From positions 35,328 to 99,327 of the forward strand of contig NIVC01001285.1 of the NCBI GenBank assembly GCA_002269645.1: 64,000 bases of DNA. Reading direction: 5' to 3'. The notes beneath the pieces were generated by a model, which was not told where the DNA came from, made no database searches, and was given only the letters and a program-made list of their open reading frames with translations. This DNA is from Macrostomum lignano. Lineage: Eukaryota. Shown here piece by piece: positions 1 through 64,000 of this stretch (positions are counted from its first letter, which is position 1; every line of letters starts with the position of its first letter). Both the position numbers and the translations under genes were made by a program.

Positions 1-685
1 CAGTCGTGGCAGAGGGGTTAAGCAGGCGTGTAAGGTAGTTGGCGTGAGAGGCCTTCAGAGACTACCGGTAAACGACCTGTTACACATTAATTAGCAACGC
101 GGACTTTAGCTATGCAGTGGAATTTAAATATTGAAACCTAATGAGTGTTGAATAATATACTTCAAAAAGTTTAGATAGCGGAGAAAGGAGCCTGAAGTTC
201 TTTTAGACTGACAAAAGAGAAACTCGCTTGACACTGAACAAAAACACAGAACAAATAACTAAGATATAAATATCAGGAAAATACAAAAGACGATAGAATA
301 ATTTCCAGTGTAATAAAGTCTCACGAGTAAAAAGTTACAAGTTAAAATATCAAATGTTCAATGTCAAGCTCAAATGGCTTCGCTCCTTCTTGCGCCCAAG
401 CTTCGTTGTTCCTTGTCAATCCAATTGAAAGTAAGTAATGTATACTCCTAGCACAAACACGTTTAAAAAAGGAACTAAGCCATTGACACAACGAAAATAC
501 AATATAGACTTTTAAGAGAGACAGGAGGGCCCACCTAAGAACAGGGGCACCCATCTGGAGGTCAGTACACCTAGGCTCGTAAAAGACACCAAAAATTGTC
601 TCCGCTAATCAAAATTTGCAAGGAGATCCATCCACGATCCGCCACTGACATTTAGAAGAAGCTTTATTATTGGTTTGCGCGTTGG

Positions 686-3230
686 TCACAAGATTTGGGA
701 GGCGAAATATTTCACAGCATCCAAATGATCTCTCAATGAAGCTGCTTTTGCACAATCTGCGAGGCATCCGTCTTTAAGCGATCGGTCACTGATCTGTGAG
801 ACAAAATATTTAGAGACATTCAAGTGATCTTTCCAAACTGCTTCTTGGGCACATTCTGATGAGCATAGGACCTTTATCGATTGGTCACTGATCTGCGAAT
901 CGAAATATTTAGCCATGTCTAATTGACCTTTGTGCGATTGGTCACCGATCTGTGAGAAGAAATATCCAGAGACACCTAGCATATCTCTTCTTGCTACTTG
1001 CACAACATAGGTGACATTTTTCTTTAAGCGATTGGTCATGAATCTCTGAAGCAAAGTATTTAGCATCATCAACGGGATCTCTCCAAGCTGATTCCATTGC
1101 AAAAGCTGTGAGACATCGATCTTTAATCGACTGACCGCTGAGCTGTAGGGCGAAACGTTTTGCCATATCCAAGTGACCTAAGCAGCGGCTGCTTTTGCAC
1201 AAGCGGATAGATATTGCTTTTTAAGCGAGTGGTCACTGATCTTTGAAATGAAATATTTAGCATCATCCTGGTGACACTCCATAGCCGCTTCTTCTGCACA
1301 TTCGATGAAGCTTTCATTTTTGAGCAATCGGTCACTGATACGAGTATGAGAGGCGAAGAATTCAAAATCATCCAGGTGCTACCGTTGCACAATGCAAGAG
1401 GCATTCATCTTTGAGCGATTCGTCACTAATCTGTGTGACAAAATATCTAGCGACATCAAAGAGATTGCTCCTTGCTGCTGCTTTTGCAGATTCTGAGAGG
1501 CATTGAGCTCTGACCGATGGCTTACTGATCCGTGAAGCAAAATATTCAACGACATCAAGATGACCTTTGATAGCTGCTTCTTGAGCATATTTTGAGTAGC
1601 ATTTTTCTTTCAGTGATTGGTCGCTAATCTGGGAGGCGAAGAATTTAACGTCATTCTGGCGACCTTTACAAGATGCTGCGGTTGCGATATCGTCAACGCA
1701 TCCATCTTTGAGCGATCGGTCACTGATCTGTGAGGAGAAATATTTAGCAACGTCCAAGTGACCATTGCTAGCTGCTGCTTGAGCCAATTTATTAAACTGG
1801 CAAGAATCACTGTCTCTGCAAAGGTGTTTAAGGCACAACTTTGCAGCTGAAAGACGTCCTTCTGAAGTTAGCCGGAAAGCTTCTCTGCGAAAGATCGAAC
1901 AGGCGGTTTTGGTAAACGATATGAAATTCTTACGAAGTAAAATTCCACTAATTTAATTTGCTATAGTTGTAGCTATAGGAGTCACTAGGTGTGGTGAGAG
2001 CAGCTTCGAATCCCAGTCATCGTGGAAGCAGCTAGTCATGCGAATTCAATCAGCCTCTTGAGCACACCCAGGCTCGCTGATTCCTATATACACAGGCGCA
2101 TGAAGAACTTAAGCGCAGATTTCCCTGACCTTCCTATCGATCTGTGCACATTGAGCCTAAAAAAGCAACTGTGTTCAGGCGCTACTCAATCTACTTGACT
2201 GGGTCACACGTTTCTCAGTACTTCTTGGTTTGCTCCACCGAAATTTCATTATTCAACCATAATTATCAGCATATGATCTATAAAAGAGCTCTTACCGTTC
2301 CAACTCTTCAGCAGTATCCAGGATGAGTTGCACATCCAGCTGGCCGCTTTGCTTGGCCACCTCAGCTGGAGTGGCGCCTTTCCGGTTTCTCACTTTCGCG
2401 TCGGCTCCGTGCAGCAGCAGCAGCGCCGCCACTTCCACATTGTTTGAGGCTGCAGCCAAGTGCAATGACGAGTTGCCGTCAAGCTCGGCAGCGCTAGAGT
2501 TTCCTCCCAGACTGAGCAGCAGCTGAGCACAGGCTGCATGTCCCTCTGTGGGGTGGCAACAAGCGATGGCTGCCCACATGAGCGGAGTTCTGCAGTTCCA
2601 GTCTCAGAGGTTGCAGTTGAGGGTGCTGAGCTACTACTAGCTACTACTTGAATGTGCTGTTTCTGGTTGCCTTATTAACATCCAATGAATACCAAAAGCT
2701 TCGGCCGACAGTTTTATTTGTGCTTTTGACAGATCTAAAAAGATTTAAACCGCCTGCAATCAGCGGCTCACCTGCCGGAAGCCGTGTCCAACCACTCAAT
2801 GACTGTCGAGTCCGACACGGAACGGTAAGGCAGACGAGGCAGAGGTTGGCCGGCTTCTGCTCCATCACGACTTTTCGCACGAGACGAACTACAGTCGACA
2901 GCAGCTCGTCGTCTCTGAACCGATCAGGTGAGAACGCTGCATCCGCACTCAGCTCCATCTGGAAACTGCTGTATTTATTTTCTACGCTATCGAAGGCTGT
3001 CACCGAGATATTCAGCTTCGAGCCATCGCCTTCAAGCTTGATCTAGCTTGTGTCATGATTTCTACGTTATCGTGCTGCTTGTCCTTGCTCTTTTTATTAT
3101 GGTACCAGCTGCAAGTCGTCAGTTCGTTAAAGAATAAGCGGATGTACAATGGGGAGCCGCCCTCAATCAAGGTTTCGAGAAATTGTTGCTCGAAAGACTC
3201 ATCTGGTTCAGTGCTGCAGTCGAAAGTCAA
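686..3230 (-). pseudogene. Decayed ankyrin-repeat gene: canonical ANK exon followed by an exon of about 11 atypical 33-aa ankyrin-like repeats
   Basis: 2292-2590 encodes (R)TPLMWAA...GHAACAQLLL...DGNSSLHLAAASNNVEVAALLLLHGAD...GATPAEVA. 690-1930 carries a 99 bp period (gtcactgatc at 785 and 884) encoding repeats such as FASQISDQSLKEKCYSKYAQEAAIKGHLDVVEY. The coding frame switches repeatedly between ORFs 1368-1838, 1123-1404, 942-1202 and 686-1102, and also upstream of 2770. The 5' extent is uncertain. Confidence 0.7.
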
Positions 3231-3261
3231 CTTTCGAAGCGAGCTTCGAGGTCATCAGCAA

Positions 3262-3454
3262 TCTGGATGGTAATCCTGTTGTCTGCCTCTTCAAATACGG
3301 TGATTATTCTGTCACCTGGCACTCCTTATGAGACAAGAAACCATAAGGAAAGAGTTTGATAATTGACTTTGAAAGTTTGTGACAAGGACTACTTAACAAC
3401 ACAGGACGTTACACTTGCAAGCATTGGCAGAATTCTAAAAGGCCGCAATTGAAG
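3262..3454 (+). pseudogene. Possible decayed immunoglobulin-like domain exon
   Basis: One frame reads VVCLFKYGDYSVTWHSL*DKKP*GKSLIIDFESL*QGLLNNTGRYTCKHWQNSKRPQLK and ends at an AG|GTATGT donor. The C...W...TGxYxC spacing is Ig-like, but there are three in-frame stops. Confidence 0.3.
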
Positions 3455-4761
3455 GTATGTGTCTATGGTTTTAGTGGCTTTTTTGCTTAGTAATTCGCAT
3501 ACGAGCGTAGTAGTGGAGCATTATAGCCTATAAAGTCGAGCCTAGAGTACCAAGTAGACAAGAGCAAACAGCTAACTTTTCTGCGTTCTCGGAATATTTT
3601 ATTTCTTGCTTCAAATTCAATTGAGTTATACAGGATGCCGACAAAGTGTTGCAAACTCCAGACTGCATCAGCAGTACAAAAGCGGTGAAAAATTGATTTG
3701 AGTTTTAAAGCATTTTAAAATATAGCAGAATAAACTTTAACAAAAAATGGTGTGTAAATCAATGATATCCAGTCCGCAATGTCTATCTATATTTGTACTG
3801 TACAGTGAAGTATCGGTCAGTTGGGCTCACAGCAATAGTAGTAGTGGGCAGGGAGAGCAGCCAAATGGTTCGTCAAAAAGTTAAAAAAAATAATCGATTG
3901 CGAGGAAAGACAAAAGCTTAATTAATTGGCAGTAACTACCATGGCGTTAATTTTGTGTCCATTCAAATAAAAAATGACATCCAACAAATGAAATGTCTCA
4001 CAATCACTGATAATAAGGCGCCCAGAAAGAATCTGAAGAAAAGAAAATCATAATCGTCACTTACATATAAATTCTGACATGAAAATTACTGTCATCTGAA
4101 ACTCAGATGAAATGGTGAGATAGACAGTAAAAGATTGCTATGTAAAATACCTAAAATACCAATTCAAGTGAAAGAAAACTCACGGAAAGACGAGACAGCT
4201 GGGTTAGTAGACATATGTGTCAGGTAAAAACAGTCATGAGTAAACTACAGCCACGTTGTAGAGCAAACAGGAATAGGTGACGATTTGTTAAAGAAAAGAT
4301 TGCCTGCAAGGAGTTAAGCAACCACCCCAAAGCAGAAATCCAGTGTCACTATGGCAAAATCTTCTATTTTTGCCTTTGTTTAGGCAAGATAGATGTAGTT
4401 GCTTAAGACAATAGCTCGTTGGATCCGTTAGACTCCAGGAAGAAGGAAGCCAAAGAATAGAAAAGGGAAATTAGGAAAAAAATCTTTCATCCGAACCTTT
4501 TACCGATGTGGGACTTGACGAGATCGAAGTCCCTGCTTTAGAAACCTAGGCCTATTGATGGTAGAACGGCGGATATACTCAGCTTCCAACAAATTGCAGT
4601 AACTGACTAGTGTGCGTCTTAGCCAGGAGACGCTGCATGGCGCCTTCCAAAGCGCGCAGTCTCATAGGAACGCCTCACATTGGCTCTCACTGGCACGTCG
4701 TAAGGTCTAAACAAGCCGAGCTTTGAAACTGGATTACACAACAAATAGCCTTAATCATAAC

Positions 4762-5091
4762 CAGTGGCGTCCCCCAGTAAAAGCCCAGTAAAAGGACAAA
4801 GCCCACCCCACCTTGTGACCCGTTATGGAAAGCAAAGCGTTGGCGACAAAACATAACGCCACCAAAATGAGTGCCTGCGGCGCAAAAAAATGAATGCCTA
4901 GGCGCTAAAATGCTTGCCTGCAGCGCTAAAATGAATGCCTGAGGCGCTAAGATGAGTGCCTGGGGCGCTAAGATGAGTGCCGACAACACCGATTTCTGAA
5001 AATGATGTACATGTAAGAATTTCGTCATGTACATGTACATTTAAAATTCTTGGCTTTGTCCCACACCAAAAAATCCATGGCGACGCCCCAG
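4762..5091 (+). mobile_element. Non-autonomous TIR-type dispersed repeat (MITE-like) with internal ~21 bp tandem repeats
   Basis: Degenerate inverted ends cagtggcgtcccc / tggcgacgccccag. About 6 internal copies of aaaatgaRtgcctNNggcgct at 4862-4980. A diverged inverted homologue lies at 13812-13955. Confidence 0.45.
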
Positions 5092-6414
5092 AACATAACT
5101 GTTTATAAAACATGTGATTGGGCTTCTATATAGCAATGTCCAGTTTGCAAATCAAAAGGAAAAAAATTATCGTTCGCCGGATCCTCTTCATCGTTAAGGC
5201 TCTGTAAACTTGCTAGAAAAGTTTTAGTTTTTTAATTCAAAGTGGAGAAGCTTTCGAAAGAAAATAGTTTATTTTATCTACGAAAAAAGTTAATCATTTT
5301 AACAATTAAAAAACTCGTCGCTATTCTAAGACTAAGCTAAAAATCAGTCTATAACACTAGATAAGATATGCTTTGTAAAAGTATAGGAATATTATAAATA
5401 GGCAATAAAATACAATAAAACATTGAATGAAAATTATTTTAGACGACAATAAAGACAATAACGAATTAGAAAATAGAATTTTGAGTTCAAATTTAAGAGG
5501 CAAATATTCATTTTTATCGATTTAAACAAGGTTTCGATACATGAGTTAAAAATATGCATTTCAAATAGATTTTAAAGATACGATTGGGACAATCAACGCA
5601 AAAATAGAATTATAGATTTCATAGATATTATAGATTTCAGATTTAATAAAAACTTTAAATTCGACTTCATGCCGAATAGCATAAAACCGATCCATTTTAA
5701 GCATATACATTTAAGTTTTGCGAACGTCATTTTGTCAATGCTGGGTGTAAAATATCGCTGAAAAAATATTAAATTTTTCTTCTTTCAAAATCACTCAAAA
5801 TCCAAAGATCTCCACTTCACAGATGTTGATTGCATTGTCCAGCAAGCTGATGATTCCGAATTTGCTGCCGAAGGCGTTGCATTGGAAGGTGGCCACAGAA
5901 AATTTATGTCTGTCCACTCGGTAGCACTCAGTGCCGTCCACCTGCAGGGACAGCTTATCCAGTCGGGCAGTGCAGCAGTCCTGCCGGTTGTAGATGGTGA
6001 CATGCGAGACGAGGGCGGGTCGGGACTGCTGGCCCTCCCACCAGCCTACCTCACCGCCAATCGTGTGGGTGCAGGATTTATAATAGTAGTCCTGGTTCGT
6101 ATCGCCATCGATTGCTCTTTCGCAAACTCCTCCCTCATGGACCGAGCTCTGGTTGCAGCTGATGAAGCTCAGCTTCACTGCGTCTAGAATGCAAAGTATA
6201 CAGCATAACTGCAAGATAAGCACTGAAAGAACTACATATTTGTGCATCATGCTCTTAAACTCACCATTCTTAACGGTGTAAACATCGCAGACATCCGAGT
6301 TGACTTACTTGACTTGACTTAGCTGCAGGGCGGTCCGAAGACGCAGCGGGGAGGCGAGCGTCGCCCATTCCGCTAATCCCTGAAAGACCCGCATAGGCTA
6401 GGGCGCGGGGCCGG

Positions 6415-9400
6415 TCAGGGAGGTCTGCCGGTCCTGTCTGCAGCGTTGTCTTCGGTGGGGAAGACGGAGGCTCGCTTGGTGGCCCGAAGGAACCGGATGA
6501 GCCGTGGGATGTTCTCGGGCCGGCAAACGTCGTCCAGGGACGGGTTGGGTCCGAGGTGGTTGAGCCGGTCTCGGTTGAAGGTCGGGCAGTAGCAGACGAA
6601 GTGCTTAGCGTCTTCGTTCTCGAGGTTGCAGAAAGGGCAGAGTTCGCTCCGGCGGGCACTTTGGAGGAAGCAGTGCCTGGCAAAGCAACCGTGACTTGTG
6701 AAGGTCATAGTGAGAGCGCGGATATCTTTTCGATTTTGGTTCAAAAGGATTCTCCGCAGCTTGAGGGACGGATTGGGCACTGCCGCACGAGATTGGCGGC
6801 AGTTGGAGATACCATCCCATCTGCGCAAGTGCAGAATGTCCGCCCAGTCGTTAATCTGACGATTAATGACTGTGGCGGGGATGGGGGCCAGGGGCACGGG
6901 GCCAAGGGGCGAGCCGGAACAGCCCGCCTTAGCGAGGGAGTCGGCCAGCTCGTTACCTTTGAAGCCGGCGTGTCCTGGGATCCACGTAAGCCGGACGGTG
7001 TTCCTCCGAGCCAGCTTGTTGAGCTGCCAGATACAGTCGCGGACTGTTCGGGAGTTCGTAGTGGTGTGACACAGGGCCTGCAAAGCGGCCTGGCTGTCAG
7101 AGTGGAAGAATATTCTTCTGTCCTTGAAGTCCCTGCAGTGGAGCTCAGCTGCACAGGAGCTGATGGCAAGGACTTCATTCTGGAAGACGCTGGAGAGTCT
7201 GCCAGTGTGTTGGGCGTGAGTAGCAATTACGCGGCCGTTGATAAGGATGCAAACTCCAAAGCCGGATAAACCGTCTTTGGAGGATCCGTCAGTAAAGCAG
7301 TGAACCTCCTGAGGGGCCCAGCTGTCGTTGGCGTTCTCCCTGGAGGGGATAGTGACCTTGAAGCGTTGGTAGAGACTGAGGGAGCGCGGCTCAGCGTCCG
7401 AAAGGACAGCCGCACTCCCACTCTCCTCCAGAACTTTAAGGCACAGGTCAGAGTGCGGCAGAAGCTTGCGCTTCGCCATCGCTCTTTGAGGCTTGAAGCT
7501 GACGCCAGCCTCGATGAGCCGGCGGGTGGTTTTAGCGGCCTCGCGATGGACAAAGATGTCCAGAGGCGGGAGGCAAAGAAAGGCGTTGAGGCCGTCAAAG
7601 GGAGCAGAGAGCGGGGCATTCAGGATCATGCGGCACGCACGTCCCTGCACCCTTTTGAGGGCTTCGTGGCAGGTTTTGATCTGCAAGGCGCTGGTCCAGA
7701 CCAGGCCGGCGTAAGTAACGGCCGGTCGGACCATTGCGGTATAGATCCACCAGAGCCGCTTCGGGGTGAGGCCCCAGGTGGTGCCGACGGCTCTGCGCAG
7801 CTGCGCAAGAATCGCGAGGGCTTTTTTGGTTTTGGCCTGAACATGGGTGGACCAGCTCAGCCGGTGGTCCAGCGTAACGCCGAGACACTTGGTTTGCTTG
7901 CAGGATGGAATTTCCACCCCGTAAAGCTTTAGTGGGCGAATACGCCAGTTTACCCTGCTGGTGAACATGATCGCGACAGTTTTGGTCTCAGAGAGCCTGA
8001 GGCCGCACCTGTCCGCCCAACGTTCAGCAGAGCGAATGAAGTTTTGCAGAAGATCCCTAAGGGTTTCAGGTGACGGTCCGGATGCCACGGCTGTGACATC
8101 ATCGGCGTAACCGACCTTGAGGATGGGGTCAAGATGGCTGTCCTGGAGGAGCTCATCAATGACCATGTTCCAGAGAACTGGAGAGAGGACACCGCCCTGG
8201 GGGCTGCCTTTGCAGACGGTTACCGTCCGATGGTGGCCCAGCAGGTGTGCGGTGGCAGTACGTGGCTGATCATATACATGATCCACCGGGTGAGGTGCGA
8301 GTGGGTTCCTCTAGCACGTAGAGCTCTGTCAAAAGCCTCAAAGAGGACATTATCAAAGGCTCCAACAATGTCGAGGAAGACAGCGAGTGCGTAGCCATTA
8401 CCAAGAACGGCTTTCTCCAGCATGTCAACCAAAACGTGAAGCGCGCTCTCCGTGGACCTGCCTGCCCGAAAGGCGTGCTGGTTCTCACTGAGCGGCTTGT
8501 TTTTCAGTTCCACAGAGAGGAGGCGCCAGAGCACCAGTCTCTCTAATAGCTTCACCAGTGAGGAGGTGAGGCTAATTGGTCTGAAGGATTTAATGGACCG
8601 GTAGTCCGGTCGGCCGGGCTTGGGGATAAAAACCACCTTGGCCTCGGTCCAGGGTTTCGGAACAAAGCCGATAACAATGCAAGCTTTCAGAAGCCGGCAA
8701 AGGTTCCGCAGCAAACCGGTGCATTTCACCGCCTCCCGCAGGAAGGCTGGCACAACGCCGTCCGGTCCTGGGGATTTGAAGGGTTTGAAGGAGGAGACTG
8801 CTTTAGTAACTCGGTCCTCCGTGATGATTGAGTCGGCCAGTACGTGTCCGCCCACTGAGTGATCAGGGGGGTCGGGCCTGGCTGGCTCGTTCGGGAATAA
8901 CGCTGTCAGCATCGCTTCCAGTGTTTCTCCTGGGTTCTCAGTTAGCGAGCCGTCGGCTTTTTTGACTGAGGAGAGTTTGGAAATTTTGTCCAGGGTGAGG
9001 GCTTTAACGATTCTAGAGGTGGGGCGGGAGCCCTCAAGTTCCTCACAGTATTCGCGCCACTTGTTGGGTTTGGCGTTCCTAACCTGCCTCTTGAACTCGT
9101 GGATAGAGTTCAGGTAGGCGGTTTGGTCGGCCGGGTTTTTAGTTTTTTGGGCCCTACGGTGAAACCTTTTGGCTCTGCGACGGAGGTCGCCAAGCTGCGG
9201 GTTCCACCATGGGGCCGACTGTTTGCCTTTATATGCCTTTAGCGGGCATGAGGCTTTGAAGGCAGCAGTTAGCGAGTCCGTAAGTGCGGCCGCAAATTCA
9301 TCTGCTTCCTCGCAGGTGTTGATGGAGACTGGAGTGCTAGTGCAACGATAGGTCTCCTCCAGGGCAAGCCTGAAGGCGGTCCAGTCGGTATTCCTAGCAT

Positions 9401-10405
9401 TCCGTTTCCAGTAAAGCTGGCCTGCGTTTCGGGCGCCGGCCAGCGTGAAAGAGATGAACTTGTGATCGGAGAGGGACGCCTCAGGAAGCACCCGCCACTC
9501 CCTAGTGCTCTGGAAGAGCCTGGGCGTGGCGAGGGTGGCATCCAGCACCTCCGATCGGCGTCCGTTATTGAAGGTAGGGGTACTACCCGAGTTACAGAAC
9601 TCAAGGGTTGTAGTAGCAATATAAGCCAGGAAGTCTTCACCTCTCTGGTTTATATCAGAACTGCCCCAGTGGGTGTGGTGGGCATTGATATCGCCTGCCA
9701 CAAGCAGCTCATAGTTTCTGGTGGAGCAGAGCTCGACCAGTGTGACAAGCTCTACTGGGATCATCTCGCCGTCGCCCGGTAGGTAAACCGAGGCGATGAG
9801 GGTAGTCCTCCCAGGGAGTATGTCTTCAGATTGGATGACGCAGATGTCCCTGGTGGACAGGTCCGATCTGAGCCATGCGTTAATAGAACTGGACACCATG
9901 ATGCAGGATCTTTGACTTACTTTGACTTAGCTGCAGGGCTGTCCCGGAGGGGACACAGCGGGAAGGCGCGGGCGCCCATTCCGCTAGTCCCTGAACGGCC
10001 GACGCGTCGCTATGGACGGAGGGTTGGCGCCGCCCAGGGAGGTCCCCCAGTGTCGCCAGCAGCTATAATAGTGCTCTCTGGAAAGGAGAGTTCAGCCCTG
10101 CGGGTGGCCCGAAGGTAGCGCATGAGCTGATTAAAGTTTTCGGGTTTGCACGCTTCAGTAATAGAGTAATATGTAATATTCAGTAATATGCAGGATCTTG
10201 GTGCCAGGTTTCCCTCCCGGGTACCAGCGGTTAAACACTGGTAGCCGGTGGGGACATGTTGGGGACTGCCCCTTAGCGTCCAAGGTTCCTGGATAAGGAT
10301 AATCCCTGGCGTGTATTGGTCAGTGTGCTTCAAGAGGTTGACTGAAGCACCAATGCTGTGCTGCAGGTTGACCTGCAAGCAGTGGATGCCCTGGGAGACA
10401 GTCAT
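6415..10405 (-). pseudogene. Family 1 ORF2 (APE endonuclease-RT-RNase H-CCHC), interrupted
   Basis: Motifs LQVNLQH, ILIQEPW, GDINAHH, LSDH, KSPGPDG, PQGGVLSP, GYADD, FTDGS, WIPGHAGFKGNELAD and CPFC...HFVCYC. Broken by the nested insertion at 9913-10187 and by a 1 bp deletion near 8262 (MISH/RTATAHLL). Confidence 0.9.
9913..10187 (-). mobile_element. 5'-truncated 3' fragment of LINE family 2 nested in the family 1 endonuclease domain
   Basis: 12 bp TSD ATGCAGGATCTT at 9901-9912 and 10188-10199; removing the insert restores LAPRSCIMVSSS. 9913-10165 is near-identical to 14367-14612 apart from the tail and a 3 bp indel. 22 extra junction bases occupy 10166-10187. Confidence 0.95.
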
Positions 10406-10407
10406 GT

Positions 10408-11183
10408 CTACTGTCCAGGGGAGGAGAAAAGCAACTCATTCTCAGCCTCATCGGTGAGAGTTGAGTCGCTAATTTCCATTGGCTCAGGCTCAGCCGCCTC
10501 CCCAGCCGCCGCAGAGGCGGACACGGCGCCCACAGCAGATGAGTCACCTAGCCGCGCTACACCGCCCTCCTCCCCAGCGACTGGGGTACGGCTGCTGCCT
10601 TCGCCTTGCGCCCCGCCGTCGGGAGTCTGAGCTCGGCCGGCAGCGTCCTCCTGATGGTAATCCCACCAGTTGGAAGGCTGAGCCATGCCGTCGTTCAGTT
10701 CCCTCGGCTGGCTTTCAGTGCTTTTGCGAGCGGCACGAGTCTGCTCGAGGTGAAGTCTCAGAGACTGAGCTTCGTCAAGTGCGCGCTGGATTAGCCCGGA
10801 CCGCCGGTTACTGCGGGCGGGTCTACGTCCGCGCGAGGCGGACTCAGCAGCGCGAATAGCCTTGTTAGGCTCAGGATCAGGTTGCTGCTGCCGCTTGGCC
10901 GGCGGGGCCTGAGCCCCAGCTCCGGGAGCGGCGCGCTTCCCGTCTTTCTTGGTCTCCACCTTGCCCTCCTCACAGCGGAGGATGGTCAGTTGATGGAGAC
11001 CAAGGTGGAGGTTTGTGCCGTGCGGTAGCCGCTTGGCCCATCCCTCCGTCAGGCCGAGGATGACGGTGGCCCCGGTCGTGCCCTTGCGGACCGTGCTGTG
11101 GTACACAAGACCACTGGCGTCGAGATCCGGGTGCCGCTTGAGCAGGAGCTGCCGCAGCTGCTCCCCGGACTTGATCGCGCTTG
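10408..11183 (-). CDS. Family 1 ORF1, C-terminal part
   Basis: LLKRHPDLDASGLVYHSTVRKGTTGATVILGL is homologous to family 2 ORF1 LLRLNPDLPASGLVYHRKVRRGETGNSIVLGL. It stops 2 nt before the ORF2 ATG (TAG AC ATG). Confidence 0.8.
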
Positions 11184-11540
11184 AGACATCTTGAGACATC
11201 ACTTGAGACATCCGAGTTCCCCCAGGCGTCATTGTGGAAAGCATTGAAGTTGAAAAATCTGCACAGACCCTGCATCAGCCAGCTGAAGCCATAGCAGTCA
11301 GATTTCAGACTGCACAGCTCGGCGCATTTCAGCCTGCCGATACCAGTCAGAGTCTCCATGGCAACCGGAGCTGAGACGCTCCTCATTTTGGCAATGGAGA
11401 ACATGACTCGAGCTGTCGCTGGTCCAACAATAAGAGCTACACAGAGCAGCATAATAAGGGGATAATTGCTATGCATGTTTGAATTTTTATTCAGCTATCT
11501 TTCCAACAAAAGCAACCTTTTCAAAAAGTCTCAGCTCCTG

Positions 11541-11611
11541 TTTTTATAGTTACGGATGAGTTTTTGTCCAATTTTTTGCATGCGGTTTGCTGATTGGCCG
11601 AATCTGATTGG
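11541..11611 (-). promoter_or_regulatory. Putative promoter of lectin gene A (two CCAAT boxes and a TATA box)
   Basis: The minus strand reads gtCCAATcag attcggCCAATcag (11611-11591), then TATAAAA (11548-11542), about 65 bp upstream of the ATG at 11476. Confidence 0.5.
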
Positions 11612-12588
11612 ACAATGACAAAAGCACTAAATTTAGTTTTTATTGTTTTATTATCAACAGGTTTTGGTTCGTAGCTTACTTAGGTAGTCGTTGTATCTTA
11701 AGTTTTCCACCGATTACCTTGATAAATTAACTTTTAGGTAATGATAAGACAAACCCTATATTCCACTGACTCTTGAGCATGCTCATAAATACACGGATGC
11801 GTACAAGTTGCATTAGGTGCTCATGATCAGACTTTTCTAACGTCTGGAAGTACACTATGAAACTTCTGGAAGTCCTGACTCCTATAGGTCGCGATTCTTA
11901 CAACAAGCCCAAAGCTAATTTTCATACATGATTCCCGAATTAAAATGTGGCCGTGCGTACGTAATCGAACCCGAAATCGATGCCGCTGTATTGATGCATA
12001 CTATATCAGTTTTTTGCGCAAACACAGCAATAAACAATCGTTTTCAGAGAATTTACATCTATATTTATTCTTTTTTATCAGATTTCGTTGATTTAAAAAA
12101 TGACGAACGAGTATTGCACTTGACCGAGTTCCAGTCAGCCACGGTCACGAAATTGTTGATGTTTGCTTGTAATTTCTGCGAAATTTGTCTAACTTTAATT
12201 GAAAATTGTGCGTAACCAAAACGTGACTAGAATGAATAAAAATGGAGTTACATAGGTCGTATGCACTGTAAAAATTAAAAAAAATATGCACCAATGATAA
12301 ACATAATTACAACGAAGAACCCCCAATATATAATGTGTACTTATCATAATTATACTTGTAATTGAATTCTGGAACACACTGCCACTATAAATGTATTTTT
12401 CAGCAGAACAGTGTCGATATCTTTAGTTTAAACGCAACTGGAACTCGGCAATCATAGCCAGCATATTTAACAAATTATACAAGTTTTTCGCGCTGTGTTC
12501 TACACTTTCTACTTATCAGTAGACGATCATAACAGTCATTACCATATACATGCATCTAAGGACCGTGTTTTGAGGATAAAACTAAAAT

Positions 12589-12648
12589 ACGCGCAGAAAT
12601 GGCACTGGTCGCTCCTGTGAATGCCCTGCAGCTAAGTCCGGTAAGTCA
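12589..12648 (+). mobile_element. Short 3'-end remnant of a third related LINE (or a SINE sharing the tail)
   Basis: GCCCTGCAGCTAAGTC (12623-12638) is identical to the terminus of both LINE families and is followed by cggTAAGTCA. Upstream, cgcag-aaat-ggc-actg-gtc-gctc-ctgtg can form the same nested stem-loop. Confidence 0.5.
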
Positions 12649-13811
12649 CGCCTCTCACCCAACCTATCAGATACTGAGACTGCCGGTGGCCAGGGAATCC
12701 TGAGACCGCATACGCCAAGCTCGTCGTAGATGAAGGATAACCAACTCTTAATAGAATTCTAGCAGTCGATGCCGAGGATGATGTCCTCCAACTTGGTGTT
12801 GCAACCTGGGCGGAAGAGCTGAATAGGGGACACAGAATCTCCAGGCCAGTCTTCTCGTAGAAGACAGCTGAGTTCGGCCCAAACTCGAGGTTGCTTTCTG
12901 AGCAGGAAAAATCGGCGGTTAAATTAAGAACCAACAGGCCCGTGATTTGTTCTAGCGGAGCACATCGGTTTCGATTGACTGAGCTTGTTACTAGCTAGAC
13001 CTGAGAAGCTCAGATATCCTTATCAGGCCCCGGAGAAGTTTCAGTAATGTCATGTCGAAAACAACATAAAAATATATATTAGATCGGGAATACAGAGGAG
13101 ATTGCAATGGAATAATCTGCCGGAATATCAAGATTGAGACAAATATACTTTCCAGGGGAAAAATTCGCAGCTGTCAAAAATGTCGTCACACTAGGAATAA
13201 ATTCGAACTCATACATGTAGGCCGAAATTTCATGTGATTGATGGCCTGTCAAAATGAGAAAAAAGTGCCTGTCACGTGATTCTCCCAGACCATCTGGCGT
13301 CAGTAGACCTGAAGTCCCGCATGCCAAACAGTTGACACCTGTTGCTTTCGACCCGGAAAAGTATGCTGAAATAGAATCCTAACACAAAATGAAGGATAAG
13401 AAGAGAATGTGAGATAGAGGGAAGGAAAGAATAGATTAGATATGAGAAGTAGTGTTACTGGCAGTAGTAAATACATAAGTCAGTGCTGAAAGACTCTCCT
13501 CAGCTGTATTTTTATTAAGAAAATAGAAAAGCTAAAGTTTTCCTGAAGACTATGCAAATTTATTTAGCTGATAAGTCATTATTCAATTCAAAATCTGCAG
13601 TTGTGTCTGATCAGTTTTTCGGATTTGGCTTCATAATTAACCGGAACAAATCCGGGAAAACGAAAATTTTAATCAAATAGAAGTTACAAAAAGTGAATTT
13701 CCTGTGACTTTTAGCCTCAAATGGCTGAATGACGTTTTTTAACAAAACGTTTCTAAGAAGGATCGATAACGACAAAAATCAGCCATAGAAAATACAGAAA
13801 GAGAGCGCAAC

Positions 13812-13955
13812 CAGGGGTGTCGCCATAGATTTTATGGTAGGGGGGGGAGAAAACCAAAATTCTTCTACATGACTAAATTCCTAAAAATTATTTTGGGTAT
13901 TTATGTTGTTAGCACTCATTTTGGCCCCGCAGGCACTCATTCATGCGCGCTAGTA
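13812..13955 (-). mobile_element. Second, diverged copy of the 4762-5091 dispersed repeat
   Basis: Its reverse complement aligns by eye with 4862-5091 (aatgagtgc, gaatttNgtcatgta, aaaatcYatggcgacRcccc). Confidence 0.45.
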
Positions 13956-14459
13956 TCATGCCTTCCCCTGGTTGTGCAGCTCCCTGGGCCGTCCCGGGGG
14001 ATAGGACAGGTAAATTAAGAATTATATTATTCTAAAAGTTGCTTTTATTTTTGCTTGCACTAGCATCAACTACATTTTCCAGGTGACACAATTGAATTGC
14101 ATGTAAATCCATCCCTCAACAAACTAGTTCTAACCAATGAACAAACCCGGAAAACACGCAGCCAATCCAATGGGTTAAACAAACCAAAAAAGTATTTGAA
14201 AAGCGGTGCCTCAATGTATCAGAAATTTGCTCTACTGCCGCGGCTACTGCTCAGCTCACGAAATAACTGTCAAAAAATGCACAAGCGCGTTTTAAACCTG
14301 CTGTCCTGTGCCATCCTGCTTTGGCTTTGCAGGCCAACAACGGCGAAAACTGTGTTCACGGCAAGCTTGACTTGACTTAGCTGCAGGGCTGTCCCGGAGG
14401 GGACACAGCGGGAAGGCGCGGGCGCCCATTCCGCTAGTCCCTGAACGGCCGACGCGTCG

Positions 14460-17400
14460 CTATGGACGGAGGGTTGGCGCCGCCCAGGGAGGTCCCCCAG
14501 TGTCGCCAGCAGCTATGGTGCTCTCTGGAAAGGAGAGTTCAGCCCTGCGGGTGGCCCGAAGGTAGCGCATGAGCTGATTAAAGTTTTCGGGTTTGCACGC
14601 TTCAGTAATAGATGTGTGTGGCCCGAGGTAAGTGAGTCTGGCCCGCGTGAAGGCGGGACAGATGCTGACGAAATGCTCAGCGGTTTCGTCACCTGAGTTG
14701 CAGAAACTACAGGTGGCGTTGGTGGCGTTGCCCTGCAGGTACTGGTGCCTGGAGAAGCAGCCGTGACCAGAGAGGGTCATGGTGGCAGCCCGGATGTCTC
14801 TGCGCGAGAGGCGCAAGAGGAGCTTCCGGAGCTGGTGAGAGGGCTGAGGGACAGCGCCTCTGGATTGCCTGCAGTTCGTGCGGTTCGCCCAAGTCGAGCG
14901 GTGCTGAGTCCTGATCCACGCTTTGATGCGCGAGTCGATGACACAGCCAGGAATCGGGACAAGAGGTTCGGGGCCGAGAGAGGAGCCGGAGGCACCAACT
15001 TTTGCAAGGGTGTCAGCCAACTCATTTCCTCGGATCCCCACATGCCCCGGAACCCACTTAAGGGTAATTTTGTTGGCGGAACCCAACACATTGAGGAGTT
15101 TGATACAGTCAAGGACTGTAGCAGAGTTGGTGCTGCAGCCACTGATGGCGTGCAAGGCAGCTTGGCTGTCCGAATGGAAAATGATGTTCTTACCAGTAAC
15201 GCCAGTGGCGAGAAGCTCTGCAGTGCAGGAGCTGATGGCCAGAACTTCATTTTGGAAAACACTGGAGTTGACCCCAGTGTATTGAGCGTGGGTAGCGATG
15301 GCCCTCCCGTTCAGAAAGATTCCAACACCAAAGCCGGTGTTGGCTGACTGCTTAGAACCGTCGGTGTAGCAATGAAGCTCACCAGGGTTCCAATGGTCAT
15401 TGATGTTATCGCGCGAGTCGATAGCTACGGAGTAGCGCTGTCTCAGGTTGAGCGTTGAGGCAATGCCATCGGTGAAGACGCGATTGGCCTGACACTCGTT
15501 GAGAAAGTTGAGGCACAGATCGCTATGCGGGACAAGGTTCCGCTTAGCAGGTGCTCTCATGTAAATGAATTTGACGCCGGCATCAATTAGACGCCGCGTC
15601 GTTCTAGCCGCCTCACCCCTGATGAAGAGGTCAAGAGGCGGAAGATTAAGAAAGGCCCCCATGCCAGCAAAGGGCGTGGACCTGGTGGCGTTGCAGATGA
15701 GCCTACACGCTCTGCCTTGGATCGTGTTGAGCAGGTCTGCATGGCTTTTGACCTGGGTAGCGCTAACCCAGACAACAGAGGCGTACGTAATGGCAGGTCT
15801 AACTACGGAAGTATAGATCCACCAAAGCCGCTTTGGGGATAGACCCCAAGAAGTGCCAAGTGCTCGTCGGAGCTGGGCCAGGATGGCTGAGGCACGCTTA
15901 GCTTTTGCTTTCACGTGGAAGGACCAGTTGAGCCGGTGGTCAAGTGTGACCCCGAGACATCTGGTCTGGTGCGCGAAGGCAATATCTCTGCCGTAGAGCT
16001 GCAGAGGACGTATGTTCCAGCGTAGTCTGCTGGTAAACATAATGGCAACGGTTTTGGGCTCAGAGAGTTCCAAACCATTGTCATTGGCCCAGGATTCTGC
16101 TTTGCGGATAAAGCTCTGCATCAGATCCCTGAGCGTGCTGGGAGACGGTCCTGCCACAATGGCCGTGACGTCATCAGCATACCCGACTTTGAAGACGGGG
16201 TCAGGTCGGGAGTCACTCAGAAGAGCGTCCATGACCAGGTTCCAGAGCGTCGGGGTGAGGACTCCGCCTTGGGGTCCACCCTTACAGACTCTGGTGGAGG
16301 CAGTTTGCCCAAGAAGTTGGGCAGTGACCGTACGGTTGGAGATCATGTACATGATCCACTGTATGAGGGTAGCATGAGCTTTGCGATTTTGAAGGGCCCT
16401 CTGAAACGCTTCAAAGATAACGTTGTCGAAGGCGCCAACAATGTCAAGAAAGAGAGCCAGGGCGTAACCGTCACCCAGTACCGCCCGTTCAATCTTTTCG
16501 ACAATCGCATGCAGGGCGCTGTCAGTCGACCTCCCGGTACGGAAGGCGTGCTGATTATTGCTGAGGGGCATCGCTGTCAGCTCGCAGGAGAGCAGCCGCC
16601 AGAGAATAAGCCTCTCAGTGAGCTTAAGCATTGCTGACGTTAAGCTAATTGGCCGGAAGGCCTTGACGCTTTGGTAGTCACCCTTCCCAGGTTTGGGAAT
16701 AAAGACTACTCGAGCTTCAGTCCAGCTTTTGGGAACGTATCCCAGCTGGATAGAGGCCCGCATAAGATTGCGGGTGAGTCTCAGGAACGAGGGTATCTTG
16801 GCTGCTTCACGAAGGAGAACAGGGTAGATACCATCAGGTCCAGGAGATTTGAAGGGTTTGAAGGTTCTGACCGCACGAGCGATTAGGTCTTCAGTGACAA
16901 TGCCCGCCGCTAGGGTGGCTCCATCCATCGAATGGTTGGGCTCCGGTCTAGCAGTAGGTACCCTCGGGAAGAATGTGCTAAGCATATGCTGAAGCACTTC
17001 TTCAGGGTCTTTAGTAAGAGAGCCATCATCTTTTTTTATCATGGCTAATTTGGACATTTTGTCCATTGTAAGGGCCTTGACAAGCCTAGAAGTAGGTCTG
17101 TCTTGATCCAATTCATTGCAGAATTGGCGCCACTTACATTCCTTGGCCTTGCGCACTTCAGATTTGAAATTGCGGGAGGCTTGCCGGAAAAGCTCCATGT
17201 CCTCCGGGTTTCCGGTCTTCATGGCACGGCGATGAAGGCTTTTGGCCTTCCGCCTGAGTTTCCCCAGCTCCGGGTTCCACCACGGCGCCGAGGTCTTGCC
17301 TCTGTAGGCGCGAGCAGGACAAGCCGCTTCGTAGGCTGCAATAATGCAACCTGTCAGCGTCTCAGCCATATGATCCACATCCTCGCAGGTCTCAATCGGA

Positions 17401-18200
17401 CGTAAGTCCGTGAGTTCCTGCAGGTGCAGATCAAGGGCAGCCTTGTAGGCCGCCCAATCAGTGTTGCGGATATTGCGTCTCCAAGTGATCGGAGACTGGG
17501 TTTTAGTGTCCGCGATATTAAAGGCGATAAAGCAGTGGTCAGACAGGGAGGGCTCCTCAGACCAGACTCTCCACTCCTTGACTCTGTCAAAGAGTCTTGG
17601 GGTGACGAGTGTGGCGTCGAGGACCTCGGTCCATCTGCCATTATTAAAGGTAGGAGTGCTGCCGCGGTTGCAGAGCATGAGGTTTGTGTTAGAGATGAGG
17701 GCCAGAAGCTCCTCTCCTCTAGTGTTGGTATCTTTGCTGCCCCAGTGCTTGTGGTGCGCGTTGAGGTCGCCCCCTAAGCACAGCTCAGCGTTCTGGGACT
17801 CGCAGTACTGCGCAAGGCGCAGTAAACTCTCGGGAGCAGGGTCTCTGTCGCCTGGGATATAAACCGAGGCAACAAGACACGTACGCGGAGAGAAATGATT
17901 AGATTGGATGACGCAAAGGTCTCCATCAGAGAGATCAGTCCTCAGCCAAGCCTGGAGATGGCTAGCAGCGAGGATAGCCGCTCTAGGGCGGCTGTTCCCC
18001 GGGCCACACACATAAAAATCAGAGTAGCCAGAGGGAATGTTGGGCAACTTACCGTTGCGCATCCAGGGTTCCTGGATCAGGATGAGGCCTGGCCTGTACA
18101 GCTCAGCAATCTTCATCAGATTTACTGACGCAGATACGCAATGCTGTAAATTTATTTGCAGACAGAATGTCGCTCCTTTGGCAGCGTGGAGCTTAGTCAT
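14460..18200 (-). CDS. Family 2 ORF2, intact 1246 aa APE-RT-RNase H-CCHC polyprotein
   Basis: Motifs LQINLQH, LIQEPW, GDLNAHH, LSDH, KSPGPDG, PQGGVLTP, GYADD, YTDGS, WVPGHVGIRGNELAD and CSFC...ETAEHFVSIC. No stop or frameshift. Confidence 0.95.
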   Translation of the reverse strand: MTKLHAAKGATFCLQINLQHCVSASVNLMKIAELYRPGLILIQEPWMRNGKLPNIPSGYSDFYVCGPGNSRPRAAILAASHLQAWLRTDLSDGDLCVIQSNHFSPRTCLVASVYIPGDRDPAPESLLRLAQYCESQNAELCLGGDLNAHHKHWGSKDTNTRGEELLALISNTNLMLCNRGSTPTFNNGRWTEVLDATLVTPRLFDRVKEWRVWSEEPSLSDHCFIAFNIADTKTQSPITWRRNIRNTDWAAYKAALDLHLQELTDLRPIETCEDVDHMAETLTGCIIAAYEAACPARAYRGKTSAPWWNPELGKLRRKAKSLHRRAMKTGNPEDMELFRQASRNFKSEVRKAKECKWRQFCNELDQDRPTSRLVKALTMDKMSKLAMIKKDDGSLTKDPEEVLQHMLSTFFPRVPTARPEPNHSMDGATLAAGIVTEDLIARAVRTFKPFKSPGPDGIYPVLLREAAKIPSFLRLTRNLMRASIQLGYVPKSWTEARVVFIPKPGKGDYQSVKAFRPISLTSAMLKLTERLILWRLLSCELTAMPLSNNQHAFRTGRSTDSALHAIVEKIERAVLGDGYALALFLDIVGAFDNVIFEAFQRALQNRKAHATLIQWIMYMISNRTVTAQLLGQTASTRVCKGGPQGGVLTPTLWNLVMDALLSDSRPDPVFKVGYADDVTAIVAGPSPSTLRDLMQSFIRKAESWANDNGLELSEPKTVAIMFTSRLRWNIRPLQLYGRDIAFAHQTRCLGVTLDHRLNWSFHVKAKAKRASAILAQLRRALGTSWGLSPKRLWWIYTSVVRPAITYASVVWVSATQVKSHADLLNTIQGRACRLICNATRSTPFAGMGAFLNLPPLDLFIRGEAARTTRRLIDAGVKFIYMRAPAKRNLVPHSDLCLNFLNECQANRVFTDGIASTLNLRQRYSVAIDSRDNINDHWNPGELHCYTDGSKQSANTGFGVGIFLNGRAIATHAQYTGVNSSVFQNEVLAISSCTAELLATGVTGKNIIFHSDSQAALHAISGCSTNSATVLDCIKLLNVLGSANKITLKWVPGHVGIRGNELADTLAKVGASGSSLGPEPLVPIPGCVIDSRIKAWIRTQHRSTWANRTNCRQSRGAVPQPSHQLRKLLLRLSRRDIRAATMTLSGHGCFSRHQYLQGNATNATCSFCNSGDETAEHFVSICPAFTRARLTYLGPHTSITEACKPENFNQLMRYLRATRRAELSFPESTIAAGDTGGPPWAAPTLRP

Positions 18201-18239
18201 ACTGTATTAAATGCAATATCTGGCTAGAGCCCAGGGCCA

Positions 18240-19743
18240 TCAAGGAGACTTGGACAACAGATCGTCCTCGTCCCAGGCCGCTGGGGCTTGACTGGGAGAT
18301 GGGAGTTGGTCGACGTCCATGGCCTCCTCACCCCCACCGGCCCCCCAGCAGAGTCCTCAGGCTCCGATGACAGGATGGAGGAAGCTTCCTCACCTGCATC
18401 TTTACCTTCAGACCCCACCAAGGTGGCCGAGGAGAGCTCGGATTCCGAAGACCCGGCCTCGTCCTCAACTCCTTCTCCGACTGGCAGGTTTGGTTCCCGG
18501 GGCTCGGCCGGAGCCGTTACCGCGGTCGCCGAACTGCTGCTAGCAGAGGGGCGAGATGCAGCTTTGGCTTTGGGATCGGCTTGCGCCTTTCCTTGGGCCT
18601 TAGACTGCGCCCCGCTCTTGCCGGAGATGCCGGGGTTGGCAGTAGCCTTCCCTTTGGCAGACTTTCCTCGGCGCAACTTGAGCTTGAGGGCACCCAGCTG
18701 GAAAGAGGATCCATTAGGGTACCGACTCGCCCAAGTGCTGGAAAGGCCGAGGACAATTGAGTTGCCCGTCTCCCCCCTGCGGACTTTGCGGTGATACACC
18801 AGTCCACTAGCAGGGAGGTCGGGGTTCAGACGCAGTAGGACCCGGCGAATAACGTCTGGTCCAGCTGCGGTGCTCTTAGCAGGGACGAAAACCACATAGG
18901 GTATCGTCTTTGGACGCTGGCCCTCGCGAAGAAAAAGAGCTCCACCAAGGTCAGCATCCAAGGAGACCGTCGGTAGCCGCTGGAGCAGCCGCCGAGCGTC
19001 CTCCTCGCTGCTAGGAGCAATAAGAACGAATGTGCTTCGCAGCACCATCCGCTCAACGCCGATGGAGATTCCCTCCTCGACAGTCAGCTCAATCAGATAG
19101 GAGTCAACAGCACTCCACACTTTTTGAAGCTGATCAGTGGTCCAGTCCTGGTCGCGACCTTGGATGATCACTCCCGGGATTTTGGCCTTGGCCTTCGCCG
19201 CAAAGGTAGCTCCCGAAGGAACCTCCTTGTTGGCAGTGGCCATTTGTTGCGCCGTGGTTTCGGCCTCAGCAGCCGCGGCAGCAGCTCCAGGGAGCGCCGC
19301 CGCTGAACTACTGGAGCTTCCACCGGCCGGCCCGCCTGGTTGCCTTGGGACTCCAGTCGCTTCAGCATCCATGGTGGACGCCGCCGCTTTGGCCCCCGCA
19401 GCTCCCTTCTTGGCCTGCCTTTTGGCGCGTTGTTTAGCGCGTTTGCGCTCAAGCCGAGCCCGCTGAGCTTCATCGGATCTGCCAGATTTGGCCGGTCCTT
19501 TAGGCTCAGAGCTCGCGGTTCCCTTAGATCCACCAGCGGAGCTGGCAGGTCTTAGGGTATTTTGAGTTTGGTAGCTCTGGTCGGATCTGCCAGCAGAGCC
19601 AGCCGGTCCTTCCTTGCCACAGTTGAATCAGTCGGTTGGGATCTGCCAGCAGGGCCGGCCGGTCCTTCGGACTGAGGTTGGGGTTTAGAAGGGTCCCCGT
19701 CCCTAGAAATAGCTTGTTTATCCATAGTCGGCTCGAAGGCCAT
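18240..19743 (-). CDS. Family 2 ORF1 (DUF4780/RRM-like nucleic-acid chaperone, no CCHC knuckle) with two apparent 1 bp frameshifts
   Basis: ATG 19743 (MAFEPTMDKQ...GPAGPAGRSQ) is out of frame with the sister repeats GPAGSAGRSD/GPAKSGRSD downstream of ~19625. Adding one G to the G6 run at 18341-18346 gives the C-terminus GEEAMDVD...DEDDLLSKSP*, which matches family 1 EPMEI...ENELLFSSP. The DUF4780 likeness is from motif memory only. Confidence 0.75.
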
Positions 19744-22494
19744 GATAAAAGGTTGGTGGGCTACCCTCAAAGGGGCGCGGTACCCACCCGGCCGCTCCAC
19801 CTGACCGGGCAGTAGGCCAATAGCACCCTCAAGGCTGGCCCGACACCAGGAGGGGGACCGCTTGCGACCGGACTACTCCCCGGCCTTCCAGCCCATCGGC
19901 ACGGTCAACACCTTAGGCATTAGAGAGTACGTTGAGCAGTACCACGGCCTGCAGGTTGGCGAGCCAGACCCGCATACCCAAATTCGGCCGAAGCCACTGG
20001 ATAGGGTCGCCAGCGCCGGAGCCCAGTCTGTCCAGCAGCCCTAGGGACTGCCTTGAACACACGCGGGGACGAGTACCCTGGGTCGACTTGCGAGACAGCG
20101 TGGGGGGGGGGTCTGCGGCTGCCAGAGGCAAATAGAGGGTGCAGACCTCCCACCAGCCTTGACCTGCTGAAGATAGGGGCAGGCGTGAAGCATCGCAGAC
20201 CTTAGCCCATGGGCCTAGTCTGTCTCATACTTCACTGGCATGCTGAATACGCCTTCGCGTGCTTCACGGCAAGCAAATTGCGTAGCATTTCAACCCCTAT
20301 TGCCATAGTCTCTGCTTCCGGCATCGGCAGATTGAACTGCGCCGAAGACTGCTCCACAAGATCGGGCTGCTTCGGCTTCACCTGGTTGCCGGGTCTCTGC
20401 CGATTGTTCAGTCTGTCGGCCTTCTATAATTTAGCCTGGGAGAGCTCAGCTGAATGCGACGTTTACACGTTGAATACGAGTAAGTACAGACTTAAAGTCT
20501 TAATAGACTTAAAGATAGGAAGTACAAACATGCCTGACATGGGCCACGTGTACGTGGAAACCAAGTTCACAACGACTGTGAGCAGCCTGCAGAGTGCTGT
20601 GGGTGATTCACAGAATATTTGGCCATGCACTCACTTAACAGCATTTAGGGCGGCTGAGGCATTCGCTCCCGCTGTGTACGAGTACTAACCTCATCCAACT
20701 CAGAGTAATCATCTGTGTACAATCTTGGTTAATAATTTCAACTTTCAAATTTCAGCTAAACTAAATTTCGTCGCCTGCAACCAGAGCTCGGTGATGCAAA
20801 ACGGAGTCTGCGAGAGAGCATTCGACGGGAATAAGAACCAAGACTACTGGGGCGGACTGAGCTGCATTCACACTGACAATAATGGCCAGCCAGGCTGGTG
20901 GGAGGCTCAACTCGCCGCGCCTGCTCAGATCTCGCATGTCACCATCTACAACAGGGCGGACTGCTGCAGCTCCCGACTGAACAAGATGTCACTAACTGTG
21001 GACGGTGTTGAGTGTCATCGGGTTGACCTGACGGTGGCTTTCTCAATTGCCACTTTCAGCTGCAACGCTTTTGGCAGCAAGTTTGCTATGATTAATTTGC
21101 AAGCTTTTTCGATTACGATGTGCGAAGTTGAGATCTACAGCCTCTAATTAAACAGAACTGAATGACTACTGGTCAGTAGCCGTGAAGAAGGGCTGCACTA
21201 ACCAAACAAAATTAATATACGACACGTAAAACAAATACTTCATGTCTCTCGTGGTCAATATTTATTTATTTATCAATTGGTATACATCGAATGTAGAAGT
21301 ACTTGTTATGCAATCAATTTTCAAGTGCCCTTTTATAAGACAACAGACGATTTTTTTTCTTTTTTTCAATTTCAGTAGCTTCTTCTTTAATACAGATATA
21401 TGATTCTGTAATTTCCTGATCCTGTTCAATTTTTCCGGAATACTCGTATTTATCCCCTAGTGCCATCTTTAGTTGCTGCAACATTGACGTTGTTGACAGC
21501 GCGCGCTTGGCATCAACGTTGACATAAAAATGTTGCTGAATTGTTGCAGGAACATTGATATAGAAAAAGATTTCAAATGTGTGAATTTCTGGCAATTGAA
21601 TTATTGCAACTCGTTTAGATTCGGGAGCTCCTTAAATTAAAATTGTACGGAGTTATTCATTTATGTAATTCTAATTCAGAAGAATCTGTTTCTTTAATGT
21701 ATACGTAAAGATTTGTTAAATGTAGCTGCTACAGTTTTTACTAACCAACTTGATTTAATTTCTACCGTCAGGCACATCGACACGGATTTCTAGCTGCAAA
21801 AAAAATCGTTGCTATTTAGGCCTACTGTTTACCTAACTTTCTATTTGACTTTTTGTTTAGCTTTTTATTTGGTTTATTGCATGTTTGCTTAGCTTTAAAG
21901 TTGGCATAAGTCGAAGGCCTAGAATACAAAAACGTAACTAAAATTAATTAGATAAAAATCTGTTGTTGCAAAGCTCTTCCTACTACACTAGCCCTTGAAT
22001 TTAAACTTAAAGAACATAAAAATATTATTGCCTAGGCCTTAGCCTGGCTACTATATTAAGTTGGGAATGCCAGTTTTTTTGTTTGCTCCTGGGATTACAA
22101 CCATAGCTTTTTTTGCTTACTTGATTGTAACTTGCAAAACTACCCAAGAGATAGACAAAGATCAAGTTGAACCTGAAGTTGCAAATAATCAGGACCAGGC
22201 CCTTAGTGGTCTAGCATCTAATATTGTATTTTTGTCTGGGCCATCTGCTTCTGCACCTACTCTAAGTGAAGACACAGTTGTTGTAGGTAAATAATAATGC
22301 AATGAAACTCTGTTTCTAATATATATTTTTTATGCTTATCTAATATATAAAGTATTTTGATTATGTTATGCTTAGCCTTATTTAGGCCAAACATTTGTTA
22401 GTATAGGCCTAATACTTAAGGTTAGTTAGTATAATATGTTGCTAGGCCCTATAATATAAATATAATACAAACTCATGTTGTTGGTATAAATATG

Positions 22495-22527
<33 letters not shown>

Positions 22528-24053
22528 TAACTATTTTTAGTTCAAGTTTGCCTCAATTATATACCATTTGGTATAGTCTATTTATATATCTATATTAGGC
22601 CTATTGCTCTATATCATAAAATGTTTGTCTAAACATTCCTTTATTATAAGAAGTAAGACTAAGACTGCCAAAATAAAGATTAAAGTGTAGATTGCAAATA
22701 TCAATAAGTTTTTTTGCATTTTGGATGTAAAATAGACTTAGAAATGATTAAAGAGCAAATTTCAACTATAAATAAAAAGTGTTGCAAATCATAGATTTTT
22801 TGTATAAGATCTATAGTTCAGAACACTATATGTGCCCCACAAAAAAACTGTCAACATTCTTTTAATGCCAATATATACCATTTATAATACTTTACACAAA
22901 ACATCTAAATTGCTAGGAATAAGTGATGGAACATGATGGGTGATTTAGATATTTAATTTAAATGAGATGAGCTAAAAACTAAAAATAACAGTTATAGTTA
23001 TATTTATATAATGTTATATATATTAAAAAAACAAAAGTAAACTTTGTGCATTTTTGTTAAAAATCATGACTTTTAACTTATAAAAAACAGAATTCAGTTT
23101 TGCATTAATTTTATATCAAATTTTATAGTAATGTATGCATGGACAACTATTGTAACAATTATTAATAACATAACTTTTCATTCTTTGTGTGTCACAAAAA
23201 TATTAAACATATATGCCAAAAGCCTTAGAAAATCACTTTTTGTGTATGCCAATGTATGCTAAATTTCTTGAGTGTACCCTAGAAATTTCTGGGGTACAAG
23301 ATGCCTTCTTCTGGACTATGGTATAAGATTGTTTCATAAGAAATGTTATATTTAATAACTAGCTAATGATAGCTAAATTAATTTAAATAAAACAAAATTT
23401 ATTGAAAAGTTATTTGTTGGATATGAAGTGCTAGTCAAAATTCAAGAGACTTGAGTATCAAGCTTAAAAGTATATAATGCTGGCTATTTGTATTCAACCT
23501 AATTTGTTAATTTTTATATATGCTCCTAAAGACCCTATATTAGTTTTATTATTTATTATATTTATTAGTTTTAGTTCTACTATATTAGACCCTAAATCAA
23601 ACCTTGCCTATAAAAATGTTTGCTATGCTAAATGATGAATTTGGTGTATTTGGGATTTGTTCATAATGATAATTGTCAACTTGATTTATTTTTGCTTTTG
23701 GCAAAACTTTGAGTAAATTTTTTTATCTATAATGCTTCTGTTTGGAGAAAATAAAGCTTGCAATGTTGTTAAACAATTATTATTTTCTTTAAAGCACAAG
23801 ATGCAAGTTTTAGGAAATTTGTGGATTGTATATTAGATTTGTAATATAAACATATTTTTTGCTATAATTTATATTATATATATGTTGCAATAAGCATATA
23901 CTTATGTTGAGTACTCATTATCAAGGGTATGATCTTGATACTCTGACAGTTTCTTGCTAGGTCTTGCTCAAGGTATTGAATGCATAGAAGGCTTCATTAT
24001 GCTGGCGTAATTATGAGGCTTTCATTTCATCCATTTCTCTATAATTTGTCTAG

Positions 24054-26390
24054 ATTTTTCCTCAACATCTGTTCATGGAGCCAGTAAGCGAACAGTCCAA
24101 CGACATATTAAGAGAAGCTACGAGGAAGCTGCAGTTATGCTGCATTGCCCATGTCACACTGAAGATCCAAGTCAACAGCCAACTGAGCCTATGGCAGAGC
24201 TTGGAATTCATGCTGCTCCTGAGCCCACAGAAGAGTCTCAAATGGAACTTGAATACCAGGAGATGACTAGTGATGATGTTGGTAAGATTGAATGTATCTA
24301 TTTTTTATAATAACCCCTAATTGCTTTCAACACTTTTTATTGACATCTTAGTGTGCTTGATCCTCTAAACTGAATATGAACCTTACACCATCCATTATTC
24401 ATTTCTGCTTTACAAATAAATTAACTTAAATTTTTTCTGTAACTTTGAAAGTTAAACAAAAATTTAGAGTAAAAATGTGATTTTATCAACAAGTATGTGC
24501 ATAATCTTTTTAATAGTTTTTGATAATACTCTAGCTATTTATTTCTTACATTTAGGAAACCTGACTTCTTCAACGATTGAATCAGCCCTTCATTCTGATG
24601 ACAACCAATGTGCGAGACTCGAGGCCATGCTTCGAGACTGGGTTAAAGCAACAGGCCCAGAAGTGCCGTGCGTGAACTACTTGCTTCAGAATCTACAAGA
24701 CGAGTTTCCTGGTCTAGCTGCTGACTATCGTGGACTAATGACTACACCAAGGGAGCTTACTTTTCGCTATGTCAACCCAGGGCGATATTATCATTTTGGC
24801 GTTAAAGCTGGTCTTGACTTTCTCCTGAGCAATATTGGATCACGCTCTCGTCTGGATTCCTTGAACCTCCACCTTTTTGTTGATGGTGCAAAAGTGCACA
24901 ATAGCACTACCTATACATTGTGGCCTGTGTTGGGTAGAGTTTCGAATTTGTCTCATTCTGTTTTTATAATCGGGCTTTACTATGGAACTGGCAAACCCCT
25001 CTCTGCTTCGGACTTTCTTGCCGACTGTATTACTGAATTGCGTGATTTGATGGCTGATGGATTTGTCTCTACTGTCACTTCAGAGTCAGATCTCATATTA
25101 CCTTTTAAACTTTCAATGATTACCTGCGATTCACCAGCACGCAGCTTTGTAAAAGGAACAAAAGCATGTTGGGGATACTTTGGTTGCGACAAGTGCACTG
25201 TTGAAGGGGACTTTTGTAATGGAAGAGTGACATTTTCTGACCTAAGTGCTGCACTACGAACTGACTTTGGCTTCAGAGGTGATGTATACCCAAATCATGT
25301 TCTTCTACCAAGCCCTTTTTTAAGTTTGCCCATCGACATGGTTCATGATTTTCCTCTGGATCCAATGCACTTAATATACGAGGGTATTGTTCCTAAATGT
25401 TTAAAATTCCTCGGTAAGGGACGCTTGCCCCATCGAGCATCTGGACCTAATATTCGTCAGATAAGTGCTGATCTGTGTTCTATTTCGTCTTGCATTCCGC
25501 ATGATTTTGCACGAAAGCCACGGTCGATTGAGTGCGTGGGTCTTTGGAAGGCAACTGAGTTTAGATTGTTTATTTTGTACTTGGCGCCAATTGTTTTAGC
25601 TGGAAACGTCCCTGAATCTGTGTATCAATTATTTCTTTCTCTGCATTCGTTTGTTTTCCTATTGTCGCATCCTTTGGTTTGTCAAACGTACTGCTCTTAT
25701 GCCGAAGATTTGGCAAAGCACATTGTTAATGAATGTGCAATTATTTGGGGTGACGAGTTTATCGTGTACACTGTGCATTCAATAATTCATATTCCTTCAG
25801 AAGTTCGTCGACGTGGTCCGTTGGATAGTTTTAGTTGCTTTTGGGGCGAAAATTTTATCCGCTTTATTACCCAGTTTGTTCGCAGTCCACGTTTTGCTCT
25901 CGAGCAGACTGTGAAGCGAATTCTGGAGAGAGATGTGACTCTCGGTTTTTTTCCTAAGCACATGTGTTCTATTCAGTCGCCTTTTGAATATTCCGGTCCA
26001 ATTGCATCTTCGAATGTAGACTTCTCATTGCAAGGAGTTCAGACATTTGGTATTTACCGTAAAGTTAGTCTTGTATTGCGTGGAACGTATATATCTGTTG
26101 CTAATCCAGACTGCTATATTTTAACTCGAGATGGATTTGCAGTTGTAGTCACTCATATAATTTCTACTGATGTCGGTTGTATTTTCGTTGGCAAGAAATT
26201 TATTCAGCAAACCGCCCTCTACGACGAAACTTTCGACTCAATGTCTCTGCACATTTCCGTTGTCAATACTTTAAGCAACTCACTCGTAACTGTACGATGG
26301 ACTGATTTCTATGGTAAAGCGATGCTTGTAAGTCTCAAAAATCGTTCCTGCATTCTCCCTATTTTACATACATTGGTCGACTGTGCGTAG
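24054..26390 (+). CDS. EnSpm/CMC-type DDE transposase
   Basis: Exon 24054-24281 (ASKRTVQRHIKR) joins in phase 1 to exon 24556-26390. Motifs LFVDGA, WPVLG, GLYYGTGKP, ITCDSPARSFVKG, GYFGCDKC, FPLDPMHL, FRLFILY, HGPLD-like RGPLDSFSCFWGENF. The start exon was not located. Confidence 0.9.
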
Positions 26391-26889
26391 CTTCTACGCA
26401 CATCAAGCATTTCTCTGCAAATGTTTGGAAGCAACTGAATGAACTCTCTGTCTGACTTCTTCTAGCTAGCTGCTTTCTCATTCAGCAAATGTTGGTTTCA
26501 TTTTTAGCCACTCCCACTGAGTAAGCAGGTAATATTAGAAAATATAAATGTTTGTGGGAAGAACATACTATCATTTCACGCTGTCACTAATTTCATGCTT
26601 TCATATTAAATTCTTTCCAACAATCGCATATAGACCTAGACATGATTAGGCATAGACATGCGAAATATATGACAGTCCCTTTTTAGATGGTTTTCTTTGC
26701 TTCGCAAAATGGTTTTGCTGTTTGTTAACAGATTTTTAGTGAAGGTAGGCTTCTGAAATATATGCGTTGCGTTTTCACCCATAGTACTATAAAATAATAA
26801 AGGAAAATGTGTTCCGATCCGATAGCTTTTCTAACTTTGCTTTGTTTCCCTCCAACTTTTATTTCAGCATATTCGGGCCAAGTCTATGA

Positions 26890-29740
26890 ATGAGTCTAAA
26901 CGACCTGAATGCATTTGTTGTTGTTCGCTTCAATGAAACTGAAGAAATTGAAATCGTTCGTCGTTCCTGGCTTCAGGGCAGCGACAGCGTCTTGTGCCCT
27001 CCCCTGAAAAAGTTCAAGGCTTGCTTGACAAACCAGTCGAAGTCAGTCCCAGACGATAGTTGGTTGCCTTACAAAGTCGACATCATTGGATCGAGAGGTG
27101 AGTTTATGTGCTAATGCAGAATTATTTTCAAATAGGTAGATTATATATGATATGCCTATGATTACATATGAAGCCAGTCTTAAGTGCAATTATTGTACTA
27201 TTTTCTTGTATACATTAGAAAAAAGTACTTCAATGTGGCTCCTATTATCTACATCGGGGGGTTGATATTTTTTCTTGTTTAATTAGATGTGGGATGACTA
27301 AGTCCCACGTGAAAGCGAATTTTCATAGCTAATAATAAAGGATGTAATTTTATATAGTGTACATGTACATGTGTCTATTCCCCTTCATGCAGATCAATTT
27401 CCCGCTGCTGTCAACCTGCGGAAGCGGTACGAGAGTCGGGGAGAAGTTGATTCTACTGATATAGATGCTCCACGAAGAATTCAAGTTGTCGACCACTATT
27501 ACAATGAGAATTTCGACATTGAGACTCGAAAAACCGGCCGAAAGAGAACGACAAAGAGCAAATCCTCTACACTGGGTAACAGCCGGAGTGCTGGACAGTC
27601 GTCAGCGCCACCAAAGTTTCAACCTGATGGCACGAGGCCACCTTTGACAATAAGCAGCAGTTCGAATTTGGCTTCCATCCAACATGAAGCCATCTTGGCA
27701 AGCGCAGTTCATGCTACTACATCGAGTCTGAGCCCGTTTTCACAGTCTTCTTGTGGCAGCTTCAGCACCAGCACCAATTTAGCTGCAGCTGCCGCGGCCT
27801 CTCCGATGGGGCATGGAATCCAGCACCATCCTGCTTCTGCTGCAGCTGCCGCGGCCTCTCCGATGGGGCATGGAATCCAGCACCATCCTGCTTCTGCTGC
27901 ATCTGCCGCGGCCTCTCCGATGGGGCATGGAATCCAGCACCATCCTGCTTCTGCTGCATCTGCCGCGGCCTCTCCGATGGGGCATGGAATCCAGCACCAT
28001 CCTGCTTCTGCTGCATCTGCCGCGGCCTCTCCGATGGGGCATGGAATCCAGCACCATCCTGCTTCTGCTGCATCTGCCGCGGCCTCTCCGATGGGGCATG
28101 GAATCCAGCACCATCCTGCTTCTGCTGCATCTGCCGCGGCCTCCGATGGGGCATGGAATCCAGCACCATCCTGCTTCTGCTGCATCTGCCGCGGCCTCTC
28201 CGATGGGGCATGGAATCCAGCACCATCCTGCTTCTGCTGCAGCTGCCGCGGCCTCTGCGATTGGCGTTTACGACGCGAGCCGTGCAGACATATTGGACTT
28301 TCTAGTGACAGCCGTGCGGCGGATTGAAAGTAAGCCAGCTAAAAAAATTTCTTTCGCTACTGAGGCGCTGATATAAGAAAATTTAGAAGTTCTAATCCGA
28401 GCTCTTCATTTCCAGAATTAAGTAAAGTTACGATTTAAATTAAAATGGCGTAATGCACTATTAAACATTCAGCTCCGCATGATTCTGAGTTTTGCTGCGA
28501 TTTACACTTTTTAATTTGTACTTAACGTTTCGGAGGTTCATCTGGTTTGTATAGAGAATAATCTATTTGAGTCACTAACTGACTATTATCCCTGACTGGC
28601 TGATACATCTTCTCGATAATTTTCTTCATTTTAGCAACCCAGCGCGCGATGCATGGTGCGATTTGTGGCCTGGCTACAGAGGTGAAAGACTTTCACCTGC
28701 AGTTTCTTGCTCTGCAGAACTCTTCGTCTCGTAGTACAGGTGCAAACTCCAGCAATGCCCAGCACGGCCAACAGCCAACCGACAGGCCTATACTTCAAGA
28801 TCTGCCATTTACCGAAGTCGATAAACTGACTGAGTGGGCCACACGACTAACAAGTGATCGAGGCTGCTTAAATGATGCAGTGAGTGCTAGTATTTTGTAT
28901 GATTTTTATCATTGCACGATTTACAAAAGCGACTGGATGCCGCTTAACTGCCGCATGTATTTTATGAGAGAATATAACACATTACAAGACATGACTATTA
29001 ATGTGTAATGTCTTGTAGTTTATTAATTCAATTTCTAGTCTACCATTCGAATTCATTCCACACATTTCAGTTTCTGTTCTTCAAGCGGCTTACCAGCAAA
29101 ACTCTAATGAAGTCCGTCGCTAATATCTTATACCACATCATGGATGACAAGCTTGCTCATCAGTTCAGTCTCCGTGGTGCCAAGCGTTCTGGCGTTTCCA
29201 AGTATTGCTTTGAGTCAACTGGCCTGCTGCCTTTTATCAAAAGTAAGCAACATAATGGTGCTTAGGATTTTGTCTCTTCTATGATAAAATGTGTATTTAA
29301 GCTGCTTAGTTAAATATATATCAATTCTGTACGTCCATATCTAGATACTAATCTACTTTGGGTAAGCAAAACTAATGGGCAGTATTTACCTACTTTTAGA
29401 CGTCGTGTGGAGTGTTCACAAAGACGCCAAAGGCGAGGCCATTGAATCCGCGGTGGGCGAACATCTGCGCCACTCAGGCACTCGGTTCCGCCGAAAAAGG
29501 TGCTCACAGCAGTCCGCACAGCGTCCGACTGGAGAACTTCGGAACTCGGCTGCAGGCCCAAGGAGCACTCGGCAAAGCGGAGGTGACGGCGCAGACATGA
29601 ACACTGACGGCGATGCAAGTGGCGAGAGCGACAGCAGTTCTGACGACGAGGGCGCTCACGACAGCAGCGAAGATAATGACAATGGCGGCCAACGATTTGA
29701 AGTCATCAACGTTGACGGTTGTACACTTACTCAACTTTGA
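26890..29740 (+). CDS. Second transposon gene (TnpA-like, DUF4806-like), five exons, frameshifted in a tandem repeat
   Basis: Exons 26890-27097, 27393-28329, 28635-28879, 29071-29242 and 29400-29740 have phase-compatible GT-AG junctions. N-terminal FVVVRF..EIEIV..W..CPP..W..Y and C-terminal ILYHIMDDKLAHQFSLRGAK...ESAVGEHLRHSGTR resemble the companion genes of animal EnSpm elements. A 2 bp deletion lies near 28141. Confidence 0.7.
27791..28256 (+). repeat. 57 bp coding minisatellite, 8 copies plus a partial
   Basis: Units start at 27791, 27848, 27905, 27962, 28019, 28076, 28133 (55 bp) and 28188; each encodes AAASPMGHGIQHHPASAAS. Confidence 0.95.
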
Positions 29741-31369
29741 GTAAATAGGAGTTCAGACTTCACGGGATTGGTGGCTTAATAAAACTAGTTGTTCTAAGTT
29801 CTAAGAACAAAGATCAGTATAGACTCGCTCTAGGTTAGGTGAATCTCTTTGGAGGCTATAGCTGTTTTTAATCATCGCCATCAGATCTCTAGTTATCTTT
29901 GCATCTTTTCTGAACGACATGTCTGTTTTGCCAGCATGCAAATAGCAGTTGCCATTAATAATAGTTTTGCGAATCTCTTATTTTCCTGCTAACTTTTTTA
30001 TTCATTAAAAGAAACACTGCAGGTTGCAGCTTGCAGTCACACACAAAGATACACATCATGCGCATCTAATGTAGTAAATATTTTTATTGCTTTCTTGACC
30101 TACTATAATGGTAACCGTCTGATCTGATGTGTTTACGATAAAACAAAAAAAATTAATGGTGCTCATTAGCTAATCTTCGCAGACCTTTAAATCGAAACGT
30201 TTTTTGCTATTTTACTTATTCTTTTTAGCAAATGCTAAGTCATGGCCGTATTTTCGTATTATTTCAAGATGTAGGAGTCTCGATTTTTGAACCTGTGTGC
30301 AAGCTACAGATTTTTTACTATGTAGTCAGTGTTACTACCGGTAGAAGTTCCTTAACAACAATCCAAAATTAATGCATGGCATGCGAAAGAAAGACATAAG
30401 CAAGTGTAATAGTAGAGTCGTCGTATATTATAGAATGAAAGTGATACGAAATATATGTAGTATATAGAATAATACACATACATTAGATACTACTAATAGT
30501 AGACACGACGACTACATGTTGCACAGATGTTGATGTATGTTGATTTTGCAATGTTGATGCGTCAACCATTCTGCAACGTTGTTTTGCGCGACAAACGGTC
30601 GCTTCTAGCAACGTTTACCACTTGTTGCGCGTCAACATTTGTACAACATTCCCGCAACATAAATGGCACTAGGGGTATGTTGCTATCTTTTTACAGTTCA
30701 AGCAATGCCTTCATGTCTACTCTTGTACCTAGATACTACTTTGTTTACTAAGGTTTACAAACCAATGACAGTACAGTAACCCAATCCAATTGTAGATTAA
30801 AATACATTGCAAGTGAAATAAACTGAAATAATAGCTATAAAGACTGAGCTCTGCTCTCACAAGTTCTGTGGGTTATAAATAGCAGGCATACTGTGGCTAT
30901 GCACTGGAAAATTTGATTTTCTTTTGCAACCAAACCTGACGCGCAGAAGGCCTAAGATTTGCAGTGGGTAGCATTTCTTTGTTTCTGGCTGCAGCAATTG
31001 CTTCTGCTGAGGAGGAGGAGGGCGCATTGCGACTGCCAGCTAGCGCTTATAAATTATGCAATTGTCTTGAAAACTTGTTTCCAACCCATACCTATCGAGA
31101 CAAACGCAGCTTGCCAAGATTGTGGACAAGCGTGGTACCTGCGGTTTAGGCTACTGGTTTGGTTTTACTGCTATTTTTATTATCATGTACTTTTAATTTG
31201 GTAGGTTGCTGCCACCAGACTAATGTCCCTTATAGTTAATGTTAAATTAAAATAAGTGAGACAAGAGTCAATGTTATGTAAGGTTAGTAGAACACACAAA
31301 GAAGGTATTATTTAACACCAAATATGCAAAGAGTAAAGTTCACACTTTTAGTTCCCTATGTTAACAATT

Positions 31370-32700
31370 CGGTAGACTCCGATTCTTAATTAGACTAATG
31401 GTAGACTCCCTTAGTCTTTCCCTATTTTATCTAACTGACTATACTAATATTCCTATTCTCGGTAGACTCCGTTTTGACTAAGTGGTAGACTCCTTCTTAG
31501 CCTCCCTATTTGCCCTGGACTTACCCTTAATTTCCTTTATTGTTTTCAGAATTTTAGTATTTCTATCTTTCATACAAGGGGAGACTCCCTTATAATTGAG
31601 TTTGTGCTTTGAGACTTAGTCTCTGAAATATTGTCCTAATGGACGGCCCTGAACGGGGATGCTTTAGACTGATTGTCCCGAACGGATGCTTTTCCCGACT
31701 ATGACTATGACTATGACTATGATTAGTGCTTCCGGCGCCTCAGCCTAAGTAAAAAGGCTCTTACGCCACTAGAAATAATTTAGATTCCAAATTAGGAGAG
31801 TACTAATGTACACTATAAGCCAAGTTAGACTATAGAGGACTGTACAGGGCAGTATCATAAAAACCAAACCTCCCCGGGGGACAGTAGCGGTTCGACAAAC
31901 CAGTCAGGAAGCCCGTGCCCACAAACCGATGATGATGATGATGATAAACGAGAGGGTCCTAGGGGACCCGCGGATCAGCCCTGGGGTGGGCTCTGCCGCG
32001 AGGGGCACTTCCAGGGGCCAAGGCATTATCTGTCCAGGGCCCGAGATACCCCATGGATGCAATTGGATTGGACCCGGCTCAAAGCGCGGGGGGGGGCGAG
32101 TTAGACCCAAACCTACGGTACAAGACACCGCCAAACCAACAGTGGAATCAGGGACGGTGCTAGGACCGAGTCCACCCAGGCCACCCCCCCAGCAGACAAG
32201 TCCTTGGGAGTGCGCGAAAAAAACAGAATTTGAATCACTGAAAAAGCCGTCCAAGAGCGGGGAAACCCAGAAGTCTTGGAAAAGGGCTAGCTATTGGAGA
32301 GAGTCTGGGCAGCTATTTACCAAGAGCGATCCTATACAGCAACCGCATAAACTGTAGGTCTCGAGCCTCAAGGCTTTTCACTACCCAGCTCTATATTGGA
32401 GTGAGTCTGGAAGGCTTGTATCCGAGGGGGAGACTCCAGGCGGGAGATCGTCCACCTCTATTGCTACCAACCCAAGGGCATCGCCTATCCAGCTCATTAT
32501 TGGGGGCCAGGCCAAGGGGTCGGGAGAAGAGGCACCCAGGGCAAGAGGACTCCGGACTCAGCCGGTTGTCCCCGGTTCGGGACGAACATCCTCCCAGGAC
32601 ACCAATCTCGCCTTTTACTAATAGAGGAACCCGCTAATACTCGAATTCCCACAACTTCAGATATTTCCCCGAGGGTGAACTACTAACAGTAGCGTAAAAG
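31370..32700. other. Unassigned GC-rich structured island with repeated GGTAGACTCC motifs and two microsatellite tails
   Basis: GGTAGACTCC occurs four times in 31371-31492, with GGAGACTCC at about 31580 and 32430. (GACTAT)4 lies near 31697 and (GAT)6 near 31928. No credible ORF. Probably a non-autonomous retroelement or a retroelement UTR. Confidence 0.35.
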
Positions 32701-34369
32701 CAAAACTGCTTATTCTAGAATTCATGCTACTAAAATAATTCATCCCGACGAATGGCAAACGCCTTTGCAAAACTGCTTGAAACTAAACCCCCTACTACAA
32801 TTGCTTCCGTGTATGGCCAAAGTCTTCCATTGAGGGGTCTCCATTTGAATCAGTATTCTAGCTGAGTGCCTACTCAAAAGTGATTGGCAGCGAGTAACAG
32901 TCAACACGGTTGCCATGCAAAGAATGATTTGCTTCTGTTTGAATGTCTCAAGAGCGGCTTTAGAATAAAAACCATTGCTAATGCAAGGTGCGGCTACATC
33001 TGGTGAGTCTTCTTCCCTTGCAGCTCTCAAAGCCCCAAAACACGTGAGCTCTGAACACTAAAAGCGCGCCTTCCTACTGAATGTCTCAATGCCACTTGGT
33101 GAAGGTAGCATATAGCTAATTCTGTTGGAATAAACAATGAACCGACGGTTGTCTCATGGAGTCAGAAAGACTCAAAAACTAACAAGTGAAGACCCTACTT
33201 AATGCAAAAACCATCGGTGGCTTGTAACTGTGGAGTGTGCTATCTCATCTGTGACGTCGGCCAACGTTTCCGATTTTGATGGACGTCGCTGGCAAATGGG
33301 TAATTTTACAGTACACTGGCATTTAGCCGACGTGTATTCATCGCTGTATTTGATAAATACCCATTTTCTAGTGACGTTCATCAATAACGGGTAACGTCGG
33401 AATATTGCACCGGTTTGAAGTGGGTCGTTGATGGTCTCGAGGACAGATCAGTCAGTACACTTAAAAAGCTTTGCAAACGTACAGATGTTAATGAGAATCG
33501 GTAAAAAGAGTACGGGGGCTTGAAATCTGTATTAAATTATTTCATTAATGCTACTGATAGTAGAAAAAAAGCAAAAAAATTATTAACGTGTCTTTAGAAA
33601 GTTTGCAAAAATGTAAGAAGTTTAATATTAACGAAAATTGAACTATACAAAGCAGAAGAAAAAAATCAGAAAGTCTATTCCTGAAACCTTACAAGGTCTG
33701 CGTCTGGATGGCAAGGTGGACAAATAACATTTCAAACAGTATCTGAATCAAAACAAGATTTAATCAAAGCTTTAGCTTAATTCTATAGTCTCGATAACTA
33801 AGAAGGGGGTTATAACAAAAAGCGCTAGAAACAAAACTCGTAAAAATGAGTGGATAAATAGGCTCGTATTAGAAAAATATTATCAGAGCTACTTGCTTGC
33901 TATATATACTACTGGGTTATAATATTCACACATTTACACGATTTTTGGCTTGTCATTTTAACAAAAGAATTTCCATCTGAAGTGTAATTTAGAAAATTGA
34001 AGCGCAGAAGGACAGAATTATTTTGAAGTGAAATCATTTAAAAAGAAAAATATCTATTTGCAAAAATATCAGTTGGCAACAAAAATAGTGTTGATGGGAA
34101 TGCAAAAAGACCAATATACGAGCTTATTATGCACTCGGATTCCAAAATCGAGGCAGTTATTTTTCTAGTAAGTGTGGTTTTTATTTCTTTTGGTTTCTTC
34201 CAAACAATTCTAAAGGATATTTCTTAAAACTGTGCCTAATAAACTGATTGAAAGCGAGCTCGTGTAAAGGTGCATCATTTCATGCATTTTCTGAATCAAG
34301 TAATTAATTGTAGTTTACATGCACCTAGATAAAATATTTAATAAACAGGGTTATAGTATTAGAGTAAAA

Positions 34370-37300
34370 TCAATCATCATCCACAGCCTCACAACAGGAA
34401 GTATGTCTTGCAGTTGGCCGCAGGATTTCCATCAGTTCGCATGCACTTTTCCGACTGCTGGGGTCGATTCGGCAGCTTCCTGCGAGAACTGACTGCAGCT
34501 GGGCGTCTCCGAGCGATAGAAACTCTGGCAGGCGTGCCACTTGCCCTTCTAAATAGAAATCCTTCACCTCAGTGTCGTATTTATTTGCCAACGGTGTCTT
34601 TCCCGTAACCAGCTGGTGCAACAAAATTCCAAGCGACCAGATGTCGCTCTCCTTTGTAGGCTGACGATTCCGATCGCGGAACAGCTCCGGAGCCTTGGTG
34701 TGGGCGTCACGAAGCAGTCTATTTCGTGTCGGTTCCAGAAACTCCGCTAGAATATCATTAATGCCGTCGAATCCTTTTAGCATTACGCGCTTATCCTGCG
34801 TCAAGTAAACGCTTTTCAGAGTCAGGGATCCGTGAACTAAGCTGCGCCTGTGTAGCTCAGCAAGGCCGTGCAACACGCCCGACGTTATAGACTTGTGAAA
34901 GCTCACATCTTCAAGCCGCGAGTCTTGATCTCGATTGCTATACAGCTGATCGAGATACTGTAGCAGGTGCCACTTGACGTACGGGTGTACGATGCACACT
35001 TCAATGCGACTGTGATAAGCGATGGAGAACTCTATGGGCCATAGAAGGTGAGACTTGTCGCTGAAACGGTTTTCTCTTCTTTTCAATGCGTAAAGCTTTC
35101 GAAGCAACAACTTTAGGTTGCCTAAAGTCTTTGAAGGATCGCTATCGGGAGTCTCAGACCAACTCAGGCACTTCTTCACCAGCCAGTCACCTTTGCTGTT
35201 TTGTTGCGCTTCAACGGTCCAGAAGTTTGTCGCTCTGCCCAACTCAGGCACTTCTTCACCAGCCAGTCACCTTTGCTGTTTTGTTGCGCTTCAACGGTCC
35301 AGAAGTTTGTCGCTCTGCCGAAGGTGCCCCGTAGTTTCAGCTCACTGGAATCTGCACCGTCCTCCAGCTCATGGATTTTGCCGCACCTATGAAAATTAAA
35401 GCGTTTTTTTATTTATCCTGGTGGGTTGACGTTCTATTTTAACTTAAGCTGGTTGACCGTTATGGATGAAAATCGTATGATGACACCCAGGGAACTTGTT
35501 AAGGCACGAGACTAAATCGATATAGTCAGATCCAAAGACGTCAAAAACGCACATCTGCTATGTCCTATTTTAAAATCTACTTTCCCAGTAAATCGTACGT
35601 ACGGTAATATATAAAATTTTACCTGGCAAAATTCGAACTAGTGACCGATAGCTGTCTGGTTGAAAAAGCAGCTCCGCTGGCTCTGCCGCCTCTTGACTCA
35701 ATCCATGACCCAACGTCGTTAATTTCATCTTCGTCGTCATTGATACCCGCATGAACAGCCAATCCTTCAGAATTGACGACTGATGTAGATTCACCAGCTT
35801 CAGGGCCAGCGTCTGGTTCTTCAACCACATCCGCATTTTCAGCTCCCAGCTTCATTTCTTTGCATAAGCCGAGATTGTTGTAGGCTAAGGCGCAGTCTTC
35901 ATCGCCCGGGGATGCGGAACTGCCAATGGGGTGTCCAACTTCCAGCTGAGCATCGGGGCATTGGTTAGCAAAGCACTGCGGCTGTAGAAAGTTGTGCTCG
36001 CAAAGAATAGTCAATATGCTCATGTGATTGCCACTCACAGCCAGTTGAATCACGTTGGCCCCATGCTTATTTACTGCATCCCATTTGCACCCGTTAGCTA
36101 GGAGGTATCGAACTACATCCGCATGGCCACGGGCTGCGGCCATCAACAGGCCAGTTGATCCCTCTAAATCAGCTGCGTCCAGAGCAGCTCCAGCTGTTGC
36201 CAGAACTTCAAGCAGGTCTTGACGGCCCGCCTGACATGCCAGATGCACACCGGTAGTACCATGAAGCCCTCCGCAGCTGTTTGGATTGACGCTGTTTTGC
36301 TTTAGCAGCAACGCAACTATTTCTTTACTGCCCTGGCTGCAAGCGTGCAGTAATGCAGAGCATTTGTCTCCATCTTCAGCTGCTATGAACTCGTCAGTAG
36401 CATTTGATAGCAGCAGCCGAACTACAGACTCCTGACCACCGATGCAGGCTAGATGAAGGAGCGTTCGCCGACGGCCATTTAGTGGGGCCGAGTGCAGCTC
36501 ACCGCAGACCAAGCTTGGCAGCAGAGACGCGTGGCTTCTGAGAGCAGCAACGTGACAAGGCATGTTCTGCCTATCGTCCATCTGGTCAGCTGAAATTTTC
36601 TGATCCAACATGTAACGCACAATGTGCGAATGCCCTTGAGCAACAGCAGCAATAAGAATGTCGTTTCTGTTATTGTTTTCTGGGAATGTTGTTAGCAGAT
36701 AATCCACCACAGATAGCTTTCCGTGACGCCCCGCAGCCTGAAATACGCTGCGCGAGGGGTCTACAGAGCCGTCTTTAAGCAATTCGATCAAAACCTGCAG
36801 ATGACCGCCAGCGCAAGCAGCTGCAATATAAGGCGACATCTCTGTAACTGGCGGGCTGTGACCTAGGGCTATCAATTTCTTGACAATATTTGTCCAGCCA
36901 CGGTAACACGCGATGCCAAACGTTGACGGCTTTCCAGGCGTGGTCTTGAGAAGATTTCGATGGATAGAATTCCCTATTTCTAATAGCAATCGGCCGTTGC
37001 CTCGACGTGCGGCTAAATGCGCCATGGTTAGACCGTGCTTATTTTCAACTAGGCCTGCCACTTTCTCACTGCATTCCAACAGCAAGGTTTTGAACATTGG
37101 ACGGCTTCCTTGCTTAGCAACATGGTGTAAGGCTGAGTAACCATATTTGTCCTGCAATCCAACCTTTAGGTTCAAGCAAAGCAGCCAATCAAAAAGTGCG
37201 TGGTTCCGATTTATACTGGCAAGCATTAAAGCATCTCGACCTTCTACGTCGACGACATAAATTTTGCACCCCTTTTTGCGCAGAAATTTGGCCATGTCAG

Positions 37301-40300
37301 TTCGATTCTTAGCTACGGCTCGAAGAAATGGCGTCTGATTCTGCCTATCAAGACATTCGATGTCTGCGCCTTCCTTCAGCAGCTTGCTGGCTGCAGAAGT
37401 AAGATTCATCTCGGAGCAAGCATGCAGCAGGTAGGAGCCGTCGCTGCATGGCTGAGTCAGATCCGTCATTCTGTCTGCGAAGAAGAGTAGAAACTTATCT
37501 AAAAAGGCCTGCTTCTTTTGCAACAAAGCTTTTTGAAAAACATCCAAAACAAACTTAGAGTTTCCTATTAGGTTTGAAACGTTCAGCAACAATTCAAGCG
37601 TCTCTGGAGGATGTCCTTTCTCTTTCAGGAAGCTCAAAAAATCAAGACGATGACTTGAAAAGGCATACGTCCACGCAGAGTAACCCTGATTGTTTGCGAT
37701 ATCCCAACGGGCTCCTTTGCGAATTAGTGTGCGCACAAGACCTGATAGACCGGAGCGAACTGCGTTAATAAGTGCCGTGTCGCCATGCTTGTCTTTCCAG
37801 TCAACAAAAGACTCTTCTACGCCCTCGTTTTCGGAAGCATCGAGTAGAAAATCAGCGCAAAGTCGTTTTCCATTGGCGCAGCAGAGATGAAGCGCGGTTG
37901 CTCCATTGTTGTTTCGGCGCTTGAGATCAAGTCCAGAGTCAAGTAGTTGACACACGCATGTGTGATGACCCTCTCTGGCAGACAGCATCAATGCTGAGTT
38001 ACCTTCACTGTCTACAGCGTCTTTGTTGCAGCAAGGATGGCTTAGAATGACTTTCAGAGTGGCTTTATGACCGAACCTGGCAGCAATCAGCAGCTCTTTT
38101 TGACCACAGGAGTCAGGGTATTTCGCATGAAATTTAGTCAGTAATAAGACAGCCAGATCCGGACAATCCCGCGACTTCAATAGCAAGGTAAGACAGCTTT
38201 CTCCTTCAGTTGTAAACGATTCGACAAGATCCTGTCTGTCTTTAAGTCTTTCTATGATAGTCGTATGACCACCTATCGCCGCCAAATGCAAAATGTTCTC
38301 GTTTCGTTCGCGACAGACTATTGTATCAATACAGCGTTTATCCTGCAAAAAGTTTACAATGCTATCAAAACCGCGACTTGCGGCTAGCAGCAAAGGGGTC
38401 CGTCCGCAGCTGTCAGGCCTGTCCATTTCTGCTCCGTTGGTCTCGAGCAGTTGAACCACAGGCAAGTGCCCTTTCAACGCCGCCTTATGAACTGCAGACT
38501 GACCTTTATTGTCTACAGCCGATACTGAAGCACTGCATTTCGTAATCAAGAATTCAACACTTTTCCTATACCGCCCTTTAGCGGCTATGATGAGTGGTGT
38601 TTCGCCGTCTCGGTTCGGCTCATCCATTCGCAATCCAAGATTGTGTAGCTCTTCTAGAATACGGTACTGACCGACTTCAGCTGCGTAGTGAACGCAGGTT
38701 TGCATCCTGTTGTCATAGAAGAACAATGATCGGCGTCCATCGGTCGCCGAAAACTCGCAAAGCATTTTAAAGGCCTCATTCGAATTTTTGTCCTCTGGTT
38801 TGCTACTTTGGCAGGAGAGCATCAGAGGTGTAGCACCTGCATTGTCAGTCTGCATAGGGTTGCAGCCCGCAATGAGTAACAGCTGTATGCTTCGAGTGTT
38901 GTTTCCTAGGCTGGCGAAGTGCAACGCAGTTTTACCCACTTTGTTGTGCAAGTGCACGTCGCATTCTTTCTGATTGAGAAGCTGAATAATTTTATCGAAG
39001 CCTTTTTCAGCGGCTAGCATCAGCGGAGTGTTGCCCAGCTTGTCGCGGGAGTTGCAATTGACTTCCTTTTCAAGAAGAAAATTCGCGATTTTGATGAACC
39101 CGAATTCGGCTGCTAAGTGCAACCCACTTCTGCTTTCGTAGTTCTTGGCGTCCAGAGGGCAAGCTTGCTTCGACAGAATTTCCAAAACCTCTAGTCTGCC
39201 ATATCGGCAGGCGTCAATTACTGCAGTGTTTCCCGACGTTTCGCGTACGAGAAGATCGGCTTTGTTTTCTATTGCCATATTTAGCATTTCCACATTGCCG
39301 TTGATTGCGGAAAATGAGACGATATTTCGGCCTTCAGAGTTGACTTGTTCCACTCGGCAATTCGATCTCAACAATATTTTGACTGACTCTGTGTGGTCTG
39401 CCTTAGCTGCTACTAGCAAGGGTGTCATTCCATCGGTCGTCTCGTCATCAACAGGCGCTTTTTGTTCCACCAGGAAGCGCAGCAATTTTTTCTTTGCATG
39501 TCTGGCTGAGAAAAAGGCTGGGGTTTGCCCCAGATAGTTCGCACAGTCCATCGTGCACCCATGATCGCTTAAGAACTTGACCACGCTAAAGTGATTGTAT
39601 CGACAAGCCATCAGAATAGGAGTATCGCCCTTCCAATTTGGATGGTCTAAGTCTCCACCAGCTTTATGAACAATCTGCAGCAGTTCCAGGTTTCCTATAG
39701 CACTGAGCAATAGCGCCGGTGTGTTGCCTTTCTGATTGGCATGGCTAAAGTCCGCGCCTAGTTTCTGCAACAGTGTCAGCAACTGTTTTGATCCTCGTTG
39801 ACAGGCCAGTAAAAGTGGAGTATTTCCATCGAAATCTTCCTTCTCAATCAGGTCTCGGTCTTCAGATAGTTCGGCCTCTAGTATATCCGTTCGGAGTTTT
39901 TCCGCAGCTCTGTGCGCCAAGGTGGCGCGCGAATTCGCAGGTCTTTGCACACGTTCTCTAAGATAAACGAATAGCTCGAAATTGCCGCTGTCAATAGCAG
40001 CTTCAAGTAGGGAATCACCAGATTTGGTAATCACGTTTAGGTCACATTCTTGCTCTTCTAAGTGCTGCAGGATTTGAAGATGTCCACCCGCTGCAGCCAT
40101 AAAAGCGGGTGAGCGACCCTGCGAGTCCTGCGCATTGATGTCGGCGTGCTTTTCACACAGAAGCTTCACCATATTGAACGAGCCATTGTAGCAAGCGTGA
40201 AACAATGGCCGCATGCCCTCGTGCTCTGGTTGGTCAAGAGGTACATCGCGTGCAACTAAAAAGTGTAGAACTTCCTCTTGCATATAGACGCAGGAGGTTA

Positions 40301-41069
40301 AAACAAGATCGGCGGCTGATTCTGACTGAATCTTCAGAGAAACTCCGTGATTTTCCAGCAAAGCCAATATATCAGTCCAGCTGTTTTTGCTAGCTTCGAA
40401 GCAGCAAGCTTTATAAAAGTTTCTTTTCTCTTCCAGATTGGTTGCATCAAGTGGATTCCACTTTTCCATTAACATTTTGAGTACTTTAATTCGACCGTTG
40501 GCCAACGCAACGTCGAACGCTGTGTATCCTTTGTTGTTGCGGGCCGTATAGTCCGCCGAATGGTTTAGAAGCGGCACTACCAAAGCGTGAAAGCCTGATT
40601 GAGCCGCGCACATCAAAGGCGTGTTTCCTGCAGCATCGGTGGCGTTCACGTTAATAGAGGGAACGGACAGCAATGTCTGAGTAGTGCTAACGTGCCCACC
40701 GAGAGTAGTCAAGTGCAACGGTGTGAGCTTGCTAGATTCGTGCTCACAGTTAGGGTCTGCGTCGTTATGCAGCAGTTTTGAAACCAATGGCCATTTGCCA
40801 AGTGCGGATGCGAGCAATAGCACTTGATTTTTTACGTTCCCGCGTTCGTGGTCAGGCAGCTGCTGAAGGTGATGCAGCTGCTCCATCACTGGTTCAGCAC
40901 CTTCAAGCCATTTTTCGCAATGCTTAACGGCGTCCTTGAACTGCTGGATCGGAGCCTCGATGCGCGGCAACACGTATGGCGACTCTTGGGCGATGCTTTT
41001 GAATTTTGTCTCCATTTTTGCGCAGACCGCTCCTTGTAATAGTTTGTGATTAAAAACGGTTTTGTGCAT
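34370..41069 (-). CDS. Giant ankyrin-repeat + pseudokinase protein (about 2150 aa if repaired), two exons, frameshifted by an 80 bp duplication
   Basis: Exon 41069-35623 holds a helical N-terminus and dozens of TPL/GH ankyrin repeats. A phase-2 intron 35622-35387 (AG|GTAAAT ... TTTTCATAG|G) joins it in frame to R-CGKIHE...LRGTFGRA...WLVKK. The kinase fold has HGSLTLKS in place of HRD, KGF in place of DFG, and intact APE, SDIWSLG and DPSSR. Further 5' exons are possible. Confidence 0.85.
35159..35319. repeat. Perfect 80 bp tandem duplication in the kinase N-lobe
   Basis: aactcaggca recurs at 35161 and 35241 with no mismatches. 80 is not divisible by 3, so the spliced frame ends at ...AKVTGW*. 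Confidence 0.95.
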
Positions 41070-41592
41070 GCATAAAAGTTGTCAACATCATGGAGCATTA
41101 AAAAGACGGCGGAAAGACGCGTAACTAGACTTTGAAAAGTCTGTAAAACCTTTTAGAACTCTATAATTTCTTTCAATATTCTCTCAAATGTTCATTTACC
41201 TTTTCAAAATTTTATACGGTCCTTAGATTTTTTATCCTACGAGTAGTACGAGAAACAATCAATAAAACAAGAAACCGTCTGAAATGAATCAGAGATTTTA
41301 CCTGGTAAACTGGATCTTATGAAGCTAACTTTAAAATTTTATTTTTATTGTTTCTTACTGAAAAGCTTAACTGGGTGTCCTTCCCGCCGGGGAATAGAGT
41401 CGTTTCTTTAGACGATTCCGCTGGGAAACGCATTCGTTTCTCCTTAAAAAAACGGCCAAACAAAAAAACGTCTTTGGAAGTCGATTCTTTGGATAAGAAT
41501 CGCCACTCAGAGCAGTATTTCTTGGCATTGTTTGGAAACGGCCAGGAAACAGCCGAAGCGATGGAATCGAATAAAGAATCGAAAGAATCGTC

Positions 41593-41846
41593 GTTCGATT
41601 CCTGGGTCGATTCCAAAATTTCTTTCGATTCTGTTCTCGCACAGAAACGAAGCAAGATTTTACTTCGATTCCTGGGTCGATTCCAACCTTTCTTTCGATT
41701 CTGTTCTCGCACAGAAACGAAGCAAGATTTTACTTCGATTCCTGGGTCGATTCCAACCTTTCTTTCGATTCTGTTCTCGCACAGAAACGAAGCAAGATTT
41801 TACTTCGATTCCTGGGTCGATTCCAACCATTCCTTTGATTCTGTTC
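41593..41846. repeat. 70 bp tandem repeat, about 3.6 copies, inside a probable decayed DNA-transposon remnant (about 41370-42515)
   Basis: acagaaacga occurs at 41641, 41711 and 41781. The flanks are rich in GAAACG/CGTTTC, with degenerate inverted similarity between about 41400-41430 and 42460-42500. Confidence 0.8.
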
Positions 41847-43864
41847 TGTACATTAAATATACAGGTTAATTATTTTCCTGCCCTTTTGGCTTGATTCTTT
41901 TGCTAGTTTGGCATGCTATTGCGTGCATCGATACCATAATTGGAAAGTTCTAATCGTTGTCGCTGGTGTCGTTTCAATTTTCTGTTCTGAAAATGAGTGT
42001 TTGTGTTGTGTATTTGTCTGTACTGAGTGTATGAACTGTATAGAGCCTGGCATGCAGTAAGGGTGATCCTGTGTGTACCGTTGTTACAGTGTCGTTAGAT
42101 AGAATTACGTGTATAATCCCACCTGTTTAAATTCTGTCGCTCAGAAGCTCGTCAAATCGAACAGTGCGTGAGAAATCGTCGACTCAGTCCGTTTCCCTCC
42201 ACTTACTCATGCATATACATGTAAATACTACGCACGAAACGAAGCAATGGGCCAATCCGGCCCAAAGTCCTGCGTAGGAAGCGGAGAAACTGAATCGCCA
42301 TAAAAAGCAGTTTCCTGTGGTTGGAAACTGCGTAGCTAGGAAACGACTCAATATTTTAATTCGTTTCTTTCTTCGTTTCCGCACATTTAGCGTGACGAAA
42401 CTGCCGAATTAAGCAGTTTCCTCTAGCACTGCGGAGACCACAGAATTTTGGTCTGCTTTAGTCCGTTTCCAGCAAAAAATGCTGCCGAAGAAACGTCCCA
42501 ATTATCCACAGGGTAAGTAGTTGCTTGAAAAAATTAACGAATAAGACAACTACATGTATAGTTCAAACTTATGAGACTAAGACTAACTACGAGCTACATT
42601 GTAGCTATGACCCATAATTTTAACGTTGTACTCAGCAAACCATTTTAGTTGTTGGTCCATTAGCAAAAAAACGAATTCAGTAATTTTATCGCAAGTTATA
42701 TCATAATTATATGGCAGTTAGCAACACTAAAATTATCAGGCAAAATTCAAACCAAATGTCACTTACGATCGAGCGCAGGAGATATATAGCTCAAGTTAGC
42801 GAACTTACAATCTGTTGTTATTTTCTTGAGACGTTTAAACTTTTTGGTTCAATCTAAACGACAAGGCTTGTTTACGGCCCGCGGTGAGTTTACCATACTT
42901 ATAGTCATTTGAAGTATCAGGTACTACCTATAGTAGAGACAATTCCAGCAAAAATATAAATTCGGTCATATGACGTTCAGACAAGCAGCCCCGTCCTTGA
43001 GAAGGAGTAAAAATATATATGAAAAATTACAGCGCGTGAACTTGCATTAAAGACGGAGCACTGCTGTACCCCATTAAGTTCAGTACGGCAATAAAATAGA
43101 GAAAATGAAGAAAGAATAGAGGCTTTTTTACCCAGATTGGTCTCACTCATTGAGACGAGCTTGCATCTTTAGGGGGTTAGTAAAGCACAGAAAGTTGGCG
43201 TAAAATAAGGAACGTTTGCGAACTCGCATTTTTAGAGACGCTTTTCGCATCGTGTATGAATATCTATTTCGTCATCAACAACCAACATTTATCTACCCGA
43301 GGATCTGAGTCATAAACATTTTTTTTACTAGCACTCTGCACCCTTCTGGAATGGCACAGAGGCTAAAGCAAATTATAGTTCACAACAACATTTTATTTTC
43401 CAGCACTAAAAATGACAGAAGCATTGAGATAAGATTAATAAAGTATAAACTTGCTTATTCTAAAGTCTTATCGAATCAAATAAAATTTCTTTAGTCAACT
43501 TTTTTTTCAGTTTATTAATTGTTTGAAAGCAAATCACGCCTTTCTTTGCTCACGAATCATTTAAATTAATAATATGTACTGCACGCTTACTTGCAAAGCT
43601 TTTAGTTTTGTGCCTAAAATCATAGGATAGAAAAAATGACAGCCTAATCTTCGCAGTCAACTAAAATATTTTACTTTAAAGGCACGAAAAACTGCGTTTT
43701 ACTGTGTAATAGTGACACAATAAACTGGACTAGCATTGACTTTTGTTTCGTCCAACCAGCATTTGTTGCTTGTATCATCAAGCTATTTCTTCGTGAATTC
43801 GATCATTGACTAAAGGTTGCTCTGCCGATATTTTTATCATAGATGCAGCGTGTAACGTAGAATG

Positions 43865-44950
43865 TCAAGACAAGCCCCGCTGACAGCTGGTCAAGCCCAG
43901 CATCCCAAGTGCTGCAATGCAAGCCAGCTTGATAACGAATGTTCGCCTGCTGCCACCACTGTTGCCTGCAGAGTCGAATGGCCGTCCGCACACAACGTAC
44001 CAGTGCTGATCGATGCTTCTCGTCGGGTCGCAGGTCGGATCCAGGACATCCCTTGTGGCTGCTGATAATTCGTTTGGACAAAGGTATATTTGACGCTGAC
44101 GACCGCTTGCAGACAGGTCGGTAATGTCGCCCAAGCACGGGCCGATCGGCGAAAGAGGCTGATGAAATCCGACGCTTTTCTGGCCGGCTGGATCAGCCAG
44201 AATTGAAACTGAAAGCAGCACTAAATAATAGATGAACCCCACCAGCGGTATAGTCAAGTCTGCAGTCGTCTTTGAACTTTCTGGCGAGCCGGACGTGAAG
44301 GATGCTGCTACAACAACAATTGACGTCATGCCGACTAACAGGGCGATCAGGCTGGTTTGCGTAGGTACACCGTCGCCTACGAACTGATCCAGCGGCAGGG
44401 TGAGCAGCACCATACTCGGAGTGCTCAGCAAGCAGGCAATAGCTGGACCAAAACGTCTACTGGAAGCAGTCAGCGCGGCAAAGCAGAAAGGAAAAGCTAC
44501 AGCAAACATGCCATTACCGGCTGCCACGCCCATGACTCGGTCTGCCAGCAGCGGATCGGAGTCGTGCCAGGTGTAAGCCACAAACCGGACACAGACGGCG
44601 TCCATGGGGAACAGGAGCAGGAAGGCTAAAATGCCTGCGACAGCCGCACGACCGATTCGACTGTTCCAGCCAAAACTGCGTAAAATGTCGGCGGACTGAC
44701 AGGCTACGTAGATGAATAGGCCGTACAGAGCTGGCTGCCAAGCTGGCAAGCGAGGACCGAGCATCAGCCATGCCTGGGCGTGCCAGAAGTTATTCACAAT
44801 CGGCAGGCTGGTGAATACAACCTCATTGACTGCGCCAGAGATGGTGGCAACAAGTAGGACCGATAGTTTGCGTCGCCGAATGGCGTGTAGGATTAGCAAC
44901 GAGTAGAGACCGAGAGTGGTCAGCTCGAGGCTTAGTAGCACCGGAGAGTC
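43865..44950 (-). CDS. Multi-pass membrane protein, paralogue 1 (main exon; short 5' exon not resolved)
   Basis: Acceptor TTCTTTCAAG| at 44951, then DSPVLLSLE...NNFWHAQAWLMLGPRLP...PMD...YTWHDSDP...RVMGV...GFHQ...GPC...YLC...WYVVCG. Colinear with 45864-48287. Confidence 0.85.
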   Translation of the reverse strand, partial: DSPVLLSLELTTLGLYSLLILHAIRRRKLSVLLVATISGAVNEVVFTSLPIVNNFWHAQAWLMLGPRLPAWQPALYGLFIYVACQSADILRSFGWNSRIGRAAVAGILAFLLLFPMDAVCVRFVAYTWHDSDPLLADRVMGVAAGNGMFAVAFPFCFAALTASSRRFGPAIACLLSTPSMVLLTLPLDQFVGDGVPTQTSLIALLVGMTSIVVVAASFTSGSPESSKTTADLTIPLVGFIYYLVLLSVSILADPAGQKSVGFHQPLSPIGPCLGDITDLSASGRQRQIYLCPNELSAATRDVLDPTCDPTRSIDQHWYVVCGRPFDSAGNSGGSRRTFVIKLACIAALGMLGLTSCQRGLS

Positions 44951-45863
44951 CTTGAAAGAAGTTATAGATAAAAAGCATGAATTTTAATTGGTAAAATTTT
45001 AATTCGATTGTACTTTAATCAGAATAGAACCTACGTAAAAAACCTGGTGGATGCTGTTGACGTGTCGCCATGGATACTGATTGTAATCGGGGGCGATGTT
45101 GATGCTGGACTTTGCCATTGCTGTTATTTTAACATTAGTGATTACGATCGAGTGCACCAGTGGTGTTGAACTATCTTGAACAAAACCTTGTTTCCAGACT
45201 TTCAGAAGGCTATGAAAAGTAAGCGACCGGAATGACTGAGTAGGAACAAAAAACCTGAGCAAATAAAAGCACAGATTTTTTGTTTAAGTATGCATGTAAG
45301 TCAGGTAAGCTTCTTCCACTATGCAGCCCGATGGAATTTACTCGACAAGTGGGCAAATGGAATTTATTCGACAGGTAGTCAGACGGAATTTACTCGCTAG
45401 AAAGGCGAATTTCAAGTATCTGTCGTACGTGACCTTGACTTGACTGCCAACTGGAGCCTGAATTGCTGCTCGCTTATCTTGGAGCTGCCCAGGCCACACA
45501 GCGGAACAATTGAGTGATAGAGCAAGGTTAAAGGTTGTGTGTGAGCGCATAGTGGAGCTAGCTAGTGAGCTACAGACACTCAGTGAGGGTCGCTATACAG
45601 TGACAGTCCGTGCAAGACTGCGCGAGATTTTCTTCTCTCTCTCTTTCTCTCTTCTCGCATTTGAGCAGAGCTCAGCTGTACTAGTGCTATCGCTCTCGCG
45701 CCACATTTTTTAAAAAATCGGCACACTAACAAATTTACACGTAGAGAGTCGATAAAGATTATATTTTGGATCTTTTAAAGTAAGCTTCCAGCTACACTTG
45801 GTTAATATTCAGACTACCGATCTATAGAAATCTGTTATAGGTCCACCAAGACTTAACAAAACT

Positions 45864-48287
45864 ATGGATTTAATAAAAACTTGGTACTCGAAATGGGATC
45901 ATATCCCTTGGAAGCACATTTCGTCGCCGAAAGAACAGTGGCAGGTAATTTTAACAAACTTTAATTCGTATTATTTTGTTAGTTTTAGCTCGTATTGTGC
46001 ACAGATCCGAGATTTAAACAAATCTTTTTTTCAGGTTCTGCCAACGTTTCTGATCGGCGAGTATCTGTTTATCTTCCTTGCCGCTTTAGCGCTAATCCAC
46101 GCTATTCGACAAGACCGTCGGCACGTCTTTGCCTGGTTCGCCAGCTTTCTTGCCGGCTCATCAAACGACATATTTTTTATGTACCTGCCTCTGGTTGACA
46201 ACTTCTGGCAGGCTCAAGCAACAATAATGCTCACGCCTAGGCTGCCGCTGTACATCTGTTGCGTTTATTGCACGTTCATGTACTTTGCTACGGTAAGCGC
46301 TTGGCGACTGGGCCTACCGACTCTGGCGGAAGCTTGTCTCAGCGGTCTCATGGGCATCATGATCTACATGCCGTACGACATCATCGGTATCAAGTTTCTT
46401 TGGTGAGTTTGTGTTTGACTAATGAAACAGTGACCCCCCATCTGGGTGCAGGGACTTTTTAAGCCTAATTACATTTACATCATAACTGATTACACCTGCG
46501 CTCAATTGGGCCAGATGTGCAACCGACAGCTCAGCCGCAGCTATTGCGCGGCGTATCTGAAGGCTGCGTACGGCTGTTCAGTCCAAGGACTGGGGGGTCG
46601 CCACACACTCTCAATTACCCCAGCTAATGCTGGCACTCCATTTTACAGCTGGGTGAACCGAAGCAATGCAGAGTTAAGTGACTTGCTGAAGGACACAAAT
46701 TGTTCCAGTGGGATCGGGAGTCGAACCACGGACCTTCAAGTCATGAATCTGACACTCTAACCTCTGGGCTATAACCCCTATTGTTATTACACAACAATTT
46801 ATGATTATGGGCCCCTTGATACACGACTCACGACCCCTAACCCAAAACTGCTGCTCCCGTACAGGAAATATTACGGGAAATAACGACGAACACCAATGAA
46901 CATGATAAAAATTAACCATTCATACTATCAAGCATGATAATATCATTGGATGCAATCCCAATAAATCAGCCGTTTATTCAGTATTCAGTACTCAAAACTA
47001 AATGTTAAATGATTAGATCCAGTAACGATGCATTGATAAGTATTTGCTTAAAACGTGCTTCACCAGTGAGAATGTATTGAACCTGTTGAGTGATCGGTCA
47101 ATCAATCTTTCTACTATTCCGAAAGCATCTGATAGCAGACATAGTCAGCAACACGCGAAATTCACCAACTGATTCATCAGGTGGACCTGGCATGACACGG
47201 ACCCGCCAATCAGCTATCGAATGCTCGGCGTTCCGGTAGGCAGCACCCTATGGGTGATCACCTTCACCGGGACCTTCAGCTTCCTGATTAGAACGGTCTA
47301 TTTGAACTGGCGTCGATCTGAAGCCGTTGCCATGGTTGCTGTTTGTCTCTTGTCGACGCCGCTAATGATGGTGCAAATGGCGCTGCTACAGCTGATCAGT
47401 TGGGATCGCCAAGGTGTGCCGACACTGTCCAGCCTGATGGTCGGTGTGGGTCTCTACCTGGTAGCCATTGCTCGACAGTCGCCAAGACGCTCGCTGTTGA
47501 AGCATCCGTGCGGTCCATTCATTCGTGCTGCTCCAGATTTCTCTATCAACCTGGCTCTCTGCTGTTACTATGCCGCTCTGTTTTGCATCATGTTCTTTGG
47601 CCGGCCGGAGGATCACGTGAGCGACGGCATCCACCAGACCTACGGGCCGTGCAGAGTTGAGCAAAAGGACTTCTCTGGACAGGTGAGTTCAACAGTCTTT
47701 ATAGATAGCGGATGACAATTCATGGAGTATCAGTCACGGACAGGTCATAAGAAGCAGTCGTGTAGGTAGCAGAGACACGAGTATTAGACGAATCGGTTGT
47801 GCGAAGCAGTGGGTAGGTCGCCTATCAAAATAAGATTAAAATTCCGGACGAAAACTCTAAGGGTGTACATCCTTGATCGTAGAGTAAAAGGCATATTATA
47901 AATTATCAATTAAATTACAGATAATTACAGGTAGGTAACACATTATACGTCATCTTTGTATCATTTGAGCTTGCTGGAATTGAGCTTGCTTTCAAGTAAT
48001 TGTATTTTTCGATGGCCTTACCGTAGGTTCGGCACCGCTACGTCTGCGAGAGGGACATGGACGAAGACTGGGATTTCTCCTGTCCGGCCGCCAAAGGCGA
48101 GCTGCCAGCAGACTATAGCGACTGGTACGTGGTGTGCGGCCGGGCCCATCGCAACCGGCCCCTGTGGGTTGCCGCGCTGGCTTTCTACGCTCTGCTCGGC
48201 TCGTTCACCTATTCGCGCATTCTACGCTTCGGCAAGAGGCGGTCGTATTCAACTAGTCCTACTGGCAGTAGGCTGCACGGGGAGTGA
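45864..48287 (+). CDS. Multi-pass membrane protein, paralogue 2 (uncharacterised, possibly DUF7802/CruF-like), four exons
   Basis: Exons 45864-45944, 46035-46402, 47181-47682 and 48027-48287 have canonical GT-AG junctions in phases 0, 2 and 0. Motifs DNFWQAQATIMLTPRLP, PYDIIGIKFLWWTWHDTDP, RMLGVP, GIHQTYGPC and WYVVCG. The family name is from memory and unverified. Confidence 0.9.
46432..46778 (-). mobile_element. tRNA-derived SINE with a conserved central domain (CORE/Deu/Nin-like), intronic
   Basis: The minus strand starts GGGGTTA-TAGCCCAGAGG (A box)...GGTTCGACTCC (B box), followed by tgtgtccttcagcaagtcacttaactc...cacccagctgtaaaatgg. The 3' end is approximate. Confidence 0.75.
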
Positions 48288-50068
48288 AGCATGAACTGTA
48301 GTAAACGATATTTATCTAAAAATTTTACACTGAATAGTTAATCATTTTAACTGAAATAACGAAACGCTAGTGATTTTAAATTTGTTATGTGCAATACTAT
48401 CGTTTATTTAAACAAAATATATATAAACTACTTCTAGAATTAATCAAATAATGTACTAGATTGAATTTATACTATAAAAATCATGCTAAAAAGAGCCCTG
48501 CAGGAAGTGAAGGTTGCATATATATCGTCAGGTAGCTTTGAGGTGTAGCGGATTTTAGTTCGAGTACAGAGGGCTAATTTTATTACGATTATATTTATTT
48601 TTAATAATTTAACAGTTTAACAAACACTAACTAAAGGAGTAAAAATATGACTAATAGAAATACAGCTTGAACCGATCAGGAGGGCGGCGCGAGACGAGGT
48701 ATAACAATTGAATTCTACACGCGGTTTAAATACCATACAAATTCTTGGAAGCATACGGTATGGCAAAAATTAAAGAATCATTTTAAATACACATACCTTT
48801 TGTTGAAATTAAATACAGCTAATCATAACAAAAAATAAATAAACAAAAATATATCATCTAGTAAACTACGGTAATTAAATCTACAACGTTATAGAAGAGG
48901 CTAGCTTCCTGGATATAATCTCGGTAGGTTCTTGGACATAGTTTTGGGAAGATCCACTGGTAGTTTCCAGGCTATTTATCAGTAGGTTTTTAGGCACATC
49001 TTCCAGTAGTTTCCATAGTGTTTTCTCAGTAGGTTTTTGGAGAGATCCTTCTGTAGTTTGCCGGTATGTTCACGGTAGATTCGAGTAGATTCGGGTAGAT
49101 TCTTAAATTCTTCGGGCAGATCCTTTGTTGATTTCATGAGAATTCTTTTCGGTTAGGCTTTTAGATTTTCGGATAAATCATGCTGTTAGGTCTGTTGACA
49201 CACTATCGAATAGTTATAATGGTCAGGGTCTCTTGGTGTGGGTCTTGCCTGAGGTGTGGTAGAATTCTGGACGTTTCTCTGATTCGATTCTGGATTAGGA
49301 CTTAGGGGAATTAGGCTGGCCCTTCAGACAGAATTATCTGCGTGCGAATGCCTAGAGCAAATTCCTGCAACAGCTCGTACTCGGTTGTGCAGGATTAAGG
49401 CAATCATTTTTCTACTCCGTCAGCCAGTCGTGGAAGAAGCGTGAGAAAGAAGAAATTCATATTTGTCTCTGGAAATTTGCCCTTTTATTAGGTAGCTTAG
49501 GTAGTTTGTTGCATGGTCAACAGCCGCTCGAAAATCGAGGAAGGCAACTCGACTCGCTCATCCTTGCCTACTAAACTGCATGGTGGAAGTGAGACGATAA
49601 TAAAGATTTCTATGCTGCATATGCACTGCAGTCACGCGTGAAGAAAGGGCCTTGTCAATAGCTGAGAATCTTTCAGCCTGTTTCGCAGGGTCGGCCCAAC
49701 TTTGACAGCTGTGCCAGGCTGGCTCCTACCCCCGCTTCTGTTTCTATCTGCCTGCTTCTGCTGCTGCATTTTCCTGACAGACTGTCTTGTTTGCACACAA
49801 TGGCCATCTCCAGTGCCGCTTTGGGTAAGGGATTTGCGTCTGCTGCTGCTATAATTGCTTTAACCTGGCTGGAATGTACTTTCTAATTAATAGGATGGCA
49901 TGGTGGGCGCGTTGAAAAGAATCAGTAAGGAATTTGGCTCGTAAATATGCACTTGTCTTGCGTCGATTTGGGTGAAAAGCGCCAGTTTTGATCGACAAAA
50001 ACTGCGGCGGGATGCTGTATAGACGTTTGCAATAATACTCGACGATTGATGAAAGCTGGAGTCCTTGT

Positions 50069-50377
50069 TGCTGGCGCCCCTGGTGCTGGCGCCCCTGGTG
50101 CTGGCGCCCCTGGTGCTGGCGCCCCTGGTGCTGGCGCCCCTGGTGCTGGCGCCCCTGGTGCTGGCGCCCCTGGTGCTGGCGCCCCTGGTGCTGGCGCCCC
50201 TGGTGCTGGTGCCCCTGGTGCTGGCGCCCCTGGTGCTGGCGCCCCTGGTGCTGGCGCCCCTGGTGCTGGCGCCCCTGGTGCTGGCGCCCCTGGTGCTGGC
50301 GCCCCTGGTGCTGGCGCCCCTGGTGCTGGCGCCCCTGGTGCTGGCGCCCCTGGTGCTGGCGCCCCTGGTGCTGGCGC
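50069..50377. repeat. 15 bp GC-rich minisatellite (tgctggcgcccctgg), about 20 copies
   Basis: Near-perfect array with a single c>t variant near 50209; AT-rich flanks. Confidence 0.95.
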
Positions 50378-50868
50378 ACTAGTGCTAAAGCGCCTGGTGC
50401 TAAAGCGTCTTTCAAGGCAAGGTAATTCACACAGCCAGCACAATTTTAAGATATAAATTCTCCGTAAATAAAATACTATAATATTCTTTAGAACCAAGCA
50501 ATGTATCTAAGGGAAGTAGAGAGCCACCGTCTCCAGCACTTCCCCTCGGTCACGCCCCCATTTGCATTCATATAGTTACCATGTAGCAATGCTCTTACCA
50601 GCCTTTTCACATCCCGGTGACCTCAAGCTGCAGTTTCCTCTGCTATACTCGTTACTTTCCTTCGCTTTCCTTCGCTTCCTTCTCTGCATCCATCTTTGCG
50701 TTGCTTTCTAGAAATCACTTTTTACTTTCTATTGGAGAACGGAGATCCTGACGGCCTGCCAATCATGCGCTGCACAAAAAAGGCACACAAATTTGATGCA
50801 CTTATTGAAAAATTTACGATGCGATTAATGAACGATAAAGATTTCTATTTTTATTCAATATACTGGAG

Positions 50869-52454
50869 TAGCAATCCATTCTATTCCAATTGATTTGTGA
50901 TTGGCTAGATTAGCAATCCATTCTATTCCAATTGATCCGTGATTGGATAGATTAGCAATCCATTCTATTCCAATTGAGTTGTGATTGGCTAGATTAGCAA
51001 TCCATTCTATTCCAATTGATCTGTGATTGGCTAGATTAGCAATCCATTCTATTTCAATTGATTTGTGATTAGCTAGATTAGCAATCCATTCTATTCCAAT
51101 TGATCTGTGATTGGCTAGATTAGCAATCCATTCTATTCCAATTGATTTGTGATTGGCTAGATTAGCAATCCATTCTATTCCAAATAATCCGTGATTGGCT
51201 AGATTAGCAATCCATTCTATTCCAATTGATTTGTGATTGGCTAGATTAGCAATCCATTCTATTCCAATTGATCTGTGATTGGCTAGATTAGCAATCCATT
51301 CTATTCCAATTGATTTGTGATTGGCTAGATTAGCAATCCATTCTATTCCAATTGATCTGTGATTGGCTAGATTAGCAATCCATTCTATTCCAATTGATCT
51401 GTGATTGGCTAGATTAGCAATCCATTCTATTCCAATTGATCTGTGATTGGCTAGATTAGCAATCCATTCTATTCCAATTGATTTGTGATTGGCTAGATTA
51501 GCAATCCATTCTATTCCAAATAATCCGTGATTGGCTAGATTAGCAATCCATTCTATTCCAATTGATTTGTGATTGGCTAGATTAGCAATCCATTCTATTC
51601 CAATTGATCTGTGATTGGCTAGATTAGCAATCCATTCTATTCCAATTGATTTGTGATTGGCTAGATTAGCAATCCATTCTATTCCAATTGATCTGTGATT
51701 GGCTAGATTAGCAATCCATTCTATTCCAATTGATCTGTGATTGGCTAGATTAGCAATCCATTCTATTCCAATTGATTTGTGATTGGCTAGATTAGCAATC
51801 CATTCTATTCCAATTGATCTGTGATTGGCTAGATTAGCAATCCATTCTATTCCAATTGATCTGTGATTGGCTAGATTAGCAATCCATTCTATTCCAATTG
51901 ATTTGTGATTGGCTAGATTAGCAATCCATTCTATTCCAATTGATCTGTGATTGGCTAGATTAGCAATCCATTCTATTCCAATTGATTTGTGATTGGCTAG
52001 ATTAGCAATCCATTCTATTCCAATTGATCTGTGATTGGCTAGATTAGCAATCCATTCTATTCCAATTGATCTGTGATTGGCTAGATTAGCAATCCATTCT
52101 ATTCCAATTGATTTGTGATTAGCTAGATTAGCAATCCATTCTATTCCAATTGATCTGTGATTGGCTAGATTAGCAATCCATTCTATTACAATTGATTTGT
52201 GATTGGCTAGATTAGCAATCCATTCTATTCCAATTGATCTGTGATTGGCTAGATTAGCAATCCGTTCTATTCCGATTGATCTGTGATTGGCTAGATTAGC
52301 AATCCATTCTATTCCAATTGATTTGTGATTGGCTAGATTAGCAATCCATTCTATTCCAATTGATTTGTGATTGGCTAGATTAGCAATCCATACTGCTCTA
52401 ATTGGCTAGATTAGCAATCCATACTGCTCTAATTGGCTAGATTAGCAATCCATT
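50869..52454. repeat. 42 bp satellite, about 36 copies
   Basis: Unit tagattagcaatccattctattccaattgatYtgtgattggc; ctattcc at 50881 and 50923 gives the period. Confidence 0.97.
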
Positions 52455-52990
52455 CCCATTTCTTCATTAGTAATCCAACTCACGTATTCATTCAACACAC
52501 GTGCTTGTACGGTAAAATCAAGTTTGACACAGGTCTTATCAGCACTATTCTACAATATTTGATGAAGAATAGAATGGACGATGCAGAGCAGCCATTGCAG
52601 TGCCAATGCGGGCTCGCACAGAGGGGTGCAGAAGCCCTAACTCTCCATCCAGACAGACTGACAGCTCGAAGTCCCGCAACTGATTGAGTTATTCTGCTTG
52701 GAAGGGTCGCATATTTTTGGGAATTAGATATCGACTCACTGATGTAGGACGAAGCTGGAAGACGAATACAAATGAGGACTTCTAGAACAGAACTGGCTGG
52801 TTTGAAGTCTGCTTCAATTATTGATTTTAGTGCAAATAAGGTAGGAAACTGGACTTTTATAAATAGTTTACAACATATTCACCACTTTATTGAAGCTCCT
52901 TGTACAGTGCAGACGTTCTTAGTCCTATTCAACATTGGTATTTTTCTGAAAGGATTTCTCTTTCTATTGAAAGAAAATGCTCACAGGGAA

Positions 52991-53490
52991 GTTGCTGAGA
53001 TGCCATGGCTCAACTGGGGGGAGGGGGGTTGCTGAGATGCCATGGCTCAACTGGGGGAGGGGGTTGCTGAGATGCCATGGCTCAAGTGGGGGAGTTGCTG
53101 AGAAGCCATGGCTCAAGTGCGGGAGTTGCTGAGATGCCATGGCTCAAGTGGGGGAGTTGCTGAGATGCCATGGCTCAAGTGGGGGAGTTGCTGAGATGCC
53201 ATGGCTCAAGTGGGGGAGTTGCTGAGATGCCATGGCTCAAGTGGGGAGTTGCTGAGATGCCATGGCTCAAGTGGGGGAGTTGCTGAGATGCCATGGCTCA
53301 AGTGGGAGAGTTGCTGAGATGCCATGGCTCAAGTGCGGGAGTTGCTGAGATGCCATGGCTCAAGTGGGGGAGTTGCTGAGATGCCATGGCTCAAGTGGGG
53401 GAGTTGCTGAGATGCCATGGCTCAAGTGGGGGGAGGGAGTTGCTGAGATGCCATGGCTCAAATTGGGGGGGGGTTGTTGAGATGCCATGG
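52991..53490. repeat. About 31 bp minisatellite (gttgctgagatgccatggctcaagtggggga), about 16 copies
   Basis: tgagatgcc at 53161 and 53192; the G-run length varies between units. Confidence 0.95.
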
Positions 53491-53934
53491 TATCTGGCTT
53501 AAGTAGCGCTTAGTTTCCAATTCAGATACAATATTTGGTGATCCATGAATAGGAACTCGATATTTGAGCTTGTGTGCGCGGGGGGATTTGAGAGCTGACA
53601 CAGCAAGCTGCGCCTTAATGCTGTTTGAGTACATCAGACAAGATTAGGCTGGGGAATAACATTCTGCAACAAGATTGAGCTGGATTGACTTTGCGACTTT
53701 GTCACGACAACCAGATAAGAGTCCTGTTATCCGGGTATGTTAATTAACTCTCGAGAGGCATTCTAATCTCGTACTAAGTAGGAATTGTACTAGCAACAAG
53801 GGTGGGGGTGACTGGCTTGTCCGACAAATTAAGCTCTGCTTTTGGTGGGAGTTGATCAATTCTCTGGTCAGCTGAGGAATGTTTTTGAGAAACATTAGTC
53901 TGGCACAATCTGATGTATTCATATTTTTGTTAAT

Positions 53935-54890
53935 CTCCCCATCTCCCCATCTCACCCTCTATTTCCTTATCTCACCGCCTCTCTCCCTATTTCACCCTCT
54001 CCTCACTTATCTCATCCCTCTCTCTCTCTCACCCTATCTCACCCTTCTTTCTCCCATCTCACCTTCTCCTACATTATCTCACCGCCTCTCTCCCATCTCA
54101 CCTTCTCCTACATTATCTCACCGCCTCTCTCCCATCTCACCTTCTCCTACATTATCTCACCGCCTCTCACCCTATCCCCCCTCTCCTACATTATCTCACG
54201 GCCTCTCTCCCTATCCCCCCTCTCTAGATTATCTCACCGCCTCTCTCCCTATCCCCCCTCTCTACATTATCTCATCGCCTCTCTCCCTATCCCCCCTCTC
54301 CTACATTATCTCACGGCCTCTCTCCCTATCCCCCCTCTCCTACATTATCTCACGGCCTCTCTCCCTATCTCACCCTCTCCTACATTATCTCACGGCCTCT
54401 CTCCCTATCTCACCCTCTCCTACATTATCTCACGGTCTCTCTCCCTATCCCCCTCTCTACATTATCTCACCGCCTCTCTCCTTATCCCCCTCTCTACATT
54501 ATCTCACCGCCTCTCTCCCTATCTCACCCTCTCTAGATTATCTCACGGCCTCTCTCCCTATCTCACCCTCTCCTACATTATCTCACCGCCTCTCTCCCTA
54601 TCCCCCCTCTATACATTATCTCACCGCCTCTCTCCCTATCTCACCCTCTCTAGATTATCTCACGGCCTCTCTCCCTATCTCACCCTCTCCTACATTATCT
54701 CACCGCCTCTCTCCCTATCCCCCCTCTCTAGATTATCTCACCGCCTCTCTCTCTATCCCCCCTCTCTAGATTATCTCACCCGCCTCTCTCTCTATCTCAC
54801 CGTCTCCCCACTTATCTCACCCCTCTCTCTCTCTCACCGTCTCCCCACTTATCTCACCCCTCTCTCTCTCTCACCCTATCTCACCCGTCT
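53935..54890. repeat. Degenerate about 39 bp pyrimidine-rich minisatellite
   Basis: acattatctc at 54071 and 54110; unit approximately ctctcctacattatctcaccgcctctctccctatctcacc. Confidence 0.9.
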
Positions 54891-55740
54891 TTCTCCCTAT
54901 CTCAACATCTGTCCCTATCCCACACCCCTCTCCTTTTCTGTCTCTCCCCCTCTCTTCTACCATCTGCATAACTATCTTTTCTGTCTCTACCCTTCTCCTC
55001 TCTCTCACACTTCCTTCCCACTCTGCCCCCCTCTTTCTCTCTCTGCAGCCTTTGCACATCTCATCCACTTTCTAGCGATTTCTCTTTGACCTTCGTTTCT
55101 TTGAAATTCTATATCTGATCTTTTTATCTTCCCTCAGTGTCCCTCCGTGTCCCCAAGTGCACTTCACAGCTCAATCATTTTGTCAAGCAATTCACACGAA
55201 GTCACGTATTTAAAGAATTCTACAAGCAAAGATGATCGACTGTCGATCTCAAATGATGACTTTTAGCAGCTTGAAGCAGATTCCACATATTAAGGCCCTA
55301 CAAATTACAGTTACAGTTCTCCTATTCGAAAATCTTTTCATTTTTTTCTGACATTCATGCATCCTAGCTCTTTTCATCTAGCCAGGAGGTCAAGTTTTCT
55401 TTCCCAAATCCCACTAGAACTGCCTCTCCAGGACAGAAATGGGATGTGCCGGCTGACACAACCTCTTCCCCAATGACAGAGAAATCTCCCTTTGCTTCTA
55501 AGGCCCAATGGCGAGGCTATTGGAGGTTCTGGTCAAACTCCCAAACCTTCCCCTTAAATACTAGTTCCGATTGCACAAGTCCACTTCAATGGACACGGGC
55601 CCACTGTATAAGTAAGTAAAGTGAAACACGGAAAAGTTCCTAGTCGAAATACAACTCGAAGGATAAGAAGTCAAATTCAGGTGAGCTTCTTTACTTGACT
55701 GCAGTAAAATTTTCTATGGTTATTAGAAAGATAGCAAGAT

Positions 55741-58700
55741 TCTAGTAACCTCAAACTGGCGCTTCTAGTAACCTTAAACTGGCGCTTCTAGTAACCTCAA
55801 ACTGGCGCTTCTAGTAAACTTAAAGTGGCGCTTCTAGTAACCTCAAAGTGGCGCTTCTAGTAACCTCAAAGTGGCGCTTCTAGTAACCTTAAAGTGGCGC
55901 TTCTAGTAACCTTAAAGTGGCGCTTCTAGTAACTTCAAACTGGCGCTTCTAGTAAACTTAAAGTGGCGCTTCTAGTAACCTCAAAGTGGCGCTTCTAGTA
56001 ACCTTAAAGTGGCGCTTCTAGTAACCTTAAAGTGGCGCTTCTAGTAACCTTAAAGTGGCTCTTCTAGTAACTTCAAACTGGCGCTTCTAGTAAACTTAAA
56101 GTGGCGCTTCTAGTAATCTCAAAGTGGCGCTTCTAGTAACCTCAAAGTGGCGCTTCTAGTAACCTTAAAATGGCGCTTCTAGTAACCTTAAAGTGGCGCT
56201 TCTAGTAACCTCAAAGTGGCGCTTCTAGTAAACTCAAACTGGCGCTTCTAGTAACCTCAAACTGGCGCTTCTAGTAACCTCAAACTGGCGCTTCTAGTAA
56301 CCTCAAACTGGCGCTTCTAGTAACCTCAAACTGGCGCTTCTAGTAACCTCAAAGTGGCGCTTCTAGTAACCTCAAACTGGCGCTTCTAGTAACCTCAAAC
56401 TGGCGCTTCTAGTAACCTCAAACTGGCGCTTCTAGTAACCTCAAACTGGCGCTTCTAGTAACCTCAAACTGGCGCTTCTAGTAACCTCAAAGTGGCGCTT
56501 CTAGTAACCTCAAAGTGGCGCTTCTAGTAACCTTAAAATGGCGCTTCTAGTAACCTTAAACTGGCGCTTCTAGTAACCTCAAACTGGCGCTTCTAGTAAC
56601 CTCAAAGTGGCGCTTCTAGTAACCATAAAGTGGCGCTTCTAGTAACCTTAAAGTGGCGCTTCTAGTAACCTTAAACTGGCGCTTCTAGTAACCTCAAACT
56701 GGCGCTTCTAGTAACCTTAAAGTGGAGCTTCTAGTAACCTCAAAGTGGCGCTTCTAGTAACCTCAAAGTGGCGCTTCTAGTAACCTCAAACTGGCGCTTC
56801 TAGTAACCTCAAACTGGCGCTTCTAGTAACCTCAAACTGGCGCTTCTAGTAAACTTAAAGTGGCGCTTCTAGTAACCTCAAACTGGCGCTTCTAGTAAAC
56901 TTAAAGTGGCGCTTCTAGTAACCTCAAACTGGCGCTTCTAGTAAACTTAAAGTGGCGCTTCTAGTAACCTCAAACTGGCGCTTCTAGTAAACTTAAAGTG
57001 GCGCTTCTAGTAAACTTAAAGTGGCGCTTCCAGTAACCTTAAAGTGGCGCTTCTAGTAACCTCAAAGTGGCGCTTCTAGTAACCTTAAAATGGCGCTTCT
57101 AGTAACCTCAAACTGGCGCTTCTAGTAACCTCAAACTGGCGCTTCTAGTAACCTCAAAGTGGCGCTTCTAGTAACCATAAAGTGGCGCTTCTAGTAACCT
57201 TAAAGTGGCGCTTCTAGTAACCTTAAACTGGCGCTTCTAGTAACCTCAAACTGGCGCTTCTAGTAACCTTAAAGTGGAGCTTCTAGTAACCTCAAAGTGG
57301 CGCTTCTAGTAACCTCAAAGTGGCGCTTCTAGTAACCTCAAACTGGCGCTTCTAGAACCTCAAACTGGCGCTTCTAGTAAACTTAAAGTGGCGCTTCTAG
57401 TAACCTCAAACTGGCGCTTCTAGTAAACTTAAAGTGGCGCTTCTAGTAACCTCAAACTGGCGCTTCTAGTAAACTTAAAGTGGCGCTTCTAGTAACCTCA
57501 AACTGGCGCTTCTAGTAAACTTAAAGTGGCGCTTCTAGTAACCTCAAACTGGCGCTTCTAGTAAACTTAAAGTGGCGCTTCTAGTAAACTTAAAGTGGCG
57601 CTTCCAGTAACCTTAAAGTGGCGCTTCTAGTAACCTCAAAGTGGTGCTTCTAGTAACCTCAAACTGGCGCTTCTAGTAACCTCAAACTGGCGCTTCTAGT
57701 AACCTCAAAGTGGCGCTTCTAGTAACCTCAAACTGGCGCTTCTAGTAACCTCAAACTGGCGCTTCTAGTAACCTCAAACTGGCGCTTCTAGTAACCTCAA
57801 AGTGGCGCTTCTAGTAACCTCAAACTGGCGCTTCTAGTAACCTCAAAGTGGCGCTTCTAGTAACCTCAAAGTGGCGCTTCTAGTAACCTTAAAATGGCGC
57901 TTCTAGTAACCTTAAACTGGCGCTTCTAGTAACCTCAAACTGGCGCTTCTAGTAACCTTAAAATGGCGCTTCTAGTAACCTTAAAGTGGCGCTTCTAGTA
58001 ACCTTAAAAAGGCGCTTCCAATAACCTCAAACTGGCGCTTCTAGTAACCTCAAAGTGGCGCTTCTAGTAAACTTAAAGTGGCGCTTCTAGTAACCTCAAA
58101 GTGGTGCTTCTAGTAACCTCAAAGTGGTGCTTCTAGTAACCTCAAAGTGGTGCTTCTAGTAACCTCAAAGTGGCGCTTCTAGTAAACTTAAAGTGGCGCT
58201 TCTAGTAACCTCAAAGTGGTGCTTCTAGTAACCTCAAAGTGGCGCTTCCAGTAACGTCAAAGTGGCGCTTCTAGTAATCTCAAAGTGGTGCTTCTAGTAA
58301 CCTCAAAGTGGCGCTTCTAGTAACCTCAAAGTGGTGCCTCTAGTAACCTCAAAGTGGCGCTTCCAGTAACCTCAAAGTGGCGCTTCTAGTAACCTCAAAC
58401 TGGCGCTTCCAGTAACCTCAAAGTGGAGCTTCTAGTAACCTCAAAGTGGCGTTTCTAGTAACCTCAAACTGGCGCTTCTAGTAACCTTAAAGTGGCGCTT
58501 CTAGTAACCATAAAGTGGCGCTTCTAGTAACCTTAAAGTGGCGCTTCTAGTAACCTTAAAGTGGCGCTTCCAGTAACCTCAAACTGGCGCTTCTAGTAAC
58601 CTCAAAGTGGCGCTTCTAGTAACCATAAAGTGGCGCTTCTAGTAACCTTAAAGTGGCGCTTCTAGTAACCTTAAACTGGCGCTTCTAGTAACCTCAAACT

Positions 58701-59400
58701 GGCGCTTCTAGTAACCTTAAAGTGGAGCTTCTAGTAACCTCAAAGTGGCGCTTCTAGTAACCTCAAAGTGGCGCTTCTAGTAACCTCAAACTGGCGCTTC
58801 TAGTAACCTCAAACTGGCGCTTCTAGTAAACTTAAAGTGGCGCTTCTAGTAACCTCAAACTGGCGCTTCTAGTAAACTTAAAGTGGCGCTTCTAGTAACC
58901 TCAAACTGGCGCTTCTAGTAAACTTAAAGTGGCGCTTCTAGTAACCTCAAAGTGGCGCTTCTAGTAACCTCAAAGTGGCGCTTCTAGTAACCTCAAAGTG
59001 GCGCTTCTAGTAACCTCAAAGTGGCGCTTCTAGTAACCTCAAAGTGGCGCTTCTAGTAACCTCAAAGTGGCGCTTCTAGTAACCTCAAAGTGGCGCTTCT
59101 AGTAACCTCAAAGTGGCGCTTCTAGTAACCTCAAAGTGGCGCTTCTAGTAACCTCAAAGTGGCGCTTCTAGTAACCTCAAACTGGCGCTTCTAGTAACCT
59201 CAAATTGGCGCTTCTAGTAAACTTAAAGTGGCGCTTCTAGTAACCTCAAACTGGCGCTTCTAGTAACCTCAAACTGGCGCTTCTAGTAACCTCAAACTGG
59301 CGCTTCTAGTAAACTTAAAGTGGCGCTTCTAGTAACCTCAAACTGGCGCTTCTAGTAACCTTAAAGTGGCGCTTCTAGTAACCTCAAATTGGCACCTCTC
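55741..59400. repeat. 23 bp satellite (tctagtaacctcaaaStggcgct), about 159 copies
   Basis: tctagta at 55741 and 55764; units degenerate at the right edge (59390-59470). Confidence 0.97.
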
Positions 59401-59869
59401 GTAACTCGAAAGTGGTACCTTTAGTAAGAAAAATAGCGCCCGCTTGTACTCAAAGTAGCGCCGAAAGTACTAAGTTTTCCATGTTAGCAGACGAAGAAAT
59501 TGGACTCAATCGCAGATTCCCTTGAGATTTGTTTCTTGACAAAAACATCAGTCTTTTTATCACGTCTAAGCCATTTTTGTGAGAGAAGATATTTTAATTC
59601 TAAGCACGATCTTGTCGATTTTAATAATTTAATGCCAACTGGAAAAGCGCCACTCTTTGCGGCGCAATTTAAATGAAGCGAATTGAATCCAGAATTTTTT
59701 TTCTGCTTTCTGTTATCTGCAGCTTGTGTTTTGTAGAATGTCTGGGTGACTTTTAAATTCTTTTAAATGGGAGACTTTTTAACGCTTAATCACTGAAGTA
59801 CGAGTATAACTTTTTTTCAATATTTAAAGTACACGTAGATTTTACCACGTCTGTTCAAAATGGATCTTT

Positions 59870-60720
59870 CTTCTCTTCTCTCTCTCCTCTCCTCTCCCCA
59901 TTCTCTCTCCTCTTTTCTCCCCATTCTCTCTCCTCTTTTCTCCCCATTCTCTCTCCTCTTTTCTCCCCATTCTCTCTCCTCTTTTCTCCCCATTCTCTCT
60001 CCTCTCCTCTCCCCATTCTCTCTCCTCTCCTCTCCCCATTCTCTCTCCTCTTTTCTCCCCATTCTCTCTCCTCTCCTCTCCCCATTCTCTCTCCTCTTTT
60101 CTCCCCATTCTCTCTCCTCTTTTCTCCCCATTCTCTCTCCTCTTTTCTCCCCATTCTCTCTCCTCTTTTCTCCCCATTCTCTCTCCTCTCCTCTCCCCAT
60201 TCTCTCTCCTCTCCTCTCCCCATTCTCTCTCCTCTCCTCTCCCCATTCTCTCTCCTCTCCTCTCCCCATTCTCTCTCCTCTTTTCTCCCCATTCTCTCTC
60301 CTCTTTTCTCCCCATTCTCTCTCCTCTTTTCTCCCCATTCTCTCTCCTCTCCTCTCCCCATTCTCTCTCCTCTCCTCTCCCCATTCTCTCTCCTCTTTTC
60401 TCCCCATTCTCTCTCCTCTCCTCTCCCCATTCTCTCTCCTCTCCTCTCCCCATTCTCTCTCCTCTTTTCTCCCCATTCTCTCTCCTCTTTTCTCCCCATT
60501 CTCTCTCCTCTTCTCTCCCCATTCTCTCTCCTCTTCTCTCCCCATTCTCTCTCCTCTTTTCTCCCCATTCTCTCTCCTCTCCTCTCCCCATTCTCTCTCC
60601 TCTTTTCTCCCCATTCTCTCTCCTCTTTTCTCCCCATTCTCTCTCCTCTCCTCTCCCCATTCTCTCTCCTCTTTTCTCTCCTCCCCTCTCTCCCCTTTCC
60701 TGTCTCTCCTCTCCTCTCCT
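59870..60720. repeat. 23 bp polypyrimidine satellite (ctccccattctctctcctctYYt)
   Basis: ccatt at 59921 and 59944; there is one purine per unit on the + strand. Confidence 0.95.
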
Positions 60721-61129
60721 CTCCTCTTCCCATTTTTCTCATCTCTCTCTTCGCTTCTCTCATTTCCTCTCTTCTCTCCATTACTATGCTGTCTTAAATT
60801 CTCTCTCTTCTGCCTTCTCCTTTAAAAAGTACATTTCCAGCCTATTTTAAACCCAATAATTTTATCCTCAATCGCACTTATAGACAGGACTAGCAATCTA
60901 GTGCGGCCCCCCTTCGGGGCGCCCAATAAGAAAGGAGCAAAAATAGTTCATGGAAAACAAAAAAAAAACACATTTTCTTAAACACTAATTCCTTCTTCAC
61001 ATTTTAAAAATCACCTTATTCGTGTAAAATTGTCACGGACTAAGATGTTTGCAAAATTAAAAAATCACATTTTCTCTAAAATTAACAAACAGTCAACAAA
61101 ATATCGTTTCCCTAAATAGAAAATATTCC

Positions 61130-61545
61130 CAAGACAGCAAGCAACCCCCTCCAAAAGTGAACAATCGCAGATAGCAAGCATCCTCTAATGCTCATAGCAA
61201 GAATCACCACAGATAGCAAGCATCTGCAGATTAGCAAGCACCCCCCAGATATTATAGAAGCATCCACCCAGATAGCAAGCATTCTGCAGATAGCAAGCAC
61301 CCCCAGATATTATAGAAGCATTCTGCAGATAGCAAGCACCCCCCAGATATTATAGAAGCATCCACCCAGATAGCAAGCATCCTGCAGATAGCAAGAATCC
61401 CTAAATAGCAAGCATCCTGCAGATAGCAAGAATCCCTGAATAGCAAGCATCCCTGGATAGAAAGAATCCCATGCATGTAGCCAGTACCCCCTCTCCCAAA
61501 TAGCAAGTATCCCCCCTCGAGAGCAAGCATCCACGAGACAGCAAG
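61130..61545. repeat. Degenerate repeat built on agatagcaagcatcc
   Basis: Many copies of gatagcaagca with irregular spacing and short block duplications at 61230-61380. Confidence 0.8.
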
Positions 61546-61654
61546 TAGCTAGTGCAAATGTTACTTCCGCTAATGCAATAATCGCTTTCTCAGGTTGTGC
61601 AACAATCCAAGTCTCAGCGAGCGCAATAATCTCTTTTTTAGACAGCGCAGTAAT

Positions 61655-64000
61655 CAGCTTCTCAGCTAGTGCAATAATGCTTGGTTTATTAATAGCAATA
61701 ATCCTTGATTAATCAAGTGCAATAATCCTTGGTTTATCAAGTGCAATAATCCTTGGTTTATCAAGTGCAGTAATCTTTGGCTTATAAAGTGCAATAATCC
61801 TTGGTTTATCAAGTGCAATAATCCTTTGTTTATCAAGTGCAATAATCCTTGGTTTATCAAGTGCAATAATCCTTGGTTTATTAAGTGCAATAATCCTTGG
61901 TTTATTAAGTGCAATAATCCTTGGTTTATCTAGCGCAGTAATCCTTGGCTTATCAGGTGCAATAATCCTTGGTTTATCAAGTGCAATATTTGTTTATCAA
62001 GTGCAATAATCCTTGGTTTATCAAGTGAAATAATCCTTGGTTTATCAAGTGCAATAATCCTTGGCTTATCAACTGCAATAATCCTTGGTTTATCAAGCGC
62101 AGTAATCTTTGGCCTATCAAGTGCAATAATCCTTGGTTTATCAAGTGCAGTAATCCTTGGCCTATCAAGTGCAATAATCCTTGGTTTATCAAGTGCAATA
62201 ATCCTTGGTTTATCAAGTGTAATAATCCTTGGTTTATCAAGTGCAATAATCCTTGGCTTATCAACTGCAATAATCCTTGGCTTATCAACTGCAATAATCC
62301 TTGGTTTATCAAGTGCAATAATCCTTGGTTTATCAAGCGCAGTAATCCTTGGCCTATCAAGTGCAATAATCCTTGGCTTATCAAGTGCAATAATCCTTGG
62401 TTTATCAAGTGCAATAATCCTTGGTTTATCAAGTGCAGTAATCCTTGGCCTATCAAGTGCAATAATCCTTGGTTTGCCAAGAGCAATAATCCTTAGTTTA
62501 TCGAGTGCAGTAATCCTTAGTTTTCCAAGTGCAGTAATCCTTGGTTTATTAAGAGCAATAATCCTTGGCTTATCGAGTGCAGTAATCCTTGGTTTGCCAA
62601 GAGCAATAATCCTTGGTTTATCAAGTGCAATAATCCTTGGTTTATCAAGTGCAATAATCCTTGGTTTATCAAGTGCAATAATCCTTGGTTTATCAGATGC
62701 AATAATCCTTGGCTTATCAACTGCAATAATCCTTGGTTTATCAAGTGCAATAATCCTTGGCTTATCAAGTGCAATAATCCTTGGTTTATCAAGTGCAATA
62801 ATCCTTGGTTTATCAAGCGCAGTAATCTTTGGCCTATCAAGTGCAATAATCCTTTGTTTATCAAGTGCAATAATCCTTGGTTTATCAAGTGCAATAATCT
62901 TTGGTTTATCAGATGCAATAATCCTTGGCTTATCAACTGCAATAATCATTGGTTTATCAAGTGCAATAATCCTTGGCTTATCAAGTGCAATAATCCTTGG
63001 TTTATCAAGTGCAATAATCCTTGGTTTATCAAGCGCAGTAATTTTTGGCCTATCAAGTGCAATAATCCTTGGTTTATCAAGTGCAGTAATCCTTGGCCTA
63101 TCAAGTGCAATAATCCTTGGTTTATCAAGTGCAATAGTCTTTGGTTTATCGAGTGCAGTAATCCTTAGTTTTCCAAGTGCAGTAATCCTTGGTTTATTAA
63201 GAGCAATAATCCTTGGTTTATCGAGTGGAGTAGTCCTTGGTTTATTAATATCAATAATCCTTGAATAATCCAGTGCATTAATCCTTGGCTTATCAAGTGC
63301 AACATTCTTTACTATCAAGTGCAATAATCCATGGCTTATCAAGTGCAATAATCCTTGGCTTATCAAGTGCAATAATCCTTGGTTTATCAAGTGCAATAAT
63401 CCTTTGTTTATCAAGTGCAATAATCCTTTGTTTATCAAGTGCAATAATCCTTTGTTTATCAAGTGCAATAATCCTTGGTTTATCAAGCGCAGTAATCCTT
63501 GGCTTATCAAGTGCAATAATCCTTGGTTTATCAAGTGCAATAATCCTTGGTTTATCAAGTGCAATAATCCTTGGTTTATCAGATGCAATAATCCTTGGCT
63601 TATCAACTGCAATAATCCTTGGTTTATCAAGTGCAATAATCCTTGGCTTATCAAGTGCAATAATCCTTGGTTTATCAAGTGCAATAATCCTTGGTTTATC
63701 AAGCGCAGTAATCTTTGGCCTATCAAGTGCAATAATCCTTTGTTTATCAAGTGCAATAATCCTTGGTTTATCAAGTGCAATAATCTTTGGTTTATCAGAT
63801 GCAATAATCCTTGGCTTATCAACTGCAATAATCATTGGTTTATCAAGTGCAATAATCCTTGGCTTATCAAGTGCAATAATCCTTGGTTTATCAAGTGCAA
63901 TAATCCTTGGTTTATCAAGCGCAGTAATTTTTGGCCTATCAAGTGCAATAATCCTTGGTTTATCAAGTGCAGTAATCCTTGGCCTATCAAGTGCAATAAT
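61655..64000. repeat. 24 bp satellite (aagtgcaataatccttggtttatc), about 97 copies, continues past the window end
   Basis: The 8-residue period in all frames (LDKPRIIA, HLINQGLL, SSAIILGL) reflects the 24 bp unit. Confidence 0.97.

Follow-up and report, generated by a model that had tools for sequence, protein, structure and literature searches.

Related LINEs interrupt exon 1 of both genes of a divergent F-type lectin pair in Macrostomum lignano

Background

Human L1 insertions in exon 14 of the factor VIII gene are a case of insertional gene disruption by LINE retrotransposition. The locus that we describe here from the flatworm Macrostomum lignano resembles that case in its target-primed insertion into coding exons, its target site duplications (TSDs), 5' truncation, microhomology at a 5' junction and lost reading frame, but it differs in that two adjacent paralogues were struck by two different LINE families. 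These elements also differ from human L1 in having an RNase H domain and a tail of pentanucleotide repeats in place of poly(A). LINEs with RNase H make up the I, Tad1, LOA, Nimb and similar clades, the Drosophila I factor being an example. As in I, Tad, LOA and Nimb elements, there are two ORFs, the second of which has an N-terminal AP-type endonuclease (APE), a reverse transcriptase (RT), RNase H and a C-terminal Cys/His motif, and the element terminates in a short simple repeat and not in poly(A). This likeness is one of domain content and 3' end, and the present elements differ in that no zinc knuckles are detectable by Pfam in ORF1 and in that the tail unit is AAGTC.

The F-type lectin domain is defined by a fucose-binding motif, His ... 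Arg-x-Asp-x4-Arg/Lys or HX24RXDX4(R/K), and by a calcium-binding motif, h2DGx, in which a small hydrophobic residue is expected (PMC5712786). Its fold is a beta-barrel jellyroll. Among the solved structures are FBP32 of striped bass (3cqo), the eel agglutinin AAA (1k12) and a Streptococcus fucolectin-related protein (2j22). The proteins predicted from the M. lignano locus match these over the whole lectin domain and keep their fucose-binding residues and DG-containing calcium motif, but in them a single lectin domain would follow an N-terminal PAN/Apple-like domain. LINEs have been reported to make up 1.66% of the M. lignano genome (Wudarski 2017, Suppl. Table 4), and in the inbred DV1 line the genome is present in three paralogous copies, with indels as the main difference between them (PMC10733133). 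The window analysed here is a 64-kb stretch of contig NIVC01001285.1, and all positions are given within it.

Results and discussion

A divergent pair of two-exon lectin genes

Genes A and B are divergent and are transcribed from the minus and plus strands, respectively (Table 1). They were reconstituted by taking the insert and one TSD copy out of each gene. The insert-free site of gene A then reads ...GGGGGAACTCGGATGTCTGCGATGTTT... and that of gene B reads ...CTGTGTTCACGGCAAGCAAATTGCG..., exon 1 is 295 nt long in both genes, exon 2 is open, and the products of 227 aa (A) and 228 aa (B) are predicted to be secreted. No further stops or frameshifts were found in either reconstituted gene. The amino acid identity between the two first exons is 48%, and neither A nor B has lost any residue that is invariant in the family. 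Thus, the head-to-head arrangement, the common exon structure and the 2.8-kb spacer described in the initial annotation were reproduced almost to the base, and both reading frames, which it had reported to be free of lesions other than the insertions, are indeed open after excision. A repeat search of the whole window gave an inverted match between the two lectin exons and was otherwise dominated by satellites.

Table 1. Features of the lectin gene pair and of the LINE insertions, in window coordinates
Feature	Position	Strand	Remarks
Gene A exon 2	5795..6183	-	F-type lectin domain; stop codon 5795-5797
Gene A intron	6184-6264	-	81 bp, phase 1, GT..AG
Gene A exon 1, 3' part	6265..6301	-	Repeat copy 6289-6301; remaining 24 nt 6265-6288; donor GTGAGT from 6264
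LINE1	6302-11205	-	5'-truncated, frameshifted non-LTR retrotransposon, sense to gene A
Nested LINE2-family copy	9912..10187	-	276 bp, 5'-truncated, within LINE1 endonuclease region; TSD copies 10188-10198 and 9901-9911
Gene A exon 1, 5' part	11206..11476	-	ATG at 11476; signal peptide and PAN/Apple-like domain; upstream repeat copy 11206-11218
Spacer	11477..14276		2,800 bp between divergent start codons, ~40% G+C
LINE 3'-terminus remnant	12609..12648	+	~40 bp, tail-like CGGTAAGTCA, no recognisable TSD
Gene B exon 1, 5' part	14277..14366	+	ATG at 14277; signal peptide; TSD copy 14355-14366
LINE2	14367-20262	-	Full-length 5,896-bp non-LTR retrotransposon, antisense to gene B
Gene B exon 1, 3' part	20263..20479	+	TSD copy 20263-20274; PAN/Apple-like domain; donor GTAAGT from 20480
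Gene B intron	20480-20755	+	276 bp, phase 1, GT..AG
Gene B exon 2	20756..21147	+	F-type lectin domain; ends with stop codon

That A and B carry an F-type lectin domain is shown by searches against PDB, in which gene B matched 3cqo (E 9.3e-23), 2j22 (E 4e-11) and 1k12 (E 1e-9) and the family profile matched 3cqo (E 3.7e-36) and 1k12 (E 2.9e-16). The near-canonical fucose-binding motifs noted earlier are present on the alignment as CTHT...NRQDCCTAR in A and CIHT...NRADCCSSR in B. Counted on the alignment, 26 residues separate the His and the Arg in FBP32 and in A, while B has 27, that is, one residue more. The His of this motif is missing in several paralogues. The calcium motif reads AIDGD in A and AFDGN in B; in the latter, the Phe is bulkier than the 'small hydrophobic' residue that the definition asks for. 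In the AlphaFold model of paralogue P0002, residues 101-229 are all-beta, and their pLDDT lies at about 72-94, for the most part at 85 or above, whereas the PAN/Apple part is modelled at low confidence (pLDDT 44-71).

No Pfam PAN match was found in the A and B proteins at E<=1. Among 13 family members, sub-threshold matches were to PAN_1 in 8 and to PAN_3 in 5, with a best E of 0.0011, and the only non-lectin PDB matches of the family profile were the apple/PAN proteins MIC4 (4a5v, E 0.15) and MIC5 (1hky, E 0.19). Four cysteines are invariant across the lectin family, and several paralogues are named 'Apple domain-containing' in UniProt. Of the earlier PAN/F-lectin label, the F-type lectin half stands and the PAN half is weak at the sequence level. 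We therefore describe A and B as paralogous genes for secreted proteins that combine a probable PAN/Apple domain with a single F-type lectin domain.

A and B are members of a lineage-specific family: every lectin homologue that was found is an M. lignano protein, and the distinct paralogues number at least 19. In the proteomes searched, no annotated protein exceeds 60% identity to A, and A itself is unannotated there. Gene B is annotated only as the N-terminally truncated UniProt models A0A1I8JJF4 and A0A1I8JJ59, which are 100% identical to it in the exon 2 region. Exact-protein look-ups of P0001, the LINE2 ORF2 and the A exon-2 ORF returned no record.

A shared bidirectional promoter had been suggested for the pair. 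This is unlikely because the two ATGs are separated by 2,800 bp, against less than about 1 kb between the transcription start sites of a classical bidirectional promoter, and because gene A is preceded by a TATAAAA of its own, about 70 bp before the ATG.

Insertions of related LINE families

LINE2, the insert in gene B, is flanked by a 12-bp TSD, TTCACGGCAAGC, and splits the gene at about codon 30. Its ORF1 (18224-19372, 382 aa) and its ORF2 (14460-18200, 1,246 aa, with APE, RT, RNase H and the C-terminal Cys/His motif) are both open. The 5' UTR is 890 nt long and its beginning aligns with the 5' end of a full-length relative, L002; the 3' UTR is 93 nt long and terminates in AAGTCAAGTCAA. These features make LINE2 a young full-length copy and a candidate active element.

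LINE1, which splits gene A at about codon 90, begins inside ORF1 and is about 1.3 kb shorter than LINE2 at the 5' end. Its ORF2 (APE, RT, RNase H) is broken by one frameshift near 8262 and by a nested insert, its 3' tail is (AAGTC)n-like, and a stutter of GATGTCTCAAG repeated three times lies at its 5' junction. The element is flanked by a 13-bp direct repeat, AACTCGGATGTCT, whose last 7 bp overlap with microhomology at the 5' junction, which leaves 6-13 bp for the true TSD. The nested insert was likewise confirmed: it is a LINE2-family 3' fragment that consists of 244 bp with 98.4% identity to the 3' end of LINE2, a 5' stutter of about 22 bp and the tail, and it has an 11-bp TSD of its own, AGATCCTGCAT.

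The ORF2 proteins of LINE1 and LINE2 are 57-60% identical and their DNA is about 65% identical; the two are therefore related but distinct families, and L002, which shares the 3' end, is a full-length member of a third family. Pfam matches in LINE2 were Exo_endo_phos_2 (E 8e-21), RVT_1 (E 1e-27) and RNase_H (E 1e-10); in LINE1 the first two domains are split across the frameshift and RNase_H was matched with an E of 3.5e-13. Copies vary in length (full length, about 1.3 kb short, 244 bp and about 40 bp), yet all end in a common 3' motif, and the group has a conserved 3' UTR followed by the (AAGTC)n tail. Self-comparison revealed no LTRs or inverted terminal repeats. The nearest database proteins are unnamed. 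By domain content and termini, the inserts are AP-endonuclease non-LTR retrotransposons with the hallmarks of target-primed insertion.

The initial annotation had assigned a different LINE family with a perfect TSD to each gene. The two families and the LINE2 TSD bear this out, and the LINE1 repeat is perfect, but the TSD within it can be placed only at 6-13 bp as above. The insertions do lie at non-homologous positions and in opposite orientations relative to their genes, LINE1 being sense in A and LINE2 antisense in B. Our results show that exon 1 of each gene was struck independently, by a separate event of target-primed reverse transcription of a LINE from a different but related family. 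In the sequence of events that we envisage, LINE1 would have come in already 5'-truncated and been joined to its target at the 7-nt microhomology, and the LINE2-family fragment would have inserted into LINE1 afterwards.

An assembly artefact, or a transposon trap resembling a piRNA cluster, in place of two disrupted genes is extremely improbable. The M. lignano genome is difficult to assemble, and the minus strand carries all three large LINE pieces. However, the junctions are clean and flanked by direct repeats, and excision gives back an open, family-conserved frame, which a chimeric join would not do; this precise restoration leads us to reject misassembly. As to a trap, the transposon sequence amounts to only 11 kb, and a common orientation of three of the four pieces is not significant.

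Consequences for the two genes

All that gene A would now be able to encode is a PAN fragment of 168 aa that reads on into the LINE, and in gene B the start codon and signal peptide appear to be cut off from the remaining gene by 5.9 kb of antisense LINE. Gene B may not be null if a putative antisense promoter in the LINE were used, because an in-frame ATG at 20209, in the antisense 5' end of LINE2, prefixes MGLVCLILHWHAEYAFAC to the remaining exon 1 and would supply a new hydrophobic N-terminus. The ORF at 20209-20688 does run in frame from LINE2 into exon 1 of B, and the part coding for the mature protein is intact. On the other hand, the hydrophobic stretch is only about 7 residues long and has no charged n-region, so that on inspection it makes a poor signal peptide, and the existing gene models begin further downstream. 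We consider this rescue of gene B very unlikely; loss of function of both genes is the probable outcome.

Clustering of the insertions

The remnant in the spacer, the fourth insertion of the initial annotation, exists but is only about 40 bp long. It was found by its DNA match to the LINE 3' terminus, since protein-level searches of the spacer gave only noise. It contains the 3'-terminal 15-mer of the group, CCCTGCAGCTAAGTC, exactly (12624-12638). This 15-mer occurs 4 times in the window, always between 6.3 and 14.4 kb, against 0.2 occurrences expected by chance; the tail motif AAGTCAAGTC alone is uninformative (8 hits against 4.8 expected). No tRNA genes or Rfam matches were found in the spacer or in the whole window, which is evidence against a tRNA-derived SINE with the common LINE tail. 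As had been stated earlier, the rest of the window is free of this LINE group: neither tblastn nor blastn found other copies there. Other repeats in the window are about 13 kb of satellites, and there is a 637-aa ORF without a Pfam match.

A local LINE density equal to the genome average had been named beforehand as evidence that would count against the initial annotation. LINEs make up 16.9% of the window, about ten times the published mean of 1.66%, so the density does not match the average. This excess, and the fact that all four 3' termini in the 64 kb lie within 8 kb, or about 3.1 kb of pre-insertion DNA, could mean that the locus is an integration hotspot that the LINE endonuclease preferentially nicks, owing to open promoter chromatin in germline or stem cells or to local sequence or structure. 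These 3.1 kb received three primary insertions from one LINE group, two of them in the 295-nt coding exons. Under a uniform model the clustering has a p of about 0.01-0.02 and the hitting of both exons, given three insertions, a p of about 2e-4, but these values are post hoc as the window was picked for its oddness. The three resolvable target sites have no common motif beyond an overlap of 1-3 nt with the LINE tail, and sequence-directed targeting is thus not evident. Moreover, the nested event struck LINE1 and not host DNA, and at the locus of the family member P0008 (L001, 20.6 kb) the gene is intact and only a 114-bp LINE remnant lies about 9 kb away. Some local insertion bias may exist, but a hotspot is, in our judgement, unlikely.

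Loss of the lectins may instead have been favoured, or filled and empty alleles of a recognition locus may both be maintained as a balanced presence/absence polymorphism. A and B belong to those family members in which the fucose-binding motif is complete, so they were apparently functional until recently, and F-type lectins act in immunity and gamete recognition of other animals (PMC5712786). Against this, the DNA was most probably that of an inbred laboratory line, where drift would be expected to fix insertions, and no paper was found that pairs Macrostomum with F-type lectins. Selection for the loss is thus highly improbable.

The most likely explanation, which we regard as probable, is ordinary decay, in a genome that is rich in repeats and was duplicated recently, of dispensable lectin genes that were hit by a recently active LINE group, and no special integration mechanism is needed for it. 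Recent activity of the group together with weak purifying selection would account for both neighbours having been struck, and in an inbred laboratory line of a neopolyploid with three paralogous genome copies drift would readily fix such insertions. The report on the neopolyploid M. lignano genome, in which large insertions distinguish otherwise highly similar copies, is general background that fits the locus, although neither the locus nor these LINE families are described there (PMC10733133). Of the earlier suggestions on why both genes were lost, the one that loss is tolerated is better supported than the others, since there are at least 19 paralogues, the DV1 line is inbred and has a three-copy genome, and LINE2-family segments of 95-100% identity are found inside three other, unrelated M. 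lignano gene models, an annexin among them. Intact near-identical counterparts of A and B on the other two genome copies would be expected to appear as annotated A-like or full-length B-like proteins, but none was found; therefore, the redundancy argument rests on the wider family and not on demonstrated intact duplicates.

Conclusions

It is unlikely, on balance, that this LINE group has a true hotspot here or that null alleles made by transposons segregate under selection with intact ones at a recognition locus. Were it so, the lectins of M. lignano would be switched off recurrently and by a biological drive and not through independent accidents, and the locus would gain in importance if recognition genes were shown, by population or genome-wide data, to be inactivated in a targeted or selected manner. 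With decay of dispensable genes as the preferred explanation, the locus is of value for annotation, as B has been modelled only as N-terminally truncated proteins and A is missing from the proteomes searched. The predicted PAN/F-type-lectin proteins constitute a flatworm family that had not been described before, and the locus provides cleanly resolved young LINE insertions in M. lignano, a model for the study of stem cells and regeneration.

Disruption of genes A and B in exon 1

Between 5.8 and 21.2 kb, two blocks with 54-60% G+C lie amid DNA of 38-44% G+C. The blocks carry long minus-strand ORFs with AP-endonuclease, reverse-transcriptase, and RNase H domains, and they are flanked by two pairs of mutually similar short ORFs, 48% identical in the first pair and 60% in the second. 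The junctions of genes A and B with their inserts, LINE1 and LINE2, respectively, were read straight from the sequence. When the insert and one copy of the repeat are taken out, exon 1 is 295 nt in both genes and is followed by a phase-1 GT..AG intron, 81 bp in A and 276 bp in B, and by an open second exon, the products being 227 aa (A) and 228 aa (B). All invariant cysteines and lectin-core residues are kept in an alignment with 11 paralogues, and no second lesion was seen in the reading frame or splice sites of either gene. The initial annotation was therefore right that this is a divergent pair with matching exon structure and no lesion besides the inserts.

Coordinates of features in the window and at two further loci
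Feature	Position	Strand	Remark
Gene A exon 1, 5' part	11476 (start) to 11206	-	resumes at 6301 past insert
LINE1, insert in A	6302-11205		4,904 bp; both sides flanked by AACTCGGATGTCT
LINE1 3' UTR	6302-6417	-	
Nested element inside LINE1	9912-10187	-	276 bp
Nested element 3' UTR	9912-10010	-	
Spacer remnant of the group's 3' terminus	12609-12648	+	~40 bp
Gene B start	14277	+	broken after 14366, resumes at 20263
LINE2, insert in B	14367-20262		5,896 bp; both sides flanked by TTCACGGCAAGC
LINE2 3' UTR	14367-14462	-	
3' UTR of third family	L002:5846-5968		
637-aa ORF	24477-26390	+	3.3 kb downstream of B
Ankyrin-repeat/kinase gene ORFs	34370-35251 and 35619-41069	-	
42-mer x 36	50869-52391		tandem repeat
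23-mer x 160	55740-59415		tandem repeat
24-mer x 97	61668-64000		tandem repeat, past window end
Paralogue P0008	L001:10001-10657		scaffold NIVC01001584.1, Mlig_3_7

The exon 2 ORFs match F5/8-type-C / NedA-like Pfam models and solved F-type lectins, namely, striped-bass FBP32 (3cqo, E 9e-23), eel agglutinin (1k12), and Streptococcus 2j22. The predicted fucose-binding residues, His and then Arg-x-Asp-x4-Arg, are present in both genes, as is a putative calcium motif containing DG, defined for F-type lectins in PMC5712786. The motifs had been called near-canonical; in the alignment with FBP32 the spacing of the binding motif is equal in A, and B has one residue more. Recognition of the N-terminal domain as PAN/Apple is weak. 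Hits to Pfam PAN models, obtained for 8 of 13 family members, were all below threshold, the sole non-lectin matches of the family profile in the PDB were the apple-domain proteins MIC4 and MIC5 (E 0.15-0.19), and over the N-terminal PAN/Apple-like part the confidence of the AlphaFold model of P0002, a paralogue, is low.

The inserted elements

LINE1 lies in sense orientation at about codon 90 of A, and LINE2 in antisense orientation at about codon 30 of B, directly past the signal peptide. Their ORF2 proteins are 57-60% identical and their DNA about 65%, and therefore they are different families of one group. Thus, the two genes were indeed hit by different families, with flanking duplications, at non-homologous points and in opposite orientations. 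LINE2 is full length, and its 5' end aligns with that of L002, an independent full-length relative from a third family of the group, found in a public run assembly. Both its ORF1 (382 aa) and ORF2 (1,246 aa) are open, and its 93-nt 3' UTR terminates in AAGTCAAGTCAA. The first base of LINE1 is inside ORF1, so that it is about 1.3 kb shorter at this end than LINE2. A single frameshift interrupts the LINE1 ORF2 near 8262, and at the 5' junction of LINE1 there are 7 nt of microhomology to the target sequence and a triplicated GATGTCTCAAG. The third insertion of the initial annotation, nested in LINE1, has its own 11-bp duplication and 5' stutter, with 244 bp at 98.4% identity to the LINE2 3' end. 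Both 5'-truncated copies are stuttered at the 5' junction, by GATGTCTCAAG x3 at 11180-11213, overlapping the microhomology, and by ATTACT-type repeats at 10166-10187.

The fourth remnant, claimed for the spacer, is present, but it is tiny and without a duplication. It contains the exact 15-mer CCCTGCAGCTAAGTC, found four times in the window against 0.2 expected, always within 6.3-14.4 kb. Protein and DNA searches found no LINE1/LINE2-type copies elsewhere in the window, which agrees with the initial annotation.

All three families have an (AAGTC)n-like tail and, in their 3' UTRs, two blocks that do not vary, TTAGCGGAATGGGCG and CCCTGCAGCTAAGTC, although their ORF2 proteins are just 57-62% identical. 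This conservation despite diverged ORF2 suggests that the 3' end may be specifically recognised by the reverse transcriptase. RNAalifold predicted nested hairpins of 23 pairs in these 3' UTRs, without covariation because there are only three independent sequences.

Consequences for A and B

Past the PAN domain, the ORF of A now enters LINE1 out of frame and ends at 168 aa. In B, LINE2 separates the start codon and the signal peptide from the rest of the gene. The antisense 5' end of LINE2 holds an ATG at 20209 that is in frame with B, and the ORF that it opens (20209-20262 within LINE2) continues into exon 1 of B, giving an N-terminus of MGLVCLILHWHAEYAFAC followed by FTASKL...; these 18 added residues include a short hydrophobic stretch, and the remaining B protein is otherwise complete. 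This ATG is a candidate, though improbable, route to residual B expression. A distance of 2.8 kb separates the two native ATGs and A has a TATA-like box of its own, and for these reasons a classical bidirectional promoter is unsupported.

Chance, targeting, or weak selection

LINEs make up 16.9% of the window and 1.66% of the Mlig_3_7 assembly (Wudarski 2017, Suppl. Table 4), so in this comparison, proposed in the initial annotation, local density is about ten times the genome average. In pre-insertion coordinates three primary insertions fall within 3.1 kb of 53 kb (p ~0.01-0.02), and given three insertions the chance that both 295-nt exons are hit is p ~2e-4. Both figures assume a uniform model and are post hoc: the window was picked for its unusual look in a genome with tens of thousands of genes, and hence they show oddity and prove no mechanism. 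Sequence-directed targeting of the lectin family is unlikely because the three resolvable target sites have only 1-3 nt in common, which is the overlap with the tail repeat, and because A and B were hit at non-homologous points.

The relatives of A and B found in databases, 19 proteins, are all from Macrostomum lignano. No annotated protein exceeds 60% identity to A, and exon 2 of B is an exact match to two UniProt models without the native N-terminus. The fucose-binding His or Arg motif is gone in several paralogues and kept in A and B. At the one paralogue locus compared, the P0008 gene is intact and intronless, so that the intron common to A and B is absent, and some 9 kb from the gene is a LINE remnant of 114 bp.

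At least three UniProt models of unrelated genes, among them an annexin, have spliced-in segments of the LINE2 family that are 95-100% identical to the copy in B, and hence the family is young, multicopy, and inserting in or near genes elsewhere. In the M. lignano models P0025, P0027, P0049, P0069, and P0127, pieces of the group are fused with host domains (annexin; leucine-rich repeats; lipocalin with a piggyBac-like transposase), and these are probably annotation chimeras from genic insertions.

Other features of the window

A second divergent paralogue pair, at 43865-44941 (-) and 45864-47715 (+), codes for membrane proteins with a DUF7802 match and is not interrupted by the LINE1/LINE2 group. 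The 637-aa ORF has no Pfam match and could be an unclassified mobile-element gene; past it, the ORF at 27371-28327 is built on a coding tandem repeat (57-bp x 8.5). A perfect 80-bp tandem duplication (35159-35318) lies in the exon opening the kinase domain of the ankyrin-repeat/kinase gene and, as 80 is not divisible by three, shifts the frame. Deleting one copy in silico extended the kinase ORF by about 50 codons upstream. The duplication is either a recent frameshifting event or an assembly error. Within 50069-64000 there are about 13 kb of tandem repeats, including, besides the arrays in the table, 15-, 31-, and 39-mers that are C/T-rich and strongly skewed in composition; this agrees with the tandem-repeat content of 13-15% reported for the genome.

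Interpretation

The reference line DV1 went through 24 generations of inbreeding with small population size maintained, and its genome has three paralogous copies, about 98% identical at the <1 kb scale and differing mainly by indels (PMC10733133). Because of this inbreeding, the indel-rich copies, the young genic LINE2 family, and the large lectin family, we favour recent LINE activity with putative weak selection as the explanation for the disruption of A and B, over a dedicated insertion hotspot, to which the local LINE density might point, and over adaptive loss of the two lectins. Laboratory drift possibly contributed. The initial reading of the double knockout is supported in part: it is plausible that the loss is tolerated, but a bidirectional promoter is unlikely. 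The double disruption of A and B would then be a fresh instance of a well-known process.
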